Source of the DNA: an uncultured bacterium
GTDB lineage: Bacteria > Vulcanimicrobiota > Xenobia > Xenobiales > Xenobiaceae
NCBI GenBank assembly: GCA_934644775.1
Contig: CAKUDB010000011.1
Coordinates: forward strand, 1,118-65,117
DNA length: 64,000 nucleotides
Direction of reading: 5' to 3'
Shown: one piece after another, positions 1 to 64,000 of the stretch
Layout: the number at the start of each line of letters is the position of its first letter
Numbering within the stretch: the first letter of the stretch is position 1
The notes under the pieces: generated by a model
Seen by the model: the letters and a program-made list of their open reading frames with translations, nothing else
Databases searched by the model: none
What the model was told of the DNA's origin: nothing
Position numbers and translations under genes: made by a program

Positions 1-719
1 CCGTAGAAAGCTTCGGCGATAGAACCAGTTATAGCGGCAATGGTATCGCTGTCGCCTCCCAAAGAAACAGCTAAACGTATGGCATTTTCAAAATCGGAAG
101 ATTCTAAAAAGGCTTCGATAGCTTGCGGCACAGTTTCCATACAAGTTTCGTTGAATTGGTAGTGGGGGCGAATTTCGTCAACAGTAAAGCTTAATTTATA
201 ATAATTATCGTTAATATGTTGTCTTATTTCGTATTTGCTTTTGCCTTGCCTAGCCATGAAGATAGCTGCCGTAGTAGCTTGAGCTCCTCTAATGCCTTCA
301 GGATGATCGTGAGTGACAGCTGTTACTACTTTAGCCAGCTCTAAAGCTTCTTCCAAAGTGTAAGCGGCCCAAGCTGCAGCGCTAACACGCATAGCCGATC
401 CGTTACCAAAGCTGTTATAAGGCTTAGGATTGAGACAATACATCCAATGCAAAAAGCGGCCACCATAACCGCAGCCAGGATAAGGCTGTCCTATTTGACG
501 CATATAGCGCACAGTTAAATCAAAAAGTGTTTGTCTCCCCTTCTCATTGAGTTCTAACCCTTGTTTATAAAATTCTACAATAGCTTTACCTATTGCTAGG
601 CTCATAATTGAATCATCAGTAGCAAAACAATCATCATCAAAAAAGGGAAATTCAATATTGCGATGATTGGCAAATTCATAACGTGAGCCCACAATATCGC
701 CGACAATAGCTCCTAACAT
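1..719 (-). CDS. ADP-ribosylglycohydrolase family protein (C-terminal part runs off window start)
   Basis: Minus-strand ATG at 719 with GGAGGG RBS 5 nt upstream; translation begins MLGAIVGDIVGSRYEF..., the characteristic N-terminus of the ADP-ribosylglycohydrolase (DraG-like) family; frame stays open to position 1. Confidence 0.7.
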   Translation of the reverse strand, partial: MLGAIVGDIVGSRYEFANHRNIEFPFFDDDCFATDDSIMSLAIGKAIVEFYKQGLELNEKGRQTLFDLTVRYMRQIGQPYPGCGYGGRFLHWMYCLNPKPYNSFGNGSAMRVSAAAWAAYTLEEALELAKVVTAVTHDHPEGIRGAQATTAAIFMARQGKSKYEIRQHINDNYYKLSFTVDEIRPHYQFNETCMETVPQAIEAFLESSDFENAIRLAVSLGGDSDTIAAITGSIAEAFY

Positions 720-799
720 ATCACCCTCCGAATTAACTTGCTTTTGTTCGCAGCCGACGATGTTTCAGCTTAAAGGGTTTTACTTCCTATTTTGCTTTA

Positions 800-840
800 A
801 AAACAAAAAAAAGCCCGAGCACTAAACTCGAACTTCATTT
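800..840 (-). terminator. possible weak terminator after tRNA-Tyr (short stem followed by T8 on minus strand)
   Basis: A8 run at 806-812 on + strand (T8 on minus) preceded on minus strand by a short CGAG/CTCG stem. Confidence 0.3.
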
Positions 841-841
841 G

Positions 842-928
842 TGGTGGGCACGAAAGGATTCGAACCTCTGTAGCGCGTCGCGCGTCAGATTTACAGTCTG
901 ATGCAATTGTCCACTCTGCCACGTACCC
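842..928 (-). tRNA. tRNA-Tyr (anticodon GUA), long variable arm, CCA encoded
   Basis: Minus-strand sequence GGGTACGTGGCAGAG...CAGACTGTAAATCTG...GGTTCGAATCC...CGTGCCCACCA. The 7-bp acceptor stem GGGTACG/CGTGCCC has one G-U pair, the anticodon loop is CTGTAAA, and the variable arm is long, as in bacterial Tyr tRNAs. Confidence 0.85.
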
Positions 929-940
929 GTAACGGGAAGT

Positions 941-969
941 ATATTACCTAAACAAACTGCCCTTGTCAA
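941..969 (-). promoter_or_regulatory. sigma-A type promoter for tRNA-Tyr (TTGACA-17-TAATAT)
   Basis: Minus-strand TTGACA (969..964), exact 17-nt spacer, TAATAT (946..941), 12 nt before mature tRNA 5' end. Confidence 0.5.
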
Positions 970-1072
970 GAGAGTTGAGCCGATAGGATAAGATTTTTTA
1001 TAAACTAAAGGGTTCCGCCTTGGCTTTGGGAACTTTATCAGTGTTGACTTTAAGGGCTGGGAGCACATTTCT

Positions 1073-2767
1073 ATGGATAAACAAAGTAACTATTTTTTCA
1101 TTTCTTCTTTACGAAACTTTACTTGGCGTACTGCTTGCCTTTCTTTAATAGTTTGGGCAACCTTTATGCCTCCTACCATAGCTGAACCTCCCCAAGAGAC
1201 TAAGCCTTCCGAAGCAGCCTCACCTACTGTCAATAGTTCTAAGCCCACAGAAACTAAAACTGAAAAGGCAAATAGCGCTACAGATAAGGCCACCCCAACT
1301 AACCAACAGAAAGATCAAACTAAGAGTCAACAAGCTGAGCAACAACCCCCTTCGCAGGAAGCGGAGCATCTTTACCAGCGCGGTAAAAAGCTTATTAAGC
1401 AAGATGACGTAGCTCAAGGTTTAGATTTGTTGCGTAAAGCTGCCTCTTTGGGCCACGGCGGGGCGGCCTATATGGCTGCCGATTGCCTTTACAATGCCAA
1501 AGGTTGCCCGCGTAATGTTCAAGCTGCTATTACTTTGTATAGAACAGCTGCCGATTTAGGTAATACGGCCGCTCAATTGGCTATAGGTAATATTTATCGC
1601 TTCGGTAACGGTATTAACAAAAATTTTGGCCAAGCTATAGCTTTTTTATCCAAAGCAGCCGGCCTTGGTGATCCTAGAGCTAAAAATGCTTTAGCCGAAA
1701 TGATCGCTGCCGGTCAGGGTACAGACAAAGATTATCAAAAGGCTTTTAAGCTTTTTAGTGAAGCTGCTCAAGCCGGTAATACTGACGCTATGGTCAATTT
1801 AGGTGACTTATATGCTTTAGGTCACGGCGTCAAACAAGATCACCTTAAAGCTGTACAGTGGTATAAAAAAGCGGCTGCCCAAAATAATGGCCGAGCCTAT
1901 TATAGGTTGGGTTACTGCTCAGAAGCTGGTTTAGGGCTAAAGCAAAACCGCTCTCAAGCTATTAAAGATTACGATAAAGCTGGCCACTTAGGTTATCCTT
2001 TAGGTTGGACACGTATAGGCAGGCTTTACGATCTCGGTTTAGGTGTTAAAGCCAACTTTGAGCAAGCTTTAAAGTATTACCAAAAGGCAGCCGATTTTAA
2101 GGAGGGAACCGCTTTAACAGTTTTGGGCCTTTACTACGAGCAAGGACTTAAAGTAAAGCAAAACCCAGCCAAGGCTTTGAAGTATTACATAAAAGCCGCC
2201 GACTTAAAATATGGAGAAGGGGCCAATATGCTAGGCCGCCTTTATACTGAAGGCAAGTTTGTCCCTAAAAATAAGGAGACAGCCGCCGATCTTTTTTACC
2301 AAGCCGGAGAAGATGGCAGCTTAAATGGCTTATGCAATTCAGGCAATTGCTACTACTACGGTATTGCTCGCGGTCAAGATTACCGAACTGCTTGCGAAAA
2401 TTATAAAGTGGCTGCCGATTTACACCATCCTATAGCTTTATATAATTATGCTATTTGTCAAGGGCGCGGTTTCGGTACCAAAAAAGATGCCCCAGGAGCT
2501 ATCGACAATTTTACTAAATCGGCCCAATTAGGCTGTATTCCGGCTATGGATAAGCTTAGTGAAATTTATCAAAAAGGGACTTTAACCGACGCAGATCCCG
2601 CTAAAGCTAAATATTGGCAAGAGCAAGTCCGCTCTCACACCAAGAATCCCGAATTAAAAAGACAGGCTGACGATATGTATTACCACCAAGATAAGCACAA
2701 CTCTCGCCCGCTTGTCTTAAAAGCTTATTACTATGTACCTACCGATATTATAATTTTTAGATATTGA
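1073..2767 (+). CDS. Sel1-like repeat (SLR/TPR-like) protein with N-terminal signal/TM segment
   Basis: 564-aa ORF; about ten tandem ~36-aa Sel1 repeats (e.g. AAYMAADCLYNAKGCPRNVQAAITLYRTAADLGNTAAQLAIGNIYRFGNG); hydrophobic N-terminus. Confidence 0.85.
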   Translation: MDKQSNYFFISSLRNFTWRTACLSLIVWATFMPPTIAEPPQETKPSEAASPTVNSSKPTETKTEKANSATDKATPTNQQKDQTKSQQAEQQPPSQEAEHLYQRGKKLIKQDDVAQGLDLLRKAASLGHGGAAYMAADCLYNAKGCPRNVQAAITLYRTAADLGNTAAQLAIGNIYRFGNGINKNFGQAIAFLSKAAGLGDPRAKNALAEMIAAGQGTDKDYQKAFKLFSEAAQAGNTDAMVNLGDLYALGHGVKQDHLKAVQWYKKAAAQNNGRAYYRLGYCSEAGLGLKQNRSQAIKDYDKAGHLGYPLGWTRIGRLYDLGLGVKANFEQALKYYQKAADFKEGTALTVLGLYYEQGLKVKQNPAKALKYYIKAADLKYGEGANMLGRLYTEGKFVPKNKETAADLFYQAGEDGSLNGLCNSGNCYYYGIARGQDYRTACENYKVAADLHHPIALYNYAICQGRGFGTKKDAPGAIDNFTKSAQLGCIPAMDKLSEIYQKGTLTDADPAKAKYWQEQVRSHTKNPELKRQADDMYYHQDKHNSRPLVLKAYYYVPTDIIIFRY

Positions 2768-2957
2768 CATATAAAATATATTTTTTTAATTTAAGTTGGT
2801 CATGCAATACAAAAATAAAGAAAACATTAGCAAGTCGGATTACAAAAAGTTCAAGCTTTCTTGCTACTTTGTATGTAGTTGAAAGTTTGCCAAGGCAAAA
2901 TTGACAAAAAAAAGCCCTCCAAGATGAGCTAGAGAACTCGCCCGAAGGGACCGCTTT

Positions 2958-3033
2958 TGGAGCCTCGAACCGGACTCGAACCGGTGACCTTCCGCTTACA
3001 AGGCGGGAGCTCTACCAACTGAGCTATTGAGGC
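2958..3033 (-). tRNA. tRNA-Thr (anticodon UGU), CCA encoded
   Basis: Minus-strand GCCTCAATAGCTCAGTTGGTAGAGC...CCGCCTTGTAAGCGG...ACCGGTTCGAGTCCGGT...TCGAGGCTCCA. The anticodon loop is CTTGTAA and the T-loop is TTCGAGT. Confidence 0.85.
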
Positions 3034-3056
3034 AAATATTTAACTTAACCGCAAAA

Positions 3057-3085
3057 ATAATACTTAATAAATAATCTTTTGTCAA
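3057..3085 (-). promoter_or_regulatory. sigma-A type promoter for tRNA-Thr (TTGACA-17-TATTAT)
   Basis: Minus-strand TTGACA (3085..3080), 17-nt spacer, TATTAT (3062..3057), ~24 nt upstream of mature tRNA 5' end. Confidence 0.5.
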
Positions 3086-3089
3086 GATA

Positions 3090-3142
3090 GAACTTACTCC
3101 AAAGAGGCCGCCCACGGAAAAAGAAGCTTTCCGGGCGGCCTC
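3090..3142 (-). terminator. rho-independent terminator downstream of sigH
   Basis: Perfect 10-bp stem GAGGCCGCCC (3104-3113) / GGGCGGCCTC (3133-3142) with internal GGAAA/TTTCC sub-stem, followed on minus strand by TTTGGAG. A second hairpin lies at 3170-3189. Confidence 0.5.
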
Positions 3143-3197
3143 GGGGGAATCTCTCCTGGTATTAGTGTCGGCACAGTAGTACCGACAAAAAGCTGAG

Positions 3198-3866
3198 CTA
3201 ATGGCTCATAGGAGCTTTTAAAGTTCTCTCGATTTTGCGTTTGACTCTCTGTAAAGCGTTATCAATAGACTTTACATGACGGTTGAGTTCTTTAGCCATC
3301 TCCTGATAAGACTTGCCTTCAAGATAAGACTGCAGAACCTGAGACTCCAATTCGCTCAAGTTTTGCTTAATTTTTTCTCTCAAATCGCTGGAAAGCTCGG
3401 TGCTAATAAACACTTCCTCCGGATCGGACACCTTATTGGAAGAAAGGACATCTAACATAGTGCGATCGGAGTCTTCATCATAAATAGGCTTGTTAAGCGA
3501 TACGTAAGAGTTTAAAGGTATATGTTTTTGACGAGTGGCAGTCTTAATTGCGGTAATAATCTGTCTCGTAATGCACAACTCAGCGAATGCTCTGAAAGAA
3601 GATAATTTGTCAGCGCGAAAGTCGCGAATAGATTTGTACAGGCCAATCATTCCTTCTTGAATAATGTCTTCACGATCGGCACCTACCAAAAAATAGGATT
3701 TTGCTTTCACACGCACAAAATTTTTGTATTTGGAGATAAGATACTCGGTAGCAAACTCATCACCGTCTTTAGCTAGCTTGACAACCTCCTCATCCTGGCG
3801 CTCATCTAAGCTGGCGCTGTAGTTGCTGCCCGTACTTGGCACTGACATCAAGTTGGTATTTGGCAT
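3198..3866 (-). CDS. sigH: RNA polymerase sigma factor SigH (sigma-H)
   Basis: 222 aa; the segment EYLISKYKNFVRVKAKSYFLVGADREDIIQEGMIGLYKSIRDF...FAELCITRQIITAIKTATRQKHIPLNSYVSLNKPIYDE is near-identical to the conserved core of Bacillus SigH; sits downstream of cysS-rlmB as in Firmicutes. Confidence 0.9.
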   Translation of the reverse strand: MPNTNLMSVPSTGSNYSASLDERQDEEVVKLAKDGDEFATEYLISKYKNFVRVKAKSYFLVGADREDIIQEGMIGLYKSIRDFRADKLSSFRAFAELCITRQIITAIKTATRQKHIPLNSYVSLNKPIYDEDSDRTMLDVLSSNKVSDPEEVFISTELSSDLREKIKQNLSELESQVLQSYLEGKSYQEMAKELNRHVKSIDNALQRVKRKIERTLKAPMSH

Positions 3867-4395
3867 TCAAATAACCTCGTGTTCTTCCAATGTGAGCCTC
3901 TGCGGATTATCGATAAAATGTGTACTTATCTCTCTGAGGAGGATTCGCGAAGTTTCAACGAAAAAGTAGCTTGGGATGTTTGCGGCTCTTGGGCCGGGGG
4001 GAGAGGCCACCTTCTCTTGGTGAAACTAAAACTGAACCGGAAGCTAAACCAAATGCCTAAACAAAACTTGCCATTTAGGCTAGACGGTACCAACTTTACC
4101 GCAAGTATTTGTACCTTCTATTAGGATTAGAGAAACAAAAAACCAGCTATCTGTAATTCCCTAAGGGATCTAAGCAGACAACTAATCTAGCACACACATC
4201 CTCCACCGCAAAAAATATAACTGAAAGAAGATGAAACTGAGCGGCAAAGCCCATACTCTAAAAAAATCGGCCTAAAACTAACTTTTCAAGAGCAGGAAAC
4301 CCTACCTTGGTAAGGAAAGACAGTGCATAATCTTACGATCTAGAACTTTCCTTCCATTAGCTTACTTGTGAAGGATACCACAAACAAACCCTTTT

Positions 4396-4415
4396 GGCAA
4401 TTATTGACAATTGCC
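4396..4415. promoter_or_regulatory. perfect inverted repeat GGCAATT-N6-AATTGCC, 16 nt downstream of rlmB stop (weak terminator or operator)
   Basis: Arms 4396-4402 and 4409-4415 are exact reverse complements. Confidence 0.3.
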
Positions 4416-4431
4416 TTTGTTGTTGTCTCTC

Positions 4432-5358
4432 CTATCTTTTCCCCAGCCTCTGTCTAACCACTTCGTACATCATAATTCCGCCAGCCACAGAGACATTTAA
4501 AGACTCAATCTTGCCCAACATGGGGATCTTCACCAAGTTTGTACACAATTCTTTAACACTCGGACGCAACCCCTTACCCTCGGCTCCCATTACTATCACA
4601 GTAGGGCCATTATAATCAACCTGAGTGTAGTCGTAATCAGTATTAGAATCGGCACCTAAAATAGTATAATTTTCAGAACGGAGTTGACGCAAAATAGATC
4701 CCAATTTGGGAACGCGGGCTACCAGCATATGCTGATCGGCACCGGCACTAGCTCGAGTAACTGCAGAGGTAAAACTACACGAATTAGAACTGGTGACAAT
4801 GACTCCATCTACTCCGCTAGCTTCAGCAGTACGCAACAAAGCCCCGAAATTTCCCGGATCTTGCACTTCATCGAGCACTAATAAAAACGGAGCATAGTCA
4901 CTTTGGCGACACTTGTCCCTAATCTCTTCCCAGGTGTTGAAATTACGAGCCGCTTTAATGGCAGCTACGCCCTGGTGATTGGCATGATTACACATAAAGT
5001 CTAGGCGCTGGCGCTCACAATGGACAACGGCAATGCCCTCTTCACGAGCCATAGTAAAAACTTCTTTAGGCACCCCTACAGCTTGCTTCAATACATAGAT
5101 GCGCTGTAAGGGTACGCCACTACGCAAAGCCTCAACTACAGGACGACGCCCATAGATAGTCTCTTGCTCAGTTGGGGACTCTAAAGTATTCTTGCTTTCC
5201 TGTTGGGAAGTAGAAGGGAGGCTATCAGCTTGAGGAGCCCTAGCTAAGCCTCCCCTCCTCTCGTCAAAGTGACACTCTCTCGACCATTTGCCTCTAGACC
5301 CGGCAGAACGAGCGTAAGGACGGCCACTTTTTATCTCTTGCTTGGATCGATTTTCCAT
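4432..5358 (-). CDS. rlmB: 23S rRNA (guanosine-2'-O)-methyltransferase RlmB-like (TrmH/SpoU family) with ~65-aa Arg/Gly/Ser-rich N-terminal extension
   Basis: IYGRRPVVEALRSG...HQGVAAI...VLDEVQDPGNFGALLRTAEASG...LNVSVAGGIMMYE are SpoU-methylase motifs; AAGGGG RBS 6 nt upstream; start overlaps the cysS 3' end by 28 nt. Confidence 0.8.
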   Translation of the reverse strand: MENRSKQEIKSGRPYARSAGSRGKWSRECHFDERRGGLARAPQADSLPSTSQQESKNTLESPTEQETIYGRRPVVEALRSGVPLQRIYVLKQAVGVPKEVFTMAREEGIAVVHCERQRLDFMCNHANHQGVAAIKAARNFNTWEEIRDKCRQSDYAPFLLVLDEVQDPGNFGALLRTAEASGVDGVIVTSSNSCSFTSAVTRASAGADQHMLVARVPKLGSILRQLRSENYTILGADSNTDYDYTQVDYNGPTVIVMGAEGKGLRPSVKELCTNLVKIPMLGKIESLNVSVAGGIMMYEVVRQRLGKR

Positions 5359-6809
5359 CTTAACCCCTTGGGAGTATCTTCTAAAATAATACCGCGCTCT
5401 AAAAGCTGGTCACGAATACAATCGGCTTTTTGGAAATTGCGCTCTTGGCGTGCTTGTTGACGAGCTTCAATTAAAGCCTTCTCTTCGTCAGTAATTTCAT
5501 CACTAACCGACTTTTGAGCTTCTTTAACAATATCTAAAGCAAAAACTCTGTCAAATTCATTGATTAAGCCTAAAACAAGCTGAGCGGCCTCTTGGCCAAT
5601 ATCTCCGCCTTCATCGATAGCTTTATTGACGTCGCGACGCAAAGCAAAAAGCACCGCCAAGGCTTCAGGCGTATTAAGATCGTTGTCCATAGACTCAATA
5701 AATTTGCCACGACTCTCTTCCACAAGTTGCTTGAGCTGGGCAGAGACTTCTGTAGAGCTCTCTTGCTCGGTAAGGCGGCGGGCAAAGGCGATAAGGTTGT
5801 CTCTGGTATCCTGAGCAGTTTGCAAACCGCTAAAAGTAAAGTCCAGACGAGTGCGGTAATGGGTAGAAAGTAATAAATAGCGCACAGACAAAGCGTTCCA
5901 AGCCTTGCCAGAAGCATTTTTAGAAGCGTCGAGCAAATCGCGCAACTTATAGAAATTGCCCAACGATTTACTCATCTTTTTGCCTTCAACTTGTAAATGC
6001 TCGGAATGGAGCCAATAATTGACAAAAGTTTCGCCAGTACAAGGCTCAGTTTGGGCAATCTCGTTTTGATGGTGCGGGAAAATGTTATCTACGCCTCCAG
6101 TATGAATATCAAAATGGTTGCCCAAATATTCGGTACTCATAGCCGAGCACTCAATATGCCAACCGGGACGCCCTTTACCTAAATCGGGATACTGATCCCA
6201 GTAAACGTCGCCGTCATTTTCGTCCCAAGCTTTCCACAAGGCAAAATCGGCGGCCGTGCCTTTTTCGTATTCATCTTGAGAAACGCGGGCTCCACTTTGC
6301 AATTCATCAACTTTAATATGAGCCAACTTGCCATAATCGGCAAATTTAGAAATATCGTAATAAATGGAGCCGTCGTCAGAGCGATAGGCGTAACCTTTAT
6401 TGATAAGGTCGCGAATCATAGCCACCATACGATCTACATGCTGAGTGGCCCTAGGATAATAAGTAGCCAGCTCAATATTTAAACTTTTCAAATCGGCGAA
6501 AAAAGCTTCAATAAAAGGATCGGTAATAGAACTGAGCGGAACTTGCTGAGTGCGGGCTTTGCGGATAGTTTTGTCTTCCACGTCAGTAATATTCATGACG
6601 TGGGTAACTTCATAGCCGCGATATTCTAAGTAGCGACGTAAAATATCTTCGAAGACATAAGTGCGGAAATTGCCGATATGAGCAAAATCGTGAACAGTAG
6701 GGCCACAAGTATAAAGCCCAACTTTGCATGGCTTGCCGACCTCAGTTTCGGCAATAGGATGGAATACTTCCAGAGAGCGGCTCATGGTATTAAAAAAACG
6801 AATAGCCAT
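5331..6809 (-). CDS. cysS: cysteine--tRNA ligase
   Basis: HIGN and KMSKS class-I motifs; the N-terminus MAIRFFNTMSRSLEVF aligns with the MTIQLYNTLTRKKEPF-type start of Bacillus CysS, so ATG at 6809 is preferred over the longer GTG-6863 ORF in the track. Confidence 0.9.
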   Translation of the reverse strand: MAIRFFNTMSRSLEVFHPIAETEVGKPCKVGLYTCGPTVHDFAHIGNFRTYVFEDILRRYLEYRGYEVTHVMNITDVEDKTIRKARTQQVPLSSITDPFIEAFFADLKSLNIELATYYPRATQHVDRMVAMIRDLINKGYAYRSDDGSIYYDISKFADYGKLAHIKVDELQSGARVSQDEYEKGTAADFALWKAWDENDGDVYWDQYPDLGKGRPGWHIECSAMSTEYLGNHFDIHTGGVDNIFPHHQNEIAQTEPCTGETFVNYWLHSEHLQVEGKKMSKSLGNFYKLRDLLDASKNASGKAWNALSVRYLLLSTHYRTRLDFTFSGLQTAQDTRDNLIAFARRLTEQESSTEVSAQLKQLVEESRGKFIESMDNDLNTPEALAVLFALRRDVNKAIDEGGDIGQEAAQLVLGLINEFDRVFALDIVKEAQKSVSDEITDEEKALIEARQQARQERNFQKADCIRDQLLERGIILEDTPKGLRWKIDPSKR

Positions 6810-6912
6810 ATCGTAAAAGACCTTACCTTCTCCTCTATTTTTCTGCTTTTTAGGGAGAGCCACAAGGCCAACCCTAGCAGTATCTGAATATTTTTATCTA
6901 TATCGAGTAGTG

Positions 6913-6941
6913 AGTTTACACTGTTTTTAAGTTTTACTCAA
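6913..6941 (-). promoter_or_regulatory. candidate promoter for cysS-rlmB (TTGAGT-17-TAAACT)
   Basis: Minus-strand -35 TTGAGT (6941..6936), 17-nt spacer, -10 TAAACT (6918..6913); leader too short for a T-box. Confidence 0.3.
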
Positions 6942-6967
6942 GAAGCAGCCTAAAACTGGCCAACCAG

Positions 6968-7030
6968 CCCAAAAAGAAGGCCCTCGCTTCGACTGTCCGA
7001 GCCGAAAATCGAGGGCTTTATATATTTATA
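6968..7030 (-). terminator. terminator downstream of the subtilisin gene (bidirectional-type hairpin)
   Basis: 7-bp stem GCCCTCG (6980-6986)/CGAGGGC (7010-7016), flanked by A5 upstream and TTTATATATTTATA downstream on +; T-rich CTTCTTTTTGGG on minus. Confidence 0.5.
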
Positions 7031-7055
7031 CCGGAGCCATTTTTAGCCACTAACT

Positions 7056-8537
7056 CTAAGCCATTAAGAACCCTTCGTCGGAAGGAGCAGCCTCTTTAGC
7101 TTCAGCTTGAGAATTACTTCCACTTTGGGAATTTTCTTTAGCTAAAGTGGCAATATCGTGAGAAGTATCCCAAGTTAAAGCTAGTTCTAAAGCTTTTTTG
7201 GCATTGATTAAGCCAGCGCCTTGCACATATTTAGGCTCATCTAAGTAGTTGTCGCAACTCTTAACCAAAATTTCTTTGACGTCTTTGTGAGTAAGGTTAG
7301 GATTGGCTTGCTTGAGACAAGCGGCCACGCCGGCAACCATAGGAGTAGCCATAGAAGTACCAGAAATAGCTACATAGTCTTGGCCTATGTGAGGCAAACT
7401 ATCGTCATCGATACCAGCTTCGGGAGCTAAGGGGCCGTAGACATTGACGCCGGGAGCCACCAAGTCGGGCTTATTGATACCGTCGATATTCGTCGGGCCA
7501 CGGCTAGAGAAATCGGCGATCTTGTCGTCGGAGCGATCTAAAGTACCGTTATCATCTAAGGCACCTACAGTAATAATATCAGGATGGATGCCAGGAGTGG
7601 AGATATTGCGCTCGGAAGGGCCGTCGTTGCCTGCGGCTACACAAACAACCAAGCCAGCTTCCATGGCCTTTTCAGCCGCCTGAGCCCAAGGATCGTCTTT
7701 GTAAGAGCGCATAGCGAAGTCGCCTAAAGACATGTTGATAACCCCAATACCCAAGCGATCCTTGTTTTCGATTACCCACTGGATACCTTTGATAGCCTCG
7801 GAGACATTGCTTATACGCACACCCACCACGTTGGCGTCGGGAGCTACGCCTTTATGGACTCCAGCCGACTTAACACCACTTCCAGCAGCGATACCAGCTA
7901 CATGGGTACCGTGGCCGTAAGTATCGGTAGGCTTGAGAGTGCCTTCTTGCATATCTACCCAACCGGTAATTTTGCCCTCTAAATCGGGATGGGGATAGAT
8001 ACCCGAATCGATAACGGCAATAGTCTGGCCTTTACCGGTATACCCCATATCCCACACTTCATTTATACCTATAAGGGCGTCGGCTATATCGTCGGGAGCT
8101 TGGCCCTTAGCGGCAGCTCCTGATTGGGCGCTCTTCATAATAGTAGGATTATCAAAAGAGAGTGGACGATCGATAGCTATTTGGGTGCCTACCGGCAAAT
8201 TCTTTAGCATATTGTCGATATTTTCTGGCTTTACATCGACAGAGTAACCGTTAATTAAAGGCAAATTATCGGAGATTGTGGTGCCTGATTTTTCCTGAGC
8301 CTTGAGAAAAGCCGCAGTATCGGACGCTTTAGCTTCTTTGCTGAAACTAAGGATAAAGCGCACGTTGCCATCATCATTTGTAGTCAAACCGGAACTTTGA
8401 AAAGCGTCGATAGGAGTATTGACGGCACTACTGTCATTTTTTACTTCTGTTCCGCCCTTAGGGACAGAATTGCTTACCGAATCGGTATAAGTTCTATTTA
8501 TATTGATTGAAGAACTACCGATACAATCTGCTCTCAC
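7056..8537 (-). CDS. S8 family subtilisin-like serine peptidase with N-terminal I9/fervidolysin-like propeptide; no recognisable signal peptide
   Basis: Catalytic D (AVIDSG), H (HGTHVAG) and S (GTSMATPMVAG); GTG start at 8537 with AAAGGAGG RBS ~10 nt upstream; N-terminus is hydrophilic. Confidence 0.85.
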   Translation of the reverse strand: MRADCIGSSSININRTYTDSVSNSVPKGGTEVKNDSSAVNTPIDAFQSSGLTTNDDGNVRFILSFSKEAKASDTAAFLKAQEKSGTTISDNLPLINGYSVDVKPENIDNMLKNLPVGTQIAIDRPLSFDNPTIMKSAQSGAAAKGQAPDDIADALIGINEVWDMGYTGKGQTIAVIDSGIYPHPDLEGKITGWVDMQEGTLKPTDTYGHGTHVAGIAAGSGVKSAGVHKGVAPDANVVGVRISNVSEAIKGIQWVIENKDRLGIGVINMSLGDFAMRSYKDDPWAQAAEKAMEAGLVVCVAAGNDGPSERNISTPGIHPDIITVGALDDNGTLDRSDDKIADFSSRGPTNIDGINKPDLVAPGVNVYGPLAPEAGIDDDSLPHIGQDYVAISGTSMATPMVAGVAACLKQANPNLTHKDVKEILVKSCDNYLDEPKYVQGAGLINAKKALELALTWDTSHDIATLAKENSQSGSNSQAEAKEAAPSDEGFLMA

Positions 8538-8741
8538 GACTCAAAAACCTCCTTTCAAGAGCCATTTGCAGCTCTTGCCCCCCAACCAAACCTGGAACCG
8601 ACTCCTTGAAGCAAGCCAGCTCCAATTCTCTATAATGGAGCATATCACTTAGGCAGATGGCAGTGCAACAGTCAACTGTTGCAAAAGTTTTGCTAATCGT
8701 CACTAAACTAAATATTTACCCTATTTTATATCTTTATCCCC

Positions 8742-8808
8742 TACTAAAAAAATAAAACCCCTCCGTTTAAACCAATTAGAAAAGAAATTGAACAGAAGGG
8801 GTTCTAAA
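8742..8808 (-). terminator. probable terminator downstream of tsaC (AACCCC/GGGGTT stem, long loop, T8 tail on minus strand)
   Basis: Minus strand reads TAGAACCCC...GGGGTTTTATTTTTTTTAG immediately after the tsaC stop. Confidence 0.4.
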
Positions 8809-8811
8809 AAG

Positions 8812-9426
8812 CTAATCGACTATACACAGAGCTTCTTCAACATCTCCTTTGCCGTAGCGAATAACTGTAGGAGTAGCGCCGCTAAGATCGATAACTGAAG
8901 ATTGAGATAATTCTACCGGACCACAATCGATAAGTATATCGGCCTCGCGATAATAAGTTTTTATCAACTCCGGCTCGTTCAACTCTTCGTCAGTTTCATA
9001 GTCGGCAGAAGTATTCATTAAAGGGTTGCCCAACTCGCGAATAATCCCTAAACAAATTTTATTGTTGGGTACACGGATGCCAACTTTGCGCTGTTTATCA
9101 ACCACTACACGAGGCACAAGTTTAGTAGCAGGCAAAATAAAAGTGTAAGGGCCTGGCAAGAGGCGCTTCAATAAAGTGTAAGCTTGTTCGTTTATATGAG
9201 CATACTTGGCAATTTGCTCTAAATCGGAGCAGAGCAAGGAGAGCGGCTTGCGCTTATTGAGCTTCTTTATATTGTAAACTCTATTGATGGCCTGAGGATT
9301 GAGAGCATCGCAACCCATACCGTAAAGGGTGTCGGTAGGATAGATAACTACACCGCCAGAGCGAAGCTTGCGGGTGGCTTGTTCGATAATAGTCTCGGGG
9401 TCCTGGTCGCATTGTATAACGATCAC
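8812..9426 (-). CDS. tsaC: L-threonylcarbamoyladenylate synthase (YrdC/TsaC type, short form)
   Basis: 204 aa; VVIYPTDTLYGMGCDALNPQAINRVYNIKKLNKRKPLSLL and GIRVPNNKICLGIIRELGNPL are YrdC/Sua5-domain motifs. Confidence 0.85.
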   Translation of the reverse strand: MIVIQCDQDPETIIEQATRKLRSGGVVIYPTDTLYGMGCDALNPQAINRVYNIKKLNKRKPLSLLCSDLEQIAKYAHINEQAYTLLKRLLPGPYTFILPATKLVPRVVVDKQRKVGIRVPNNKICLGIIRELGNPLMNTSADYETDEELNEPELIKTYYREADILIDCGPVELSQSSVIDLSGATPTVIRYGKGDVEEALCIVD

Positions 9427-9570
9427 TGCCGGAACCTCCTAATATGTGTGTGAGCTAAACAAGTTTCTCTACCTAAAGGCAGAGAACTTAAAAGGTTAGA
9501 GAAAGAACCTTCTTTAACGCATTCGGCCCTGCTTCAAGAAAAAAATCCCCACTCCTTTTAGAGCTATTCA

Positions 9571-9615
9571 CTACCCAAAAGAAATACCGCCAAGCCCTAA
9601 CAAGAACTGGCGGTA
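9571..9615 (-). terminator. rho-independent terminator downstream of serS
   Basis: 8-bp stem TACCGCCA (9585-9592)/TGGCGGTA (9608-9615), followed on minus strand by TTTCTTTTGGG. Confidence 0.55.
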
Positions 9616-9645
9616 CCCCTCTAAGTAGTATGAAAAACTAGAGAA

Positions 9646-10938
9646 CTAGGCCTTTTTTATCTTGGGCAACAAGCGCTCCTGACCGCCCATATAAGGACGA
9701 AGGGCTTCAGGAATAACAACCGAGCCATCGGCTTCTTGGAAGTTTTCCAAAATAGCTACCATAGTACGACCAACAGCCAAACCGGAGCCATTCAAAGTGT
9801 GGACATATTCAGTGGGAGCAGAAGGCTCACGACGGAAACGCATATTGGCTCGTCTAGCTTGATAATCCCAACAATTAGAGCAAGAAGAGATCTCAATAAA
9901 GCGCTTCTGAGCTGGAGACCAAAACTCTAAGTCGTAAGTCTTGGAAGAAGAGAGGCCCATATCGCCAGCACAGAGCAACACCACCCGGTAAGGGATCCCC
10001 AAACCTTTCAAAACATCTTCGGCATTGTCAACCATCTTTTCTAACTCGTCGTTAGAAGTGTCGGGATTGACGATCTTGACCATTTCCACTTTGTTGAACT
10101 GATGGACGCGCACTAAACCGCGAGAATCGCGGCCGGCGGCTCCAGCTTCGGAGCGGAAGCAAGCTGTACAAGCGGTGTAGTAAATAGGCAAATCTTTGCC
10201 ATCAAGCACCTCTTCGCGGTGGATATTAGTTAAAGGCACTTCGGCGGTAGGAATTAAATATAAGTCGTTAGGAGAACAATGGAACAGATCTTCCTTGAAC
10301 TTAGGAAGCTGGCCGGTGGCATACAAAGTGTCGCTATTTACCAATACGGGAGGAAGCATCTCTTTGTAGCCGTGCTTCTGGGTGTGCAAATCGAGCATAT
10401 AAGTGTAGATAGCACGCTCTAAACGGGCTCCATCTCCGCAAAGTAACCAGAAACGAGAGCCGGAAAGCTTAATGGCTCTCTTACTATCTAAGATGCCTAA
10501 CTCTTCGCCAATATCCCAATGGGGCTTAACTTCAAAATCATATTCTTTGAAGTTGCCTACGCGGCGTACTTCTTTGTTGTAATCGGAATCGGGACCGTCA
10601 GGAATATCATCTTGAGGCAAATTGGGCAAGACTTCCACTAAATGGACTTGCTCTTCTTCGACAGCCACCTTTTCTGCATCGATAGCGGCAATCTGAGCGC
10701 CCACTTCGCGCATACGGGCAGAGTCGGCGCTAATATCTTCGCCAGCTTTTTTGCGTTTGCCCAAATCGGCCGACACGCTGTTGCGCTCTTTCTTGAGCTC
10801 GTCAGCTTTGGTAATCAGATCGCGACGCTTTACGTCGAGAGCCAAAATAGCGTCGATAGTTTCGGGCTTAATTCCGCGCCGTCCTAAAGCCTTCTTTACC
10901 CGATCAGTATCGCGGCGGATAAGTTTTACATCCAACAT
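9646..10938 (-). CDS. serS: serine--tRNA ligase
   Basis: 430 aa; MLDVKLIRRDTDRVKKAL coiled-coil N-terminal arm and class-II catalytic core (e.g. FRSEAGAAGRDSRGLVRVHQFNKVE). Confidence 0.92.
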   Translation of the reverse strand: MLDVKLIRRDTDRVKKALGRRGIKPETIDAILALDVKRRDLITKADELKKERNSVSADLGKRKKAGEDISADSARMREVGAQIAAIDAEKVAVEEEQVHLVEVLPNLPQDDIPDGPDSDYNKEVRRVGNFKEYDFEVKPHWDIGEELGILDSKRAIKLSGSRFWLLCGDGARLERAIYTYMLDLHTQKHGYKEMLPPVLVNSDTLYATGQLPKFKEDLFHCSPNDLYLIPTAEVPLTNIHREEVLDGKDLPIYYTACTACFRSEAGAAGRDSRGLVRVHQFNKVEMVKIVNPDTSNDELEKMVDNAEDVLKGLGIPYRVVLLCAGDMGLSSSKTYDLEFWSPAQKRFIEISSCSNCWDYQARRANMRFRREPSAPTEYVHTLNGSGLAVGRTMVAILENFQEADGSVVIPEALRPYMGGQERLLPKIKKA

Positions 10939-10969
10939 TTTTATTCTACCTCTTTTCTAAAGCGGCAAA

Positions 10970-10998
10970 AGTCTACACTTAATTGACGTGCTTGGCAA
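10970..10998 (-). promoter_or_regulatory. candidate serS promoter (TTGCCA-17-TAGACT) in the 77-nt gap after the pilT-like gene
   Basis: Minus-strand TTGCCA (10998..10993), 17-nt spacer, TAGACT (10975..10970); AAGAGGTAG RBS before the ATG. Confidence 0.4.
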
Positions 10999-11015
10999 GT
11001 TCTTACTATGCAAAG

Positions 11016-12083
11016 CTAGTAAGGCAAACTCATAATCTTCTTGAAATCTTCGGGACGGCTGCTTTGACGCACGGCTTCTTCCATAGTGACAATATTTTTG
11101 CGTACCAGGAAACGCAAAGCCATTTCCTGAGTTTGCATACCGTGATCGCGAGCCGAAGCGGACATATAAGGGCCGATTTGGGCAATTTTGTTTTCGCGCA
11201 GCAACTCTTTGAGCTTACCTGTAGAAACGAGCAACTCAAAAGCTGGCATCAAACCTTCGCCAGAAGCTTTACGCAACAAAACCTGACTAACGATAACTTT
11301 TAGACCCAAAGCTAAGTTGTTGCGACAAAACTGAGCTAAGTGGGGCGGATAAGACTCAATAATCTTTTCCAACATGGTCTGAACACTGGAAGCTACTGAA
11401 GAGGCAATTACCAAAGTGCCCGAGGCAGCTAAGTTGATGGCTTGCTGGATCACTTCTTGACTTTCTAAGTTAGAAACGACCACGACATCGGCACCTTGGC
11501 GGGGAAGCGCCGCAAAAGCTTCCTTATAGCCGACTACATCGGTGCCAATTTCCCGCTGACAAATAACCCCTTTTTGATTGCGATGTAAAAATTCCAGAGG
11601 CTCTTCCAGAGAGACGATCTGACAACAGCGAGTCTCCAGAAGAAAATTTACCAAAGCGGCTAATGTGTTACTCTTACCCGACTGTTTGGGGCCGCAAACC
11701 AACACTAAGCCCGAACTAGCTTCAGATAGTTGATTTTTGACCAGATCGGGAATGCTTAAATTCTCTAAAGTTGGAGCTGAAGGGGGGTTAGTCGAAACTA
11801 CGCAAGCAACAGAACCGCGCTGCCGATAGACATTGACCCGGAACCTAGATAAGCCAGGTACGGAGAAGGCGAAATTGCACTCTAGACGCTCTTCAAATTC
11901 GTCTTGCAAATCGTCGTTCATAATAGCGCGACTAAAGGCCTCTGTGTCAGCTGTACTTAAAGTCGGCCCATCCATACTGACCAATTGATTATTGATACGC
12001 ATAAGAATGGGACTGCCGGGAACTAGGTGCAAATGAGACGCCCTACGTTCAACCATACTGGTAAATAATTCTTCAACGTTCAT
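11016..12083 (-). CDS. PilT-family ATPase paralog with degenerate catalytic motifs (predicted inactive, pseudo-ATPase)
   Basis: The PilT N-terminal domain and fold are kept and Walker A is GPKQSGKS, but Walker B DVVVVSNLES replaces the GEMRD consensus (catalytic Glu and Arg lost), the Asp box is LEEPLEF, and the His box TLHTNSA is replaced by VIASSVASSV. Confidence 0.8.
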   Translation of the reverse strand: MNVEELFTSMVERRASHLHLVPGSPILMRINNQLVSMDGPTLSTADTEAFSRAIMNDDLQDEFEERLECNFAFSVPGLSRFRVNVYRQRGSVACVVSTNPPSAPTLENLSIPDLVKNQLSEASSGLVLVCGPKQSGKSNTLAALVNFLLETRCCQIVSLEEPLEFLHRNQKGVICQREIGTDVVGYKEAFAALPRQGADVVVVSNLESQEVIQQAINLAASGTLVIASSVASSVQTMLEKIIESYPPHLAQFCRNNLALGLKVIVSQVLLRKASGEGLMPAFELLVSTGKLKELLRENKIAQIGPYMSASARDHGMQTQEMALRFLVRKNIVTMEEAVRQSSRPEDFKKIMSLPY

Positions 12084-12184
12084 TTTAAACTGTACCTTTC
12101 TTAATTCTCAGCCAATCTTCCGGAGCAGCCTTCTTGGAGCAACCTTTTAAGCGACTTTCCTTCTCCGTTTCTATCGAAAGTTAA

Positions 12185-13306
12185 TTACGATTCAGACGCA
12201 GGTGCAGGAGCGCTCACCGCATTGGGATTAGTAATTAAACGGTTAAATTCTTCGGGACTGTGAGCTTTAGAAAGGCCCTCTTCATAGGTAATTAGTCCTT
12301 GCTGGTAAAGGTTGCGCAGCGACATATCGAAACTCATCATACCGAACTGTCTTCCAGTTTGAATAGCACTGGGAATCTGGTGAGTTTTACCCTCACGAAT
12401 TAAGTTGCGCACAGCTGGAATCATAGGCATAAGCTCCATAGCCATAACGCGACCGCCGCCCTTGGCCTTAGGCAATAGACTTTGGCACATGACGCCTTCT
12501 AAGCATACGGACAACTGCATACGTACTTGCTGTTGCTGGTGGGGAGGGAAAATATCGATAACGCGGTCTACGGTGGAGGCAGCAGAATTGGTGTGCAAAG
12601 TAGCTAACACCAAGTGACCAGTTTCGGCGGCGGAGATAGCGATCTGGGTAGTTTCCAGATCGCGCATTTCACCGATAAGAATCACGTCGGGGTCTTGACG
12701 CAAGACGTGTTTCAAGGCCATAGCAAAACTGTGGGTATCGGCACCAACTTCACGCTGACAAATGACCGAGTTTTTATCCTTATGCAAAAATTCGATAGGG
12801 TCTTCACAAGTGACGATATGGCAGCGACGCGACTCATTGATATGATCGATCATGGCGGCTAAGGTGGTAGATTTACCCGAACCTGTAGGGCCTGTAACTA
12901 AGACTAAACCACGTGGACGCATGGCCAGATCAGCTACCGTTTGCGGCATCTTTAATTCTTCCAACGTAAGAGGGCGCGAAGGGATTACACGCAAAGCTGC
13001 TCCCCAAGTTCCGCGCTGCAGGTAAATATTGACACGGAAACGAGACAGACCGGGGATACTATAAGCTAAGTCCAACTCTTTATCGGCAATAAATTTTGCC
13101 TTCTGTTCGTCAGTCAGAATGCTTTCACAAAGGCGACGCACAGTAGTGGCGTCGAGTATTTCATAAGTAGCGGGAGTTAGTTCTCCGTCGACACGGATCA
13201 TGGGAGCACTGCCAACTTTGATATGTAAATCGGAAGCTCCGCGCTCCACCATAGTAGTTAACAAATCGTCTAATGCAAGTTCATGCGAGTCAAGAAGACT
13301 GTCCAT
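12185..13306 (-). CDS. pilT: type IV pilus twitching-motility (retraction) ATPase PilT, canonical
   Basis: GPTGSGKSTT Walker A, IEDPIEF Asp box, DVILIGEMRDLET Walker B, TLHTNSAAST His box; AAGGTGA RBS 5 nt before ATG 13306. Confidence 0.9.
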   Translation of the reverse strand: MDSLLDSHELALDDLLTTMVERGASDLHIKVGSAPMIRVDGELTPATYEILDATTVRRLCESILTDEQKAKFIADKELDLAYSIPGLSRFRVNIYLQRGTWGAALRVIPSRPLTLEELKMPQTVADLAMRPRGLVLVTGPTGSGKSTTLAAMIDHINESRRCHIVTCEDPIEFLHKDKNSVICQREVGADTHSFAMALKHVLRQDPDVILIGEMRDLETTQIAISAAETGHLVLATLHTNSAASTVDRVIDIFPPHQQQQVRMQLSVCLEGVMCQSLLPKAKGGGRVMAMELMPMIPAVRNLIREGKTHQIPSAIQTGRQFGMMSFDMSLRNLYQQGLITYEEGLSKAHSPEEFNRLITNPNAVSAPAPASES

Positions 13307-13470
13307 CTATTCACCTTTACAGCAAGACTGAAAGCAGCGAACTAACTCCAGTCTCAGATTACAACAAACCGCCCTCCCCTTCGAGAATTTCAATTTTTCG
13401 CCTGCCTGGAAAACCTAAATGGGAAGATAGTTGCAGCAGGTTCGCCTATAAAGGAGACGAAAGGGGCAGC

Positions 13471-14616
13471 GTGTCTGAATTAACCGATTTACAAGAGTTT
13501 TTAAAAAGCGATCTACCGGTTTTAGAATTTAATCAAGCCGACTTTCCCACTTTAGCCTCCCAAAATCGCCAAGAAGAATGGCTTCGTTTGGCAGCCAATA
13601 ATTTGCGCGGCTTCAGTAAGCAACCTTGTGTAGTCAGGCGTCATACTACATATAACGAAGTACAAACTGAAGTCAGGCGCTGGAGTGAAGAGAATTTTCT
13701 ACCTATAAAAGGTCAAGATGAAGCTATTAGCACCCTTTTTATGGGAGAGAGCGCTAGTCTTTACCAAAGTGTTTTAGACGGACAGCGCCTTTTGCGTCAC
13801 GATCCCGGCGATGAAATAGTTGAAGATATTTACATATATAACAAAATCGACAATCCGTTGGGGATCCAATTGGAGTCGGTGCGCTGCCTAGTTATCGATA
13901 GACTATACGAAGTAGGTTATCTCAATTGGCCTTGTTTAAGTACGGCCGAACGGCTGGCTTTAGTAGCTCACAAAAGCGGCACTCTCGAAGCTAAACAAGC
14001 TTTAAATTCACTCTATGAAGGCGACCAAACTTCTACGCTAGAGATGTTTTTGGGCCATACTACTAACGAAAAAGTCAGGCAAGAGATTTGGGAAGCGGGC
14101 AAGCGAGGTAAATTTCGCCTGAACACTAAGGCTATGTTATGGCTTTTAAAACGTCCCGACTGGAATACTAATAGTTGCGTCACTTTTATGGCTCTAGGTA
14201 TAGCGGCAGAACATCCCCAAGAGACGTCTAAGCTTATGCTCCATCCCAACAATTTAATACGCCTTCACTTAGCCGATCTTATCGATAATACAGAAGTATT
14301 GTTAGAATGGTTAAGCTGGGAAGATAATCCAGCCGTGCGCCGTCGCATCTTGTTGAGCTTACAAAGGACGACCTCTCCAGCAGCTCTAGTTTCTAAAATA
14401 AAAAATGCCCAAAAGGTGGAATTGGCAGCGACCAAAGGAGAAAAAGGCCAAGTTAATTACGAAGTTATAGGCTGGGTATTAGCCAATTGGCGTCAGGGCT
14501 TTATAGATGAAAGTATTAAACTGGCCTTACAAGAAGCCACCACCTTGCCCATAGGTGATAATAATCAAAAAAAGATAAAGGATTTAATAAAACAATATGC
14601 TTTTATTAAATCCTAA
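13471..14616 (+). CDS. hypothetical protein (no recognisable domain)
   Basis: Track ORF 13273..14616 overlaps the pilT start on the other strand; GTG at 13471 (in frame) has an AAAGGGG RBS 5 nt upstream and is the more likely start. Codon usage matches neighbours. Confidence 0.5.
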   Translation: MSELTDLQEFLKSDLPVLEFNQADFPTLASQNRQEEWLRLAANNLRGFSKQPCVVRRHTTYNEVQTEVRRWSEENFLPIKGQDEAISTLFMGESASLYQSVLDGQRLLRHDPGDEIVEDIYIYNKIDNPLGIQLESVRCLVIDRLYEVGYLNWPCLSTAERLALVAHKSGTLEAKQALNSLYEGDQTSTLEMFLGHTTNEKVRQEIWEAGKRGKFRLNTKAMLWLLKRPDWNTNSCVTFMALGIAAEHPQETSKLMLHPNNLIRLHLADLIDNTEVLLEWLSWEDNPAVRRRILLSLQRTTSPAALVSKIKNAQKVELAATKGEKGQVNYEVIGWVLANWRQGFIDESIKLALQEATTLPIGDNNQKKIKDLIKQYAFIKS

Positions 14617-14644
14617 ATATTGATTAAAATTGCTAAATTCTTTT

Positions 14645-15415
14645 TTAGTCTAGAGCTCTCTCGACAATTTTAGCTTCTGCTACCTGTTTTACCAACTGGG
14701 AAGAGTGAGAAGCCAAAATTAGGCTGCCGTAGGCGTCTTCCAACTTAGGCATTAAGCTTTGTACTTTCCGAGCTTGCTCAGCTAAAGTTTCTCGATCTTC
14801 ATCGTAGTCAATAAGTTCTTTAGCTCCGTTGATAACTTCTTCTTGAAGATGGCGAGCTTTATCTTCTAGAGAGGTAAAAAGTTTAGTCAATTCTTGCAAA
14901 GAGGCAGCGAATTGCTCACCACTCTCTTTATTTTGCCAAGCAGCCGAGCCTAAAGCGCAGATAATATCTTTACTATTATAGAGATCGTCTCCAGTAGCGA
15001 CAGCCTGGACACGAGCCGTAATATCATTGAAGGAGTTGATACCGCTCATAATAAGTTGGATACCGACTCTCAATCCCAGTTCTTCTTCACTGTTGACAAA
15101 GGCCTCAAATTGCATAAGGCCTAAGTGAATCATATAATACGTATCGTCAATACTGGAAGCTAAAGAATTTAGGTAACTCTTCTCGGCTTCGTTCTCCGGG
15201 ATGGATTTTAACTCATTTCTGACCTGAGCATAAGCCTCTTCTATCGTTTTAAATATATCGTAAGCACCTTGCAAAAAAGCTTCAGGCGTTATTTCTTGCT
15301 TGCTGACTTGAGCAACCAGTTTAAGTAAACCGCTATATTTTGACGTATCAGCTGCACCAGCAGCGGGAGAGGTCAATTCTTTTTCCGACTGTTGCTCGGA
15401 AGCCAAAGAATCCAT
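14645..15415 (-). CDS. hypothetical alpha-helical protein, paralog of 17074..17877
   Basis: 256 aa; shares DDTYYMIHLGLMQFEAF...LRVGIQLI with DDSYYIFKLAVMQLEMY...IRVGLMLI of the downstream paralog. Confidence 0.6.
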   Translation of the reverse strand: MDSLASEQQSEKELTSPAAGAADTSKYSGLLKLVAQVSKQEITPEAFLQGAYDIFKTIEEAYAQVRNELKSIPENEAEKSYLNSLASSIDDTYYMIHLGLMQFEAFVNSEEELGLRVGIQLIMSGINSFNDITARVQAVATGDDLYNSKDIICALGSAAWQNKESGEQFAASLQELTKLFTSLEDKARHLQEEVINGAKELIDYDEDRETLAEQARKVQSLMPKLEDAYGSLILASHSSQLVKQVAEAKIVERALD

Positions 15416-15589
15416 AGTAACTCCTCCAATAGTGTCAGTTAATGGCCCGCCAAGTTTCTATCGACAAGATCTTGGCCATTGTCCTTAATAATATACCCCC
15501 ACTCTACTTTTTTCTTTTCTGCTCTAACAAGGAGGGCCCCTTGTGTCTCGATCTCTAAAATATTCTCATTTAGCCAACGAAACCTGGCC

Positions 15590-15638
15590 ATTAAACCCAA
15601 AGAGAAGGGAGCCGCCTAAGAGCATTCCGGCGGCTCCC
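15590..15638 (-). terminator. rho-independent terminator downstream of 15697..16959
   Basis: Perfect 10-bp stem GGGAGCCGCC (15607-15616)/GGCGGCTCCC (15629-15638); TTCTCTTTGGG follows on minus strand. Confidence 0.6.
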
Positions 15639-15696
15639 TCCTTTTCCTACTATCTGCTTACGCTACCTCTCCACAATATAGTAGCATTTTTTCAGA

Positions 15697-16959
15697 TTAG
15701 CTAAAAAGATCGTAACCGAACTTGGCAATTTCAGCTACAGCAGCTACACCCAAAGCCACAGCAGCTACAGGAGCGCCTACACCAGTCATAGCCGCAACTC
15801 CGGCTACGGTAGTAGCCACACCTGATACTGTGCTTAATGAGCCCTTAACGATCTTATCAGTAGCTTCCTTATCGTTGCTCTTGTCGCCATCATTTTTGGC
15901 TTGTACGCCTTCAACAATATCTTTGACGCCTCCGGCAGTACCAAGAACGCCACCAGCTACGCCCAAGACGGGCACAACCTTGGAAGCAGTGCCGGCTACA
16001 CCACTAAGTTTACTAGCAGCCTTAGTGGCAGTAGAAACGGCGGCACCAGTTTCGGAAGCAGCAGCTACCTTAGTAGCAGCTTTAGTACCGATACTACCTA
16101 TGGTGTTAAGAGCAGTACCAGCAAAGTCGCTGGTGGTCTTAGCATAACTAAGGCCGTCTACTTTTTCGCCATTAAGCAAACTGGCTGTATCACTTACGAA
16201 ACCGATCACATCGGCGGCATCGCCAAACACGCCCATAGTTTTACCGCCAAAATCGCTGAACTTTTCAAGCTTCTTGGCCACATCGGTCGCTTTGTCGGCA
16301 TCTTTAAGAGCATCAGAAGTCTTGCCTGCAGCCTTCTGAACTTTGCCAAACTTATCACGAGCTCCCTCAGTTGTGTCGTAGATGTCACCAACAACTTCAC
16401 CGGCACTCTTGCCGTCTTTCTTGTCTTCAGCTTTTTCGCCTTCAGCCTTTTCGCCTTCGGCCTTTTTGCTACCGACAGCGTGGCTGCCAGTGTTAAGGGC
16501 ATTATTTAAGCTGACAAAATCTTTGGTGCTACCAACTTTGACGGCAGCCTGGTTAAACAAATCGTCAGATAGACTCTTGGAGACTTTTTCGTCGCCGCTG
16601 AAGGCACCCTTAGAAGCAGAATCGTTCTTTAATAAGGTGCTTACCTGATCGGAACCAGCTCCGCTGCGAACAGCCCCCTCAACTTTGGATTTAAGATTTA
16701 CATCGTCTTTAGCTTTGGCAGCTTCATTCTTTTGAGTCTGCTGAGCTTGCTTCTTCTCTTGAGCTTTCTTTTGCTCTTCGGCCTTCTTCTTAGCCTCGGC
16801 CCGTTTGCGTTCTTCGGCTTTTCTTCTTTCTTCGGCCTTTCTAGCTTCTTCAGCCCGACGCTGTTCTTCAGCCCGGCGCTGAGCTTCTATTTGCTGAGCA
16901 TACGCAGATGCCGAACTACTATTTACTCCACTTACCGCCATAATAATCACCCGTCCCAT
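15697..16959 (-). CDS. hypothetical protein with N-terminal highly charged KAEE/RRAEE coiled-coil repeats and Gly/Ala-rich glycine-zipper C-terminal helices
   Basis: AEEQRRAEEARKAEERRKAEERKRAEAKKKAEEQKK in the N-terminus; GVAGGVLGTAGGV...GVAAMTGVGAPVAAVALGVAAVAEIA in the C-terminus. Confidence 0.65.
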   Translation of the reverse strand: MGRVIIMAVSGVNSSSASAYAQQIEAQRRAEEQRRAEEARKAEERRKAEERKRAEAKKKAEEQKKAQEKKQAQQTQKNEAAKAKDDVNLKSKVEGAVRSGAGSDQVSTLLKNDSASKGAFSGDEKVSKSLSDDLFNQAAVKVGSTKDFVSLNNALNTGSHAVGSKKAEGEKAEGEKAEDKKDGKSAGEVVGDIYDTTEGARDKFGKVQKAAGKTSDALKDADKATDVAKKLEKFSDFGGKTMGVFGDAADVIGFVSDTASLLNGEKVDGLSYAKTTSDFAGTALNTIGSIGTKAATKVAAASETGAAVSTATKAASKLSGVAGTASKVVPVLGVAGGVLGTAGGVKDIVEGVQAKNDGDKSNDKEATDKIVKGSLSTVSGVATTVAGVAAMTGVGAPVAAVALGVAAVAEIAKFGYDLFS

Positions 16960-17073
16960 CTGGTCGTAATTGACTTATAAATACCGCAATCGAGCTTATT
17001 TGTCTAGATTTTAGGAGGCCTCTTTGGTCAAGTTAACATTTATTTTACACAAACAGAACTAGCCTTCTTTAGC

Positions 17074-17877
17074 TTAGGGCTCATCAGAGTGGACAGCCAT
17101 TATAGCTTTAACCCAATACTCATTGGCTTTGGTGGAAGCTTCTCGCGTATCTAAGAGCGCTTCGTAATTTTGACCGTTAAATTTTTGAGCTTGTTCTAAA
17201 GCTTCATGGAAAGAGCGACAACCTTCAGTTAAACATTCGCTAAGTACATCGTCGGCACTACATATGGCGTCAAAATAATTATCGGCGTCTAAAGTTCCAT
17301 TGACATACGCATTGATAGAAGGAACTAAAAGATCTTTATTGTCGATAACATCGGGATCTTGTTGATTTTTAGCATAAGTTAAAAGCCAGCTGAGCCCCTG
17401 ATAAGCTTGTTTTATAAGCATAAGGCCTACTCTTATGGGTTGCAAATTGCCAGGAGCATACATTTCCAACTGCATAACAGCCAACTTAAAAATGTAATAA
17501 GAGTCGTCGCGACGCATCTTTAAAGCTTTTACAGCCTTAGGATCCCCTGTTTCTTCTATAAAAGCACCTACTTGAGCATATAATTCTTCAAAATCTTCCA
17601 CTACCGGAGCCAGCGAAAACTTAAACTTGTCACTATCGACCGCTGTATCCACAGCTTTATACAAGCAAGCGCTTAGAGAACGCAGACAATCTTTAGGGTC
17701 GAGGTAAGCAAAATCGCCTCCCTCACTTCGGCGGGCCGCCGCTGGAAGCTCCCAATTACTCTGACTACCGAAAAAACCTTGTACGGCTAAAGGGCGTCCG
17801 GTGCCACATTCTTGACAGATAGATTCGCCAATACTATTGCGGGAACCACAGACAAAACAGATCCAATCGGTGCTCAT
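17074..17877 (-). CDS. hypothetical protein: N-terminal zinc ribbon (CxxC-x10-CxxC) plus helical domain paralogous to 14645..15415
   Basis: MSTDWICFVCGSRNSIGESICQECG at the N-terminus, then the shared paralog motifs. Confidence 0.65.
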   Translation of the reverse strand: MSTDWICFVCGSRNSIGESICQECGTGRPLAVQGFFGSQSNWELPAAARRSEGGDFAYLDPKDCLRSLSACLYKAVDTAVDSDKFKFSLAPVVEDFEELYAQVGAFIEETGDPKAVKALKMRRDDSYYIFKLAVMQLEMYAPGNLQPIRVGLMLIKQAYQGLSWLLTYAKNQQDPDVIDNKDLLVPSINAYVNGTLDADNYFDAICSADDVLSECLTEGCRSFHEALEQAQKFNGQNYEALLDTREASTKANEYWVKAIMAVHSDEP

Positions 17878-17984
17878 AAGAACAGTCTCCTTTTATTCCA
17901 AGCTCGTCACCAACCCCAGCGAGCTTAACCAATTGTAAAAAAATTAGTCTAACCCCAAGCGATCCCTGCTAGCCCCCCCCAAAG

Positions 17985-19199
17985 CTACTCTTCTGGGATA
18001 GCCCAGGGGACACAAAGCTTAAATAGGAAAGGCCATACTACAGAAGAGACGATAGCTAAAAGAATAACTGCTGCGTTGAAACTTTCAGTAATTACTCCCA
18101 TCTTCAGCCCCAAATTGCCAAAAACCACTAACAAAGTGAGAGGAGCGGCCAATATTAGAGAGGCGGTCAGCGATTCTTTGAAGCGACAGATCCAAGTTGG
18201 GCGAGAAGCATTCCAAAAAGCTAAACAAGCGATTAAACGTACTACAAGCATAGAGATAAAGAGTAAGCCAAGTAATTTCCAATCTGATTTTAGAGCCATA
18301 TCTAACTTAAATTCTAAGCCAACTCTAATAAAAAATACTGGTACGAAGAAACCGTTAGCCAAACTTAAGAACTTCATTTCCAGAGGCCCTTTAGCTCTAA
18401 ATACATAACTGAATAAGGCTCCAGCCATAAAAGCGCCTAAAATAGCGTCTACGCCCAAATGGATAGCAGCAGCCACCATCATAAACATAAGGGCCATACC
18501 GGCGCGAACTCCAATTTCCGAAGGATCGTGAGCGATGACAACGCGGCTAAAATATTCAGGACGCCACCAAACGGCCGAGCGTAAAACAATTAAAAGTACA
18601 TAGGCCAAAGCGAAAATAAGCAACATCTTAACGACGCTTAAGAAAAATACGGTGTTAAAACCGCCGGAAGTATTCCAAGCAGCTATAAAAGTGGCGGCCA
18701 CAATACAGACAAACTCTCCTATAGTGCCAACTATAAGCACTTGTTGTCCGAAAGGCTTCTTACCTAAGCCAGTTTCTTGCAACAACATAATTGGCAAGCC
18801 GATAGAGATAGAAGCTAAAATCATCACCACAAAAGGCTGCAATTGGAATAAAGAGACGCAAAGGTAAGAAGAGGCAAAAATAATAGCCACGATCCCAGCC
18901 ATAGAAGCTAGTTTCTTGGGGCCAGAATTTTCTATAGAATGGAAGTTTAATTCTAAGCCGGCGCTAAAGAGCAATAAAAAAAAGCCCAACTCGCCAATGA
19001 GATAACAAAAATGGTGTAATTCTACTAGTTTTAAGACGTAAGGGCCAACTAAAATGCCATAAAGGATCTCGCCTATAGAGGCTGGCAAGCGCAAAGGACG
19101 ACATAATAAGGGCACAAAGAAAGCGCCTATAGCCAAAATGAGTAAGTTGTTGGCAGTTTGTAAAGAAAATTCTTCCATATTAGTGCCCTCTTCCCCCAT
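17985..19199 (-). CDS. cation:proton antiporter (CPA2/KefB-like Na+/H+ exchanger family membrane protein)
   Basis: 404 aa with ~11-12 predicted TM helices, typical of Na_H_Exchanger folds; overlaps the downstream RCK gene by 20 nt. Confidence 0.8.
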   Translation of the reverse strand: MGEEGTNMEEFSLQTANNLLILAIGAFFVPLLCRPLRLPASIGEILYGILVGPYVLKLVELHHFCYLIGELGFFLLLFSAGLELNFHSIENSGPKKLASMAGIVAIIFASSYLCVSLFQLQPFVVMILASISIGLPIMLLQETGLGKKPFGQQVLIVGTIGEFVCIVAATFIAAWNTSGGFNTVFFLSVVKMLLIFALAYVLLIVLRSAVWWRPEYFSRVVIAHDPSEIGVRAGMALMFMMVAAAIHLGVDAILGAFMAGALFSYVFRAKGPLEMKFLSLANGFFVPVFFIRVGLEFKLDMALKSDWKLLGLLFISMLVVRLIACLAFWNASRPTWICRFKESLTASLILAAPLTLLVVFGNLGLKMGVITESFNAAVILLAIVSSVVWPFLFKLCVPWAIPEE

Positions 19200-20679
19200 T
19201 TCCGTTAGCCAATTTAGCGTAGTCGGTCTTGCCTCCGTGGGGCAAAACCATTACTGAGCAACTACTGCGCATAATAATTTGTCGCGATACATCGGGAGCT
19301 ATAAGGGAGAAGCGGTGATTTTGTCTATGGGCAATGACTAACAAGTCGGAATTTTGCAAAAACTCTACAACTTTATGGACCGGATTGCCGTTTACACAAA
19401 CACTTTCAGCAGTAACAGAGTACAGAGAAGCTATTTTCACTGCTTTTTGCAAACTATTTTGTAACTCTTGGTTTTGCTCTTCTCCAGCTACCATCTCTTC
19501 GGGTTTAACTGCTAAGCAAATAAAAGGTAACCCCAAAGAGCGCACCAGGCCTAAAGCCAACTCTAAACTGCGCGGATGTTCCGGCGTCACTACATGGACA
19601 ATGCGCTTATAAGGGAAAGAGCCACGGGCAATTAGACAAGGTCGGTTGGCTTTATTTAGTAAATCGGTAATTTTGTAATTAAAGAGTCCCATAAGTTGCC
19701 ACCAATTAAAGGGAGCGTCGGGAATAACTAAACAACCACAATCATTCTCTTCTAAAACTTTATATAAATCAGAGGTCTTATGGCCGGGAACTTGCCAAGC
19801 TAAAGGCTTAATATGGACTTCATCTTCATCTTTGACACTTTTAGCCAACCAAGCTGCTTCAGCTTCAATTTCTACAGGCGGCTTGCCTTCGTAGCCTAAG
19901 GTCATAAATTGCGAGCCATAAGGCATAGGGAAATTGGAAAAACCGCTGCGGAAATAAGCAGCTACACGCGGCAGTACTATAGGATCGCCTATTAGAACCA
20001 CTCTATCATCAGCCTCAAATACAGTATTACCGTGGGGAACAACTAATTTACCATCACGATAAATAGCACCGACTAAATAAGCCTGAGGGTGAAGTTGCAT
20101 AAGTGAACGACCAATTACCGCCGAATGGGGCAAAATTTTTACCTCAGAAATTTCTCCCATTCCCAAACCGATATTGTCGGCAATTTTGCGGGAAGAATCA
20201 ATCTGAGCCAACATAACCGAAGCCATAACAGAACTGCGACAACTAACTTCCGCCCCCGTCTTTTTGAGAGCTACCATTTTTTCTTCACTGACAACTTGTG
20301 TATAAAGAAAAGGTATGGAAAATTCTTTTTGCATTAAATTGCAAAAAATTTCCGCTGCTTCATCGTCACCCAAAACAGCTATGGCCATTCTTACATCAGC
20401 TGCTTTCGCTCGCTGCAAAACCAAAAGACTGGATACATCTCCGCAAATGATTTCATCTTCAGCATTTTCGCCCAAACTTTGACGATATTGCTCTACAGCC
20501 TCAGCGTCTTTATCTATAGCAATAACTTGCCAAGAAGAGCGAAGTCTTTTGGCAACTTCCCGACCGGTTCTTCCCAATCCAGCCACTAAAGCCTTAGGCT
20601 TTTCTGTCTTTTTTGCTAAAGGTAACTTCATTCCTATAGCTACAGCCTGATTTTGTATTTCAGGTTTGGCTTCACTCAT
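19180..20679 (-). CDS. RCK (TrkA-N/TrkA-C) domain regulatory protein with C-terminal universal-stress-protein-like domains
   Basis: Rossmann motif LVAGLGRTGREVAKRL; TrkA-C-like block ISEVKILPHSAVIGRSLMQL...DDRVVLIGD; Usp-like C-terminal repeats; gene-coupled to the antiporter. Confidence 0.7.
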   Translation of the reverse strand: MSEAKPEIQNQAVAIGMKLPLAKKTEKPKALVAGLGRTGREVAKRLRSSWQVIAIDKDAEAVEQYRQSLGENAEDEIICGDVSSLLVLQRAKAADVRMAIAVLGDDEAAEIFCNLMQKEFSIPFLYTQVVSEEKMVALKKTGAEVSCRSSVMASVMLAQIDSSRKIADNIGLGMGEISEVKILPHSAVIGRSLMQLHPQAYLVGAIYRDGKLVVPHGNTVFEADDRVVLIGDPIVLPRVAAYFRSGFSNFPMPYGSQFMTLGYEGKPPVEIEAEAAWLAKSVKDEDEVHIKPLAWQVPGHKTSDLYKVLEENDCGCLVIPDAPFNWWQLMGLFNYKITDLLNKANRPCLIARGSFPYKRIVHVVTPEHPRSLELALGLVRSLGLPFICLAVKPEEMVAGEEQNQELQNSLQKAVKIASLYSVTAESVCVNGNPVHKVVEFLQNSDLLVIAHRQNHRFSLIAPDVSRQIIMRSSCSVMVLPHGGKTDYAKLANGNGGRGH

Positions 20680-20770
20680 CTCGTTTTGCAGCCTCTCTAT
20701 ACTGTTTTAATCCATTACTGTGCGGCCCATTCGCCCACGGCCTAATACTTCTTGTTTAGCAATATATTTC

Positions 20771-20819
20771 TTGCGCCCCCCCAAAAAAAAAGAACTTGCT
20801 CAAATGTATACACAATTGA
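20771..20819 (-). terminator. strong rho-independent terminator downstream of serC
   Basis: Perfect 11-bp stem GAACTTGCTCA (20782-20792)/TGAGCAAGTTC (20807-20817) with palindromic loop; T9 follows on minus strand (A9 at 20773-20781). Confidence 0.8.
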
Positions 20820-20883
20820 GCAAGTTCTTCCCGAATATTTGCCTATTCGTCAGTCTTACGCCTGCCAAATGGCAATCGATTTA

Positions 20884-21990
20884 CTAAGCGTTATGACGCT
20901 GGAAGTCGGCCATAAACTCTACCAAGCGCTCGACACCTTCGTAGGGGAAAGCGTTGTAAATAGAAGCGCGAATACCGCCAACAGATCTGTGACCCTTAAG
21001 GCCAATCATACCTACAGCTTCAGCTTCTTGGGCGAACTTCTTCTCCAAGTCTTCGTTGGGTAAGCGCCAAGTTACGTTCATTAAAGAGCGATCGGCTTTA
21101 GCAGCGTGAGGAGCATAGAAACCGTTGCTTTCGTCGAGAGCTTTGTAAAGGAGAGCAGCTTTCTTCTTGTTGAGCTCGTACATCTTGTCCAGACCGCCGA
21201 TCTCTTCTTCTAACCACTTCAAAACCAAACCAACCATATAAATGGCGAATACGGGGCAAGTATTGTAAAGGGAATGGTTCTCGACATGGGTCTTATAATT
21301 CATCATAATAGGACGCTTCTCGTCGGGAATAAGTCTCTTGTAGAAGTCGTCAGAAAGGATAGACAAAGTAACGCCGGCCGGGCCAACGTTCTTCTGAGCG
21401 CCAGCATAGATCAAACCGTACTTAGTGACGTCCATGGGACGACTCAAGAAGTCGGAAGAAGAGTCGCATACCATAGGTACACCGTAGGAAGCGGGCTCAC
21501 GATGGAACTCGATACCGTGAATAGTTTCGTTGGAAGTTACGTGGAAGTAGGAAGCTTCGGGACGAACTTTGTAATCGCCATCTTGAGGTAAGGTGCTAAA
21601 ATTGCTATCTTTACCAGACCAAACAATATTGACATTGCCAACACGTTTGGCCTCGGCAGCGGCCTTCTTAGACCAAGTCCCCTGTTCGAGGTAGTCGGCA
21701 CCGTTCTCCCCTAAGAAATTGACCGGGACCATACTGAACTGAGTGGTAGCGCCACCCTGCAAGAACATTACATAATAATTGTCAGGGATATTCAAAAGAC
21801 GGCGAAGTCTGGCTTCGGCAGTTTTGATAATACCGTCGATAACTTTACCGCGATGAGAGAGTTCCATAACGGAAGCGCCAGCACCGGGATAACATACTAA
21901 ATCGCGCTGAGCTTCTTTCAAAGCGGATAAAGGCAGAACGGCCGGACCAGCCGAGAAATTGAATACGCGCTTCTCACATTCACAAGTCAT
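20884..21990 (-). CDS. serC: phosphoserine aminotransferase
   Basis: FNFSAGPAVLPLSALKEAQRDL N-terminal motif and PLP-enzyme fold; ATG at 21990 (MTCECEKRVFNFSAGP) has a GGAGGG RBS 12 nt upstream; the longer track ORF starts at 22038. Confidence 0.88.
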   Translation of the reverse strand: MTCECEKRVFNFSAGPAVLPLSALKEAQRDLVCYPGAGASVMELSHRGKVIDGIIKTAEARLRRLLNIPDNYYVMFLQGGATTQFSMVPVNFLGENGADYLEQGTWSKKAAAEAKRVGNVNIVWSGKDSNFSTLPQDGDYKVRPEASYFHVTSNETIHGIEFHREPASYGVPMVCDSSSDFLSRPMDVTKYGLIYAGAQKNVGPAGVTLSILSDDFYKRLIPDEKRPIMMNYKTHVENHSLYNTCPVFAIYMVGLVLKWLEEEIGGLDKMYELNKKKAALLYKALDESNGFYAPHAAKADRSLMNVTWRLPNEDLEKKFAQEAEAVGMIGLKGHRSVGGIRASIYNAFPYEGVERLVEFMADFQRHNA

Positions 21991-22166
21991 TACTATATGA
22001 CCCTCCATATAGGTTATTCTGATATTCCCTAAGCCCAAAGGACTAAAGGATTACGACATTCGGGACAAAAAATCAAAATGCGTTTTCTCCAACGCAGGTT
22101 TTGGGCTTCGCCTGCTATTCTAAAAAAGCCTGCCTAAATAAAAGCTTAAATTACAGACAAAAAAGA

Positions 22167-23669
22167 TCAGTTGGCCGGTAGTGGAGCCGCCTCTTTAAGT
22201 TTAAGGGCTTCTTCTAAAATAAATTTAGCTACCGGAGCGGCTACTACCCCGCCACCACCACGATTTTCTACAATTACGGAGACGGCATAGCGCGGCTTGT
22301 CGGCCGGAGCATAACCGATAAACCAAGCATGGGTGGCACCGTGAGGATTTTCTGCCGAGCCAGTTTTGCCAGCTACAGCCACTCCGGGAATTTGGGCAGC
22401 CATACCAGTACCTTCTCGAACCACATTGGCCATAGATAAAGCCACTAAAGAAGCCGTCTCGGAAGAGATAATGCGCTCGGCCTTGCCTTCTGGACATTTC
22501 CAGACGGTAGATAAACCTTTAGCTGAAGGCCGAATTTGACCACGCAGCAGCCTCGGTTCAATATCGACTCCACCCCTAGCTATAACGGCGGCAACTCTGG
22601 CCATATGCAGGGGCGAAACCAAAGTATCGGCCTGACCGATAGCCGCTTCGGCTGGTGCCGAAAGGGTATCACTTTCCGGCAATCTGGCCCTAACAGCTCC
22701 GGGAACGAAAGCCATCTTTTGATCGAGCTTAAACTTCTTCATCCAGGCTCTAATTTTAGGCATTTGCATAGCCATTCCCAATCTTCCGAAAGCGGCATTA
22801 CAAGAGTAAGTTAGAGCTTCGTTTAAGGTGACGTCCCCATGATCGCCTAGACAACTGACAAAATAATTATCAGCCCAAAAGCCCTTATCACAATGGAAAG
22901 TATCGTTCCATCTAGCTAAACCTTCCTCTAAACAAGCAGCCATAATTAAAGGCTTAAAGACTGAACCGGGGGGATAATAGCCTTGTTTAGACCTATCTAA
23001 AAGACAGGCCGCTTCGTTATCACTGTTAATCCTTTGCCAATAGCCTTCAATACCTAAGTTGTTGGGATCGTAAGAAGGCAAGGAAACCATAGCTAAAAGA
23101 TCGCCGTTTTTAATATCGATAACGACTGCCGCTCCCCTATAACCGACCATATAATTAAAAATTTCACTTTGCAAAGTAGCGTCTAAAGTTGTTACAACAT
23201 CGTCGCCCTTTCTGTCAGACTTGTTCCATAAGCGAAAAGCTTCCCAAGGGGTACGGGGGACGCTAAAGCCGCGAATTTGTTCAGCTAAGTCGTCTTCTAA
23301 ACCGGCTCGGCTATATTCGGGACTGTTGTAGCCTATAATATTGGCGGCACACTCTCCTAAAGGATAAGTTCGAGGTACTTTCTGAGCTTCTTCTTGGCAA
23401 TTGTCCTTAGAAAAAGCCAAAGGAGCCAAGTGGCGATCTAAAATGCGCCCCATTAAATTCCAATTATCGTCATAAAGGGGATTATTTTTATGTTTACTTA
23501 AATTATCGCCATCAAAAATAGCGTATTTAGTCACATTTACTAGAGGCAAAAGTAATAATAAAGCAAACAAAAAGGCAGCGAAACGGACTCTCTTTTTAGT
23601 AGAGAAGATAGCTACTTTAGCCGATATGGTCTTATTCTTGCTAGGCATCGAGCTCTTTATCTCCCCCAT
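22167..23669 (-). CDS. peptidoglycan D,D-transpeptidase (class B PBP, PBP2/PbpA type)
   Basis: N-terminal TM; SVFK (SxxK), SCN, KTGS transpeptidase motifs; overlaps the upstream SEDS gene by 29 nt. Confidence 0.88.
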   Translation of the reverse strand: MGEIKSSMPSKNKTISAKVAIFSTKKRVRFAAFLFALLLLLPLVNVTKYAIFDGDNLSKHKNNPLYDDNWNLMGRILDRHLAPLAFSKDNCQEEAQKVPRTYPLGECAANIIGYNSPEYSRAGLEDDLAEQIRGFSVPRTPWEAFRLWNKSDRKGDDVVTTLDATLQSEIFNYMVGYRGAAVVIDIKNGDLLAMVSLPSYDPNNLGIEGYWQRINSDNEAACLLDRSKQGYYPPGSVFKPLIMAACLEEGLARWNDTFHCDKGFWADNYFVSCLGDHGDVTLNEALTYSCNAAFGRLGMAMQMPKIRAWMKKFKLDQKMAFVPGAVRARLPESDTLSAPAEAAIGQADTLVSPLHMARVAAVIARGGVDIEPRLLRGQIRPSAKGLSTVWKCPEGKAERIISSETASLVALSMANVVREGTGMAAQIPGVAVAGKTGSAENPHGATHAWFIGYAPADKPRYAVSVIVENRGGGGVVAAPVAKFILEEALKLKEAAPLPAN

Positions 23670-25032
23670 TTGCGAGTGTGTCGATCTTATCCCGCTCAGA
23701 TAAGCTTTCGCTACTTATACTCTTTTTATCTAACTCTGCAGCGTAAGCTTTGGCATTAGAAGCGTCAATAGCCCAAATTATTCCTAAAATAATAAAACTG
23801 GAAGCCAATGAACTGCCACCAGCAGAGACGAAAGGCAAAGTAATCCCAGTCATAGGAATAATTTTAGTATCACCAAGCATGATAATAGCGCTTTGCCAAG
23901 CGAATAAACTAGCTAAACCGGAGGCTAAAAGGACTCCGAATTGCTCTTGAGCTCTCATAGCTACAGCAAAACAGCGCTCTACTAAAATAATAATTCCCAG
24001 TATGAGAGCGGTACAACCAATCATTCCAAAGTCTTCAGTTATAGCCACAAAAGCAAAATCGTTACTTACTTCGGGAATAACTTCTGAATAGCCCATACCT
24101 AAGCCGGCACCGTCGAAGCCAGAATTATTTAAACAAAAGAGAGCTAAACACATTTGATAACCGTTATTGCCAATATCGGCAAAGGGATCGAGCCAATTAG
24201 CTACGCGCACTTGCACATGATCAAAAAATTTCCAACAAGCGTAAGCTCCCCCGGAAGATAATAAAGCTGTAAGAATAAGAATATCGGCTCGCCCAGTAGC
24301 GATAAAAAACATAGAAATAAAGATACCAAAGAGTAATAGGGCGGCACCTAAATCGCGCTGAGCTACCAATAATAATTCAGCTACAGCCATAGAAAGGCCC
24401 AAAATTAAAAGGGCTTTACGCGAGAGACGACTATCTTTGCCAAAGGTAATACCTAAACTCATCCAGGGACTAAATTGGCGCAAATAGGCGGCAAAAAATA
24501 TTATAAAACATATTTTGGTAAACTCGCCCGGTTGGAGGCTGAATCCACCGATATTGAACCATAGCCTGGCCCCATTGGCTGCCGCGCCAAAGATCATTAC
24601 TGCCAGTTGAGCAATTACTCCGCCAGTTAAAAATAAATATTTATACTCTTCTAAGACGCGGTAATTTCTGAGCAAAAAAACGCTCAGTAGCATAAGTACG
24701 AGGGCTACAGCTATGGAGATAGCCTGGCGCGGCCCCTGATTGGCATATAGAGAGTTACGGAAACCTAAACTATATATTTCCAACCAGCTCACACTACTTA
24801 AAAACAGAGCGCTAGGAATTAAAAAGTTGTCGCCCCTTTGGGGCCATAAAGCCAAAATGGCCCAGGCTATCCAACCGGAAATGGCTATAACGGCAGCGTA
24901 TTGGCAAGGCTTATAGCCGCAATCGACCCCGAAATTGGGGGCAATAAGAACCAACCAGTAACTGCCATAAGCTAAAATAGCAGTTACAATAAGCATAAGT
25001 AGGATCCCCCAACGACGTGAATTAGCATCCAT
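23641..25032 (-). CDS. SEDS family peptidoglycan glycosyltransferase (RodA/FtsW)
   Basis: 463 aa polytopic membrane protein with FtsW/RodA/SpoVE signature segments; immediately upstream of the class B PBP. Confidence 0.85.
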   Translation of the reverse strand: MDANSRRWGILLMLIVTAILAYGSYWLVLIAPNFGVDCGYKPCQYAAVIAISGWIAWAILALWPQRGDNFLIPSALFLSSVSWLEIYSLGFRNSLYANQGPRQAISIAVALVLMLLSVFLLRNYRVLEEYKYLFLTGGVIAQLAVMIFGAAANGARLWFNIGGFSLQPGEFTKICFIIFFAAYLRQFSPWMSLGITFGKDSRLSRKALLILGLSMAVAELLLVAQRDLGAALLLFGIFISMFFIATGRADILILTALLSSGGAYACWKFFDHVQVRVANWLDPFADIGNNGYQMCLALFCLNNSGFDGAGLGMGYSEVIPEVSNDFAFVAITEDFGMIGCTALILGIIILVERCFAVAMRAQEQFGVLLASGLASLFAWQSAIIMLGDTKIIPMTGITLPFVSAGGSSLASSFIILGIIWAIDASNAKAYAAELDKKSISSESLSERDKIDTLANGGDKELDA

Positions 25033-25043
25033 ACTTTTTTAAC

Positions 25044-25733
25044 CTAACTTTGCTTATAAACGAACTTACTATCATCTATAGAAAATTCGTCGCCATCTTT
25101 TAAGTATACCGGCGTAGTAAGTAATTCTCCGTTACAAAAAGTGCCGTTGGCACTACCTAAATCTTCCAGAACGACTCCGCTGGGATCGACTGATAGTTTG
25201 GCATGACGAGAGGAGACGAAGTTGCCAGTTAAACAAACGTCACACTCAGAAGAGCGTCCAAATATCAAAGTCTGTTCTACAGGTAAACTCTTCGCTGCCA
25301 AATAAGGACTATCGACTAGCAAATGGCTACCCGAAGGTGACGAAGCTGCCGCCGATTTTTTGACAGCCGCCAAGAATTGCTCACGCGAACTACCTACAGC
25401 TGGCATATCAGCCACAGTTGGAGCATAACATAAATCGAAATTAGTCTTCTCTGCCGAAGCCGACCTTACCGCCCCTAAGCTACCAGAAGCAGCTGAATGG
25501 AAGCTTTTCCTACTTTTGCCCTCGGATCTTTCTCCCTCTTGGGCAGAATCTGGTTCCGACTGTCCGGGACGAGAGAGACTATCTTTCTTTTCGGAAGGAG
25601 GCTCGGCTTTAGGCATTCCTTGATAGATAATCCGCAAAGAGACAACCACAAAAGCACAAATCAGCCCTAAAAGCGGAAATTTTAGAAAGTAGAGAATCCC
25701 CTCGGAAATGCCTTCTTTCAAACCGACCTCCAT
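25044..25733 (-). CDS. FHA domain-containing membrane protein (FhaB/FipA-like)
   Basis: N-terminal TM helix and Ser/Pro-rich linker, with a C-terminal FHA domain (LIFGRSSECDVCLTGNFVSSRHAKLSVDPSGVVLEDLGSANGTFCNG); position directly upstream of RodA-PBP mirrors the fhaB-rodA-pbpA arrangement. Confidence 0.75.
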   Translation of the reverse strand: MEVGLKEGISEGILYFLKFPLLGLICAFVVVSLRIIYQGMPKAEPPSEKKDSLSRPGQSEPDSAQEGERSEGKSRKSFHSAASGSLGAVRSASAEKTNFDLCYAPTVADMPAVGSSREQFLAAVKKSAAASSPSGSHLLVDSPYLAAKSLPVEQTLIFGRSSECDVCLTGNFVSSRHAKLSVDPSGVVLEDLGSANGTFCNGELLTTPVYLKDGDEFSIDDSKFVYKQS

Positions 25734-25793
25734 GCACTAATTTTAGAGTCAAGCTCAGCTTTAAACTGGCTCTACCCTATGGTATCGGCGGCC

Positions 25794-27077
25794 TTACTTA
25801 CTTAAATCGAAGCCATGACTGCGGAAGGTACTGGGATCGTGACAAACTTCTTTGGCAATATCTTTATCAATAACTTTATCTTTCAACAGCTTGAGTAAGG
25901 CAGAATCCATAGTTTGCATACCGATATCCTTACCCGTCTGAATATAGTTATTGATTTGAGAAGTTTTGCCCTCACGGATAATATTGGAGAAGCCGGCTTG
26001 GGAAATAAGAATCTCGTGCACCGCTACTCGACCGCCGCCAATCTTCTTAAGCAAAAGCTGAGCCACCACCGCTTTAATAGATTCGCTGAGCATAGCGCGA
26101 ATAGTATCTTGCTGTTTGGCAGGGAAGACGTCGATAATACGATCTATAGTTTTGGCGGCAGAATTGGTATGCAAAGTACCAAAAACTAAAGCGCCCGTTT
26201 CGGCCGCCTTAATGGCATTGTAAATAGTATCTAAATCGCGCATTTCACCCACCAAAACAATATCGGGATCTTCACGCAAAGAAGCTCTCAGAGCTTCGGC
26301 GAAGGTATTGGCGTGAGTACCCACTTCGCGATGATCGATAATACATTTTTGGTTTTTATGGGTAAACTCAACGGGATCTTCAATAGTAATTATGTGGGCA
26401 GCGCGATTTTTATTCACATAATCGAGCATAGCCGCCATAGTGGTAGATTTACCCGAACCGGTAGGGCCAGTTACTAAGACGATCCCTTTCTTGAACATAG
26501 CGATCTTTTTGAGCACTTCGGGAAGGTGCATCTCGTCAATAGTAGGTATGCGGCTGGGGATTTCCCGGAAAACGGCCGCCAAACCGCACTTTTGTTTAAA
26601 AAAGTTGCCACGGAAACGAGCCAGTCCGGGAATTTCGTAGGCAAAATCGAGATTGCCACATTTTTCAAAAGCTTCCCAGCGCTCGGCACTAACTAAAGGC
26701 AGTAAAAGCTCCCTGGCCTTTTCGTTAGTCAGAACTGGGCAGGTAGAGCGATGTAAATCGCCGCTAATACGGAACATAGGCACTTCGCCTACGGACAAAT
26801 GCAAGTCGGAGCCTTTGTGGGCTACCAAAATGCGCAATAAGTCGTCCTGATTATAATCGTCGGCCACTTCGATTAAAGGCAGCTCCTCTACTGGGGGCTC
26901 TTCTTGAGCAACTTCTGCTACCGAAGGGGCAGAAGCTTCATAATCGGCACTAGTGGCAACCCCTACATTAGAATCGGCTACAGCAGAAGTGACAACTTTT
27001 TCTTCCACTGTCGGTGCAGGCTCTTCGCGAGAGGCGGAAGAGGAAAATCTCTTGGTCAAGCTGGAAAAAAATGCCAT
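25794..27077 (-). CDS. PilT/PilU-family ATPase with ~80-aa acidic N-terminal extension
   Basis: GPTGSGKSTT, IEDPVEF, DIVLVGEMRDLDT, TLHTNSAAKT are all canonical. Confidence 0.85.
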   Translation of the reverse strand: MAFFSSLTKRFSSSASREEPAPTVEEKVVTSAVADSNVGVATSADYEASAPSVAEVAQEEPPVEELPLIEVADDYNQDDLLRILVAHKGSDLHLSVGEVPMFRISGDLHRSTCPVLTNEKARELLLPLVSAERWEAFEKCGNLDFAYEIPGLARFRGNFFKQKCGLAAVFREIPSRIPTIDEMHLPEVLKKIAMFKKGIVLVTGPTGSGKSTTMAAMLDYVNKNRAAHIITIEDPVEFTHKNQKCIIDHREVGTHANTFAEALRASLREDPDIVLVGEMRDLDTIYNAIKAAETGALVFGTLHTNSAAKTIDRIIDVFPAKQQDTIRAMLSESIKAVVAQLLLKKIGGGRVAVHEILISQAGFSNIIREGKTSQINNYIQTGKDIGMQTMDSALLKLLKDKVIDKDIAKEVCHDPSTFRSHGFDLSK

Positions 27078-27095
27078 AATTTTCTACCCCTTAAA

Positions 27096-28187
27096 TTAGT
27101 CGGCCATATAGGCGTTGGAAGAAAGGTGACGGTAAGGCTCGCGATTTACTGAGCAAGCTTCGGCTTCTTCTTTAGTAATGAGGCCGCGCTTAAAGAGTTC
27201 TAAAACGGAATTATCCATAACGCACATACCGTCTTTCTTGCCCGTTTGCATGGACATAGTGATTTGATAAGTTTTGCCATCGCGAATTAAATTGGAGATA
27301 CTGCCGTTATTGACTAAAATTTCTACAGCGGCCACCCGTCCAGAGCCATCGGCCTTGGGAATGAGCTGTTGAGCAATTACACCGCGCAGCGATTCTGAAA
27401 GCATAGTGCGTATTTGGGCTTGCTGATCGATAGGAAAAGCGTCGATCAAGCGATCTACAGCTTTGGCAGCAGAGTTGGTATGCAGAGTGCCTAACACCAA
27501 GTGGCCAGTCTCGGCAGCTGTAATAGCCAAAGATATAGTTTCTAAATCGCGCAATTCACCGACAAAAATAATATCGGGGTCTTCGCGCAAAGCCCCCTTC
27601 AGAGCCAAAGCGAAACTTTCTACATCGCGACCGACCTGGCGCTGGTTAATTAAAGCTTTTTTATTTTTGAATATATACTCAATAGGATCTTCTACAGTAA
27701 TTATATGGACCGGAGAGCGGGAGTTGATAATATCTAAAAGTGCAGCCACGGTAGCCGTTTTACCACAGCCGGCCTGGCCAGTACAAAGGATCAAACCTTG
27801 GTGGTATCGGGTCAGTTTATCTAAACTAGCAGGCAAGCCCAATTCTTCCAAAGTGGGAATCTTTGAAGGTATCAACCTAAAAACGATATTCAAGCCATTT
27901 TTTTGCTCGTAGACATTGCCGCGCAATCTCCAAGGGCCGCCCTCTTCGACTGTACCCAGTTCCAGGGCAAAATCTAAGTTTTTATCTTGCTTAAGTTTTT
28001 CGAGTTGTTCAACACTAAAGAGCGATTTGGCAACTTCGACTACAAAATCGTTAGGCAAAACATAATCGTCGGTCATACGTTGCAAAGAGCCGTAAATGCG
28101 AGCGACCGGAGCTTCGCCAGAGACTAAATATAGGTCTGAAGCGTGACAATCGACCATCATTTGCAAACATTTATTCAAATAGGACAT
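27096..28187 (-). CDS. PilT/PilU-family ATPase
   Basis: Walker A GQAGCGKT, VEDPIEY, IIFVGELRDLET, TLHTNSAAKA. ATG at 28187 (GAGAGGT RBS 10 nt upstream) places ASDLYL 16 residues from the N-terminus, as in PilT. The track ORF extends to TTG 28256. Confidence 0.85.
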   Translation of the reverse strand: MSYLNKCLQMMVDCHASDLYLVSGEAPVARIYGSLQRMTDDYVLPNDFVVEVAKSLFSVEQLEKLKQDKNLDFALELGTVEEGGPWRLRGNVYEQKNGLNIVFRLIPSKIPTLEELGLPASLDKLTRYHQGLILCTGQAGCGKTATVAALLDIINSRSPVHIITVEDPIEYIFKNKKALINQRQVGRDVESFALALKGALREDPDIIFVGELRDLETISLAITAAETGHLVLGTLHTNSAAKAVDRLIDAFPIDQQAQIRTMLSESLRGVIAQQLIPKADGSGRVAAVEILVNNGSISNLIRDGKTYQITMSMQTGKKDGMCVMDNSVLELFKRGLITKEEAEACSVNREPYRHLSSNAYMAD

Positions 28188-28463
28188 AGACAAACGACCT
28201 CTCTGAGAATGGATTATAGCTCTTTTATATCTGACTATGTAGAGCAACTGCCCCAACTAGCTCCGACCAATTGCTTAGGGCAACAATTTCGCACTTGATC
28301 GCGCCTCTTTTTAGCACTGCCACGAAAACTCTGCCGCCTTTCGCCGCTGGGATAGTGTCTCCTTTAGAAGGCCAGTGGCAGGTAATTTAGGCTTTTTTGT
28401 GAACAAGAGGGGCCTACTGATAGCCCAAGAAGTCATCCCGAAAGAAAAGAAAATTACCATATT

Positions 28464-29267
28464 ATGATCCATTTTACTCCTCCGCCCGATATTCATATCG
28501 GCGGCCCTTTTATCGTCAATATTCACAGTTTGGCTTTTTGCCTGGGAGCTATGGCAGCTTACTTCCTTACTATCAAAAGGCTGCCGGAAAAATATCGCGA
28601 CCATATCGACAATTTGGCTATGTGGATGACCTTAGCGGGAATTTTAGGGGCCCGTCTCCTTTTTGCTTTGGTAAATTACCGCCAAATGCACAGTCTGGGC
28701 CAAGTTTTTGCTTTTTGGGAAGGCGGCTTAATATCTTACGGCGGCTTTTTAGGGGCGATATTGGCTTGGATAGGCTACATTAAAGCCAAGAAACTGCCCC
28801 TGGAAGTAATGTGTCAAGCTATGGGCCCAGCAGCTCTCTTGGGCTGGGGCCTGGGTCGCTTTGGCTGTTTCTTGGCCTGGAATGGCGAAATTGGCCTACC
28901 TACTTCCCTGCCTTGGGGTATGATCGTGGGCAACGACGTGGCCCGCCATCCTACTATGCTCTATCTGGCCGTAGCCCACTGCACTTGCGCTCTACTGATT
29001 ATGAAGTATTCTTCCCAGCTACGTATCAATGCCGCCGCTTTGAGTTTAGCCGCCTTCGGCCTGGTGCGAGCTATCTTAGATTATTGGCGCGACTACGATC
29101 CCTCTTGGCTCTATTATGGCTCGCTAGCAATTTCTATCCTCTGGCTAGTTTTGGGCCTGTGGCTTAGCAAAGCATTGCCTTTCCCGCAGGAAGAGCCAAC
29201 TGAAAGCCAAGAGGAAGTTGCCCAGCCTCAAGGGCCAACCCAAGAATCTCAAGGGGCTGTCAAGTAA
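28464..29267 (+). CDS. lgt: prolipoprotein diacylglyceryl transferase
   Basis: Polytopic; GGLISYGGFLGAI and the Lgt signature GRFGCFLAWNGEIG. Confidence 0.85.
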   Translation: MIHFTPPPDIHIGGPFIVNIHSLAFCLGAMAAYFLTIKRLPEKYRDHIDNLAMWMTLAGILGARLLFALVNYRQMHSLGQVFAFWEGGLISYGGFLGAILAWIGYIKAKKLPLEVMCQAMGPAALLGWGLGRFGCFLAWNGEIGLPTSLPWGMIVGNDVARHPTMLYLAVAHCTCALLIMKYSSQLRINAAALSLAAFGLVRAILDYWRDYDPSWLYYGSLAISILWLVLGLWLSKALPFPQEEPTESQEEVAQPQGPTQESQGAVK

Positions 29268-29280
29268 ACTAGCTCTAGTC

Positions 29281-29340
29281 CAAAAGCAAAAGGCCCACCC
29301 CGGCAGCTGCTCAGCCGCTCCAAATGGGCCTTTTTTACGT
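29281..29340. terminator. bidirectional terminator shared by convergent lgt (+) and infA (-)
   Basis: GGCCCA (29292-29297)/TGGGCC (29325-29330) with inner CGGC/GCCG stem; T6 on + strand (29331-29336), TTTTGCTTTTG on minus. Confidence 0.6.
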
Positions 29341-29367
29341 AAAAAATGGTCGACTTACCAGAAACTT

Positions 29368-29598
29368 TTACTTAGCTCTGTAAACGATGCGCCCTTTATT
29401 TAAGTCGTAAGGGCAAAGTTCTACCGTAACTTTATCGCCGGGCAAGATACGAATCCAGTGCTTACGGATTCTACCGGAGATGTGAGCCGAAACTTCGTAG
29501 CCATTTTCTAACTTTACCTTGAAACAAGCGTCACGATAGGCTTCTGTCACCACGCCTTCAACTTCAATTTTACCTTTATCAGCTCCGTCTGATGACAA
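29368..29598 (-). CDS. infA: translation initiation factor IF-1
   Basis: 76 aa, [68 protein letters not shown] start with GGAGG RBS. Confidence 0.9.
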
Positions 29599-29926
29599 GT
29601 TTTATTTCCTCCGCTTTTTATTATTGCAACGACGCCGCGAAAATAGGCGGCAGTACTGTATCTAATGCTTCCGCACTCTTTACCTCAACACCAAAGCTAA
29701 AACCTTTTACAGCGTCCTTGTTGAACGAGCTCCCTGCTCCTCTGAGGGCCCAGGAAACACTACGTTAATTTAACAACGCCCATTATGGCAATAATCAACA
29801 GCAAAAGCAAGCTTTTTAGCAACGGCTTTTTCGACTAATTTTACATAGGAAGAGCAAAAAAAAGAAAAAGATATTTATTCAAGAAATAGAGACTTAGATA
29901 AATAAACACCTAAGATTGTAAATAAC

Positions 29927-31129
29927 ATGATAAAAAGAATCTTTTCAAATACGATCGTTATTTTAATATTAGCCGTAATTGTTGGCATCCTGACAGGATT
30001 TTTCATCCCCGAAGGGTTGATGAAAAGCGTATTAGTCGTCAAACAAATAAGTGGCCAAATTATCTTTTTCCTCGTGCCCCTAATTATTATTGGTTTTGTG
30101 GCTCCTTCTATCGCCTCACTGAGGGGAAGCGTTTCCAAACTGATAATCTTTGCCTTTTCGTTAGCTTATCTATCATCTATAGGTGCAGCATTCTTCGCCA
30201 TGATGTTGGGATACCAGATAATTCCTTGGCTCGAGATACAACCTATCACCAATTCCCTGAAGGAGTTACCTGAAGTTTTATTTAGTTTAGAGATTCCTCC
30301 CGTTTTGAGCGTTATGTCCGCCTTGCTACTCTCGATCTTTATCGGCTTGGGATGCTGTTGGACAAAATCTGATGGAATTACAGAGCTGCTTTTGCAATTT
30401 CGAGAGATTGTGCTGCAACTGGTAAAACGAATCCTAATCCCTCTGCTTCCGTTGTATGTAGCTGCCAATTTCTGTGCCATATCCTATGAGGGGAATATTT
30501 CCCGCTTTGGTATACTATTGCCAGTAATTTTGATCGTCATAGTTTGCCACTATGTATGGCTTTTATTACTCTATGGATTGGCAACCCTTTACTCAAGGAA
30601 GAACAGTTGGCAAGTGCTCAAGTTCTACTTACCAGCCTATCTCACGGCTTTGGGAACTATGTCTTCTGCCGCCACTTTGGGAGTGGCTCTCGAATGCGCA
30701 CGCAAGAGTCCTATCCTGGATAGGAAAGTCTCGGACTTCTCTATTCCCCTATTCGCCAATATCCATCTTTGCGGTTCTGTACTTACTGAGGTATTCTTTG
30801 TGTGCGTCGTATCCCAGTTACTCTACGGCCAGTTGCCTACATTTTCCACTTTCATCTTATTTATATTGCTTCTGGGAGTATTCGCTGTAGGGGCCCCCGG
30901 AGTTCCTGGGGGAACGGTACTGGCCTCATTGGGTATTGTCGTTTCCGTATTGGGCTTTAATGATGCAGGTACAGCTATGCTTATAGCGATCTTTGCCTTA
31001 CAAGATAGCTTCGGCACGGCTTGCAACATTACTGGCGACGGAGCCTTAGCCTTGATCACCGATACGTTTATGAAACGGCAAAATAAGGGAGACGACAATA
31101 CAACAGATCCTAATAATGGCCCCAATTAG
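29927..31129 (+). CDS. dicarboxylate/amino acid:cation symporter (DAACS/GltP family)
   Basis: 400 aa polytopic; GAPGVPGGTVLASLGIV and ACNITGDGALALITD hairpin-loop motifs. Confidence 0.8.
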   Translation: MIKRIFSNTIVILILAVIVGILTGFFIPEGLMKSVLVVKQISGQIIFFLVPLIIIGFVAPSIASLRGSVSKLIIFAFSLAYLSSIGAAFFAMMLGYQIIPWLEIQPITNSLKELPEVLFSLEIPPVLSVMSALLLSIFIGLGCCWTKSDGITELLLQFREIVLQLVKRILIPLLPLYVAANFCAISYEGNISRFGILLPVILIVIVCHYVWLLLLYGLATLYSRKNSWQVLKFYLPAYLTALGTMSSAATLGVALECARKSPILDRKVSDFSIPLFANIHLCGSVLTEVFFVCVVSQLLYGQLPTFSTFILFILLLGVFAVGAPGVPGGTVLASLGIVVSVLGFNDAGTAMLIAIFALQDSFGTACNITGDGALALITDTFMKRQNKGDDNTTDPNNGPN

Positions 31130-32775
31130 TGAGGTTGGTTTTCCCTTGGGTTGGCCAAAGAGGCCACCAATTCGTCCAACTTTTCCAACATAACCTTAAG
31201 TGAGTCGGCTTGCAAGGCGGTGACAAAAACGGCCTCCGTCCAGACTTGACGCACGTTATCTAAAATTTCTGGAGCGGTTTTGTCTATTTTATTGAAAACG
31301 ACCAGTTGGGGAATATCGTCTAAAGCTAACTCTTCCAAAATTTGCTGTACAGCCATAATCTGATTGGCAAATTCAGGATTAGAAATATCGACTACATGGA
31401 GCAAAATGTCGGCGTCGCTGAGTTCTTCCAAAGTAGCTCGAAAAGCTTTGGCCAAATCTTCTGGCAAATCTTGGATAAAACCGACCGTATCGATTAGAAC
31501 GGTCTTGCGCCCTGAAGGCAAACGCAATTTTCTAGAAGTAGGATCTAAAGTGGCAAAGAACCGATCTTCCACCAAAATTTTGGCTCCAGTTAGAGTGCGC
31601 AAAATAGTAGATTTGCCAGCATTGGTATAGCCTACTAGATTGATAATAGGGGTGCCCGACTCTTGGCGATTAGTGCGACGGCGGCGACGCTGGCACGATA
31701 ATTGATCGAGGTCGCGCTCTAATTTGGCAATACGATCCTTAACTCGGCGACGCAAAACCTCAATTTTAGTTTCGCCTGGCCCCTTAGCTCCGATACCGCC
31801 AGTAATACGCGACATAAAGTCATCTTTAAGTACCAAGCGCGGCAAGCTATATTTCATTTGAGCTAGCTCAACTTGCAATTTACCATCTTTGCTACTAGCT
31901 CGACGAGCGAATATATCTAAAATAAGCTGGGTACGATCGATTACTTCCAATTCGCACAATTCGGAAATAGCCCGCATTTGTGAGCCACTCAGCTCCCCTC
32001 CAAAAACAATTAGATCGGCACCCTTTTGCATGGCAGTGATCATAATATCGGTAAGCTTGCCGCTACCGACTACGAATTTAGCGTCTAGACGGGGACGTTT
32101 TTGAATTACTACGTCGACAACTTCAATATCGGCCGAAGCGGCCAACTCCGTCAATTCGGTCATAGAACGCTGCAAATCGTCGAGTTTATTGGTAGTGACT
32201 CCTACCAAAATAGCTTTGCGCCTCGTTTGCCCAGTAGAGCGCGAATCAATTTTTCGGGCATATTCTTGCTCTAAAGCATTGATTAAGCCATAAAAGTCTA
32301 ATTTGAACAGATCTAAAGGCACAGGATCTTCCACATGCCAAGGCTCTTTATCATTAGGTTGCAACCAGGCAGCGTAAATATTGCCGGGCAAACCGCTAGG
32401 CAAAGTTTCCAAAGCGGCCACAGCGTCAAAACGCAGCAAGGCTAAGTCGGTTAAGTCGTCTTGGCTTAAAGGCTCGTTGCTTAAGTGGGTATGGATCCAA
32501 CGTACGCCACGAAAACGGGATTGGCCGACGCGGAAACGCCCCAATTCAGAGATCATAATAGATTTGGCGTCGCCGACAAAAACTTGTAAAACATTACCTT
32601 TGCGATCGATTAGAATACCAACTTGTCTACCTATTTCCCAAGAAATTTCGGTAAGATAACGGCCCAACTCCCAACTAACTAAGCTCTCTCGAGCGACCCT
32701 CTTTTGGAATAGACGCAACAAGTTTTTTTTCTGATTAGGTTTTAAGCCAACGATATTTCCTTTAATTTCAGCCAT
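31126..32775 (-). CDS. hflX: GTPase HflX with ~170-aa N-terminal extension
   Basis: G1 GYTNAGKST, G3 DTVGFI, and an HflX N-domain/coiled-coil ahead of the G domain; 549 aa versus ~430 for a typical HflX. Confidence 0.85.
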   Translation of the reverse strand: MAEIKGNIVGLKPNQKKNLLRLFQKRVARESLVSWELGRYLTEISWEIGRQVGILIDRKGNVLQVFVGDAKSIMISELGRFRVGQSRFRGVRWIHTHLSNEPLSQDDLTDLALLRFDAVAALETLPSGLPGNIYAAWLQPNDKEPWHVEDPVPLDLFKLDFYGLINALEQEYARKIDSRSTGQTRRKAILVGVTTNKLDDLQRSMTELTELAASADIEVVDVVIQKRPRLDAKFVVGSGKLTDIMITAMQKGADLIVFGGELSGSQMRAISELCELEVIDRTQLILDIFARRASSKDGKLQVELAQMKYSLPRLVLKDDFMSRITGGIGAKGPGETKIEVLRRRVKDRIAKLERDLDQLSCQRRRRRTNRQESGTPIINLVGYTNAGKSTILRTLTGAKILVEDRFFATLDPTSRKLRLPSGRKTVLIDTVGFIQDLPEDLAKAFRATLEELSDADILLHVVDISNPEFANQIMAVQQILEELALDDIPQLVVFNKIDKTAPEILDNVRQVWTEAVFVTALQADSLKVMLEKLDELVASLANPRENQPH

Positions 32776-33042
32776 ATATATTTTCCTATGCCCTATTGTT
32801 ATCGCAAACTTTCATTTTATCGCCATATTTATATATAGCTAGCCGGTTTAGACAAAATAAAAGGCGGCCCTGCCTTTTCGATCACAAATAGAGCCAGGCA
32901 GGGTGTTTTTTTCTAGTGTTGAAGTTGCTTTAGTGAAGTGTGCGGTTTCGCCTTATCTAACCTGTGTTGCGGTATAAACTAGCCCCAGAACTAGCGAAGC
33001 TAAAGTACGCTGCATTTTTCTTAACGTGAGAGGAAAACTTTA

Positions 33043-34674
33043 ATGGCTTGGAGTTCTGGTCTGCAACTTAGAGTAGTTGAAGGCAATGACGAAGGTAGGG
33101 TTGTCCTGCTCAACTCGCCGGAAATAACCTTAGGAAGAGCAGTTGAAACTAGCGAAAGTTCTCCCGGCTGGGTTCTCTTTTCTGAACCTACCGTGTCCAG
33201 AATCCATGCCTTGTTGCAATGGGATGACGAAAGGCAGTGTTATGTTTTACAGCACCGCTCTCGCACCAATCCTACTTTAGTTCGTGACGTACCCGTCGAC
33301 GGCTATCCGCTCCATCTCAACGAAAAAGTCAATTTAGGATTGTTGGGCTTTATTCTAGAGCCGGCCGAAACGCGCACCGGCAAGTTGGGCGACGCTGTCA
33401 AGACTCCACAAAGTCAGGGTGTATCCCCAGGAGTGTTTGACGCCCTAAACGACTACGCTTCCAAGAGCAACAACCGGCAAGACAGAGAAAATATGGCTGG
33501 TATGGCCGGTTTAATAGATGGCGGTGGGCAAGACGAAGAAAAATTCGTTATGAGCGTAATCCAGGGGCCTGATAAAGGGACGAATTATCCTCTCCGCGAG
33601 CCCGTATTAGTTATAGGTCGCCTCCAAGGGCCCGCCGATCCGCGAGCCAGCGCCGGCGTATTGTTGCACGATACCTCCGTTCCCAGCGAGCAAGCGCTCC
33701 TAGTTTGGCAAGATCGGGCCGCCACCTATGGCATATTGCAATCAGATAGCAGCAGCCAGGCCACCCGTATTAGACGCATGTCCAACGGTATGCCTCGCGA
33801 AATTATCGTGCGCAGCGATATTCCCACCGTACTTAACGAGCGGGACGTTATTATGATCGGTCGCACGGCTATGGTACTTTCCAGCAACCAAAGGTCGAGT
33901 AGCGGCTACGATTTAGGCCAAACTAGTATGCACATGGCTGGCCAACAGCCCCAACAACCTTTCCACGAATTTGATGTAGACGATAACCAGCTCCATCGTT
34001 CTCCTTTGCGCAGTTGGCGAGACAATAATCCTCCTCGTCAACCTTACTCTGAGCCAGCCCCCCAGTATCAACAGCCGCCTCAACAGCCTTATCAGCCACG
34101 CCCAGAGTACGGAGGCTATCCTGCAAGCCAAGAAGCCCCAGCTTATGGTGATTACCAGCCTCGACAGCGCCGCGAAGCTTATCCTCCTGATCCTAACAGC
34201 TACCCAGGACAGCCTCCTTATGGACAGCCCGAGCCCGCCCCCTACCGCGAGCAGCCGCCTTACAACTATGAGCCAGCCCCGGACTATGCTCCTGCGCCAG
34301 CCCCCACTCCGGCCAATGCTCCTCGCCCGGCGGGTGCCCCCCATCCAGCAGGAACTCCACGTCCAGCTGGTGCTCCCCGTCCAGCTGGAGCTCCTCGTCC
34401 AGCAGGCGCTCCACGCCCAGCAGGCGCTCCTCGTCCTGCCGGGGCTCCTCGTCCTGCCGGGGCTCCACGCCCTGCAGGCGCTCCTCGTCCTGCCGGGGCT
34501 CCACGCCCTACAGGCGCTCCACGCCCAGCAGGCGCTCCCCGTCCAGCAGGCGCTCCCCGTCCAGCAGGCGCTCCCCGTCCAGCCGGAGCTCCACGCCCTG
34601 CCGGAGCTCCTCGCCCAGCGGGTGCTCCCCGTCCAGCTGCTCCCTCAGAGACAGAAGGCGATAGTTATCGATAA
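33043..34674 (+). CDS. FHA domain protein (two FHA-like domains) with C-terminal Pro-rich (APRPAG)n tandem repeat tail
   Basis: First FHA: ITLGRAVE...VSRIHALLQWDDERQCYVLQHRSRTNPTLV. Second: LVIGRLQG...; about 18 consecutive APRPAG hexads; GAGAGG RBS. Confidence 0.75.
   Translation: MAWSSGLQLRVVEGNDEGRVVLLNSPEITLGRAVETSESSPGWVLFSEPTVSRIHALLQWDDERQCYVLQHRSRTNPTLVRDVPVDGYPLHLNEKVNLGLLGFILEPAETRTGKLGDAVKTPQSQGVSPGVFDALNDYASKSNNRQDRENMAGMAGLIDGGGQDEEKFVMSVIQGPDKGTNYPLREPVLVIGRLQGPADPRASAGVLLHDTSVPSEQALLVWQDRAATYGILQSDSSSQATRIRRMSNGMPREIIVRSDIPTVLNERDVIMIGRTAMVLSSNQRSSSGYDLGQTSMHMAGQQPQQPFHEFDVDDNQLHRSPLRSWRDNNPPRQPYSEPAPQYQQPPQQPYQPRPEYGGYPASQEAPAYGDYQPRQRREAYPPDPNSYPGQPPYGQPEPAPYREQPPYNYEPAPDYAPAPAPTPANAPRPAGAPHPAGTPRPAGAPRPAGAPRPAGAPRPAGAPRPAGAPRPAGAPRPAGAPRPAGAPRPTGAPRPAGAPRPAGAPRPAGAPRPAGAPRPAGAPRPAGAPRPAAPSETEGDSYR
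34318..34640 (+). repeat. 18-nt tandem DNA repeat (~18 copies) encoding (APRPAG)n
   Basis: Repeated gctcctcgtcctgccggg / gctccacgcccagcaggc units, lying within the coding region. Confidence 0.9.
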
Positions 34675-34763
34675 ATACTACCCGCCGACCGAAGGGCCAC
34701 TCCAAGCCTAATAAAGGCTCGGTCGGCTGTGACAGTTTTTTATTTTGCATAGGTATAGCAACG

Positions 34764-37286
34764 GTGGAAAATCAGAATAGCCCTCAGCAACAAGCAGCCG
34801 ATCTTCGCATGATGTTGGATAGCGAGCCTCCTAAGCAGCGCTCTTCGCGTCGCAGCTCCAGAGGGACGACCCTAAGTGATATAGACACTATGTCCTACGA
34901 CGAACTAGTGGCTTATATCTCTGATTCTAATTCTGATTTTGCCGACGAAGCTACCGGATTAGACGGGCTGCGCGAAGAAGAAGAGCGGGCCAAGCGAGCT
35001 GTGCCCTACTCTTTTGCCTCTTTAGGTAAGAAGCAACCCGCCGATACTTCGGCCTCCAACTCGCATTTGACCGACTTATCTAGTTTGCGAACTATCACTC
35101 CCGATCCTCAAGCCTATTCCCAGCCCGAATATTATCAGCCAAACGACCCTCAAGACTCAGCTCAGGGAGCAAGTGGCCTTACAAATGGCCTTCTGGAAAG
35201 TCCTAGCGACAACACCGACTTTTCTGTAGCTTCAAACAACAATATCTTCGACGCTAAAGACTACAATAGCCAAGATTTTAAGCGCGACAGCTTGGTTCGC
35301 GAAGGCTTAGGCCACGACGGTTTCAATCATGAAAGCTACAACGGTGAAAGCTTAGGTCATGACGGTTTTGACCACGATGGTTTCGACCATGAAGGCTTCG
35401 ATCACGAAGGCTTCGACCGCGACGGCTACGACCGCGAAGGCTTCGATCACGAAGGCTTCGACCGCGAAGGCTTCGATCACGAAGGCTTCGACCGCGAAGG
35501 CTTCGATCACGAAGGCTTCGACCGCGAAGGCTTCGATCACGAAGGCTTCGACCGCGACGGCTACGATCACGACAACTACGACCGCGAAGGCTACGACTGG
35601 GAAGGCTTTGATAGCGAAGGCTACGATCGCGACGGTTTTGATCGCGACAACTACGACCGCGAGGGTTACGACTGGGAAGGTTTCAACCAATATGGCCTCA
35701 ATCGTCAAGGCTTCGACCGTGACGGCTTCGATGAGGAAGGCTTTGATAGCGAAGGCTACGATCACGACGGTTTTGACCGCGACAACTACGACCGCGAGGG
35801 TTACGACTGGGAAGGTTTCAACCAATATGGCCTAGATCGTCAGGGCTTCAACCGTCACGGCTACGATGCGGAAGGTTACGATCGTGAAGGCTTCAATAGC
35901 GAAGGCTTTGATCGTGACGGCTACGACCGCGAAGGTTTCGACCAGTATAATTATGACCGCGAAGGTTACGATTGGGAGGGATACGATTGCGAAGGCTACG
36001 ATTACGGCGGTTTTGATCGAGACGGCTACGATAAAGAAGGTTATACCCGTCAAGATTGGGAGGCTGCGGGCTACAAATTTGGGCCACGCGGCGAGTTTAT
36101 TTTATCGGAAAGCGAGACCTCCGAGACAGAAGCCGCAGCCAATGAGCCTATTGGCCAAGAAGAGGCAGCCCCTCAATTAAATAAAGATTCAACTACTAGG
36201 CCAGAGCCAAGTCCCGAAGTTCAAGCCGAGTCAGCCCCAACTCCCGTTGAAGATGACGAAAAGGTTGAAGATATTGAAGATGATAGAGTCGTTGGAGCTG
36301 AGCCAGACCACGAAGCCAACGAAGAGGATCTATCCGACCAAGAGCTTCCCGAGTATAATTTTGCCGCTGCTCCTCCGGCCAGGGCCAATGAAGTTAAGCC
36401 CCAGGCTGAGCCAGAATCGCTTAGTTTTAGTCAGGAAGGAGCCTACAGAGCCGAACTGCCGGTAGCAGCCGAAGCCCCTCACGAAGCCCCTCAACAAGTG
36501 AACGCCGAGCCTCAAGTTCAGACCTCTTCGGCAAGTGAGTTGCCACCAGAAGCCTCTATAGCTTCAGCTCAGCCTAGGGCAGACGTGCCTTTATTTGAGC
36601 CGGAGGGCAAGTTAGGCAATATGACCAGCCCTTGGAGCTACGAATGCGACTACGCTATCGATTATATTAGTGGCAGTCGTCGCGGCCAAAGGATCGCTTT
36701 ACTAGCTTCTGAGCTTGGCGATACGCGGTCTTTTACTGTTGGCTCAAGTGGCGAGCGCGTCAACGATATTGAAGTAGATGAACCTACTATAGCTAACGAT
36801 CAAGCCTTACTGCGTTACAATAACGGTCGCTTTACTTTGATCAATTTCCAAGAAGATATTAAGATCAATAGGCGGATTATCACTTGCGGCGAGCAAGTCA
36901 ATTTAATGACCGGTGATGAGATTAGCTTAGGAAACACCACTTTAGTTTTTAGTGAGCGTTGTATCAGTGAAGCTTTGGCCGAATATTCTATCGATGTGGT
37001 GGAAGGTGCCCCAACCGATCTAGGCAAGTCTTTCCCTCTAACTAAGCAGCGCTCTTCTATAGGGCGGGATCGCAATTCGGATATTCCCCTTACCGATCAA
37101 GAGATCAGCCGCCAACATTGTACCCTTACTTTCCGGGCCGGTAAGTTCTTCTTGCAACATCGCTCCGATACCAACCCAACCTTTATTAACGGCGTTTCTG
37201 TTCCCGTCGGCGGTGAGCGCCAGATAACTACCGAGGATAAGATTCAAATTTCCAGCCGTACCGTTTTGCAACTGGTAAAACATTGA
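34764..37286 (+). CDS. large FHA domain protein: disordered N-terminus, ~45 tandem acidic/aromatic pentad repeats (E-G-F/Y-D-x), C-terminal tandem FHA domains
   Basis: GTG start; runs of EGFDHEGFDREGFDHEGFDRDGYD...EGYDWEGF; C-terminal FHA: SIGRDRNSDIPLTDQEISRQHCTLTFRAGKFFLQHRSDTNPTFINGVSV. Confidence 0.75.
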   Translation: MENQNSPQQQAADLRMMLDSEPPKQRSSRRSSRGTTLSDIDTMSYDELVAYISDSNSDFADEATGLDGLREEEERAKRAVPYSFASLGKKQPADTSASNSHLTDLSSLRTITPDPQAYSQPEYYQPNDPQDSAQGASGLTNGLLESPSDNTDFSVASNNNIFDAKDYNSQDFKRDSLVREGLGHDGFNHESYNGESLGHDGFDHDGFDHEGFDHEGFDRDGYDREGFDHEGFDREGFDHEGFDREGFDHEGFDREGFDHEGFDRDGYDHDNYDREGYDWEGFDSEGYDRDGFDRDNYDREGYDWEGFNQYGLNRQGFDRDGFDEEGFDSEGYDHDGFDRDNYDREGYDWEGFNQYGLDRQGFNRHGYDAEGYDREGFNSEGFDRDGYDREGFDQYNYDREGYDWEGYDCEGYDYGGFDRDGYDKEGYTRQDWEAAGYKFGPRGEFILSESETSETEAAANEPIGQEEAAPQLNKDSTTRPEPSPEVQAESAPTPVEDDEKVEDIEDDRVVGAEPDHEANEEDLSDQELPEYNFAAAPPARANEVKPQAEPESLSFSQEGAYRAELPVAAEAPHEAPQQVNAEPQVQTSSASELPPEASIASAQPRADVPLFEPEGKLGNMTSPWSYECDYAIDYISGSRRGQRIALLASELGDTRSFTVGSSGERVNDIEVDEPTIANDQALLRYNNGRFTLINFQEDIKINRRIITCGEQVNLMTGDEISLGNTTLVFSERCISEALAEYSIDVVEGAPTDLGKSFPLTKQRSSIGRDRNSDIPLTDQEISRQHCTLTFRAGKFFLQHRSDTNPTFINGVSVPVGGERQITTEDKIQISSRTVLQLVKH
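35293..36060 (+). repeat. 15/30-nt tandem DNA repeat block encoding the pentad (GFDxE/GYDxE) repeats
   Basis: Many near-identical gaaggcttcgatcacgaaggcttcgaccgc units; the antisense ORFs in the track here are repeat artefacts. Confidence 0.9.
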
Positions 37287-37313
37287 ACTATATAAAACGA
37301 GGTTACTTTAGCT

Positions 37314-38840
37314 ATGTCTGAGGCTAAGTTTGCGAATTTGAGTATAGAAGATAAAGCTGCTCAGCTAATTATGATCGATCTTCCCGACCGCGAGTTGGGA
37401 GAGAAGAGCGCTAAACATTTAAGCACTCACGCTTGGAACGGCGTTATTCTTTTTGCCAAAAATGTTCACGATCGCCAGCAAGTAAACGAACTTATAAGAG
37501 CTATCCATAAAAATGCCAAAATAGCTCCTTTTATAGCTGTCGACCAGGAAGGCGGCTTAGTAGATCGTTTCCGCTATCCTGAGATGAGCTTATCTCCAGG
37601 CGCTATGGCTTTAGGCGTAACTAATAGCGAAGATAAGGTTTACCAAGCCCATCGCATTATGGGCGAAGAACTGCGCGATTTGGGCGTCCATATCGATTTT
37701 GCCCCCTGTCTAGACGTTAATAATAATCCCCGCAACCCTATTATCGGCGTGCGCTCCTTTTCTGCCAATCCACATAAAGTTGCAAGCTTGGGTTGTGCAG
37801 CTATTCGCGGTCTCCGGGACGGCGGCGTCATTCCTACAGCCAAACATTTTCCCGGCCATGGCAATACCGACACCGATTCACATTTAGCTTTACCATCCAT
37901 AAAGGGAACTCGTCAACAACTTGAAACTACAGAGCTTATTCCGTTTAAAGCTGCTATCAAAGAAAATGTGGAAGCCATTATGACAGCCCATATCGTCTTT
38001 CCCGCTTTAGACGCCAAACTGCCTGCCACTCTTTCCAAGACAATTTTAACCGGACTCTTACGCCAAGAGCTGGGTTACGAGGGAGTAATCGTTACCGATT
38101 CTCTATCTATGAAGTCGATTGCTAATACTTGGGGCTTTGGCGAAGCCACAGTTATGTCCATAGAAGCCGACGCTGATTTGGTTCTGGCTTTAGGCACTTT
38201 TGAACAGCAGCTAGAATCTCTTAATGCGTTGATAGAAGCAGTAAAAAATGGACGTATCAGCGAAAAACGTTTGGATGAATCCTTGATCCGCTTAGAGAAA
38301 CTGCGCCGCAATCATCAGGAACTTCCTCAAGAAGAGATAAAACACACCGAAGAGCACCGCGCCATTATGAGTAAAATTATTGCTCAAACTGCTGTAATTT
38401 TGCGTAACCATAACAACTTATTACCTCTGCACTTGCCCCAAGACGCTAAAGTGGCAGTTGTTTCTCCCGATCTATTGCCCCAAAGTCCTTTGGGAGAGGT
38501 CTCCCAAACGCTCAATTTAGCCCCTATGTTAGCTAAATATGGGATTGAAGCTCAAGAATTTAAGTTTAATATGGCTAGCTTCGGCCCGCCTTTAAATCAA
38601 TTAGTCCGCGATTTGCAAGGATTCGATTATGTGATTTTAGCTCTTTATGCCCGAGGTCAGCTTTCCGATTCACAAAAAGAGTTAGCCCGAGAGATTCCCC
38701 AAGTGTGCTCTAATACGATAGTTTTGCCACTCTCCAGTCCATATTTCCTGGAAGATATGGCTTGGATCGGTACAGCTGTAACTGCTTATAATTATAGTCC
38801 AGCTTCTCTGGAAGCTGCCTTGGCAAAGATTTTTGCTTAA
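37314..38840 (+). CDS. nagZ: beta-N-acetylhexosaminidase (glycoside hydrolase family 3, NagZ-like)
   Basis: GH3 N-terminal domain with KHFPGHGNTDTDSH catalytic region. Confidence 0.85.
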   Translation: MSEAKFANLSIEDKAAQLIMIDLPDRELGEKSAKHLSTHAWNGVILFAKNVHDRQQVNELIRAIHKNAKIAPFIAVDQEGGLVDRFRYPEMSLSPGAMALGVTNSEDKVYQAHRIMGEELRDLGVHIDFAPCLDVNNNPRNPIIGVRSFSANPHKVASLGCAAIRGLRDGGVIPTAKHFPGHGNTDTDSHLALPSIKGTRQQLETTELIPFKAAIKENVEAIMTAHIVFPALDAKLPATLSKTILTGLLRQELGYEGVIVTDSLSMKSIANTWGFGEATVMSIEADADLVLALGTFEQQLESLNALIEAVKNGRISEKRLDESLIRLEKLRRNHQELPQEEIKHTEEHRAIMSKIIAQTAVILRNHNNLLPLHLPQDAKVAVVSPDLLPQSPLGEVSQTLNLAPMLAKYGIEAQEFKFNMASFGPPLNQLVRDLQGFDYVILALYARGQLSDSQKELAREIPQVCSNTIVLPLSSPYFLEDMAWIGTAVTAYNYSPASLEAALAKIFA

Positions 38841-38861
38841 AAATTAGCTATTACTATCTAT

Positions 38862-38900
38862 AAAAAAACGCTGCCCTAACCGACTAGAGCAGCGTTTTTG
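38862..38900. terminator. bidirectional terminator between convergent nagZ and 38915..39406
   Basis: AAACGCTGC (38866-38874)/GCAGCGTTT (38889-38897) flanked by A7 and T5. Confidence 0.6.
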
Positions 38901-38914
38901 CGTATTAGGAAAGA

Positions 38915-39406
38915 CTAGTTGTGGGGCGGAAAAACGGCTATAAACTTTACAATTCCATTCTCCACTTGGAATCCCAAACCAATACTTTTATAAGCATAGA
39001 AAGATTGTTTGGGCTGACTTTTAGCTGTAGGTAATTCGTGGGCTAAATAATCCTTGCCGTAAGCAGCCATAAATTTAGCTTGCGGATCGCCAACCTGGAT
39101 ACCTTTGGAAGTGACAATACCAGGTTTATCAATATAAATTTGGTAAGCAGTGGCATTGCTGTCGTAGTTGATTTGGACGCCGTTAAGGTAATAAATCCAA
39201 AATGGGCGTTTATGACCTATAAAAGCATGATCGGCTTTAGGGTTGCGTTGGACAATTTGCTCACATTTGCTAATAGGCATACCTATACTTAAAGGGCCTA
39301 CTCCCTTACCCGGACGTACATCCCAATTGCTCTGAGCTGCAGCCACGCCAATCAAAAGGCCCACAGCTATGATTACAGCCAAAATAAGTCTGCTTATTTT
39401 ACGCAT
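38915..39406 (-). CDS. hypothetical secreted protein (signal peptide)
   Basis: MRKISRLILAVIIAVGLLIGVAAAQSNW signal peptide; no recognisable domain. Confidence 0.55.
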   Translation of the reverse strand: MRKISRLILAVIIAVGLLIGVAAAQSNWDVRPGKGVGPLSIGMPISKCEQIVQRNPKADHAFIGHKRPFWIYYLNGVQINYDSNATAYQIYIDKPGIVTSKGIQVGDPQAKFMAAYGKDYLAHELPTAKSQPKQSFYAYKSIGLGFQVENGIVKFIAVFPPHN

Positions 39407-39529
39407 AGAATCTTCCTTTGCCAGCTAAAAAAATTACTGCGAAAACTATACTTTTTTTTCGCTCACTAAATATTTAAGCCAAAACTTGACCCCTTGTTTT
39501 CTTAGCCGAAGCCGCCTTTCCTTTGCAAC

Positions 39530-40006
39530 TTATTTTTCTTCACCGATTACTTCCATACGATTGCGTAAGATATAATCTTTGCGATTATAATATTCGTTGC
39601 GCAAAGTATCACACTCAGCTAAAGCCTGGCGAAAAGCAGCCACAGTTGTGTAAGTATGGGAGGGGATATGTTCTTCAGTTTGCTCATACTCAGTGTGGCT
39701 CCCAGAAATACCGTGAGCATTAACCGTAGTGTTTGAATAACTTGTCGTTTTGGGAGCTTTTTCACTAGCTAGGGTAGCTAAAGCAGCCAGAACCTGATGG
39801 CGCTGGGTAATATATTTAATATACAAACCGTGCAATTCACGGATAGCGTTGCTCGGCGAAGTAACTTCCCCAGCGACAGAAAGTAAAGTCTGGCTGACCG
39901 GCATGGCATTTTTATCCAAGAATTTACTCAGCTCAGCAAACGAAAGTTTGTTACTTTGAATAATTAAATAACGCAAATCGTTATCGTATTTTTCTGCCGC
40001 TTTCAT
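39530..40006 (-). CDS. hypothetical protein
   Basis: 158-aa ORF, ATG start, in-frame upstream TGA; coding-like composition. Confidence 0.5.
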   Translation of the reverse strand: MKAAEKYDNDLRYLIIQSNKLSFAELSKFLDKNAMPVSQTLLSVAGEVTSPSNAIRELHGLYIKYITQRHQVLAALATLASEKAPKTTSYSNTTVNAHGISGSHTEYEQTEEHIPSHTYTTVAAFRQALAECDTLRNEYYNRKDYILRNRMEVIGEEK

Positions 40007-40561
40007 TTTATAGAGATAGTCGTTAATAATTTTATTGACTCTAGTTTTGTCTATTAGCTGAATTTCAGCTCGGTTATCTAATTCGACTACTTCATATTTT
40101 ACCTCCGGCTGCCGCTCAGCTTGGGCTGGGTAGCTAAATAAAGTAATTCCGCTAGCTACGTATCAAAATCTAAAACTGCGACAGTGTAAGGGCCACCGGG
40201 GGCAGACGCACTTTGAGCCTGAGCCATCAAAGGCAACCAGAAACACCCCAAAGTTAAAACTAATAAAATAGAAAGAGCTTACTGCGAAAATTCATAACTG
40301 GGCTCCTAAGAGAAATATCGGCAATTTGCTAGGCACTTATTAGAATATGCACTATAAACACCCATTCTTATATACCACAAATAAGTCATTATTACCATAC
40401 ACCATCATTATACCGTATTTACCTTAGTAAACCTAGTTTAGTAAAGGTGCTTTTGATTATCTAAGCGCTCTATTGGCCCTACACATTTACAAAATCTAAT
40501 ATAAGGACGAAGCTCCTTTTGCTTTATAGACATAGAAGGTGAGAGCGTCAATTTTACGAAA

Positions 40562-40600
40562 TGGCCGGGGTGGGTTGTTGAGAGCCCTGGGGCCTTTTTT
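40562..40600 (+). terminator. orphan intrinsic terminator on + strand with no upstream annotated ORF (sRNA 3' end or attenuator of the downstream gene)
   Basis: GGCCGGGG...CCCTGGGGCC imperfect GC-rich hairpin (40562-40592) followed by T7 (40593-40599), 57 nt before the ATG at 40657. Confidence 0.5.
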
Positions 40601-40656
40601 TAAGCCAGGTAATTGACAGCACGCTTATTCTGCTTTGATTTGGAGAATAGTTAGAG

Positions 40657-41073
40657 ATGATCAATATAAAGAAATTGCTTGACGAAGCCGAGTTAGAGTA
40701 CGAAGTCGATGACGACGGCGATTATCAACTGGTTATGAATTTAGCTGATGACGACGAAGACGAAGATGAGGCCCGCACTCAAGTAGTAGTTATCGCTGCC
40801 GAAGCTCAGGAAGCCGGTTGTGCCGAGTTTGTCCATATCTATTCTAAAGCTGCTGACATTGACGATATTCCCGAAGAAGATTTACTCGACTTACTCAAAG
40901 AGAATAGCCAATATTCCTGCGGCGCTTGGGAAGTAGCTGGCGACAATTTACTTTTCAATTGCAAAGTTTTGGCTAATAAATTGTCTAGTGAAGAGTTGGT
41001 AGACATTATCTCGATCGCTGCTAGAACTGCCGACGAAAAAGAAGCGGAATATTCCGACGAAGATATTAACTAA
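40657..41073 (+). CDS. acidic hypothetical protein, YbjN-like (putative sensory transduction regulator/chaperone-like) by composition
   Basis: 138 aa, pI very acidic (DDDGDYQ, DDDEDEDE); size and acidic N-terminus resemble the YbjN family; low confidence on family. Confidence 0.55.
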   Translation: MINIKKLLDEAELEYEVDDDGDYQLVMNLADDDEDEDEARTQVVVIAAEAQEAGCAEFVHIYSKAADIDDIPEEDLLDLLKENSQYSCGAWEVAGDNLLFNCKVLANKLSSEELVDIISIAARTADEKEAEYSDEDIN

Positions 41074-41084
41074 AAGCGATCGTC

Positions 41085-41152
41085 TTTTATAAATAAGTAG
41101 AGCCCCCGGCCAGATGTAATTTGAAAACAGGTTTTCAAATTAGCCTAGGCCG
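41085..41152. terminator. bidirectional terminator between convergent genes (long GC-rich hairpin)
   Basis: AGCCCCCGGCC (41091-41101)/GGCCGGGGGCT (41138-41148) with a perfect inner palindrome AATTTGAAAAC-AGG-GTTTTCAAATT; TTTT follows. Confidence 0.65.
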
Positions 41153-41210
41153 GGGGCTTTTAACTAGCTTGGGCCCAACACTAGGCAGCGGCCAGGGGCG
41201 CTTGTCTACC

Positions 41211-41897
41211 CTAGCTTAAAGTAGCAATAACAGTTTGCCAAGCCCTCTTTACTTCTTCAGGTTGCAGCTTGGCAAAACCTAAAGTGTACAAATCGATGCC
41301 GGGCTGGCCACCGGGAATAAGTTTAAGCAAAAGATCAGTATCATAGCGGCGCACGATAACACCATGTTGCAACAATTTGCCGTTATGGCGTACTTGGGCG
41401 CTGCCCACAAACTTGCGTCCTAAAGCGGTAATTTCTCCTGGAGCGGTGACCGCCATACAAGAAGGGTGGGAAGCGCCGCTAGGTATAGAGCCATCTGTAG
41501 CCGCCTTTACTGGCAAGCCAAGATGTTGCAGAGCTTGGCCCAAAACGGCAGCAATATCGACAAAAGCCTTAGCTATTTTTAGGCGGCTATCCACTTCAGG
41601 CACAATCACAGCATAGGTAATCTCTCCAGGCATATGTAATAGAGCCCGGCCACCAGTAGGACGGCGCACTACTTCTACTTGACAAGCGCGACAACAGGCT
41701 GCCTCTACCCAGCGATCGTTTTGGTTGCGTCCCAAACTTAAAGTCGGCTGTTTCCAAGTGTAAAGGCGCAAAATGGGCTCTTGGCACCCTTCCAGCAATT
41801 GCCAATCGCGAGCCATATTTTCAGCCCCACTAAAAGGTGGATCGACAATATAGTGCCAAGAGGCAGCCGGATATTTTTTCAAAAAATTTCCTTCCAT
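41211..41897 (-). CDS. lipoate-protein ligase A / octanoyltransferase family protein (BPL/LPL catalytic domain only)
   Basis: RRPTGGRALLHMPGEITYAVI matches the LplA/LipM RRxxGGGAVxHD region; 228 aa; last gene after gcvPB, consistent with GcvH lipoylation. Confidence 0.75.
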   Translation of the reverse strand: MEGNFLKKYPAASWHYIVDPPFSGAENMARDWQLLEGCQEPILRLYTWKQPTLSLGRNQNDRWVEAACCRACQVEVVRRPTGGRALLHMPGEITYAVIVPEVDSRLKIAKAFVDIAAVLGQALQHLGLPVKAATDGSIPSGASHPSCMAVTAPGEITALGRKFVGSAQVRHNGKLLQHGVIVRRYDTDLLLKLIPGGQPGIDLYTLGFAKLQPEEVKRAWQTVIATLS

Positions 41898-41993
41898 GCT
41901 CTCAAGTTACTCCTTTACCTAAGAAAAGCTCCCCCTGCCCTTTTTAAGAAGCAACAAGAGGAGCTTTCCCACCAAGTTACTGGTTAAACCCAA

Positions 41994-43433
41994 CTACTTA
42001 GGCTGTTGCAAAATAGGTTTGCGAGCCGCTTTAGTTTCGTCAAGCCTAGTTACGGGTAAATTTCGGGGAATATCGTGCAAGCTCTGGCCACTTTCGTGAG
42101 CGGCTATATCGAGCATAGCGGCGATAAATTCATCCATAACTTCCTTACTCTCAGTTTCAGTAGGCTCGATCATTAAAGCCTCCTCTACTATCAGAGGGAA
42201 ATAAATAGTAGGAGCATGGAATCCTTTATCAAGCAACGCCTTAGCAATATCCAAAGCATGTAAGCCTTTAGTCTTTTTTAATTCAGCAGCCGAAAGGACA
42301 AATTCGTGCATACAAATTCTGTCAAAAGGCAGCTGATAAGCTCCTTTTAAGCGGACGCGCATATAATTGGCTGCCAACACGGCCAAACGACTGGCCTGGC
42401 GTAGACCTTCGGCTCCTAAAGAGCGTATATAAGCGTAGGCTTTGACCAATACTAGGAAATTGCCCCAGAACAGGCGCACACGACCGATAGTCTTTTCCGC
42501 TTTCTCTAAAGCGAAACCTTGGTCGGTCTTAGCTACTATGGGGCCGGGCAAGAAAGCAGCCAATTTACCTTTAGCTCCTACCGGGCCGCTGCCAGGGCCT
42601 CCGCCGCCGTGAGGAGTGGAAAAGGTTTTGTGTAAATTGAGATGTACCATATCGAAGCCCATATCGCCCGGCCTGGCAATGCCCATTAAAGCATTCATAT
42701 TGGCACCGTCGTAATAAACGAGTGCGCCAGCTTCATGAAGGATACGACATATCTCTTCGATATGGGCCTCAAATAACCCCAAAGTGCTAGGATTAGTCAA
42801 CATTAAAGCGGCTACCTGAGGACTCATATTGGCCCGGAGAGCTTCAATATCGACCGAACCGTCGGCTGCTGAAGGGATAGTGACAACCTCAAAACCGGCT
42901 AGAGCGGCTGAAGCCGGATTAGTACCGTGCGAAGAGTCGGGAACTATAATAATATGACGCTCCTGACCTAAAGAGCGGAAATAGGAGGCAATGGTAAATA
43001 GGGCGGTAACTTCGCCGTGGGCTCCGGCAGAAGGCTGCAAGGTAATACTGTCCATGCCAGTAATTTCGGCTAAGCTCTCTTGCAATTCATACATAAGTTG
43101 CAAGGCACCCTGGACATGTTCGCCTTCTGTAAGAGGATGAATATTAGTAAAGCCCGGCAAAGCGGCCACCGTTTCGTTTACTCGGGGATTGTACTTCATA
43201 GTACAAGATCCTAAAGGATAAAATTGGGTATCTACCGAGTAATTTTTTTGCGAAAGGCCTACAAAATGGCGCATAACCTCCAATTCGGAAAGTTCTGGCA
43301 ATTGTAAAGGTTCTTGGCGCAACATAGAAGCAGGAATAAGCTCGGCTTCTTTTATAGGCGGACAGTCGCTCTGAGGAGGCATAGTACCAAGCCGACCGGG
43401 ATGGGACTTTTCAAATAAGGTCTTAGTAGTCAT
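41994..43433 (-). CDS. gcvPB: glycine dehydrogenase (decarboxylating) subunit 2
   Basis: PLP-lysine region [18 protein letters not shown]; 479 aa. Confidence 0.92.
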
Positions 43434-43441
43434 TTTTGATG

Positions 43442-44785
43442 CTAAGCCTCCTTCCCATGTTCTAAAGCAGCGACAAGTTCATCGATTTGGGCCGCCTTAG
43501 TCAACTCGGTACAACATAAAAGCATACAGTCAGCTAATTCTGGATAATCTTTTTCCAATAAGTAGCCGCTCTGGATACCTTCATTAGCTAAATACTGTCT
43601 AAGCTCAGTAGCCCTACCCGACGGACAACGCAAGACAAATTCGTTATAAGTGGGGCCGGAGAGAGGCAGCGAGAAACCTTCAAGATCAGAGACTTGCTCT
43701 TTAAGATAAGTAGAACTTTGTAAAGAACTTACAGCCGCTTTTCTTAAACCCACAGGGCCCAAAAGGCTAAGATAGATAGTAGTAGCCAAAGCACACAGGG
43801 CTTGGTTGGAGCAAATATTGGAAGAAGCCTTCTCGCGGCGAATATGTTGCTCGCGAGCTTGCAAAGTTAAACAAAAACCGCGACGCCCTTGAGCATCTTC
43901 AGTTAAACCTACCAAGCGGCCGGGAATACGGCGCATAAGCTTACTAGTACAAGCCAAGAAACCGACATAGGGGCCACCGTAAGCTACTGGATTACCCAAA
44001 GCTTGGGCATCGCCGCAACAAATATCGGCACCATATTCTCCTGGCGAGCGCAATAAAGCTAAACATACAGGGTCGGACACTTCTACAATAGCTAAAGCTC
44101 CGCCAGCATGAGCCTTCTGGCAAAGGGCCGGGCCATCTTCAATAACGCCCAAGAAATTGGGATTTTGTACCAAAACAGCTGCCGTATCGGTGCCGACTTC
44201 GGCTAAATCGGTCTGGCCGCTGCCAGGATCGAGCGGAATCTCTTCCACAATTACAGAACTGTCGGCCAGATAGGTGGCGATAATTTCACGAATTTGGGGA
44301 TGGACACCGCGTGAAACTAACACTTTATTGCGCCTAGTTTGGGCTAGAGCCATAAGAATGGCGTCGGCAGCAGCAGTACCACCATCATAAACGGAAGCGT
44401 TGGCTACATCGAGACCAGTTAAGCGACAAATTAAACTTTGGAATTCAAAAATAGTCTGTAAAGTACCCTGGCTGGCTTCAGCTTGGTAAGGTGTATAGGC
44501 GGTTAAGAACTCGGAGCGCTCTATAATATGGTTGACGATAGAAGGAATAAAATGGCTATAAGCGCCCGCCCCTAAGAAGCTTCCTCCGCTAAATAGACAA
44601 TTGCAATCGGCTAAACTTTTAAAGTAGTTGGTTAAATCATACTCACTTAAAGCTTCAGGCAATTGCAAAGGGCGATTTAAGAGCAACTTTTGGGGAATAG
44701 AAGCAAAAAGTTCTTCCCAAGAGGCGACGCCTACTTCAGCCAGCATAGCTTCTATATCGGCTGGAGTATGGGGAGTATAGGTCAA
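43442..44785 (-). CDS. gcvPA: glycine dehydrogenase (decarboxylating) subunit 1
   Basis: 447 aa; [21 protein letters not shown]-terminus typical of GcvPA. Confidence 0.92.
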
Positions 44786-45184
44786 CTAAGCATCCTCCGT
44801 AATCTTCTTGTAAGCGGCGGCATCTAAAAGATTATCCAAATCGGCCGGATTGCTCATTTTAATACGAGCGATCCAACCTTTACCAAAGGGCTCTTGGTTA
44901 ATAATTTCAGGAGTAAATTCATCATTATCTTCACAAAGGCAAGGATTTACCTCTATAACTTCGCCACTAATGGGAGCATACATATCAGATACGGTTTTGA
45001 CAGACTCTACGGTGCCTAAAGGCTCACCTTGAGAGTATAATTTGCCCACTTCAGGGACTTCGACAAAGACAATATCACCCAATTGTTCTTGGGCAAAATA
45101 GGTAATGCCTACTACTGCTACGTTATCTTCGAGTACACGTACCCATTCGTGATCGTTGGTATATTTAAGATCCTGAGGAATCAT
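44786..45184 (-). CDS. gcvH: glycine cleavage system H protein
   Basis: 132 aa; lipoyl-lysine motif ESVKTVSD. Confidence 0.92.
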   Translation of the reverse strand: MIPQDLKYTNDHEWVRVLEDNVAVVGITYFAQEQLGDIVFVEVPEVGKLYSQGEPLGTVESVKTVSDMYAPISGEVIEVNPCLCEDNDEFTPEIINQEPFGKGWIARIKMSNPADLDNLLDAAAYKKITEDA

Positions 45185-45304
45185 AGTGAATCTCCTTAAT
45201 TGCTGAGAAGTTTTGCCAATAGATCTGCCGATTTATCGACAGAAAGATGCTCAACCGAAAAAGGCAGCCCCTTCCCGATTAAAAAAGAGCCGCCCTTAGA
45301 AAAA

Positions 45305-46417
45305 TTAACGGCGCACGCTGCCGCGCACGAAGGGAGGACGCTGCACCAAAGCTGATTCATGACGATTGGGACGGACTCTAATATTTAGCTCTCCACCCTC
45401 TTTTTTATAGATACTCTTAACTAAAGCCAAACAAATTCCCCGCCCTAAAGAGGGAGAGAAAGTACCACTGGTGACTACTCCGATCTCCTGACCTTGCTCA
45501 TTTTCGACGATATGCCCTTGGCGAGGAATAGTTCTACCTCGCATAACTAAACCGACAATAGCCGTCTGGGCTCCATGCTCTTTTTGAGCCTTAAGCACAT
45601 CTTTACCTATAAAATCGCTATCGGTAAAGCGCACAACCCAACCCAACGAAGTGTTGATAGGGGTGGTATTTTCGGTGATTTCGTGGCCATAGAGCGAATA
45701 TCCAGCCTCTAAACGCAAGGTATCACGGGCACCCAAACCGATAGGCAAACACCCTTCCTGGCGCAGAGCTTCCCAAACTTTAGGAGCTTCTTTCCAGGGA
45801 ATATAAATTTCGAAACCATCTTCGCCAGTATAGCCAGTGCGGGAAATAACCACTTCCTGCCCTTGGAAATCTCCCCTGGTCAAATGGTAATAAGCTAAAG
45901 GCTCCAGGTCGGTAGTGGTAAAAGGTTGCAATACCGTTTGAGCTTTAGGCCCCTGAATAGCAATTAAAGCCGTCTCTAAAGAGAGATCTTTAAGCTGAAC
46001 TTGGCCTTTAAGGTGGGCTTTAATCCATTCGTAATCTTTGGTGCTATTGGCAGCATTAACTACCAGCCAGTAATAAGGAAAGCCTTCAGCGGTATCTGGG
46101 AAACGGTAGACGATCAAATCGTCGATAATCATGCCATTTTCTCGGCACATACAAGTATACATGCACTGGCCTTCAACCAGGCGATGTATATCGTTAGTAA
46201 TTAAACTGTCAACAAATGTAGAAGCATCGGGGCCAGTAATTTCAAATTCACCCATGTGAGTTAGATCAAAAATGCCTACTTCAGAACGTACAGCCAAATG
46301 TTCACTTTTAATACCGGTATATTCTACAGGCATTTCCCAGTCGGCAAAATCGACGATTCTGGCACCGTCACGTTGGTGAGCCTCATACAGAGGAGTGCGC
46401 AAAAGTTTATTAGCCAC
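45305..46417 (-). CDS. gcvT: glycine cleavage system aminomethyltransferase T
   Basis: 370 aa; GTG start with AAGGAG RBS; typical GcvT N-terminus [10 protein letters not shown]...[15 protein letters not shown]. Confidence 0.92.
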
Positions 46418-46598
46418 AACATGCTCCTTTACTGCGTAGCCACTGTCAATTTGGCCCTACGCTTCAAGCTCTCTGCCTTACCTTTTATCTAAAACAGAGA
46501 AAAGGCGTACAGCCTATGTTTTTTCTAGAAATAGGGAGAAAAAACCTACTAAAAATAGAGCCACTCTAAGAGCCAGCCCCAGAAGGCTCAAAAATAGT

Positions 46599-47627
46599 TT
46601 AGAGCCCCTTAACTATAGCCTCTATCTTCAATTTATCTTTAGCAACTTGAGCTAAAAAAGCTTCGGCGTTAGGGAAAAGGACTTGTCCACGCACCATCTC
46701 AATTAGGCTAACTTCCAAACGCCAGCCATAAAGCTCGTCGGGGCCAAATTGTCCAGGTTCACTCAAAAGGGAGACTTCCAAAACATCACCTCCGCCATCG
46801 AAAGTGGGACGGTTGCCCCAATAAGCTAAGCCCGGTAATTTAAAAACCTCGCTGGGCTTGGCCTGTGGCGATCTTTTTAGTGAGCAAAGGGCGGCAAAAA
46901 CCCCTCGAGGAGGCTTTACTAAACAAGCATCGACTTCGATATTGGCCGTAGGAAGATTTAAAGTACGGCCAACTTTACGTCCATGGATAATTGGGCCGCC
47001 AACTTTGTAGCTACGTCCCCACAAATGGCTAGCTTTAGGCAAATGGCCTCCTTCTATCAGGCGGCGCAATAAGCTCGAAGAGACAACTTCATTATTTAGA
47101 CAAAAGGGAGCAATTATTTCGGTAGAAAAATTAAATTCTGCTCCCAGACGTTGTAACATTTGTCCATTGCCCTGAGCGCCACGTCCAAAACGATAATTGT
47201 AGCCCACAACTACCTGAGCGACTTTAAGCCCCTTGAGCAAAATGTGGGCCACAAAATCTGTCGGTGCCATAGAAGCAATTTGACTATTAAAAGGCACGGC
47301 GATAGGCTCAAGCCCCATATCTCTAATAATATTCAGACGCTCTTCTAAAGGGCAAAGCAATTTTACACCCTTATCTGGAGTTAGTAACCAACTGGGATGT
47401 TCTTTAAAAGTAAAAACTAACGGACGCAAACCGCGACTTTGAGCCAGCTCTTTAGTTCTCTTAAGCAAAGCCACATGGCCGCGATGGACGCCGTCAAAAA
47501 AGCCCAGAGCGACTGCGCTGGGCTCAGAACTTAAATTCTGCTCGACCAAGATATTATTCCAAGCGGAAGGATTATTCATCGAGATAGACTTCAATATTGG
47601 CCCCTTTAAGAGCTTCCAACTTGGCAT
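46599..47627 (-). CDS. ribF: bifunctional riboflavin kinase / FMN adenylyltransferase
   Basis: VALGFFDGVHRGHVALL nucleotidyltransferase motif and C-terminal riboflavin kinase; alternative start ATG 47579 gives a Bacillus-like N-terminus length. Confidence 0.88.
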   Translation of the reverse strand: MPSWKLLKGPILKSISMNNPSAWNNILVEQNLSSEPSAVALGFFDGVHRGHVALLKRTKELAQSRGLRPLVFTFKEHPSWLLTPDKGVKLLCPLEERLNIIRDMGLEPIAVPFNSQIASMAPTDFVAHILLKGLKVAQVVVGYNYRFGRGAQGNGQMLQRLGAEFNFSTEIIAPFCLNNEVVSSSLLRRLIEGGHLPKASHLWGRSYKVGGPIIHGRKVGRTLNLPTANIEVDACLVKPPRGVFAALCSLKRSPQAKPSEVFKLPGLAYWGNRPTFDGGGDVLEVSLLSEPGQFGPDELYGWRLEVSLIEMVRGQVLFPNAEAFLAQVAKDKLKIEAIVKGL

Positions 47628-48240
47628 TAGCCTCTTGGGCAGTAGCGTAAGGGGTACTAGTAACTCGGTAGGCTATACCACCTTCTACAGGAATTTCCTG
47701 AACTAAATAAGGTACACCCTCTTGCTCTAAACGAGCTTCCAAAGAATCGACAGTCTCTTTTTGCATAAAAGAGCCAAAGAAGAGTACCCTTCCGGCGGTG
47801 CTATTTTCGACGCTAATGTTTTCCTGGGAACTGGCCTGGGAACTAGGGCTGGCCGTTCCACTATCGGAGCTATTCCCTACTACAGAAGGCGTCTCTTGGG
47901 GCGTAACATCTATAGTAGGTGTACTGTTGTTAGAAATAACCGGAGTGGGCGTTTGGCCGACCGGCTCGACAACTAGCGTATTCTCAGTCTGACTATCGAC
48001 ATTTTTATTGTTGCTTCTATCTATCTCATCTTGCTTATCTTTAGCTAAATTGACATAGATAGACGAAGTCCGAGTTGGCATAGCCGAAGCGCTCGAAACA
48101 GTATCTGCGTCAGATAAATATTTATCGACAGCCGTTTTGCCTAGCATAGCTCCTAGGACAGCGAATACCCAAATAAGAGCAAAGCTCGTAAAGATCATCC
48201 TCATCCAAAAACCATCCCGCTGCCGCTGAGCCTGAGCCAT
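47572..48240 (-). CDS. SPOR domain-containing membrane protein (peptidoglycan binding)
   Basis: C-terminal SPOR-like block RVLFFGSFMQKETVDSLEARLEQEGVPYLVQEIPVEGGIAYRVTSTPYATAQEANAKLEALKGANIEV; N-terminal TM. ATG at 48240 (AGGAGG RBS) is preferred over the track TTG 48345. Confidence 0.65.
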   Translation of the reverse strand: MAQAQRQRDGFWMRMIFTSFALIWVFAVLGAMLGKTAVDKYLSDADTVSSASAMPTRTSSIYVNLAKDKQDEIDRSNNKNVDSQTENTLVVEPVGQTPTPVISNNSTPTIDVTPQETPSVVGNSSDSGTASPSSQASSQENISVENSTAGRVLFFGSFMQKETVDSLEARLEQEGVPYLVQEIPVEGGIAYRVTSTPYATAQEANAKLEALKGANIEVYLDE

Positions 48241-48386
48241 AATATGCCAACCTCCTAAACTTAACGCAGCTCCCCAAAAATAATCAGATCTAAAGAGAGG
48301 CCTGACAGCTCCATCTATTGACGATCCAGTCAGACCTCTCACCAATTGCTGAAGAAGAGCTTTTTCCCTTCTCTAGCCAAAGGAAA

Positions 48387-50720
48387 TTAAAGCTCTAAAG
48401 CCTCTTGGACGCGCTCCAACTTACCGGGAATATCGCGACGCCAAACCGATTCAGCCGCCCCTTTGTCCAAGATACAAACGATTACCGACTCATCTTTCAG
48501 AGGATATATAGCCAACATCTGACTATCAGTATCCACAATTAAAGCAGAGCACTTGCCAACGCTAAGCTCAGAAAGATAGTTGGTAGCGGCATTGTACATG
48601 CGAGCGGCGGCCATGGCAATATCGTCGCAATCTTGAGTAGTAGATTCGACTACCACATCCTCCATAACGATAACGGCGTCAAAGAAGCTGTCGATCACAG
48701 TAAGGCCCACTAAACTCTTCTTCAACGTATCGTCCTCGACCAGATGGCCGCCGTATTGCAAAGAGCCAGTTTCGGTAGTATGGATCGCTAAAGTGAGATT
48801 GTCGGCTGTAGGATATAAATCTAAACAACCAGACTCACCGGCAATAAAAGCCCTCTGGACAGTACCTAAACTAGCCTCATCGGCAATCTCATTTATGGAG
48901 TTAATAAATTCCGGCTGGAAAGCAGCAGCCGAATCGGGATCGGAAAAAGTTTCTAAAGTGCCTAAGAAGGGCATGCCGTCATCAGAAATGATCATGGCCG
49001 AAGAGGTACCTAAATCGGAGACGGCACTAAGATCGGCGTCTAAACTATCGGTATCGTTACTTTCCAACAAATGCTCTAACAGACGGCTGACTATACCACT
49101 AAGCGACTCACTTCCAGCCGATAAGAAAGCTGGCAAATCGGGAGTAATCTCTTCGGAAGAAGGACTTACCTCAACTTCAAGGTGGGGAACTTTCAAGCCA
49201 GGAAGCTGAAGTTCGTCTTTCTCCTCTTCGAGCTTAGCTTCAATTTCCGGCTCGACAGCTTCGGCAGCGGGCTCTTGGATAGCAGCAGCTTCAGACTCAA
49301 CAGCTTCGGCAGCGGGCTCTTGGATAGCAGCAGCTTCAGGCTCGACAGCTTCGGCAGCGGGCTCTTGGATAGCAGCAGCTTCAGGCTCGACAGCTTCGGC
49401 AGCGGGCTCTTGGATAGCAGCAGCTTCAGGCTCGACAGCTTCGGCAGCGGGCTCTTGGATAGCAACAGCTTCAGGCTCGACAGCTTCGGCAGCAGGCTCT
49501 TGGATAGCAACAGCTTCAGGCTCGACAGCTTCGGGAGCGCCTAAGAAGTATTCACCGACAATGCGTCCCACGCTGACACTAGTTAGAGCGTCGATACCGG
49601 CTAAGAAGTCGCTAACTACCGAGCGGCAAGCCCGATCGGAAACGGAATTGATCGTATCTTGCAAAGCGTCTATATCGCTGACAATAAACATGCGCTCGCC
49701 TTCAGCTTCGATAACTTTGTAAGCTTCGGCGCTGACCGTACCAGAAGTGACAGCGAAAGTACAATCGGGATGGAAGAAACGGCTGCGAGTGATAATGCGG
49801 AAAACAGAGTTGGCGTCCAGCCCTTGCTCAGAGATAGAGAACATCAACAAAGATCCCTTGTAGTCGGCAAAGACTTCGCAACTATTATTGTGATCTTCGC
49901 TGCGGAAGAGAATGTGCTCACTGCTGACGCCACAATCGAGCAAGGCGGCCCCCACCGTATAGGCCAACCACATATTACGACGAGCTAAAATAGCGCCTTG
50001 AGGACAAACGGAAAGGGATTGGACTATTTGCTCGTCGGAAATAGCTTTACCACAATGGAAGCAGCGGAAACCGCGCTTGGCAGCTTCATCTAAAGCGGCC
50101 AAACTGGAAACGCGGCTGACCTTCTGGCCGGTCTCTTTGCAAAAGACTTCAAATTCGCAATTGATAATATTCATGTCGGCCATAACTTTGACATCTTCAC
50201 CGACTTCAAAAACGGAACGTCCTTGGGCCGCCTCGGGAAGAGAGACTACGCCGCGCTCGGATACTATTTGCAAAAGCTGACGCACGCCGGGACTACGCAA
50301 ACAAGCGGCCGCTTTACGCTCCCAGTCGCCCACTTGCAAAGGCTCGGAATCTTCGCGCAGAAATTCGAAATAAGGCGAAACGACGGGCACTACTTGAGAC
50401 TTAGCCTGAGGAATGGCTTTATTTACTATATTTAAATACTCTTCCCAAGAGGAAGCGCCACTCTTTTCCTCCCAAGCTCCGCCAACGAGCAAAGCCTTCT
50501 CCTGGGGCAGGAAATGATAGTAGAACATCGCTCCAGAAGGAGTTACCACCACGTCTCCACTTAAAGAAGCCAAAGTGCCTTCTTTGCCCAACATTTCAAC
50601 GAACCGCTCATGGCCGCCGGAGATAACAGGACGGAACTTTTGACTGAGCAAATTGGCCAAAGCATTTTTGCTGTCACTAATATTGTGAAGATCTGTCAAT
50701 TTTCTGCGTACAAATTGCAT
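48387..50720 (-). CDS. large hypothetical protein: N-terminal domain with Cys4 zinc-ribbon-like motif, seven 15-aa acidic tandem repeats (EAVEPEAAAIQEPAA), C-terminal Roadblock/LC7-like domains
   Basis: ATG 50720 (MQFVRRK) is preceded by GAGGAG; the track start TTG 50741 lies inside that RBS. C-terminal segments LTVIDSFFDAVIVMEDVVVE and SALIVDTDSQMLAIYPLKDESVIVCILD fit the Roadblock/LC7 pattern (inference). Confidence 0.65.
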   Translation of the reverse strand: MQFVRRKLTDLHNISDSKNALANLLSQKFRPVISGGHERFVEMLGKEGTLASLSGDVVVTPSGAMFYYHFLPQEKALLVGGAWEEKSGASSWEEYLNIVNKAIPQAKSQVVPVVSPYFEFLREDSEPLQVGDWERKAAACLRSPGVRQLLQIVSERGVVSLPEAAQGRSVFEVGEDVKVMADMNIINCEFEVFCKETGQKVSRVSSLAALDEAAKRGFRCFHCGKAISDEQIVQSLSVCPQGAILARRNMWLAYTVGAALLDCGVSSEHILFRSEDHNNSCEVFADYKGSLLMFSISEQGLDANSVFRIITRSRFFHPDCTFAVTSGTVSAEAYKVIEAEGERMFIVSDIDALQDTINSVSDRACRSVVSDFLAGIDALTSVSVGRIVGEYFLGAPEAVEPEAVAIQEPAAEAVEPEAVAIQEPAAEAVEPEAAAIQEPAAEAVEPEAAAIQEPAAEAVEPEAAAIQEPAAEAVESEAAAIQEPAAEAVEPEIEAKLEEEKDELQLPGLKVPHLEVEVSPSSEEITPDLPAFLSAGSESLSGIVSRLLEHLLESNDTDSLDADLSAVSDLGTSSAMIISDDGMPFLGTLETFSDPDSAAAFQPEFINSINEIADEASLGTVQRAFIAGESGCLDLYPTADNLTLAIHTTETGSLQYGGHLVEDDTLKKSLVGLTVIDSFFDAVIVMEDVVVESTTQDCDDIAMAAARMYNAATNYLSELSVGKCSALIVDTDSQMLAIYPLKDESVIVCILDKGAAESVWRRDIPGKLERVQEALEL
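49250..49545 (-). repeat. 45-nt tandem DNA repeat (~6.5 copies) encoding EAVEPEAAAIQEPAA
   Basis: Near-identical units gcagcgggctcttggatagcagcagcttcaggctcgacagcttcg; the antisense ORFs in the track here are artefacts. Confidence 0.9.
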
Positions 50721-50834
50721 ATTAAAAACTAAACTCCTCAAACCATGTTGTTCGTCGCCGTCAGCGAAAAAAAATTGCCGCCAAACTTCTACAACCTCTC
50801 GGCAATTCCTTTGCTAAGTGGGCAGTCCAGCTAG

Positions 50835-51053
50835 CCCCTACTGGCCAACTCGAGCCCATTGGAACTACCCTCCCCCCTTAAGTAGGGGATGGAAGGGAGC
50901 ACGACGAATTTTATCCGCCTAGAGTACCGTGAGTGGCACGGATATCTAGGCCTGTGGAGAGTGTATCGCTGCTACAGTTCTTCGAAACTGTAGGGCTACT
51001 CTCGTAGAAGCAGGAAGCTCCCATCCCTAGGAGCGGGAGTACATTCACGGAGG
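50835..51053 (+). promoter_or_regulatory. structured 5' leader (multi-stem, mutually exclusive pairings), candidate riboswitch/attenuator
   Basis: Long-range P1 GGGATGGAAGGGAGC (50886-50900)/GCTCCCATCCC (51017-51027) encloses GCCTAG...CTAGGC (with inner CCGTG/CACGG) and CTACAGTT/AACTGTAG. Alternative outer stem CCCCTACT (50835-42)/AGTAGGGG (50881-88), and CCCTCCCCCC (50868-77) could pair with P1 or with the RBS GGAGG (51049-53). Confidence 0.4.
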
Positions 51054-51062
51054 TTATAATAA

Positions 51063-52172
51063 ATGCTGACGCCCTCTATCAGAAAAACGCGCAAAGGCTT
51101 GCCGTTTCTCCTGGTTTTAGCATTGCTGGCGTTTTTTTTGGCTATTCCTCACACAATTTTTGCCGCTTCCCCGGCCAGTGTATTCGTTGACGGTATGCGC
51201 GTAGAGGCTACGCCTATAATCCGCGACGGCGTAACTTATCTACCCATACAAGTTATGGCCCAAGCTTTGCAAGCCGAAATTATTTGGGATTCCAAACTAA
51301 ATACAGTCAAAGTAAATGGCAAAGTTGCTTCTTCTCCAGTTTACAATAACGGCGGACGTATATATTTGCCGGTAGAAACTTTTGTCGGTTCTCTGGGCGG
51401 CTCCGTAAATTTTGACGGCCGCAGCAACCGCATACTTATTATCACCAATACAGGTTCGAGCTTAGCTAAGAGTCAGACCTCCTCTTCGTCTACTCAACAG
51501 AAAGCCAGCCAGAACACTTATGTAAAGCCCACAGCCGCCCCTAAGTCGACAGCTCGCAGCCACCAAAGCCCAAGCCCAAAAACTCAAACTACTAATTATT
51601 CTGCCGCCAATCGCCCTTCTGAGTTTAACCAGAGCGGCACTCCCAGTAGTTATGCTCCCAATCAAATCCAAACTAACGTTTCCTTGCGTCCGGTGGACGC
51701 CTCTCCCTATCTGGCATCCAACTTGCAACCAGGCCCCATTCAAGGCGTAAATGCTATGCGCGGCGGTAGTGCCAATTTGCCAACTAACTCTCAACGTCCT
51801 CAGAATGGCAGAGTCTATGTGCCTAGGAGTGCCAAGAACGAAGTCTTCCAAGTAACTGTCACCAACTTAGAGACTATCTCTGTTTTGAAAGATTTCTACC
51901 GCCCCAAGGAAGGCTATAAATACGTTATAGCTTATCTTTCTCAACAGAACATTTCTCAACAAGTCCAAATTTATACAGGTCGCTTTTCCCTTTTAGATCA
52001 AAAGTCTAATTCTTACGATTATATAGAAGGATTAAGTAACTTTTGGCTAGTAATTTTAAGGCCTTACGGCATCAACTTCGGCTATTTAGTCTTTGAAGTT
52101 CCCGCCGATTCCAAACCGGTAAGTTTGGTGCTCCATTCCCTGAACCAGGCTCCGCTGTCCATAGATATTTAG
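51063..52172 (+). CDS. secreted protein with copper-amine-oxidase-like N-terminal (stalk) domain, S/T/Q/P-rich linker and C-terminal DUF4352-like domain
   Basis: Signal peptide; VFVDGMRVEATPIIRDGVTYLPIQVMAQALQAEIIWDS resembles the Cu_amine_oxidN1 domain common in Firmicutes wall proteins; GGAGG RBS. Confidence 0.65.
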   Translation: MLTPSIRKTRKGLPFLLVLALLAFFLAIPHTIFAASPASVFVDGMRVEATPIIRDGVTYLPIQVMAQALQAEIIWDSKLNTVKVNGKVASSPVYNNGGRIYLPVETFVGSLGGSVNFDGRSNRILIITNTGSSLAKSQTSSSSTQQKASQNTYVKPTAAPKSTARSHQSPSPKTQTTNYSAANRPSEFNQSGTPSSYAPNQIQTNVSLRPVDASPYLASNLQPGPIQGVNAMRGGSANLPTNSQRPQNGRVYVPRSAKNEVFQVTVTNLETISVLKDFYRPKEGYKYVIAYLSQQNISQQVQIYTGRFSLLDQKSNSYDYIEGLSNFWLVILRPYGINFGYLVFEVPADSKPVSLVLHSLNQAPLSIDI

Positions 52173-52293
52173 GTCAGTTGCTCCGTTTTCTCTTTGGAAA
52201 TGGAAGTGACCCTTATCTGTATCTATTCTGGATTAAATGACCGACTTCAGAAAAACATTTTTCCTTCTACGAAAGAAAAGGAGTTGCGTAAAT

Positions 52294-53616
52294 ATGGTGC
52301 CGAGAACGCGCCTTGCCTACATTGCGTCAATAGTCCTGGCTATCTTTGCTTTTATCATCATTTGCGGAGCCACCGTAAGTCGTGCTGACGAGCCTGTTGA
52401 AATTACCTTCTGGCATGCCATGAGTCGAACTCGCGGCAAAGTGCTCAATCAGCTAGTTGATGAGTTTAACAAAGCTAACCCTAATATAGTTGTCAAGTCA
52501 GTTTGTATTCAGTCACAAAATAAAGAGTACGGTAACGACTACAACGCTCTTTATTCGAAAATCTTGGAAAATATTGCCAAGAATACCCCTCCCGACGTAG
52601 CTCAGGTCTATGAAAACTGGACTACTCAATACGTCGGTATCGATGCTTTGGTTCCGGTAGAGAGTCTCATGACTAGCAGCGACAAAGCGGCTATGAAAGA
52701 TATTGTCCCCGTTTTCCTTAGCGCCAATACTTTCACTTCTCCTAGTGGCGAAAAGCAACTTTACACTTTGCCTTTCAACAAGTCTATCTATGTTTTGTTC
52801 TATAATAAGAACATCTTCCGAGAGCTCGGACTTAAGCCTCCGACGACTTGGCAAGAGCTTAGCAAAACGGCCAAAGTTATCGCCGATCGCAAAGGTATCC
52901 CCGGCTTAGCCTTCCAGCCCAGCGTCGACATTTTCGGCCACTACCTCTACTCTTACGGTGGAACCTATATCAGTAAGACTGACAACGGAGCCGGTTTTGG
53001 TGGCCGTTTAGGTGTAGCCGACCTCAAATATTGGGTAGACTTAGTCCATAAGGATCATTCTGCCAAGCCCACCTTCGACGCCGTCAAACTCTTCCAGGAC
53101 GGTCAGGCCGGTATGTATATAGAGACGACTTCTCGTATCGGTGGTTTTGAAAAAGCCCGAGCTAACGGTTTAGATTTTGGCGTCATGCCTATTCCTAAGG
53201 GCAGCACCCAAGCTAGCCAGTTTGCCGGCACCAACTTAGCCATCTTTAGAGGTACCAACGATGTAGAGAAGCAAAATGCCGCCTACAAGTTCGTCTCTTA
53301 TATGTGCAGTCCGGCTGTCACTGCTAAATGGTCGATTCAAACTGGTTACTTACCTGTACGTAAATCGGCTATCAATTCAGCTGCTTATCAAAACCATGTC
53401 AAACAGCATCCTGAGTATGCTGTAGGCTTGAAATCTTTAGATAAAGCCACAGTTCAGCCGCGTGTTCCCGTGTGGGAGTCGATCCGCAGCATTTTGGACG
53501 ACGCCATGTTTAAGGCTTTAGGCCGCAAGTGTGACACTGAAACGGCTATCCAGGAAGCTGTCGACACTTCTAATAAGTTGCTCTACTCAGTAGGTAGCTA
53601 CGAAGGTAACAATTAG
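52294..53616 (+). CDS. ABC transporter substrate-binding protein (family 1, carbohydrate type), orphan (no adjacent permease/ATPase)
   Basis: Signal/TM then EPVEITFWHAMS... typical of SBP_bac_1; ATG 52294 with GAAAAGGAG RBS 9 nt upstream preferred over track start 52237. Confidence 0.85.
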   Translation: MVPRTRLAYIASIVLAIFAFIIICGATVSRADEPVEITFWHAMSRTRGKVLNQLVDEFNKANPNIVVKSVCIQSQNKEYGNDYNALYSKILENIAKNTPPDVAQVYENWTTQYVGIDALVPVESLMTSSDKAAMKDIVPVFLSANTFTSPSGEKQLYTLPFNKSIYVLFYNKNIFRELGLKPPTTWQELSKTAKVIADRKGIPGLAFQPSVDIFGHYLYSYGGTYISKTDNGAGFGGRLGVADLKYWVDLVHKDHSAKPTFDAVKLFQDGQAGMYIETTSRIGGFEKARANGLDFGVMPIPKGSTQASQFAGTNLAIFRGTNDVEKQNAAYKFVSYMCSPAVTAKWSIQTGYLPVRKSAINSAAYQNHVKQHPEYAVGLKSLDKATVQPRVPVWESIRSILDDAMFKALGRKCDTETAIQEAVDTSNKLLYSVGSYEGNN

Positions 53617-53638
53617 TAAGTATTATATCTTTTTAACT

Positions 53639-53677
53639 AAAATAAGCATGTTCCTCACATGGGGGACATGCTTATTT
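53639..53677 (+). terminator. hairpin terminator after the SBP gene
   Basis: 12-bp stem AAATAAGCATGT/ACATGCTTATTT with 14-nt loop, followed by a T-rich run. Confidence 0.4.
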
Positions 53678-53811
53678 GCTTAATTGCTCTAAAAAGTTAG
53701 ACTAAACTGATATTTATGAGAAAACATACTATTGCTCTTTTTAGAAGGAAGTTAAGCAAAACAGAGGAAATTTTAGGTGATTTTTTCTTATACTAACTAC
53801 GTGAAAGGGAC

Positions 53812-55374
53812 ATGAATCTACTCATGGCTAAAGGATATTCCTCTAAAAAACTAAGCACAGCTTTGGCTTGTGCCAGTCTTTGCTTGGCTATTTCTGGTTT
53901 TGTGGCCGGATGCGGCGACGGAGGCAGTACCACTGCCAATAAAGAACTCGGTTATAAACAAGAAGGTACGGTCACTTTCGATTTAAGCGAAAAAGTTAAA
54001 CCTGAGTTGAGAGCCGTAAAGTATTCTTTCCTCAATAAAGATGGCTTACCCATTCTCGTTACTGACAAACTTAGCCTCGAGCAGGAGACAATTAGTATAG
54101 AAAATGTTCCTACAGAAGCTGTCGAAGTTATAGGTTACTTCTTCTCCAACGATAAGGCTACCGATTTTAGCATATATAATATAAGCTGGAATACCACCGC
54201 CGAGCCTACATCTACGGTAGAATTTGTTCGCGATATTAAAGACACAGATCTCGAATATTACAGAGTAGATCCCACCTACTCTTGCGTAGATAAGGGTGAG
54301 TCTACTTATGTAAATTTGATCGCCTCTTATTTGCCTGAGGGTTCTAAAAAATACGAAATTTTAGATCTTACCCCCTTGGCCAAAATTGAAACTATTGGCC
54401 ATATAGTAATGCAGCGCAAGGTCAGTATCCTGAACAACCTTTATCAAGGTACAACTTACGGAACCCAAGACTTTGAAGTTACTTCCGATTCTTTAGTCAA
54501 TTACACAACTAATAGAAAAAGTGGCGACGATAAGGATTATGGCCGTGATTGCGTCCATGTTTCCGACGCCGTCCTTACTGGCTTAGTATTAGAAAATGTC
54601 ACTATCGGAATTAAGGCTACTACCAATACTCCTGAAGTTCCCGAAACTGCCCCTGAAGAAGCTACCGGAACTTTAACTCCAGAAACTACTAAAATTCTGG
54701 TTTACAATCCCAACGTCGATATGGGCGTAAATAGTACGGTTATCGACGGAAAAACTTATGTTGTTCGTAAAGGCCAATTTATTGCCTACGGAATTTATGA
54801 GTCTCCTACTACCAAGAATAACGATTTCCAAGTAAAAATGCGCGACCGGGAAATCAGTTGGGAAACTCCTAACGACAATGCTATCGACTTCCAGTTGGGT
54901 AAAAATAAAGCCACCTATTTTACCAGAGCTGCCAAGAATAATATTCCTTTTAGTGCCTACACTTACAACAAGAAAAATCAAAAGGTTTCTACTTCTATAA
55001 ATATAGATATTAAAGACGCTACGGCTGTGCTTGGTTACGAGGCAAGCGTTAGAAATCCCAACTTACTGCTTATTGATGGCGAAGTCAATTTCGAACTCTG
55101 GGGCGCTTATATGATTGATGGCCAAATGAGCCAACATACGTCCACCATCTTTGACGTTACCGAAGTTGGGAAAAAGGTCGTTTACGTTCTTGATGAGAAG
55201 ACCCCAGCGAAAGTTACCCCCGATCCAATATCCCAAAGTTATAAACTTGAAGCCGGGGAGCAAAAAGTTGGCGATAAGGGAAAGTTGTCCTTTAAGATCG
55301 TCGACGAAGATGAGCACGATGTAGTAACTAGTGATCCTTACGAATATACAGTAGTAGCTGTTCCCAATCCCTAA
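53812..55374 (+). CDS. hypothetical lipoprotein (lipobox VAGC)
   Basis: LSTALACASLCLAISGFVAGCGDGG signal and lipobox; gene and upstream region are noticeably more AT-rich than the surroundings. Confidence 0.6.
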   Translation: MNLLMAKGYSSKKLSTALACASLCLAISGFVAGCGDGGSTTANKELGYKQEGTVTFDLSEKVKPELRAVKYSFLNKDGLPILVTDKLSLEQETISIENVPTEAVEVIGYFFSNDKATDFSIYNISWNTTAEPTSTVEFVRDIKDTDLEYYRVDPTYSCVDKGESTYVNLIASYLPEGSKKYEILDLTPLAKIETIGHIVMQRKVSILNNLYQGTTYGTQDFEVTSDSLVNYTTNRKSGDDKDYGRDCVHVSDAVLTGLVLENVTIGIKATTNTPEVPETAPEEATGTLTPETTKILVYNPNVDMGVNSTVIDGKTYVVRKGQFIAYGIYESPTTKNNDFQVKMRDREISWETPNDNAIDFQLGKNKATYFTRAAKNNIPFSAYTYNKKNQKVSTSINIDIKDATAVLGYEASVRNPNLLLIDGEVNFELWGAYMIDGQMSQHTSTIFDVTEVGKKVVYVLDEKTPAKVTPDPISQSYKLEAGEQKVGDKGKLSFKIVDEDEHDVVTSDPYEYTVVAVPNP

Positions 55375-55390
55375 TTAGACTCTTTATTGA

Positions 55391-55483
55391 GGGCAGCTGC
55401 TTTTACTTAAGTAGAGCAGTTGCCAGGAGTAAGATACTCTAAATAAAAAGCGCTCCTTAGGGAGCGCTTTTTATTTAGAGTAT
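55391..55483. terminator. double hairpin between convergent genes, second with 24-bp perfect inverted repeat (bidirectional terminator)
   Basis: GGCAGCTGCT...AGCAGTTGCC (55391-55423), then AGATACTCTAAATAAAAAGCGCTCC (55431-55455)-TTAG-GGAGCGCTTTTTATTTAGAGTATC (55460-55483). Confidence 0.65.
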
Positions 55484-55515
55484 CCTTTTCTTTAGCCTAT
55501 TTAGTATACCAAAAG

Positions 55516-55686
55516 CTAGAAGAAAGTATAGATAAAAGGAGCTATATAAGTAGACTGAGCCCAAGATACGAAAAGGGTAAGGGCCAATAAGCCCAGTAAA
55601 AGGGGTACTAGCCAGAGACGTTTACCGGCCATAAAACTGACAAACTCTATAGCTATAGCCCAACGACTTTTAAACTTACTAAGCAT
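55516..55686 (-). CDS. small membrane protein, DUF5989/SxtK-like (56 aa), not in the >=60-aa ORF track
   Basis: MLSKFKSRWAIAIEFVSFMAGKRLWLVPLLLGLLALTLFVSWAQSTYIAPFIYTFF; ATG 9 nt after the stop of the carbamoyltransferase fusion gene with GGAG in between; C-terminal APFIYTFF resembles the DUF5989 family signature as recalled. Confidence 0.6.
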   Translation of the reverse strand: MLSKFKSRWAIAIEFVSFMAGKRLWLVPLLLGLLALTLFVSWAQSTYIAPFIYTFF

Positions 55687-55695
55687 ATACAGGCC

Positions 55696-58600
55696 TTACA
55701 TCTCCTCATCGCTACTATTAGTATTGATATGGGCAGCATTTTCCGACTCTTCAGCGGGCATACTGTCAGGCAAAATAGTCGAATCGCCACCAACAGAATA
55801 ATCGAACATATTTATATCAAAGATGGCTGCTCTATCCAGATATTGGCTCACCACTTCTCCAGTTTGGAAGTGGCCGAGCTTGTTAAAATGGCCATCTCTA
55901 TGGTAATACATACGCGGACGATTAACTAAGTAGGGCCACAAATCTAAAACATAAACGCCATTACTTTCAGCCCAGTCCAAGATAATCTGTCTAGGCTTAG
56001 CCCTATCAAAAAGGTTATCTTCCAAATGGGAGCTATCGAGCCAATTTTGCCAATCCTGATCGTAAACTTCCCAAGCTGAAGGAATAAGTACAATTACTAA
56101 AGTGCTACCTCGCTCGGAGCAAAGGGTACGCAATTTGCCTAGAGCGTCGGCTGTACGGGCCACACCTTGACGCATCTCTTTAGTGTAATTATTTAAACAC
56201 CAAGCTTGGGCCATATCAGGAGGCAATTTCGGGCCGAAACTGTGAGCGATAGTGCGAACAAATTGGTAGAGATGGCTGCGATTTAGTAAAGTTTTGTATA
56301 AAGAGATAGTGTTATCTTTAGGGATAGTGACAGACTTGCGCTCTTTTTTGAGGCAGTCGTAAGAGCCCCACAAAGCTTCAGCTTCAGGAGTAAGCACTAA
56401 AGATTTATCAGCCACTGTAAAGCTGCGCTGGCCTATCATATTATCGTAGAAGTCGCTGCCAGTAGAGAAACCGAGCATAACTACGTCGGCTTTGCGCTCG
56501 CCCGGCTTAAGCTTGGCATAAAGATTGGCTTCGGTATCGGTGCCAGCCTGGGGCATAGCGTAATTGAGCACCTTAGCTCCAGTAATACGCTGAATCTGGT
56601 TGAGCCAAGTATCTTCCGCATTGGCCCAACAGCCGAAAGTAAAAGAATCGCCCAGAGCTAAAATAGTTTGGCCAACCCCAGGACGACGCGAAGCCACAGC
56701 ATCGGCGGCGACGCCGTCGTCAGTTGTAGATAATTGCTTTACCTGATCGTTGCCGAATTGGTCGACAGGTCGCAAAGCAGGCAAGGCCCGCCAACCTTCA
56801 TTATTTATACGAATATCGATAGCAAATTCCGGCCCTTTGATACGCTTAGACCATCCGGGACGCATACGCCAAGCCTCTTCGCCCTTTACATAGAGGCCGC
56901 GCATTTGCATATCGGTATTGCTTACGCATAGCCAGACCAGAATTTCGGCTCCGATTAAAGCCAAAACCAAGAGGGCTACATATTTTATACAATTACCGAC
57001 AAAGCCAAAATCGTTAGCGAAACGATCGCTGTCGCTCTTATAGACAATCTTACGCGAAGCAGCAGCGCGGCCTTGCTCATTCTGGCTGTAAGCAGCTTTG
57101 GGATTAGAAGACCATTTTTCCAATTCGGCTCCAGAGATAGAGCGCTTTTCGGAGACAGCCCGACGGCTAACCAACATACGCCCCATAACTAAAGCGTCAA
57201 TATCAGAGCGAGTAAAAGCATCTAGGGCCTGGGCAGGCGTATTTACTATAGGCTCGCCAGGTAGATTGAAAGAGGTGTTAAGCACTAAGGGAAGGCCGGT
57301 ATGCTGATAAAAAGCGTTGATAAGCTCATAATAATAGGGACTTTCTTGCTTATAAACAGCCTGAGGACAAGAAGTTCCGTTTACGTGGCTAACGGCAGGA
57401 ATGATCTCCCTTCTGTCTTGATAGATAGGCGCAGCCATAAGGCCAAAGCGCAAAGGATCGACCAAATGGGGATTAGAAAGCTCGAAATATTCCCCTAGAG
57501 CTTCGGCTAAAACCGAAGAAGCGAAAGGACGGAAAGGCTCGCGGAATTGGATGCGAGCGTTAAGCAAATCTTTCATATAGGCAGCTCGAGGATCGGCTAA
57601 AATAGAACGAGCTCCTAAAGAGTGCGCTCCCCACTCAAAGCGTCCTTTCATCCAGCCTACCACCTGGCCATATTCCAAACGGGTAGCCACTTCCTGATAG
57701 ACGCTATTCATATCGGGCAACTCTTTAAATTTGCAATTTTGCGAGCGCAAATAGTCGGCTATAGCGTAATCGTCGTGGTCTTGGCCCAGATAAGGCGTAA
57801 GCAAACGATAGCGCGAAGTGCCGCCCAAAACGTGGTAGTAGCCCCACAGAGCTGCTCCCAAAGCACCTCCGCTATCGTCAGTTGCCGGTTGTATATAGAG
57901 GCCGGAAAAGCCTGATTCACGATAGAGTCGCCAGTTGGCTACAGAGTTGGCAGCCAAAGCGCCAGCTAAACATAAATTCTCATGACCATATTTGCGGCGC
58001 AAAGCTTGAGTCTGACGGACTAAAATTTCTTCGGCAGCAGCTTGAATAGAAGCGGCCACATCGGCATAGTGGCGATCTAAAAGGTGGGCCTCCTCGGCCG
58101 AGCGCGGCTTGCCAAAAAGTTGGCAGAACTTATCATTAAAGTAACGACCAACCGAGTAATGGAAAGAAAAATATTCCATATTGAGAGTGAACGCTCCGTC
58201 ACTCTCCAAACGGACTAACTTATCAAAAATAGTTTCTAAAAAGACTGGCCTACCGTAAGAGGCCATCTCCATAACTTTACATTCGCCCTCATTGGCAGAG
58301 AAGCCCAAAAATTGGGTAAAGGCACTATAAAGCAAACCTAAGGAATGGGGAAAGGCCATCTCCTCATCAAGGTGGATTTGGGTTCCCCAAGCTGAGCCGC
58401 GAGTAGCGGTAGCCCACTCACCTACTCCATCTACAGTTAAAAGAGCGGCGCTAGTAAAACCGGAGCAATAGTAGGCGCTGGCAGCATGGGATAAATGGTG
58501 GGAACAAAAGGCTATCTTATCTTTAGCTAAGCCCAGTTGTTCTTGCAAATAGGCCCTTATCCACAACTTATCTAAAAGCCAAACCAAAGACGACTCGCGA

Positions 58601-64000: not shown

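What the first reader, a model, noticed from the sequence alone, without database searches (positions are those of the whole stretch)
14645..17877. Paralogous helical proteins (one with N-terminal zinc ribbon) flank a KAEE-repeat coiled-coil / glycine-zipper membrane-active-looking protein
The 256-aa and 267-aa proteins share a conserved core (DDTYYMIHLGLMQFEAF...LRVGIQLI versus DDSYYIFKLAVMQLEMY...IRVGLMLI). The second adds a CxxC-x10-CxxC ribbon. Between them lies a 420-aa protein with a highly charged RRAEE/KAEE repeat N-terminus and Gly/Ala-rich amphipathic C-terminal helices (GVAGGVLGTAGGV..., GxxxG zippers) reminiscent of pore-forming or membrane-remodelling proteins. A terminator follows the middle gene (15590-15638). 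None of the three has an obvious known domain. The duplicated partner plus membrane-active-like effector layout resembles toxin/immunity or membrane-stress (PspA/LiaH-like) modules, but the family appears uncharacterised.
Basis: seen in the sequence. Interest (0 to 1): 0.55.

Follow-up and report, generated by a model that had tools for sequence, protein, structure and literature searches.

The report
Unknown helical-protein and membrane-hairpin gene module
Three neighbouring genes in an uncultured gut bacterium (Xenobia, phylum Eremiobacterota) belong to two protein families with no known relatives, an acidic cytoplasmic zinc-finger helical protein and a membrane protein with a proline-kinked hydrophobic hairpin, and the two stay side by side in many distant relatives, so they very probably work together at the cell membrane although their function is still unknown.

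Summary
Three minus-strand genes, C (17074-17877), B (15697-16959) and A (14645-15415), exist as described. A and C are true paralogues (hhalign probability 96.8%, E 2.7e-10, 188 columns). C has a RanBP2/NZF-type zinc finger. B has an ER/K-rich N-terminal helix and a Gly/Ala-rich hydrophobic C-terminus, and a strong terminator hairpin follows it.

In about 12 lineages (GC 0.43-0.71), every B-type gene lies beside an A/C-type gene, in varying order and orientation (C-B-A, C-A-B, C-B-B-A, B-A, C-B tandem, C/B convergent). No other neighbour is shared. The ancestral core is the C+B pair. The A paralogue and B's charged N-terminus are additions in the gut Xenobia lineages.

Neither family matches Pfam, NCBIfam, PHROGs, PADLOC, PDB sequences or PDB and viral folds, and neither is found on plasmids or phages. 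The PspA/LiaH and toxin/immunity readings get no support from homology.

My best reading is that B is a hairpin-anchored membrane protein and that C and A are its acidic cytoplasmic binding partners, acting as a holdase or regulator. The function is unproven. All named source genomes are Eremiobacterota, UBP9 or unclassified MAGs, apart from two labelled Burkholderiales. Interest is moderate.

The parts
17074..17877 (-). Gene C: 267-aa acidic (net -16) cytoplasmic protein with an N-terminal zinc finger and a seven-helix domain. It belongs to the ancestral partner family of the module.
   Evidence: ORF. AGGAG ribosome-binding site about 10 nt upstream of the ATG. Orthologues at 46-80% identity. 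Exhaustive profile search found about 45 full-length relatives. AF2 model mean pLDDT 71.
17794..17868 (-). RanBP2/NZF-type zinc finger of C (residues 4-28, W-x-C-x2-C-x3-N-x6-C-x2-C)
   Evidence: PDB sequence profile hit to a Nup153 zinc finger, E 0.006. Foldseek superposition on Nup153, TRABID and ZRANB2 fingers at rmsd 0.4-0.7 A over 24-26 residues, probability 0.97-1.0. Pfam Zn_ribbon_RanBP, DZR or NZF matched, below cut-off, in 12-25 of 40 family members.
17092..17697 (-). Helical domain of C (residues 61-262), shared with A. It has no known fold relative.
   Evidence: AF2 helices 61-78, 82-109, 113-138, 146-173, 185-192, 198-231 and 239-262. Best PDB fold match E about 1, TM about 0.2. 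Best BFVD match E 0.13. hhalign to the A family 96.8%.
15697..16959 (-). Gene B: 420-aa protein (probably 414 aa, starting at 16941) with a charged N-terminal helix, a low-complexity middle, and a C-terminal hydrophobic helix plus proline-kinked hairpin
   Evidence: ORF. Orthologues at 59-61% identity. Divergent family members in L005, L012, L018, L021, L025-L031 and L033.
16705..16902 (-). ER/K-rich N-terminal helix of B (residues about 20-85), probably a single alpha-helix stalk and not a coiled coil
   Evidence: 50% E+R+K with 2 large hydrophobic residues in 72 aa. It is the only confident part of the AF2 model (10-residue blocks from about residue 21 to 70 score pLDDT 77-88), inside one continuous predicted helix, 10-92 in 414-aa numbering. 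The N-terminal motif A-Q-R-x-A-E-E is conserved in 8 B proteins.
15712..15999 (-). Conserved membrane domain of B (residues 321-416): a Gly-zipper helix followed by a 36-aa Gly/Ala-rich hydrophobic hairpin with a central proline (GVGAPVAAVALG)
   Evidence: Kyte-Doolittle 19-residue window peaks of 1.56 and 1.99. All 15 B-family members have a 30-48-aa hydrophobic stretch with a central Pro, which in L018B381 lies just past the called segment. Pro is invariant in 13 of 13 aligned sequences. This is the only part of B conserved across all lineages (Bc HMM E 1e-8 to 1e-42).
15593..15638 (-). Intrinsic-terminator-like hairpin and T-rich tail after B
   Evidence: deltaG -30.2 kcal/mol, z -4.2. An equivalent hairpin plus T-run follows the B gene in L001, L002, L012 (both B genes), L018 and L021.
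14645..15415 (-). Gene A: 256-aa acidic (net -20) paralogue of C without the zinc finger, probably transcribed separately (281-nt gap after the terminator, own GGAGG site)
   Evidence: ORF. Ribosome-binding site. Orthologues at 62-99% identity. A-like members in L005, L012 (two), L018 and L021.
13273..14616 (+). Conserved convergent neighbour of unknown function. Orthologues start near residue 67 of this ORF. Its membership of the module is uncertain.
   Evidence: 38-42% identical orthologues sit in the same position in L012 and L018, and called genes of matching length sit there in L001 and L002. No Pfam or NCBIfam hit. It is absent from the group-1 and group-2 loci.

Best explanation
This is a chromosomal, vertically inherited module known so far almost only from Xenobia/Eremiobacterota-type genomes.

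B is an integral or monotopic cytoplasmic-membrane protein. It is held in the membrane by a Gly-zipper helix and a proline-kinked Gly/Ala-rich helical hairpin. It has no signal peptide, so its charged ER/K helix and low-complexity, repeat-bearing regions are inferred to lie in the cytoplasm.

C is a strongly acidic cytoplasmic protein made of a zinc finger and a helical bundle. It is B's dedicated binding partner. Because the hairpin domain is the only part of B conserved wherever C-like genes occur, C most likely recognises that domain or its juxtamembrane flanks. It would either keep B soluble or inactive before insertion (a holdase or gatekeeper) or assemble on it at the membrane.

A is a zinc-finger-less duplicate of C. 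It arose in the gut Xenobia lineages together with B's ER/K N-terminus and probably acts as a second partner, either as a heterodimer with C or by binding the basic N-terminal helix.

Shown: the paralogy, the domain anatomy, the adjacency across lineages and the absence of known homologues. Inferred: membrane insertion and topology, physical binding, and the biological role (membrane organisation or maintenance versus controlled permeabilisation).
For: - **Adjacency.** C-B-A in the window, L001, L002 and L005. Two modules, C-B'-A and C-A-B, in L012. C-B-B-A in L018-L020. B-A in L021 while C sits elsewhere in the same genome. C-B tandem in L022-L026, and convergent in L027, L029-L031 and L033.
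- **Nothing else is shared.** Among the distant loci, GC 0.51-0.71, only these two genes recur.
- **Conserved B signature.** A hydrophobic 30-48-aa stretch with a central Pro that is invariant in 13 of 13 aligned sequences.
- **Cytosolic partners.** The A/C family is uniformly acidic (median net charge -21, n=35), has no hydrophobic segment, and carries a Cys4 zinc finger, which is typical of cytoplasmic proteins. Group-1 B proteins are basic, +4 to +18.
- **Binding role, not catalysis.** The A/C family has no conserved catalytic-type residues. Only one Gly is invariant across 40 members.
- **Not mobile.** Neither family is found on plasmids, phages or viral contigs.
Against: - No direct evidence of interaction.
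- The B model is low confidence outside the N-terminal helix (mean pLDDT 47), so the hairpin and the topology rest on hydropathy alone.
- The first hydrophobic helix is borderline (KD 1.56).
- In one genome (GCA_017444165.1) C is not next to B, and three short contigs show non-B neighbours on the one side that is visible (L007, L009, L010).
- Adjacency among the Xenobia loci is partly explained by shared synteny.
- The A/ER-K-helix correlation may reflect a single evolutionary event.
Confidence: 0.5

Rival explanations
1. Toxin/antitoxin-like or abortive-infection module. B is a membrane-permeabilising effector (holin- or colicin-like hydrophobic hairpin). C and A are cytoplasmic neutralisers or sensors that release it on a trigger.
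For: - Gly/Ala-rich hydrophobic hairpins embedded in amphipathic helices are typical of pore-formers (established knowledge).
- Every B gene has an adjacent A/C gene, and C lies upstream of B in the tandem arrangements.
- B's non-hairpin regions vary greatly in length, 191-747 aa.
- The module is duplicated in L012.
Against: - No meaningful PADLOC hit.
- Absent from plasmids, phages and viral contigs.
- It sits in a conserved housekeeping synteny block (TrkA, Na+/H+ exchanger ... PilT, PilT, SerRS) across several genera.
- The genes are convergent in 5 loci, and a terminator separates B from A, which is atypical for antitoxin-toxin operons.
- Known immunity proteins to pore-forming toxins are membrane proteins, whereas A and C are soluble.
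Confidence: 0.2
2. Secreted translocator or effector with dedicated chaperones. This would be analogous to type III class II chaperone and translocator pairs (IpgC-IpaB, SycD-YopB) or to type VII substrates with helical partner proteins.
For: - Acidic all-helical cytosolic proteins are encoded beside a protein that has a long N-terminal helix and a hydrophobic hairpin.
- B has no signal peptide, as expected for a substrate of a specialised secretion system (read from the sequence).
Against: - No secretion-system genes lie next to the pair in any locus. The nearby PilT ATPases occur only in the Xenobia synteny block and not in group-1 or group-2 loci.
- No significant TPR, WXG100, LXG or PE/PPE hit. 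The only WXG100 match is E 0.037, far below the cut-off.
- Foldseek shows no chaperone or EspB/PPE-like fold.
- A zinc finger would be unusual in such chaperones.
Confidence: 0.1
3. PspA/LiaH-LiaI-like envelope-stress module. Soluble helical proteins would oligomerise on a small membrane anchor to seal damaged membrane.
For: Only a generic resemblance: soluble helical proteins beside a small-residue-rich membrane anchor. There are also weak SHOCT/DUF1707-like matches in the first helix of 6 of 40 members. From my own recollection, not checked here, DUF1707 occurs in some actinobacterial LiaF-like proteins.
Against: - No PspA_IM30 or Snf7 hit in any of 40 members.
- No PspA, Vipp1 or ESCRT-III structure appears among the Foldseek PDB matches.
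- The predicted helices are about 27 residues long in a compact bundle, not the long ESCRT-III hairpin.
Confidence: 0.05
4. There is no functional link. The genes are neighbours only through inherited synteny in a narrow clade.
For: The first six contexts (window, L001, L002, L012, L018 and partly L005) share flanking synteny. In one genome C is separate from B-A.
Against: - The pair recurs in unrelated neighbourhoods with different orientation and GC of 0.51-0.71, and only these two genes are shared.
- Order is shuffled within L012 while membership is kept.
Confidence: 0.05

Closest known systems
Type III secretion class II chaperone and hydrophobic translocator pairs (IpgC-IpaB, SycD-YopB/YopD)
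   Same: A small acidic all-helical cytoplasmic protein is encoded next to a protein that combines an N-terminal long helix with a hydrophobic helical hairpin. The chaperone keeps the hydrophobic partner soluble.
   Different: There is no TPR signature or fold match, no injectisome genes nearby, and the partner has a zinc finger. The families are unrelated by sequence.
PspA-PspB/C and LiaH-LiaI membrane-stress systems
   Same: A soluble helical protein is paired with a small membrane anchor rich in small residues.
   Different: No PspA_IM30 homology in 40 family members, no ESCRT-III-like fold, and the anchor families are unrelated.
Pore-forming colicin / Bcl-2-type domains and glycine-zipper toxins (e.g. 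Caulobacter CdzC/CdzD, PMC5380434)
   Same: Ala/Gly-rich hydrophobic helices with small-xxx-small packing motifs, preceded by amphipathic helices.
   Different: No Colicin or glycine-zipper Pfam hit. No export system or membrane immunity gene is adjacent. The locus is chromosomal and vertically inherited, and the hairpin has an invariant central proline.
Proline-knot or wedge hairpin anchors with amphipathic 11-mer repeats (oleosin, caveolin, reticulon; apolipoprotein-, perilipin- and synuclein-type repeats)
   Same: A hydrophobic stretch of about 36 residues with an invariant central Pro. Some B members have 11-residue repeats, KDVGGKVVDGV in L018 and FVGDKVSDGV... in group 1, with a weak Apolipoprotein match at E 0.039.
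   Different: Resemblance of pattern only. There is no homology, the known examples are eukaryotic, and the window's own B lacks clear 11-mer repeats.
RanBP2/NZF zinc fingers (Nup153, TRABID, ZRANB2, Npl4)
   Same: The exact W-x-C-x2-C-x3-N-x6-C-x2-C pattern, and 0.4-0.7 A superposition.
   Different: The two residues after the second Cys are Gly-Ser, where Npl4-type ubiquitin-binding NZF fingers have Thr-Phe (the NZF motif is my own recollection, not tested here). The bacterial ligand is unknown, and the finger is attached to a new helical domain.

Membership tests
PspA/IM30/Vipp1 (ESCRT-III superfamily) | Sequence match to PF04012 PspA_IM30 or to Snf7 | tested here: not met
   No such hit for A or C at E<=1, nor in any of the 40 family members.
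PspA/IM30/Vipp1 (ESCRT-III superfamily) | Long alpha1-alpha2 helical hairpin fold | tested here: not met
   The AF2 model has seven helices, most of 24-34 residues. No PspA, Vipp1 or ESCRT-III chain appears among the Foldseek PDB matches. The model is of moderate confidence (pLDDT 71).
RanBP2/NZF-type zinc finger (PF00641) | W-x-C-x2-C-x3-N-x6-C-x2-C pattern and zinc-ribbon fold | tested here: met
   The pattern is present at residues 5-24 of C. Nup153 zinc-finger profile hit at E 0.006. Foldseek rmsd 0.4-0.7 A. PF00641 is hit, below its cut-off, in 15 of 40 members, best E 2e-5.
Ubiquitin-binding NZF subclass | Thr-Phe dipeptide after the second Cys, plus a hydrophobic residue after the fourth Cys | tested here: not met
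   C has C10-G-S-R-N. The definition of the motif comes from my own knowledge of Npl4/TAB2 NZF fingers.
Type III secretion class II chaperones (TPR-like) | TPR repeats and adjacency to injectisome or translocator genes | tested here: not met
   No TPR family hit for A or C. Foldseek lists a TPR protein only at E 4.4, TM 0.17. No T3SS genes are in any locus.
WXG100 / type VII substrates | Helix-turn-helix of about 100 aa with a WxG motif, or LXG domain | tested here: not met
   The only hit is WXG100 at E 0.037, 14.7 bits against a cut-off of 27.3, in A residues 152-205. It does not recur in the family.
Pore-forming colicin domain / glycine-zipper Pfam families | Sequence match to the Pfam Colicin family or to the Gly-zipper_Omp, Gly-zipper_YMGG or Gly-zipper_OmpA families | tested here: not met
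   No such hit for the window's B, for 8 divergent B members or for 13 hairpin domains. The PDB sequence profile finds nothing relevant.
Known anti-phage defence systems (PADLOC) | Match to a PADLOC protein model | tested here: not met
   The only hit is a ZorA match at E 5e-4 to a coiled segment of A. B and C have none.
Integral membrane protein (for B) | Hydrophobic helices able to span or enter the bilayer | tested here: inconclusive
   KD19 peaks of 1.6-2.2 in all 15 members. No dedicated topology predictor was available, and the AF2 model has low confidence there.

The most novel reading that the evidence does not exclude
The pair is a previously unrecognised membrane system specific to one phylum. 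A proline-kinked hairpin protein shapes or gates the cytoplasmic membrane and is controlled by a new class of zinc-finger helical-bundle protein. In effect this would be a bacterial counterpart of wedge-hairpin plus soluble-regulator systems, or a new chromosomal pore/gatekeeper pair, with no homologue in any characterised organism.
Probability: 0.3. Interest if true: 0.7.

Novelty: categorically new. Interest (0 to 1): 0.5.

Why it matters
Eremiobacterota (Vulcanimicrobiota) have a single cultured representative (PMC9758169), and the gut-associated Xenobia have none, so their cell biology is known only from genomes. This work defines two protein families that no current library covers. It also shows by gene-neighbourhood conservation that they form a unit, which gives a concrete, testable handle on membrane biology specific to this phylum.

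The families can be turned into HMMs for annotation. The pair is small enough for heterologous expression, interaction assays and structure work.

If B is a regulated pore or membrane-shaping protein, the C family would be a new type of soluble regulator built on a RanBP2-type zinc finger, a module better known from eukaryotes.

Without experiments it remains a well-delimited 'conserved hypothetical' module, hence the moderate score.

Tried and rejected
- **Library scans (Pfam, NCBIfam, PHROGs, PADLOC) of A, B, C and the convergent neighbour.** Nothing reached a cut-off. The ZorA, WXG100, DUF4047 and phrog hits are isolated, sub-threshold, fall on coiled segments, and do not recur across the family.
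- **PDB sequence profiles for both families.** They found only zinc fingers or noise.
- **Foldseek with the C model.** No match to the helical domain in the PDB or in BFVD. The top 'translin' hit has TM 0.2 and is meaningless.
- **AF2 model of B.** Too poor (mean pLDDT 47) to use for fold search, so I did not run one.
- **The search for related loci with the whole-family alignments.** It failed because they have no conserved 7-10-column stretch, so I used subgroup alignments instead.
- **Look-ups of most distant representatives.** They returned contigs too short to judge neighbours.
- **Plasmid, phage and IMG/VR searches.** All negative.
- **Literature searches.** No description of these proteins.
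- **The 'glycine zipper count' as evidence.** Rejected because it equals the compositional expectation.
- **Linkage to the adjacent PilT genes.** Considered and set aside because it is confined to the Xenobia synteny block.


Full report
**1. What is in the window**

- C and A have good Shine-Dalgarno sequences. B's better start is probably M7 at 16941, which is where the L001 orthologue begins.
- A strong hairpin lies 59 nt downstream of B's stop codon: 10-bp GC-rich stems at 15638-15629 and 15616-15607, deltaG -30.2 kcal/mol, z -4.2, followed by a T-rich tail. The consensus scan missed it because of its 12-nt loop.
- A hairpin of the same kind followed by a T-run sits after the B gene in L001, L002, L018, L021 and both B copies of L012. 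B's transcript end is therefore a conserved feature, and A, 281 nt further on, probably has its own promoter.

**2. Organism and neighbourhood**

The closest named relatives are MAGs of Candidatus Bruticola, in class Xenobia of phylum Vulcanimicrobiota/Eremiobacterota. On the minus strand the local gene order is: FHA protein, FtsW/RodA, PBP, class V aminotransferase, TrkA-type protein, Na+/H+ exchanger, C, B, A, a convergent 447-aa ORF, PilT, PilT, SerRS. Two other Bruticola genomes share this order.

**3. The paralogy is real**

BLASTP between A and C gives 30% identity over 69 aa, E 1e-6. Profiles built from 9 A-type and 8 C-type sequences align over 188 columns with probability 96.8% and E 2.7e-10. 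The homology therefore covers the whole helical domain, down to the C-terminal '(A/V)-H-S' motif. In the joint alignment 14 columns are invariant across both families.

**4. Anatomy of C and A**

- *Zinc finger.* C's N-terminus fits the RanBP2/NZF pattern W-x-C-x2-C-x3-N-x6-C-x2-C. The family profile hits a Nup153 zinc finger in the PDB at E 0.006. The modelled finger superposes on Nup153, TRABID and ZRANB2 fingers at 0.4-0.7 A.
- *Helical domain.* The rest of C is modelled with a 14-sequence alignment (mean pLDDT 71; 10-residue blocks in the core mostly score 75-90) as seven helices. It has no meaningful structural neighbour in the PDB (best E about 1, TM about 0.2) or in BFVD.
- *Family scans.* Scanning all 40 family members against Pfam returns only zinc-ribbon families repeatedly (DZR 25 of 40, RanBP 15 of 40, NZF 12 of 40), plus a weak SHOCT/DUF1707-like motif in the first helix in 6 of 40.
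- *Character.* The family is uniformly acidic (median net charge -21, n=35) with no hydrophobic segment. It has no conserved polar residues of the kind that suggest catalysis: only one Gly is invariant across the 40 sequences. It looks like a cytoplasmic binding protein.

**5. Anatomy of B**

- *N-terminus.* The first 70-90 residues are 50% E+R+K with only two large hydrophobic residues. AF2 predicts one long helix, and this is the only confident part of the model (10-residue blocks from about residue 21 to 70 score pLDDT 77-88, against a mean of 47). That fits an ER/K-type single alpha-helix better than a coiled coil.
- *Middle.* It is low-complexity and poorly conserved.
- *C-terminus.* The last 100 residues or so hold a hydrophobic helix with a GxxxGxxxG motif (residues 336/340/344) and a 36-residue Gly/Ala-rich stretch with a central Pro (…MTGVGAPVAAVALGVAAVAE…), with KD19 peaks of 1.56 and 1.99.
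- *Caveat on the zipper count.* The overall count of 21 small-xxx-small-xxx-small motifs is about what the composition predicts (my estimate is about 20), so it is not evidence in itself.

**6. The families extend beyond Bruticola, and the genes travel together**

The word-indexed search found only close relatives. The exhaustive profile search found 76 hits. About 45 are full-length, and the remainder are multi-zinc-finger proteins that match only the ribbon.

Genomic contexts:

| Lineage or locus | Arrangement |
|---|---|
| L005 (divergent) | C-B-A behind a different upstream gene (DUF362); identities to the window are C 46-47%, B 29%, A 42% |
| L012/L013 | Two modules: C-like, a short 191-aa B with only the hairpin domain, then A-like; followed by C-like, A-like, then a 599-aa B |
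| L018-L020 | C-like, B (747 aa), B (381 aa), A-like |
| GCA_017444165.1 | B (522 aa) then A-like on one contig; C-like alone on another |
| Group 1 (about 20-25% identical to the window's C in the family alignment; GC 0.51-0.71; record titles Eremiobacteraeota, UBP9, RUG807, 'bacterium', two Burkholderiales) | A 246-294-aa protein matching my B-hairpin HMM (E 1e-8 to 1e-13; motif GVPVAAVALG) is the immediate neighbour in 6 of 6 loci with enough flank: tandem in two, convergent in four. No A-like gene is present. |
| Group 2 (L033, 460-kb contig) | A convergent B-type gene 33 nt away (E 3.8e-14) |

Clustering all the neighbours of the distant loci shows that only these two genes are shared.

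Across 15 B-family proteins the hydrophobic stretch with a central Pro is always present. In a 13-sequence alignment of the domain, the Pro, two Gly and one Ala are invariant.

Contigs that could not be judged because they end within a few hundred bases are L007/L008, L009, L010, L011, L028, L032, L034 and L035.

**7. What this means**

The conserved unit is one zinc-finger helical protein plus one hairpin protein.

The A paralogue lacks the zinc finger. Every lineage that has an A-like gene also has a B protein with the ER/K N-terminus (the window, L001, L002, L005, L012, L018, L021), and lineages with neither feature have only the C+B pair. That correlation may reflect a single evolutionary event. 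Where C is displaced, A stays next to B (L021).

Two points suggest where C binds and where the interaction happens:
- Only the hairpin domain of B is conserved wherever C-like proteins occur.
- C and A are acidic cytosolic proteins, whereas group-1 B proteins are basic.

The most economical mechanism is that C binds the hairpin domain or its flanks on the cytoplasmic side. It would act either as a holdase or gatekeeper before insertion, or as a subunit recruited to the membrane. A would be a second, derived partner. This is inference. No interaction test was possible with the tools at hand.

**8. Alternatives**

- *Toxin/antitoxin or defence.* This cannot be excluded and is the main rival. 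Five observations weigh against it:
  - The module is absent from plasmids, phages and viral contigs.
  - It has no PADLOC match of substance.
  - It sits in a housekeeping synteny block across genera.
  - It is convergent in five loci.
  - It is split by a terminator.
- *Secreted translocator plus chaperones.* No secretion genes and no TPR, WXG or LXG signature support this.
- *PspA/LiaH.* This fails both the sequence and the fold membership tests.
- *Chance synteny.* This is refuted.

**9. Novelty and score**

Neither family is covered by Pfam, NCBIfam, PHROGs, PADLOC or PDB sequences, and the helical domain of C has no fold relative in the PDB or in BFVD. The literature search found no description. 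By homology the module lies outside every known kind of system. By architecture it only generically resembles chaperone-translocator, PspA-anchor or pore-regulator pairs.

I rate it categorically new, in the sense of two unclassified families that are linked. Interest is moderate (0.5), because the function is not established, the known distribution is narrow, and such 'conserved hypothetical' pairs are not rare in uncultured phyla.

Noticed in passing
window 13273-14616 (+): A 447-aa ORF with no family hit. Orthologues at 38-42% identity in L012 and L018 begin at about residue 67 of this ORF, so the true start is probably internal. Called genes of matching length occupy the same position in L001 and L002. 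The gene always sits convergent to the module and just before the two PilT genes in Xenobia genomes. It may be a further partner or related to type IV pili.
   Followed up: partly
window 33043-37286 (+): Two adjacent FHA-domain proteins (543 and 840 aa) lie in a stretch with GC 0.57, against about 0.45 elsewhere in the window. A third FHA protein (25044-25733) precedes FtsW/RodA and a PBP, an arrangement that recalls (my own recollection) the actinobacterial fhaA-rodA-pbpA cluster.
   Followed up: no
A/C family, first helix (window A residues about 29-50; C residues about 61-90): A weak SHOCT/DUF1707-like motif (L-x-x-L...G-x-I-x-P-E-x-F) is matched in 6 of 40 family members, best E 0.002, below the cut-off.
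   Followed up: partly
Hits P0044-P0092 (not in the window): About 30 metagenomic proteins carry 3-10 tandem RanBP2-type zinc fingers. This shows that this 'eukaryote-like' finger is common as arrays in uncultured prokaryotes.
   Followed up: no
L018 11032-13275; L029 6921-7802 and L030 3361-4242 (minus strand): Some B-family members carry 11-residue amphipathic-looking repeats, KDVGGKVVDGV or FVGDKVSDGVxAVKxG, with a weak Apolipoprotein match at E 0.039. The window's own B lacks clear repeats.
   Followed up: partly
L033 7709-8095 (minus strand): Next to the group-2 pair is a small His/Asp-rich protein that ends in double zinc ribbons. It matches the A/C profile only through the ribbon (E 2.5e-4).
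   Followed up: no
L028 and L030 (record titles): Two MAGs labelled Burkholderiales (L030 has GC 0.71) carry C-like genes, and L030's B protein closely resembles those of the UBP9 MAGs, with an identical hairpin core (L028's contig ends before any neighbour). This probably reflects mis-binning or mislabelling, or otherwise a transfer event.
   Followed up: no
L022-L025, upstream of the pair: A TerD, PRTase_2/TRSP, StiP/PELOTA and C-C_Bond_Lyase cluster lies on the opposite strand, separated from the group-1 pair by a TatD gene. It is not shared with the other loci, so it is probably unrelated.
   Followed up: partly
window 48387-50741 (-) and 1073-2767 (+): A 784-aa protein with a Roadblock/LC7 domain and a 564-aa Sel1-repeat protein. 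Neither was examined further.
   Followed up: no

Follow-up and report, generated by a model that had tools for sequence, protein, structure and literature searches.

Genes and signals of the block

The window (the whole stretch of 64 kb analysed here) derives from a human-gut MAG of the Vulcanimicrobiota (Eremiobacterota), class Xenobia/UBP9. On its minus strand, ORFs together with Pfam and NCBIfam models define, head to tail, two genes for PilT-family ATPases and the genes for an FhaB-type TM-FHA protein, a SEDS protein and a class B PBP (bPBP). This order of a pilT pair followed by wall genes is real, conserved and previously undescribed. The features referred to below are:

28464..29267, plus strand: lgt, prolipoprotein diacylglyceryl transferase (PF01790, 122 bits), the conserved neighbour on the pilT-1 side
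28188..28463, between the divergent lgt (plus) and pilT-1 (minus): intergenic region that presumably carries the block's promoter and its ribosome-binding site, GAGAGG
27096..28187, minus strand: pilT-1, PilT-family hexameric ATPase, 363 aa (TIGR01420, 426.8 bits; cutoff 319.1)
25794..27077, minus strand: pilT-2, PilT-family ATPase, 427 aa (TIGR01420, 447.9 bits)
26847..27077, minus strand: N-terminal extension of PilT-2, residues 1-77, with an invariant M-x-F-F, basic residues and a variable, acidic, Pro-rich linker
25044..25733, minus strand: fha, FhaB/FipA-type TM-FHA protein (PF00498, 67 bits)
23641..25032, minus strand: SEDS peptidoglycan polymerase of the RodA/FtsW family, 463 aa (PF01098 FTSW_RODA_SPOVE, 220 bits)
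22167..23669, minus strand: class B PBP, PbpA/PBP2-like transpeptidase (PF00905, 185 bits)
20884..21990, minus strand: serC, phosphoserine aminotransferase (NF003764, 484 bits; longest ORF 20884-22038)
20783..20832, minus strand: strong intrinsic terminator after serC, a perfect 14-bp core stem followed by T9
12185..13306, minus strand: pilT-3, the most canonical PilT paralog (TIGR01420, 486.7 bits)
11016..12083, minus strand: pilT-4, a degenerate PilT paralog (TIGR01420, 280 bits; cutoff 319)

From pilT-1 to the bPBP gene the longest ORFs are separated by 18, 60 and 11 nt and then overlap by 29 nt; from the gene callers' starts, the gaps are 18, 72 and 11 nt and the overlap shrinks to 8 nt. 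No terminator was found within the block between pilT-1 and the bPBP gene, and folding of the pilT-2/fha gap revealed no terminator-like structure. This co-oriented, terminator-free arrangement, with spacing from -29 to +60 nt, bears out the gene order and the 18-60 nt gaps or overlaps given in the first-pass annotation, and its layout suggests an operon-like block that is most likely co-transcribed. The gap from the bPBP gene to serC is longer (128 nt between the ORFs, 176 nt between called genes), and there is a weak hairpin with a T-tract ahead of serC (22079-22096), into which a transcript of the block may possibly read through. The terminator after serC is as strong as that annotation had it (dG -27 kcal/mol, z -6.3, with 0 of 200 shuffles folding as well), though it lies a few bases away from the proposed 20771-20819. 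At the other end, alignment of the lgt/pilT-1 intergenic region with two close relatives brings out stretches of conservation and, ahead of the start codon, a GAGAGGTCGTTTG element that is likewise conserved; a TATAAT-like hexamer is not conserved between them, and the promoter is therefore only putative.

The FhaB-type protein has an N-terminal TM helix (about 25626-25700), a low-complexity linker of ~110 aa and a C-terminal FHA domain (about 25077-25265) that carries the pThr-binding GR, SxxH and NG residues. This architecture and its position match those of FhaB in Mycolicibacterium and Clostridia, and its score to NF049868 (FhaB_Rv0019c) is 76 bits, below the cutoff of 125. The gene callers start it at a TTG four codons downstream of the ORF start, with GGAGG ahead. 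The SEDS protein is below cutoff for both the RodA and FtsW equivalog models, and, beyond the phylum, it is matched best by the RodA genes found in actinobacterial fha-rodA-pbpA clusters. The bPBP, called as 493 aa from 23648 (its longest ORF overlaps the end of the SEDS gene), scores 24.4 bits to the PbpA dimerisation domain PF21922, just below the cutoff of 27, and 256 bits to pbp2_mrdA, also below cutoff.

As had been noted from the sequence, there are four PilT paralogs within 17 kb. The best scores of each are to solved PilT retraction ATPases, with PilU, PilB, GspE and DotB lower. PilT-1, whose longest ORF extends to 28256 (the gene callers' start being 28187), scores 310 bits to Aquifex PilT (2gsz) versus 241 to PilU (9n32), and PilT-2, the member of the pair nearer to Pseudomonas PilT, scores 380 bits to P. 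aeruginosa PilT (3jvu) versus 252 to PilU. The claim that both ATPases have intact boxes stands in full for PilT-1 (Walker A GQAGCGKT, Asp box ITVEDPIEY, Walker B DPDIIFVGELRD, His box TGHLVLGTLHT), all of whose catalytic motifs are preserved in aligned orthologs from across the phylum. It stands in part for PilT-2, the first His of its His box being Ala; this position varies among orthologs while the second His is invariant. The PilT core of PilT-2 spans residues 78-415, so that the N-terminal extension of ~75 residues is real, and the protein is identical on at least 23 human-gut metagenome contigs. Within the extension, F3 and F4 are invariant in an alignment of 16 orthologs, including those not adjacent to fha; its amphipathicity is moderate at most and not significant for the window sequence itself.

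PilT-3 (426 bits to Geobacter PilT, 6ojx) is 81-89% identical in distant Xenobia-like loci and is likely the principal retraction ATPase. PilT-4 has GADVVVVSNLES for Walker B, with the catalytic Glu gone, and SGTLVIASSVAS for the His box, with the histidines gone, and is probably catalytically inactive. The two genes form a tandem pair followed by serS, an order that is kept in the related locus L017.

Two modules with separate histories

The pilT-2/fha junction is present in the window species (L001-4), in L013-L015, in L005, L006 and L016, in L007, and in L008 and L009. The arrangement is thus kept in at least seven species-level Xenobia-like lineages with differing outer flanks, and it persists over a GC range of 43-69%, at identities that fall to 47% for SEDS and 63% for PilT-2. 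Among the loci compared it is restricted to Xenobia-like genomes. The spacing at the junction is 60-76 nt in most lineages, as against 0-37 nt or overlaps within the modules (e.g., overlaps of 4-11 nt among fha, SEDS and bPBP genes in L007 and L008); in L005, L006 and L016 fha starts immediately after the pilT-2 stop (0 nt between them in L005). The flanking genes share in this conservation: serC lies 3' of the bPBP gene in the same orientation in all Xenobia-like loci and is a part of the conserved block that is probably functionally unrelated, and lgt adjoins the block in L005-L009 and L014-L016, divergently in most but co-directionally in L005, L006 and L016, with infA in between.

Outside these genomes each module occurs by itself. 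The pilT-1/pilT-2 pair is a self-contained two-gene unit across the phylum, with the same N-terminal extension, and six non-Xenobia pairs (L010, L011, L012, L178, L179 and L108) have unrelated neighbours: suf genes, a peroxidase, glycosyltransferases, an amidase with BacA, or a response regulator with a tubulin-like gene. In L012, pilC and pilB lie 6-8 kb from the pair. No fha, SEDS or bPBP gene was found within 8 kb of 80 other PilT loci, 33 of which have at least 3 kb of downstream sequence. The fhaB-SEDS-bPBP module, for its part, is common to Actinomycetota, Clostridia, Chloroflexota and Vulcanimicrobiota; in 76 other SEDS-bPBP loci (Actinomycetota, Clostridia, Limnocylindria and other Vulcanimicrobiota) a PilT gene never immediately precedes the module, and nearly all have a detectable fha upstream. 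Among relatives, the module is preceded in L018 by FhaA-like and FhaB-like genes and in L024 by an FhaA-like gene. This agrees with the earlier proposal that the ATPases occupy the upstream slots of an actinobacterial-type block, the fha-SEDS-bPBP order matching fhaB-rodA-pbpA.

Origin of the arrangement and role of the ATPases

These patterns are best accounted for, in our view with fair though not high confidence, by a lineage-specific, operon-like fusion of two older modules in which the ATPases most likely remain retraction motors of type IV pili. The fusion would date back to the ancestor of the vulcanimicrobiotal class Xenobia/UBP9. The first module would have brought a tandem pair of active retraction ATPases of the PilT type for type IVa pili, PilT-2 with its MxFF-basic motif and acidic linker, and the second a peptidoglycan synthesis unit, in which the membrane-anchored FHA protein would read Ser/Thr-kinase phosphorylation and modulate the RodA/PbpA-type synthase pair. 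The pilT pair may have landed in the slot that in relatives holds an FhaA-type or L,D-transpeptidase gene, and all five genes would most likely be transcribed from the putative promoter in the lgt/pilT-1 intergenic region, possibly through serC. We infer that there is no direct physical coupling of the ATPases to the wall synthase. An internal promoter would fit into the 60-76 nt that precede fha in most lineages, and the wall genes may therefore be expressed independently. Counting against a simple fusion is the position of PilT-3 and PilT-4, within 2-9 kb of the wall module wherever a Xenobia-like locus reaches that far (L007-L009, L017 and the window), since such clustering exceeds what one chance landing explains.

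Retention of the fusion over deep divergence could reflect selection for coupling. In the stronger form of this idea, which we regard as possible but rather unlikely, the PilT pair acts on type IV pili and is recruited or regulated via the FhaB-type protein or the SEDS-bPBP complex, for example so that pilus machines are sited at the pole or growth zone where new peptidoglycan is inserted, or so that a Ser/Thr-kinase wall-growth signal gates retraction. Besides the persistence of the junction and its translational-coupling-type spacing, several observations point this way: in Xenobia-like loci the wall module has all the PilT genes clustered within 2-17 kb of it, also in L017, which is without the pilT-1/2 junction; FhaB is 178-229 aa in total where the junction is present versus 147-160 aa where it is not, with longer linkers; the pair sits beside envelope or cytoskeleton genes elsewhere (AMIN-amidase and BacA in L011, the response regulator and tubulin-like gene in L010); a TM-FHA protein is found inside the L012 pilus cluster; and C. 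perfringens offers a precedent in pilT-ftsA-ftsZ (PMC6958937). However, the junction traces back to one evolutionary event, with no independent recurrence in the 80 PilT or 76 SEDS loci, and in three of its other settings the pair has neighbours that plainly have nothing to do with the envelope. Since lgt and serC belong to the conserved block as well, the synteny is not specific to the five genes and adjacency by itself is weak evidence for functional coupling. Moreover, an FHA domain needs pThr, whereas the PilT-2 extension is older than the junction and its ortholog alignment yielded no conserved Thr usable as an FHA ligand (the position is T, S, I or A); nor did Pfam scans find a kinase or phosphatase gene in the 64-kb window.

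Less probable still is a neutral adjacency of two transcription units, with fhaB-SEDS-bPBP having its own promoter in or just upstream of the junction gap and the independent PilT pair staying upstream because the region rearranges slowly. Both modules do function autonomously everywhere else, the wide gap falls exactly at their boundary in most lineages, and the unrelated lgt and serC are equally well conserved; but the abutting pilT-2 stop and fha start in L005, L006 and L016 allow no intergenic room for a promoter, and, as no lineage checked has a terminator 3' of pilT-2, read-through from the pilT promoter is expected even with an internal one.

We consider it very improbable that Xenobia are without a type IV pilus and that PilT-1 and PilT-2 (perhaps with PilT-3 and PilT-4) drive another membrane process, possibly SEDS-bPBP via FhaB, even though the pair fills the upstream slot held by FhaA in relatives. 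The first-pass annotation had proposed, from the missing pil genes, that at least some of the ATPases serve something other than pilus retraction, and the lack of these genes in the window holds: no PilB, PilC, PilMNO or prepilin-type ORFs were detected in the 64 kb or in the next 10 kb to the right, some 74 kb of the source contig in all, by Pfam on ORFs of at least 150 aa, with precomputed Pfam labels for the last five ORFs (53.8-63.6 kb), and by a prepilin-motif scan of smaller ORFs, which detected positive controls elsewhere. Likewise, ~17-21 kb around the block in seven Xenobia-like lineages held no pilB, pilC, pilin or pilMNO. Two large protein searches, using a profile of the PilC lineage from the nearest relative that bears pili, yielded no protein labelled as Xenobia, a negative that means little as the seed is from a rare, divergent lineage and the word index limits sensitivity. 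A pilus role in the class is therefore an assumption. Still, the genes for type IVa pili tend to be spread over several loci (e.g., pilT-pilU in Pseudomonas), so their absence from 64 kb says little. No evidence for a non-pilus role emerged; we know of no PilT-family ATPase that acts on a peptidoglycan synthase, and a literature search for one found nothing. The scores of the four paralogs against PilT, PilU and GspE favour PilT throughout, and the match of PilT-2 to P. aeruginosa PilT over the full core and of PilT-3 to Geobacter PilT, together with the AIRNLIRE-type helix and the catalytic boxes that are kept, amount to the conservation expected for a canonical role. The pair's recurrence beside unrelated genes, the nearby pilC and pilB in L012, and the type IV pili and twitching of Vulcanimicrobium alpinum, the sole cultured member of the phylum (PMC9758169), also speak against the earlier suggestion. 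PilT-1 and PilT-2 most likely still serve pilus retraction in this organism, as the fusion reading holds.

Parallels in known gene clusters

The actinobacterial cluster fhaA-fhaB-pstP-rodA-pbpA-pknA-pknB (Rv0020c-Rv0014c of M. tuberculosis) and its shorter versions in Clostridia and Chloroflexota share with the block the order of TM-FHA, SEDS and bPBP genes, their overlapping or tight spacing and the FhaB architecture with its conserved N-terminal TM helix, linker and C-terminal FHA domain, and they hold the best extra-phylum matches of the window SEDS protein (33-43% identity). Unlike the actinobacterial cluster, the window has no FhaA, PstP (PP2C) or PknA/PknB in its whole 64 kb, the Xenobia block has two PilT ATPase genes upstream, and its proteins fall below the cutoffs of the FhaB, RodA and PBP2 equivalog models.

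The pair itself resembles the tandem pilT-pilU loci of Proteobacteria and many other bacteria in having two adjacent PilT-family genes apart from the assembly genes; a second PilT-family gene adjoins the first in 43 of the 80 unrelated PilT loci retrieved. It differs in that both members score closer to PilT than to PilU, the more PilT-like gene comes second rather than first, PilT-2 has its phylum-specific extension, and wall-synthesis genes follow the pair.

A further parallel is pilT-ftsA-ftsZ of Clostridium perfringens and close relatives, where pilT is directly upstream of, and co-oriented with, essential envelope or division genes, the remaining pilus genes are encoded at other sites of the genome, and, in C. 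perfringens, the three genes are co-transcribed (PMC6958937). Each arrangement is conserved in one clade only. The partners in C. perfringens, by contrast, are the divisome cytoskeleton proteins FtsA and FtsZ, and a single pilT takes the place of the tandem pair; the phyla are unrelated, and co-transcription was established by experiment there, whereas we infer it here. On the best reading, the Xenobia block may be seen as analogous to this C. perfringens cluster.

The PilT paralogs

Six ORFs share one orientation on the minus strand, from 28.2 down to 20.8 kb, and a second pair of pilT genes is found further along the same strand. The genes concerned are as follows.

28464-29267, divergent from the block, lgt
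27096-28187, minus, pilT-1
25794-27077, minus, pilT-2
25044-25733, minus, fha
23641-25032, minus, gene of the SEDS protein
22167-23669, minus, gene of the class B penicillin-binding protein (bPBP), with serC as the sixth ORF after it
12185-13306, minus, pilT-3
11016-12083, minus, pilT-4

The order PilT, PilT, FHA, SEDS and class B PBP with short gaps or overlaps, as proposed in the first-pass annotation, was confirmed by the ORF map together with Pfam and NCBIfam, and the pair at 12185-13306 and 11016-12083 accounts for its four PilT paralogs in 17 kb. That two PilT-family ATPases head the block holds equally: against TIGR01420, the PilT/PilU type IVa pilus ATPase family with a curated whole-protein cutoff of 319.1 bits, PilT-1 scores 426.8 and PilT-2 447.9 bits. 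PilT-3 likewise exceeds the cutoff (486.7 bits), and PilT-4 fails it (280.1 bits). In alignments with P. aeruginosa PilT, PilT-1, PilT-2 and PilT-3 keep the Walker A motif, the Asp and His boxes and Walker B including its catalytic Glu, bar the first His of the PilT-2 His box, which is replaced by Ala; the second His is kept, and the first position varies among PilT-2 orthologs. The boxes described as intact in both ATPases of the block are thus all present in PilT-1 but lack this one residue in PilT-2. The catalytic motifs are maintained phylum-wide in the orthologs of both proteins. PilT-4 is probably inactive because, in the same alignment, it is seen to have lost the catalytic Glu and the Arg of Walker B along with both His-box histidines.

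Among solved structures, PilT retraction ATPases come out on top for all four paralogs, with PilU, PilB, GspE and DotB clearly lower, an assignment made from pairwise bit scores and the helix motif. The AIRNLIRE-like C-terminal helix reads SISNLIRDGK in PilT-1, GFSNIIREGK in PilT-2, AVRNLIREGK in PilT-3 and KLKELLRENK in PilT-4.

Pairwise scores of the paralogs: best PilT match, then PilU (9n32)
PilT-1: 310 bits (Aquifex PilT); 241 bits
PilT-2: 380 bits (P. aeruginosa PilT); 252 bits
PilT-3: 426 bits (Geobacter PilT); 295 bits
PilT-4: 235 bits; 193 bits

The paralog sequences suggest no departure from the canonical PilT role.

Phylum-wide, the PilT-2 orthologs share an N-terminal M-x-F-F with basic residues (26847-27077, minus strand; consensus MSFFSKFTKKLT in the ortholog alignment); the linker that comes next is acidic, rich in Pro and variable, at 40–90 residues, and the extension is also present in orthologs encoded away from fha. 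This N-terminus may serve to dock PilT-2 to the membrane or to a partner. That it forms a membrane-targeting amphipathic helix is a weak idea, the hydrophobic moment being only moderately greater than in shuffled sequences and, in the case of the window protein, without significance. A role as an FHA ligand was ruled out, as the candidate Thr is not conserved.

The pilT-3/pilT-4 pair (11016-13306, minus strand) has a constant neighbourhood of its own. PilT-3, a canonical PilT, retains 81–89% identity between distant Xenobia-like loci, and serS is always the next gene after the pair (the window, L007-L009, L013-L015 and L017). Always divergent from the pair is the gene of a conserved ~350–450-aa protein of no assigned family (13273-14616, plus strand), with 32–36% identity in distant loci; the 447-aa protein of the window gave no Pfam match, and the PDB sequence search with it was empty. 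In L017, the closest relative to lack the junction of pilT-1/pilT-2 to the wall genes, the unit of pilT-3/pilT-4 and the divergent protein lies only 2.2 kb 3' of the bPBP gene.

The FHA, SEDS and bPBP genes

The FHA ORF encodes 229 aa, with a single N-terminal transmembrane segment (~residues 11–40) and a C-terminal FHA domain (157–219) bearing the GR, SxxH and NG pThr-binding residues. NF049868 (FhaB/FipA, Rv0019c type) is its best NCBIfam family, yet the score of 76.1 bits is below the equivalog cutoff of 125. Its layout is nonetheless that of FhaB/FipA, with a linker between the N-terminal transmembrane helix and the C-terminal FHA domain and a SEDS-bPBP pair encoded immediately 3'; both architecture and gene position match those in loci of Mycolicibacterium (L053), Clostridia (L021) and Vulcanimicrobiota (L018b), with the N-terminal transmembrane helices alike. 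A GAGGTCG(G)TTTG element is near-identical in the start contexts of pilT-1 (28185-28205, minus) and fha (25715-25740, minus). This context favours a TTG start of fha four codons past the ATG, with a 225-aa product as gene callers report, and it is because they start these four codons downstream that the 229-aa ORF is without an exact database match.

The SEDS protein matches the Pfam family FTSW_RODA_SPOVE with 220 bits (cutoff 26.4), a general family only, and stays below both equivalogs, RodA (TIGR02210, 184.1 bits against 336.7) and FtsW (TIGR02614, 208.5 against 337.5). The bPBP, whose gene overlaps the SEDS gene, classes as a PBP2/PbpA-type class B protein, with a Transpeptidase domain (PF00905, 185 bits) and a PbpA-type dimerisation domain slightly below its cutoff (PF21922, 24.4 bits against 27); for the pbp2_mrdA equivalog it reaches 255.7 bits against 455. 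Of the earlier designation as an FHA-RodA-PBP2 "elongasome", the FHA, SEDS and class B PBP families are therefore secure, but since the FhaB, RodA, FtsW and PBP2 equivalogs are all below cutoff, the label itself is one that we infer from synteny with actinobacterial rodA-pbpA.

With the longest ORFs, the genes from pilT-1 to bPBP are spaced by 18, 60 and 11 nt and then overlap by 29 nt; with the gene-caller starts on identical metagenome contigs, the gaps are 18, 72 and 11 nt and the overlap 8 nt. There is no terminator-like fold in the pilT-2/fha gap, and the bPBP/serC interval holds no more than a weak hairpin and a T-tract. The first convincing terminator is a hairpin with T9 after serC (dG -27 kcal/mol, z -6.3), as had been noted, though a few bases from where it was first placed. 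Because of the tight spacing and the lack of terminators, the five-gene block is compatible with co-transcription. Consensus scans gave counts near those of shuffled sequences (promoter-like 21 versus 13.9±3.6; terminator-like 16 versus 12.2±4.2) and nothing convincing inside the block. Rfam and tRNA scans returned two tRNAs only, both distant from the block.

Three other regions of the window may be recorded here.

33043-37286 and 37314-38840, both plus, two large FHA-domain proteins side by side
14645-17877, minus, three lineage-specific proteins without a family match
47572-50741, minus, a protein of 784 aa in which a Roadblock/LC7 (MglB-like) domain is weakly matched and, adjoining it, a SPOR-domain protein

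Of the neighbouring FHA proteins, the 543-aa one has its FHA domain at the N-terminus and the 840-aa one at the C-terminus; the segment at 34–36 kb is unusually GC-rich (57% versus ~45%), and a GH3 (NagZ-like) glycosidase gene comes directly after the two. Among the lineage-specific proteins, those of 256 and 267 aa are weakly related (pairwise E = 1e-6) and flank the third; at its N-terminus the 267-aa protein has a zinc-ribbon-like CxxC...CxxC, and the 420-aa protein is Lys/Ala-rich with a Gly/Ala-rich hydrophobic C-terminus. The Roadblock/LC7 and SPOR proteins are candidate polarity and septal-peptidoglycan factors.

The junction of two modules

PilT-2 is found unchanged on at least 23 metagenome contigs, those shown being from human gut (Hadza and others). 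Among named proteins, the nearest belong to Candidatus Bruticola (Vulcanimicrobiota, class Xenobia), and the closest species-level genome includes UBA4705, first labelled UBP9, which has been described as the class of Eremiobacterota that is basal and anaerobic (PMC6664022). The order lgt-pilT-1-pilT-2-fha-SEDS-bPBP-serC is found in at least seven species-level lineages, between which the genes beyond lgt and serC vary.

Xenobia-like lineages with the order, besides the window
L013-L015: three, near the window
L005/L006/L016: one, GC 57%
L007; L008 and L009: two, GC 68–69%

The lowest identities among them are 63% for PilT-2, 47% for SEDS, 44% for bPBP and ~40% for FHA. In L005 the fha start abuts the pilT-2 stop, and the fha, SEDS and bPBP genes of L007 and L008 have overlaps of 4–11 nt, spacing of the type expected of an operon. 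Human-gut PilT contigs (L093-L107) were left out as relatives, as their GC of 61–64% marks another organism; in this different gut organism, the PilT gene has a ~450-aa ORF 54–55% identical to PilT-2.

The fhaB-SEDS-bPBP module was surveyed by a SEDS alignment scan with one genome per species, and the ORFs of all 80 loci were searched with the proteins of the window. Actinomycetota, Clostridia, Limnocylindria and other Vulcanimicrobiota have the SEDS-bPBP module, with fha detectable upstream nearly always, and pilT stands directly 5' of the module in only four of the 80 loci, all Xenobia-like. The upstream slot is taken by an FhaA-like gene in L018 (Vulcanimicrobiota) and L024 (Limnocylindria), and by an L,D-transpeptidase gene in L017. 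The pilT-1/pilT-2 pair is itself a compact phylum-wide unit, with gaps of 3–20 nt and neighbours that differ from genome to genome.

Neighbours of the pilT pair outside Xenobia
L010 (GCA_054941295.1, Vulcanimicrobiota MAG), 9356-12180: followed by a co-oriented response regulator and a 796-aa Tubulin_2 protein (PF13809)
L011 (GCA_026129085.1, Eremiobacterota MAG), 9134-11763: followed by an AMIN-domain N-acetylmuramoyl-L-alanine amidase and BacA (undecaprenyl-diphosphatase), another cell-wall neighbourhood
L012: unrelated genes, with pilC and pilB 6–8 kb off
L178: suf genes and a peroxidase
L179: glycosyltransferases
L108: convergent genes

A background set of PilT loci came from an N-domain alignment scan of metagenomes, the matches listed being mostly generic PilTs of 45–55% identity. 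None of 80 further metagenome loci (33 of them with at least 3 kb downstream) had fha, SEDS or bPBP within 8 kb of PilT; a second PilT-family gene was alongside in 43 of the 80. As both modules are separate elsewhere and their joining is absent from the background PilT loci, the junction looks like a single event in the Xenobia stem, kept since.

An operon-level fusion of the pilT pair with fhaB-SEDS-bPBP is the most likely account, and probably the correct one. The pair would have landed 5' of fhaB-SEDS-bPBP, and all five genes would now be read from the lgt/pilT-1 intergenic promoter region, with the retraction motors co-expressed with a peptidoglycan synthase module responsive to Ser/Thr phosphorylation and no need for the proteins to touch.

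A real coupling, via FhaB or a shared localisation, seems rather unlikely. It would fit the retention of the junction over deep divergence, the location of all four PilT genes near the wall module, even in L017, the longer FhaB linkers where a lineage has the junction and the envelope or cytoskeleton genes beside the pilT pair in two other phylum members. However, the junction has a single origin, and serC and lgt were kept alongside it too; the PilT-2 extension is older than the junction and has no conserved Thr for FHA binding; and no kinase or phosphatase gene is nearby, neither a Ser/Thr kinase nor a PP2C gene being found in the window. A physical link between the hexameric PilT-family ATPases of Xenobia and the SEDS-bPBP synthase, via a membrane-anchored FhaB-type adaptor, is very unlikely; if it exists, wall synthesis would be positioned, gated or energised by a secretion-type motor that runs on ATP. 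In a milder form, pilus retraction and wall growth may be mechanically coordinated at one site, and in the extreme form there may be no type IV pilus at all, with the four conserved PilT paralogs serving the cell envelope.

Neutral adjacency with an internal promoter is distinctly unlikely. Should there be only co-expression or neutral synteny, the finding would be a modest annotation note on two ancient modules fused once.

The remaining reading turns on the pilus genes. That there are no others in 64 kb is borne out by Pfam and prepilin scans and by precomputed labels: PilB, PilC, PilMNO and prepilin-type ORFs are absent from the window (ORFs of at least 150 aa, the last five by precomputed Pfam labels) and from the 10 kb past its right end, which has housekeeping genes only (e.g., rpsB, tsf, pyrH, frr, uppS). 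Pilus assembly or pilin genes were also absent from every Xenobia-like sequence fetched, including the flanks of related loci; the positive controls of the prepilin scan were detected in L012 and in L176, another locus. Searches with the L012 PilC and with a profile of its lineage gave no Xenobia- or Bruticola-labelled match, at a sensitivity limited by the rare divergent seed and the word index. Type IVa pilus genes are usually scattered over several loci, so that their absence from ~74 kb is expected even in piliated bacteria. Vulcanimicrobium alpinum, the only cultured member of the phylum, has type IV pili and pilus-dependent phototactic motility (PMC9758169). The junction is absent from this isolate. 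In the literature on Xenobia, UBP9 and Bruticola, no statement was found on pili or cell shape. The step from missing pil genes to a non-pilus role is not supported, given the PilT-like sequences, the dispersal of pilus genes and the piliated V. alpinum, and outright repurposing of the ATPases in a pilus-less lineage is highly improbable. Function is not to be read from missing pil genes in a 64-kb window, and the block would become important only if whole genomes show no pilus machinery or if the ATPases prove to interact with the wall synthase.

In the L012 pilus cluster (10722-17317), PilC is of a rare, divergent lineage, with only ~12 relatives found among 5.8 billion proteins and at most 31% identity to ordinary PilC. 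Another protein of the cluster, 292 aa long, combines an FHA domain with two hydrophobic segments. In L176, a PilC of this type adjoins N_methyl pilin genes.

Comparison with known systems

The component families are all well known, and the novelty lies in the order pilT-pilT-fhaB-SEDS-bPBP, of which no description was found in the literature. Compared with the actinobacterial fhaA-fhaB-pstP-rodA-pbpA-pknA-pknB cluster, the wall half of the Xenobia block is a trimmed version without FhaA, PstP and the kinases (among window ORFs of at least 150 aa, the last five by precomputed labels, none has an FhaA-type N-terminal domain or a PP2C or Pkinase match), and PilT genes hold the upstream slot. The PilT-PilT tandem, in turn, is comparable to pilT-pilU loci.

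If the link is functional, the dynamics of surface appendages would be tied to wall growth under Ser/Thr-kinase control in a gut-associated lineage that is deep-branching and uncultured, with a genetic handle on a question left by work on Clostridium, where pilT-ftsA-ftsZ of C. perfringens and relatives is co-transcribed and the authors could not explain the link (PMC6958937). After that locus, the Xenobia block is a second independent case of a retraction motor 5' of essential envelope genes with clade-wide retention. The Clostridium arrangement is its closest precedent, with co-transcription known there, whereas the Xenobia block is known from sequence.

What the first reader, a model, noticed from the sequence alone, without database searches (positions are those of the whole stretch)
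33043..37286. Tandem pair of FHA-domain proteins carrying extreme low-complexity repeats: (APRPAG)x18 and ~45 acidic/aromatic pentads (E-G-F/Y-D-x)
Two co-directional genes each have two FHA (phospho-Thr binding) domains plus a long repetitive module. The first ends in ~18 APRPAG hexads (polyproline-II-like). The second has a central ~250-residue block of pentads such as EGFDHEGFDREGFDR and EGYDWEGF with strict 5-residue periodicity, flanked by disordered acidic sequence. The pentad does not match the classical pentapeptide-repeat consensus A(D/N)LXX and is not an RTX nonapeptide. Its regular D/E plus F/Y/W spacing suggests a beta-solenoid or a cation/Ca-binding or nucleic-acid-mimicking surface. 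Together with the FhaB-like protein upstream of RodA-PBP2 (25044-25733), the window holds at least three FHA proteins, pointing to a Ser/Thr-phosphorylation-dependent scaffold system; no kinase or phosphatase gene is visible here.
Basis: seen in the sequence. Interest (0 to 1): 0.6.

Follow-up and report, generated by a model that had tools for sequence, protein, structure and literature searches.

The report
Split four-FHA scaffold with repeat modules
Two neighbouring genes of an uncultured gut bacterium are the two halves of what is one phosphothreonine-reading (FHA) scaffold gene in related bacteria; after the split one half carries a basic proline-rich repeat tail and the other an acidic, aromatic five-residue repeat of a large, uncurated family that is predicted to be ordered but matches no solved structure.

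Summary
ORF1 (33043-34674) carries 17-18 APRPAG hexads. ORF2 (34764-37286) carries about 50 G-[F/Y]-D-x-[E/D] pentads in one unbroken register. Each protein has one canonical and one degenerate FHA domain.

1. In every more distant relative (L013, L023/24, L029, L026) the two genes are one ORF: FHA, FHA-like, Pro-rich linker, FHA-like, FHA, usually between HflX and a NagZ-type GH3. Only the gut Bruticola-like clade (Vulcanimicrobiota, class Xenobia) is split, and only it has the PRPAG tail and the pentad block.
2. The pentad is not a classical pentapeptide repeat or an RTX repeat. It belongs to a large uncurated family (3,550 clusters; partners include UvrD-type helicases, zinc ribbons and an exonuclease). 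Its closest curated neighbour is Pfam "Decapeptide" (PF25296) and its closest described one the DotG decapeptide; the array's conserved cap is one DotG-type unit.
3. AlphaFold models the block confidently (pLDDT 90-96), but Foldseek finds no match in the PDB.

The likeliest role is a bivalent phosphothreonine-reading scaffold, perhaps tied to cell-wall turnover. Reassociation of the two halves through the oppositely charged repeats is untested. No kinase or phosphatase gene is in the window.

The parts
31126..32775 (-). HflX GTPase; conserved neighbour of the FHA gene(s) across the lineage
   Evidence: TIGR03156 435 bits, cutoff 217. Adjacent in L001, L002, L013, L015, L018, L023/24, L029.
33043..34674 (+). 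ORF1, 543 aa: the N-terminal half of the ancestral four-FHA protein
   Evidence: Residues 1-325 align to residues 1-317 of the fused L013 ORF (57% identity, E 1e-115).
33043..33378 (+). ORF1 FHA-a (aa 1-112), canonical: G31-R32, S52-R53-x-H55, T75-N76
   Evidence: Pfam FHA 33.5 bits and PF16697 48.7 bits; alignment; these residues are invariant in A4.
33550..33927 (+). ORF1 FHA-b (aa 170-295): divergent FHA-like domain. G-R is kept, Ser is replaced by Pro and His by Gln ('PSEQALL')
   Evidence: Second PF16697 stretch; 29% identity to FHA-a; the profile's best PDB hits are the Mtb FhaA FHA domain at only E about 0.2.
33928..34317 (+). ORF1 Pro/Gln/Tyr-rich low-complexity region (P 26%, Q 14%, Y 11%) containing the conserved short motif RSPLRSWR
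   Evidence: Composition. The motif is kept in L001-L003, L012 and L018, and in altered form in L013 and L023.
34318..34641 (+). (APRPAG)x17-18 basic proline-rich tail, net charge +15
   Evidence: Codon differences among units are 440 synonymous to 48 non-synonymous. A PRPAG core with other periods occurs in the orthologues.
34764..37286 (+). ORF2, 840 aa, GTG start: the C-terminal half of the ancestral four-FHA protein
   Evidence: The start matches the annotated orthologue P0029, 'MENQN...'. Residues 625-837 align to residues 712-924 of the fused L013 ORF (50% identity, E 2e-66).
34764..34928 (+). ORF2 conserved N-terminal motif (aa 1-55), including RGTTLSDIDTMSYDELVAYISD; short helices are predicted
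   Evidence: Invariant D41, M43, S44, Y45, E47, L48, Y51 and near-invariant G34, T35; helices 37-41 and 45-53.
35304..36038 (+). Array of about 50 pentads G-[F/Y]-D-x-[E/D] (aa 181-425); predicted to be an ordered non-alpha/non-beta repeat
   Evidence: AlphaFold pLDDT 70-87 in the full-length model and 90-96 in the block-only model. No Foldseek match in the PDB or BFVD.
36039..36098 (+). Array cap GYTRQDWEAAGYKFGPRGEF (aa 426-445): one DotG-type decapeptide unit plus a short hairpin
   Evidence: Invariant in 22 orthologues; aligns to DotG 'AGYTSAELRNAGF'; helix at RQDWEA.
36099..36638 (+). Acidic disordered linker (aa 446-625), net charge -33, ending in the conserved DVPLFEPE motif
   Evidence: pLDDT about 30; charge; the motif is kept in the fused L023.
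36639..36977 (+). ORF2 FHA-a (aa 626-738), degenerate: G-S in place of G-R, and 'IANDQALL' in place of S-R-x-H
   Evidence: Pfam FHA second stretch; alignment; folded, pLDDT 57-79.
36978..37283 (+). ORF2 FHA-b (aa 739-840), canonical: G767-R768, S782-R783-x-H785, T803-N804, N809
   Evidence: Pfam FHA 79 bits; PDB hits to DgcB, GarA and OdhI FHA domains; these residues are invariant in the orthologues.
37314..38840 (+). GH3 beta-N-acetylhexosaminidase (NagZ type, no signal peptide seen), 27 nt downstream; a conserved third gene
   Evidence: NF003740 232.7 bits, cutoff 207; Pfam GH3. It follows the FHA gene(s) in L001-L004, L009, L011, L015, L018, L023/24, L029.

Best explanation
The two genes are the halves of a lineage-restricted (Vulcanimicrobiota/Eremiobacterota) cytoplasmic four-FHA scaffold protein. 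In more distant relatives it is one polypeptide: canonical FHA, degenerate FHA, long fast-evolving Pro-rich low-complexity linker, degenerate FHA, canonical FHA. It is usually encoded between hflX and a NagZ-type GH3 gene. In the gut Xenobia (Bruticola-like) clade the gene split inside the linker (shown).

The N-half kept a basic proline-rich tail, here organised as APRPAG hexads. The C-half has a new N-terminal part: a conserved helical motif, an array of G-[FY]-D-x-[ED] pentads closed by a DotG-type decapeptide cap, and an acidic linker. The pentad array is one instance of a large uncurated repeat family and is predicted to be an ordered, rod-like module rather than a random coil (predicted, not proven).

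Inferred mechanism: the two canonical FHA domains, one at each extremity, dock onto phosphothreonine sites made by Ser/Thr kinases encoded elsewhere in the genome. They bridge or cluster the phosphorylated targets, while the repeat modules provide reach and multivalency. This follows the FHA-linker-FHA module of M. tuberculosis Rv1747 and the T6SS Fha protein, both of which form phosphorylation-tuned clusters or condensates. The conserved operon partner NagZ suggests a link to peptidoglycan turnover (weak inference). After the split the halves probably reassociate, plausibly through the basic (+15) polyproline-type tail binding the acidic (-61), aromatic pentad rod (speculative).
For: Architecture and domains.

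Fission:
- Fused single ORFs with no N's are found in L013, L023/24 and L029.
- L026 reads through the point where L015 has an N-gap.
- The split state with in-frame stops occurs in the window, L002, L003, L004 and L018.

Synteny: the FHA gene(s) followed by GH3; HflX adjacent; names. Within the trio there is no + strand terminator between the genes, and the gaps are 89 and 27 nt.

Peptide-level constraint on the repeats:
- 440 synonymous to 48 non-synonymous codon differences among hexads.
- Synonymous variation at the G, F/Y and D codons of the pentads.
- No indels over 50 pentads.
- An invariant cap.

Predicted order: pLDDT 82.5 mean and 90-96 in the core.

Large family: 3,550 cluster representatives at E<=1e-3, with diverse partner domains.

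Co-occurrence: PRPAG-type tail and pentads occur together in all split loci where both genes can be read, and both are absent from all fused loci.

Other points: both proteins lack TM segments. Analogues are Rv1747 (PMC9312465, citing Heinkel et al. 2019) and T6SS Fha condensates (bioRxiv 10.1101/2023.12.21.572528).
Against: - No kinase, phosphatase or identified phospho-target is in the window, so phospho-dependence is inferred only from conserved FHA residues.
- Two of the four FHA domains lack the Ser/His positions.
- Pentad copy number varies from about 13 to about 50 between orthologues, and by two units between proteins 99% identical. The block is absent from fused relatives, so its particular structure may not matter to the core function.
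- The AlphaFold result could be over-confident on near-perfect repeats. The five models range from pLDDT 52 to 82, pTM is 0.49, and the DSSP assignment differs between the two runs.
- Tail length and pentad number do not scale with each other (L002: long tail, 13 pentads).
- The NagZ link is synteny only, and it is missing downstream of the fused L013 gene.
Confidence: 0.5

Rival explanations
1. The repeats are functionally neutral low-complexity expansions produced by replication slippage inside a disordered spacer. Only the length and flexibility of the linker matter. The two proteins need not interact through the repeats and may not interact at all.
For: - Repeat type is interchangeable between lineages: APRPAG, PRPAGPPP, a 13-mer, QQGGQYQ, GGYPQQ, or a plain Pro-rich linker.
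- Pentad copy number is hypervariable, with a 2-unit difference at 99% identity.
- Higher-order DNA repeats of 30, 54 and 135 nt point to ongoing unequal recombination.
- Fused relatives have no pentads.
Against: - 440 synonymous to 48 non-synonymous differences among hexad units.
- A strict register with no indels across 50 pentads.
- An invariant cap and an invariant PRPAG core across 39-99% identical orthologues.
- A confident ordered prediction.
- The same pentad module is reused in thousands of unrelated proteins.
Confidence: 0.25
2. The pentad block is a divergent pentapeptide-repeat (Rfr / MfpA / Qnr-type) right-handed quadrilateral beta-helix that mimics DNA.
For: It has a five-residue period and is strongly acidic (-61). 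In other proteins the same module is fused to UvrD-type helicases and a DEDDh exonuclease.
Against: - The consensus G-[FY]-D-x-[ED] puts an acidic residue where the Rfr fold needs a small inward-pointing residue.
- No Pentapeptide family hit even at E<=10.
- Foldseek of a confident model finds no Rfr-fold structure in the PDB; the best hit has E = 8.
- The published DotG AlphaFold model likewise lacks the classical fold (bioRxiv 10.1101/2023.03.22.533729).
Confidence: 0.06
3. The pentad block is a divalent-cation (Ca2+/Mg2+) binding array that folds or stiffens on metal binding, as RTX beta-rolls or thrombospondin type-3 repeats do.
For: There are regularly spaced D-x-[DE]-G-[FY]-D carboxylates and a net charge of -61. 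AlphaFold predicts a non-alpha/non-beta repetitive structure, as is often the case for metal-stabilised repeats.
Against: There is no HemolysinCabind or other Ca-binding family hit. The protein has no signal peptide or TM segment and so sits in the low-calcium cytoplasm. No structural match exists to any solved metal-binding repeat.
Confidence: 0.1
4. The pair is an accessory scaffold of a secretion or pilus machine, like SctD/YscD, TagH/Fha or DotG, working with the T2SSE ATPases a few kb upstream.
For: PF16697 (YscD cytoplasmic domain) hits lie above cutoff. There are weak TagH, SctD and DotG hits. Two T2SSE ATPase genes lie at 25794-28256 in the window and in L001.
Against: - PF16697 is simply an FHA-fold model.
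- All NCBIfam hits are far below cutoff: 40.7/120, 20/86 and 26/750 bits.
- There is no TM or periplasmic domain.
- The ATPase neighbourhood is not conserved in L002, L003 or L023/24 (the tblastn shows only HflX and GH3 as shared neighbours).
Confidence: 0.06

Closest known systems
M. tuberculosis Rv1747 regulatory module (FHA-1, disordered linker, FHA-2)
   Same: It has multiple FHA domains joined by a long intrinsically disordered linker. Multivalent FHA-pThr contacts drive phosphorylation-tuned clustering or phase separation (PMC9312465, citing Heinkel et al. 2019 PNAS).
   Different: Here there are four FHA domains, two of them degenerate. There is no ABC-transporter body and no membrane anchor. 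The linker is far longer and built of periodic repeats, the polypeptide is split into two genes, and no kinase partner is known.
T6SS Fha/TagH
   Same: An FHA domain plus a long disordered region acts as a condensate-forming assembly scaffold under Ser/Thr-kinase control (bioRxiv 10.1101/2023.12.21.572528; PMC12607579).
   Different: The TIGR03354 score is only 40.7 bits against a 120-bit cutoff. There are no T6SS genes nearby, and the C-terminal domain differs.
DotG/IcmE central decapeptide repeats (Legionella Dot/Icm T4SS); Pfam PF25296 'Decapeptide repeat region'
   Same: Both share a G-[FY]-[STDN] core, and both have repeat numbers that vary between species. The ORF2 array cap GYTRQDWEAAGY equals one DotG-type unit. 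DotG's repeat region has no solved structure and only a low-confidence model (bioRxiv 10.1101/2023.03.22.533729; PMC6761968); the window block likewise matches no solved structure.
   Different: The period is 5, not 10. The helical x-x-[DE]-L-x-x half is absent from the pentads. PF25296 scores 14 bits against a cutoff of 45, and NF033900 scores 26 against 750. The protein is cytoplasmic, not periplasmic, and has no TrbI/VirB10 domain.
Classical pentapeptide-repeat proteins (MfpA, Qnr, Rfr32; Pfam PF00805 clan)
   Same: Tandem five-residue period; acidic surface.
   Different: The consensus differs, there is no family hit, and the model has no structural match.
Actinobacterial FhaA/FhaB(FipA) cell-wall FHA adaptors and GarA/OdhI
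   Same: The canonical FHA of ORF2 is closest in sequence and fold to the GarA, OdhI, DgcB and FhaA FHA domains. The conserved partner NagZ is a peptidoglycan-recycling enzyme, and the window also holds an FhaB-like gene next to FtsW/RodA and a PBP.
   Different: NF049868 scores are 27-33 bits against a cutoff of 125 for ORF1/ORF2. The architecture is different, and there is no pknA/pknB/pstP operon context.

Membership tests
FHA domain (Pfam PF00498) | Profile score above the gathering cutoff | tested here: met
   ORF1 33.5 bits and ORF2 79.4 bits (2 stretches) against a cutoff of 20.7.
FHA domain (Pfam PF00498) | Beta-sandwich FHA fold | tested here: met
   The ORF2 model has both domains folded, and Foldseek gives TM 0.82-0.91 to DgcB, GarA, OdhI and FhaA FHA structures. 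ORF1 was not modelled.
FHA domain (Pfam PF00498) | Phosphothreonine-binding residues G-R, S-x-x-H, T/S-N | tested here: inconclusive
   Met in ORF1 FHA-a and ORF2 FHA-b. Not met in ORF1 FHA-b (Ser to Pro, His to Gln) or ORF2 FHA-a (Arg to Ser, Ser to Ala, His to Gln) (the DgcB alignment confirms FHA-b). Actual binding was not tested.
Pentapeptide repeat (PF00805 clan, Rfr fold) | A(D/N)LXX-type consensus and a profile hit | tested here: not met
   No hit at E<=10; the consensus is G-[FY]-D-x-[ED].
Pentapeptide repeat (PF00805 clan, Rfr fold) | Right-handed quadrilateral beta-helix | tested here: not met
RTX nonapeptide (PF00353) | GGxGxDxUx profile hit with a 9-residue period | tested here: not met
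   No hit; the period is 5.
Pfam PF25296 Decapeptide repeat region | Score above the gathering cutoff (45 bits) | tested here: not met
   14 bits for the window block. Related pentad proteins score 28-34 bits.
DotG/IcmE (NF033900) | Full-length equivalog score (750 bits), a 10-residue repeat and a C-terminal TrbI/VirB10 domain | tested here: not met
   26.4 bits, over the repeat region only. Only the cap matches a decapeptide unit. There is no TrbI domain.
FhaB/FipA (NF049868) | Equivalog score of at least 125 bits | tested here: not met
   26.9 bits (ORF1) and 32.7 bits (ORF2). The third FHA protein, 25044-25733, scores 76.1 bits, also below the cutoff.
TagH (TIGR03354) / SctD (TIGR02500) | Score above the cutoff, plus a TM segment and secretion-system context | tested here: not met
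   40.7/120 and 20.3/86 bits. Maximum Kyte-Doolittle (19-residue window) is 0.77 and 0.66, so there is no TM segment.
Rv1747-type multivalent FHA-linker-FHA scaffold (functional class) | At least two FHA domains joined by a long disordered linker | tested here: met
   The fused orthologues show this directly. In the window the disordered regions have pLDDT about 30.
Rv1747-type multivalent FHA-linker-FHA scaffold (functional class) | Kinase-phosphorylated Thr sites in the linker that are bound by the FHA domains, giving clustering or condensation | not testable with these tools
   The candidate near-invariant T35 in RGTTLSD is only a lead.

The most novel reading that the evidence does not exclude
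The G-[FY]-[DN]-x-x pentad array would be a previously uncharacterised ordered repeat fold, with no counterpart among solved structures, that serves as a modular rod in thousands of bacterial proteins. In this split FHA scaffold it would act as an acidic, aromatic docking rail for the partner's basic polyproline-II (APRPAG)n tail. That would make it a non-covalent zipper that replaced the covalent linker when the ancestral four-FHA gene split.
Probability: 0.15. Interest if true: 0.8.

Novelty: new variant of a known kind. Interest (0 to 1): 0.5.

Why it matters
Multivalent FHA-plus-disordered-linker proteins are emerging as phosphorylation-controlled organisers in bacteria (Rv1747, T6SS Fha). 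This locus offers a natural experiment. The same four-FHA scaffold exists fused, with at least three different linker chemistries, and split, with two new and oppositely charged periodic modules. That makes it possible to ask what such linkers must do.

Separately, the pentad array represents a family of at least 3,550 protein clusters that no curated family assigns above its cutoff. Its prediction is confident, yet it has no match in the PDB. Solving it would also shed light on the unresolved repeat region of Legionella DotG. All of this sits in a gut-associated class (Xenobia) for which I know of no cultured representative, within a phylum whose first isolate was reported in 2022 (PMC9758169).

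Tried and rejected
- Model coordinates are not exposed, so I could not describe the geometry of the pentad fold. The two models also differ in DSSP assignment: [FY]-D beta-bridges every 5 residues, almost none.
- PADLOC gave no defence-system hit for ORF1 or ORF2. The helicase-fused pentad proteins give only generic weak GajB/UvrD hits.
- A literature search for literal pentad strings found 0 papers. 'Decapeptide repeat' plus IcmE also found 0. An FHA/proline-rich/peptidoglycan/NagZ search found nothing relevant.
- The third homologue search, with the ORF2 FHA pair, returned only six fragments from the same lineage.
- ORF1 FHA-b gave no FHA hit against the PDB as a single sequence. As a profile it gave only E about 0.2 to the FhaA FHA domain.
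- The promoter and terminator scan returned fewer sites than shuffles and was uninformative beyond showing no + strand terminator between the genes of the trio.
- I looked for proportionality between tail length and pentad number across orthologue pairs and found none. That argues against a strict 1:1 zipper.
- I first read L015 as a split locus. I rejected that after L026 read through the N-gap.
The conclusion for ORF2 FHA-b is independently supported by the DgcB alignment.

Full report
**1. The observation**

ORF1 (33043-34674, 543 aa) and ORF2 (34764-37286, 840 aa, GTG start) are co-directional and 89 nt apart. A GH3 gene follows 27 nt after ORF2.

ORF1 ends in 17 strict [AT]P[RH]P[AT]G hexads, 14 of them exact APRPAG, plus one degenerate unit. 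ORF2 has about 50 pentads in a single register from aa 181 to 430 with no insertion or deletion. Over the 49 pentads at aa 186-430 the per-position counts are G 43/49, F/Y 46/49, D/N 47/49, x mostly R or H, and E/D 41/49.

Tandem Repeats Finder sees 18/54-nt and 15/30/135-nt periods. Lag identity is 0.93 for the hexads and 0.53 for the pentads, against 0.26 +/- 0.04 and 0.13 +/- 0.02 in shuffles.

Among hexad units, codon differences are 440 synonymous to 48 non-synonymous. The G, F/Y and D codons of the pentads vary synonymously. So the peptides are conserved while the DNA has drifted.

The alternative-frame ORFs inside the arrays (34145-34711, 35359-35835 and others) are by-products of the periodicity.

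**2. Domains**

Pfam finds FHA / Yop-YscD_cpl above cutoff in both proteins, with two stretches each.

Aligning the four domains shows one canonical and one degenerate FHA per protein, in mirror order:
- ORF1 FHA-a (aa 1-112) keeps G-R ... S-R-x-H ... T-N.
- ORF2 FHA-b (aa 739-840) keeps the same set.
- ORF1 FHA-b (aa 170-295) has Ser replaced by Pro and His by Gln, in a shared '..QALL..' motif.
- ORF2 FHA-a (aa 626-738) has Arg replaced by Ser, Ser by Ala and His by Gln, with the same motif.

The DgcB alignment independently confirms the assignment for ORF2 FHA-b.

AlphaFold folds both ORF2 FHA domains, and Foldseek matches them to DgcB, GarA, OdhI and FhaA FHA structures with TM 0.82-0.91. 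ORF1 FHA-b is only weakly FHA-like by sequence.

Neither protein has a TM segment; the maximum Kyte-Doolittle average over 19 residues is 0.77 and 0.66. Net charges are +15 for the tail, -61 for the pentads plus cap, and -33 for the linker.

**3. Organism and neighbours**

Orthologues are annotated 'Candidatus Bruticola sp.'. That genus belongs to Vulcanimicrobiota (formerly Eremiobacterota), class Xenobia.

ORF1's N-terminus finds only 11 GTDB species representatives, among them human-gut (Hadza) and goat-rumen MAGs and records titled Ca. Bruticola, Ca. Eremiobacteraeota and UBP9.

The arrangement ORF1, ORF2, GH3 is conserved in diverged genomes, and HflX is adjacent in most of them. The GH3 passes NCBIfam's cutoff for beta-N-acetylhexosaminidase, i.e. 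NagZ type (232.7 bits against 207). HflX passes TIGR03156.

- The protein at 25044-25733 is an FHA protein with an N-terminal hydrophobic segment. Its FhaB/FipA score of 76 bits is below the 125-bit cutoff.
- It lies next to FtsW/RodA and a PbpA-type PBP, with two T2SSE ATPase genes upstream.
- None of the 47 main ORFs of at least 120 aa has a Pkinase or PP2C domain; the 10 listed ORFs I did not scan lie inside longer ORFs.

That neighbourhood is shared only with the closest relative, L001. It is not shared with L002 or L003.

**4. The pair is a split gene**

In more distant relatives the two genes are one ORF:
- L013 (goat rumen) has an uninterrupted 931-codon ORF. Residues 1-317 match ORF1 (57% identity, E 1e-115) and residues 712-924 match the ORF2 FHA pair (50% identity, E 2e-66). 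Between them lie a Q/P/Y-rich stretch, about 19 GGYPQQ-type hexads and a poly-Pro run. It has no PRPAG tail and no pentads.
- L023/L024 (53% identity, GC 0.67) encode one protein of about 805 aa with a linker of about 290 aa rich in Pro, Glu and Arg.
- L029 (45% identity) encodes one 725-aa protein.
- L026 reads straight through 'PRNFPGNSGVLGAPP', exactly where L015 carries a run of N's. The apparent split in L015 is therefore an assembly artefact.

HflX lies upstream and GH3 downstream in L023/24, L029 and L015.

The split state has real stop codons and a conserved 'MENQN...' restart. It occurs only in the Bruticola-like clade: the window, L001-L004, L007, L009-L011 and L018. There it always comes with a PRPAG-type tail, a pentad array and the cap.

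The breakpoint lies inside the low-complexity linker. It falls between the conserved RSPLRSWR motif, retained in ORF1, and the DVPLFEPE motif, retained in ORF2.

This Rosetta-stone relationship is the strongest evidence that ORF1 and ORF2 act together.

**5. What the pentad block is**

*Family size and partners.* The block is not a private oddity. Searching aa 181-430 against 1.84 billion cluster representatives finds 3,550 proteins at E<=1e-3 and 1,343 at E<=1e-10. Partner domains include UvrD-type helicases (the majority), DUF6273, double zinc ribbons with TM segments, a DEDDh exonuclease and CarboxypepD_reg/PEGA. The few named sources are gut Firmicutes and Actinobacteria.

*Curated families.* No curated family captures it. 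The nearest is Pfam PF25296 'Decapeptide repeat region', which related proteins hit at 28-34 bits and the window block at 14 bits, against a cutoff of 45. The NCBIfam DotG/IcmE model is hit at 26 bits against 750.

*Relation to DotG.* The DotG unit is A-G-[FY]-[ST]-x-x-[DE]-L-x-x (described as [KR]-x-A-G-[FY]-[STND]-x-x-x-[LI] in bioRxiv 10.1101/2023.03.22.533729). The invariant ORF2 cap E-G-Y-T-R-Q-D-W-E-A-A-G-Y is one such unit. The pentads look like the G-[FY]-[DN] half repeated without the helical half.

*Predicted structure.* AlphaFold gives the block pLDDT 70-87 in the full-length model. In a block-only model the mean is 82.5, with 90-96 over about 175 residues. The N-terminal region and the acidic linker score about 30. 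DSSP assigns almost no regular secondary structure. Foldseek finds nothing in the PDB (best E = 8) or in BFVD, so the model is not the classical pentapeptide beta-helix.

*Copy number.* It varies from about 13 (P0067) to about 50 (the window), and by two units (30 nt) between the window and the 99%-identical P0001. P0032 carries two array-plus-cap modules.

**6. Mechanism**

*Shown.* The locus encodes a cytoplasmic protein pair derived from a single gene, with canonical FHA domains at the two extremities. The repeats are constrained at the peptide level. HflX and NagZ are conserved neighbours.

*Inferred.* The proteins act as a bivalent phosphothreonine reader that bridges or clusters substrates of Ser/Thr kinases encoded elsewhere. 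The low-complexity and repeat modules give reach and multivalency. Published analogues are Rv1747 (PMC9312465, citing Heinkel et al. 2019) and T6SS Fha condensates (bioRxiv 10.1101/2023.12.21.572528; PMC12607579).

*Weakly inferred.* There may be a connection to peptidoglycan turnover, through NagZ.

*Speculative.* After the fission, the basic PPII-type tail may dock on the acidic, aromatic pentad rod. This fits the opposite charges and the strict co-occurrence of the two modules. It rests on what is probably one evolutionary event, and repeat numbers do not scale with each other.

A possible autoregulatory phospho-site is the near-invariant T35 in 'RGTTLSD'. It recalls the GarA/OdhI N-terminal threonines and the phosphorylated tail of DgcB (6hc1). 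That comparison rests on background knowledge and was not tested here.

**7. Rivals**

- Neutral slippage spacer: 0.25.
- Cation-binding array: 0.10.
- Rfr-type DNA mimic: 0.06.
- Secretion or pilus accessory: 0.06.

Evidence for and against each is given in the structured fields.

**8. Verdict**

This is a new variant of a known kind, the multivalent FHA scaffold.

Two points deserve follow-up. The first is the fission, with its complementary repeat modules. The second is the large, uncurated pentad family, whose confident predicted fold has no match among solved structures.

Interest is 0.5. The function remains inferential and the organism is uncultured.

Noticed in passing
window 11016-13306 (-) and 25794-28256 (-): There are four T2SSE (PilT/PilB-like) ATPase genes in two tandem pairs. 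The second pair sits directly upstream of the FhaB-like / FtsW-RodA / PBP genes. No other pilus or secretion components turned up in the ORFs I scanned.
   Followed up: partly
window 48387-50741 (-) and 47572-48345 (-): A 784-aa protein has a weak Roadblock/LC7 (MglB-like) stretch at aa 578-653. It is followed by a SPOR-domain (septal peptidoglycan-binding) protein.
   Followed up: no
window ORF1 aa ~320-330 (about 34000-34030); ORF2 aa 34-51 (34863-34916) and aa 607-614 (36582-36605): Three short conserved motifs lie inside otherwise fast-evolving low-complexity sequence: RSPLRSWR, RGTTLSDIDTMSYDELVAY and DVPLFEPE. The first and third are also recognisable in fused orthologues. They are candidate docking or phospho-acceptor sites.
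   Followed up: partly
L001/L010, L005, L006, L008, L012, L014, L015: MAG contigs of relatives often end, or carry runs of N, inside the repeat arrays. In L015 the N-gap makes a fused gene look split. P0003 has an over-extended start upstream of the conserved MENQN start.
   Followed up: yes
P0001 versus window ORF2: A protein 99% identical differs by exactly two pentads (10 aa, 30 nt). This indicates ongoing copy-number polymorphism at the 30-nt period.
   Followed up: partly
P0029 aa ~560-700; L018 ORF2 9275-12037 (acidic linker): In orthologues the acidic linker between the pentads and the FHA pair has its own lineage-specific long repeats. P0029 has a unit of about 29 aa, GEIQPEEYHNEDYEVIEEEAAEDYQTEQ, four times. 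L018 has Q-Q-Y-E-Q-E-Y-x-H-Q-D-D units about eight times.
   Followed up: no
L015 6639-6962 and L026 740-1105: The most distant clade carries an extra 107-aa gene made of a single FHA domain, a paralogue of FHA-a, between hflX and the four-FHA gene. L015 also has an unannotated 425-aa gene before GH3.
   Followed up: no
P0254 (513 aa); P0251 / L016 8001-8861: These are distant relatives of the canonical-plus-degenerate FHA pair. P0254 has three FHA domains after an N-terminal region that looks like a nucleotide cyclase (not tested). P0251 is a bare FHA pair lying immediately downstream of a FHIPEP (FlhA-type) gene.
   Followed up: no
window 13273-14616, 14645-15415, 15697-16959, 17074-17877, 38915-39406, 39530-40006, 53812-55374, 63167-63628: Eight sizeable ORFs have no Pfam match. 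The 163-aa ORF at 38915-39406 has a same-sized, likewise unannotated gene at the equivalent position downstream of GH3 in L001.
   Followed up: no
window 55696-58872 (-): A carbamoyltransferase (NodU/CmcH type) is fused to a C-terminal SGNH/GDSL-like hydrolase region, giving a 1058-aa protein.
   Followed up: no
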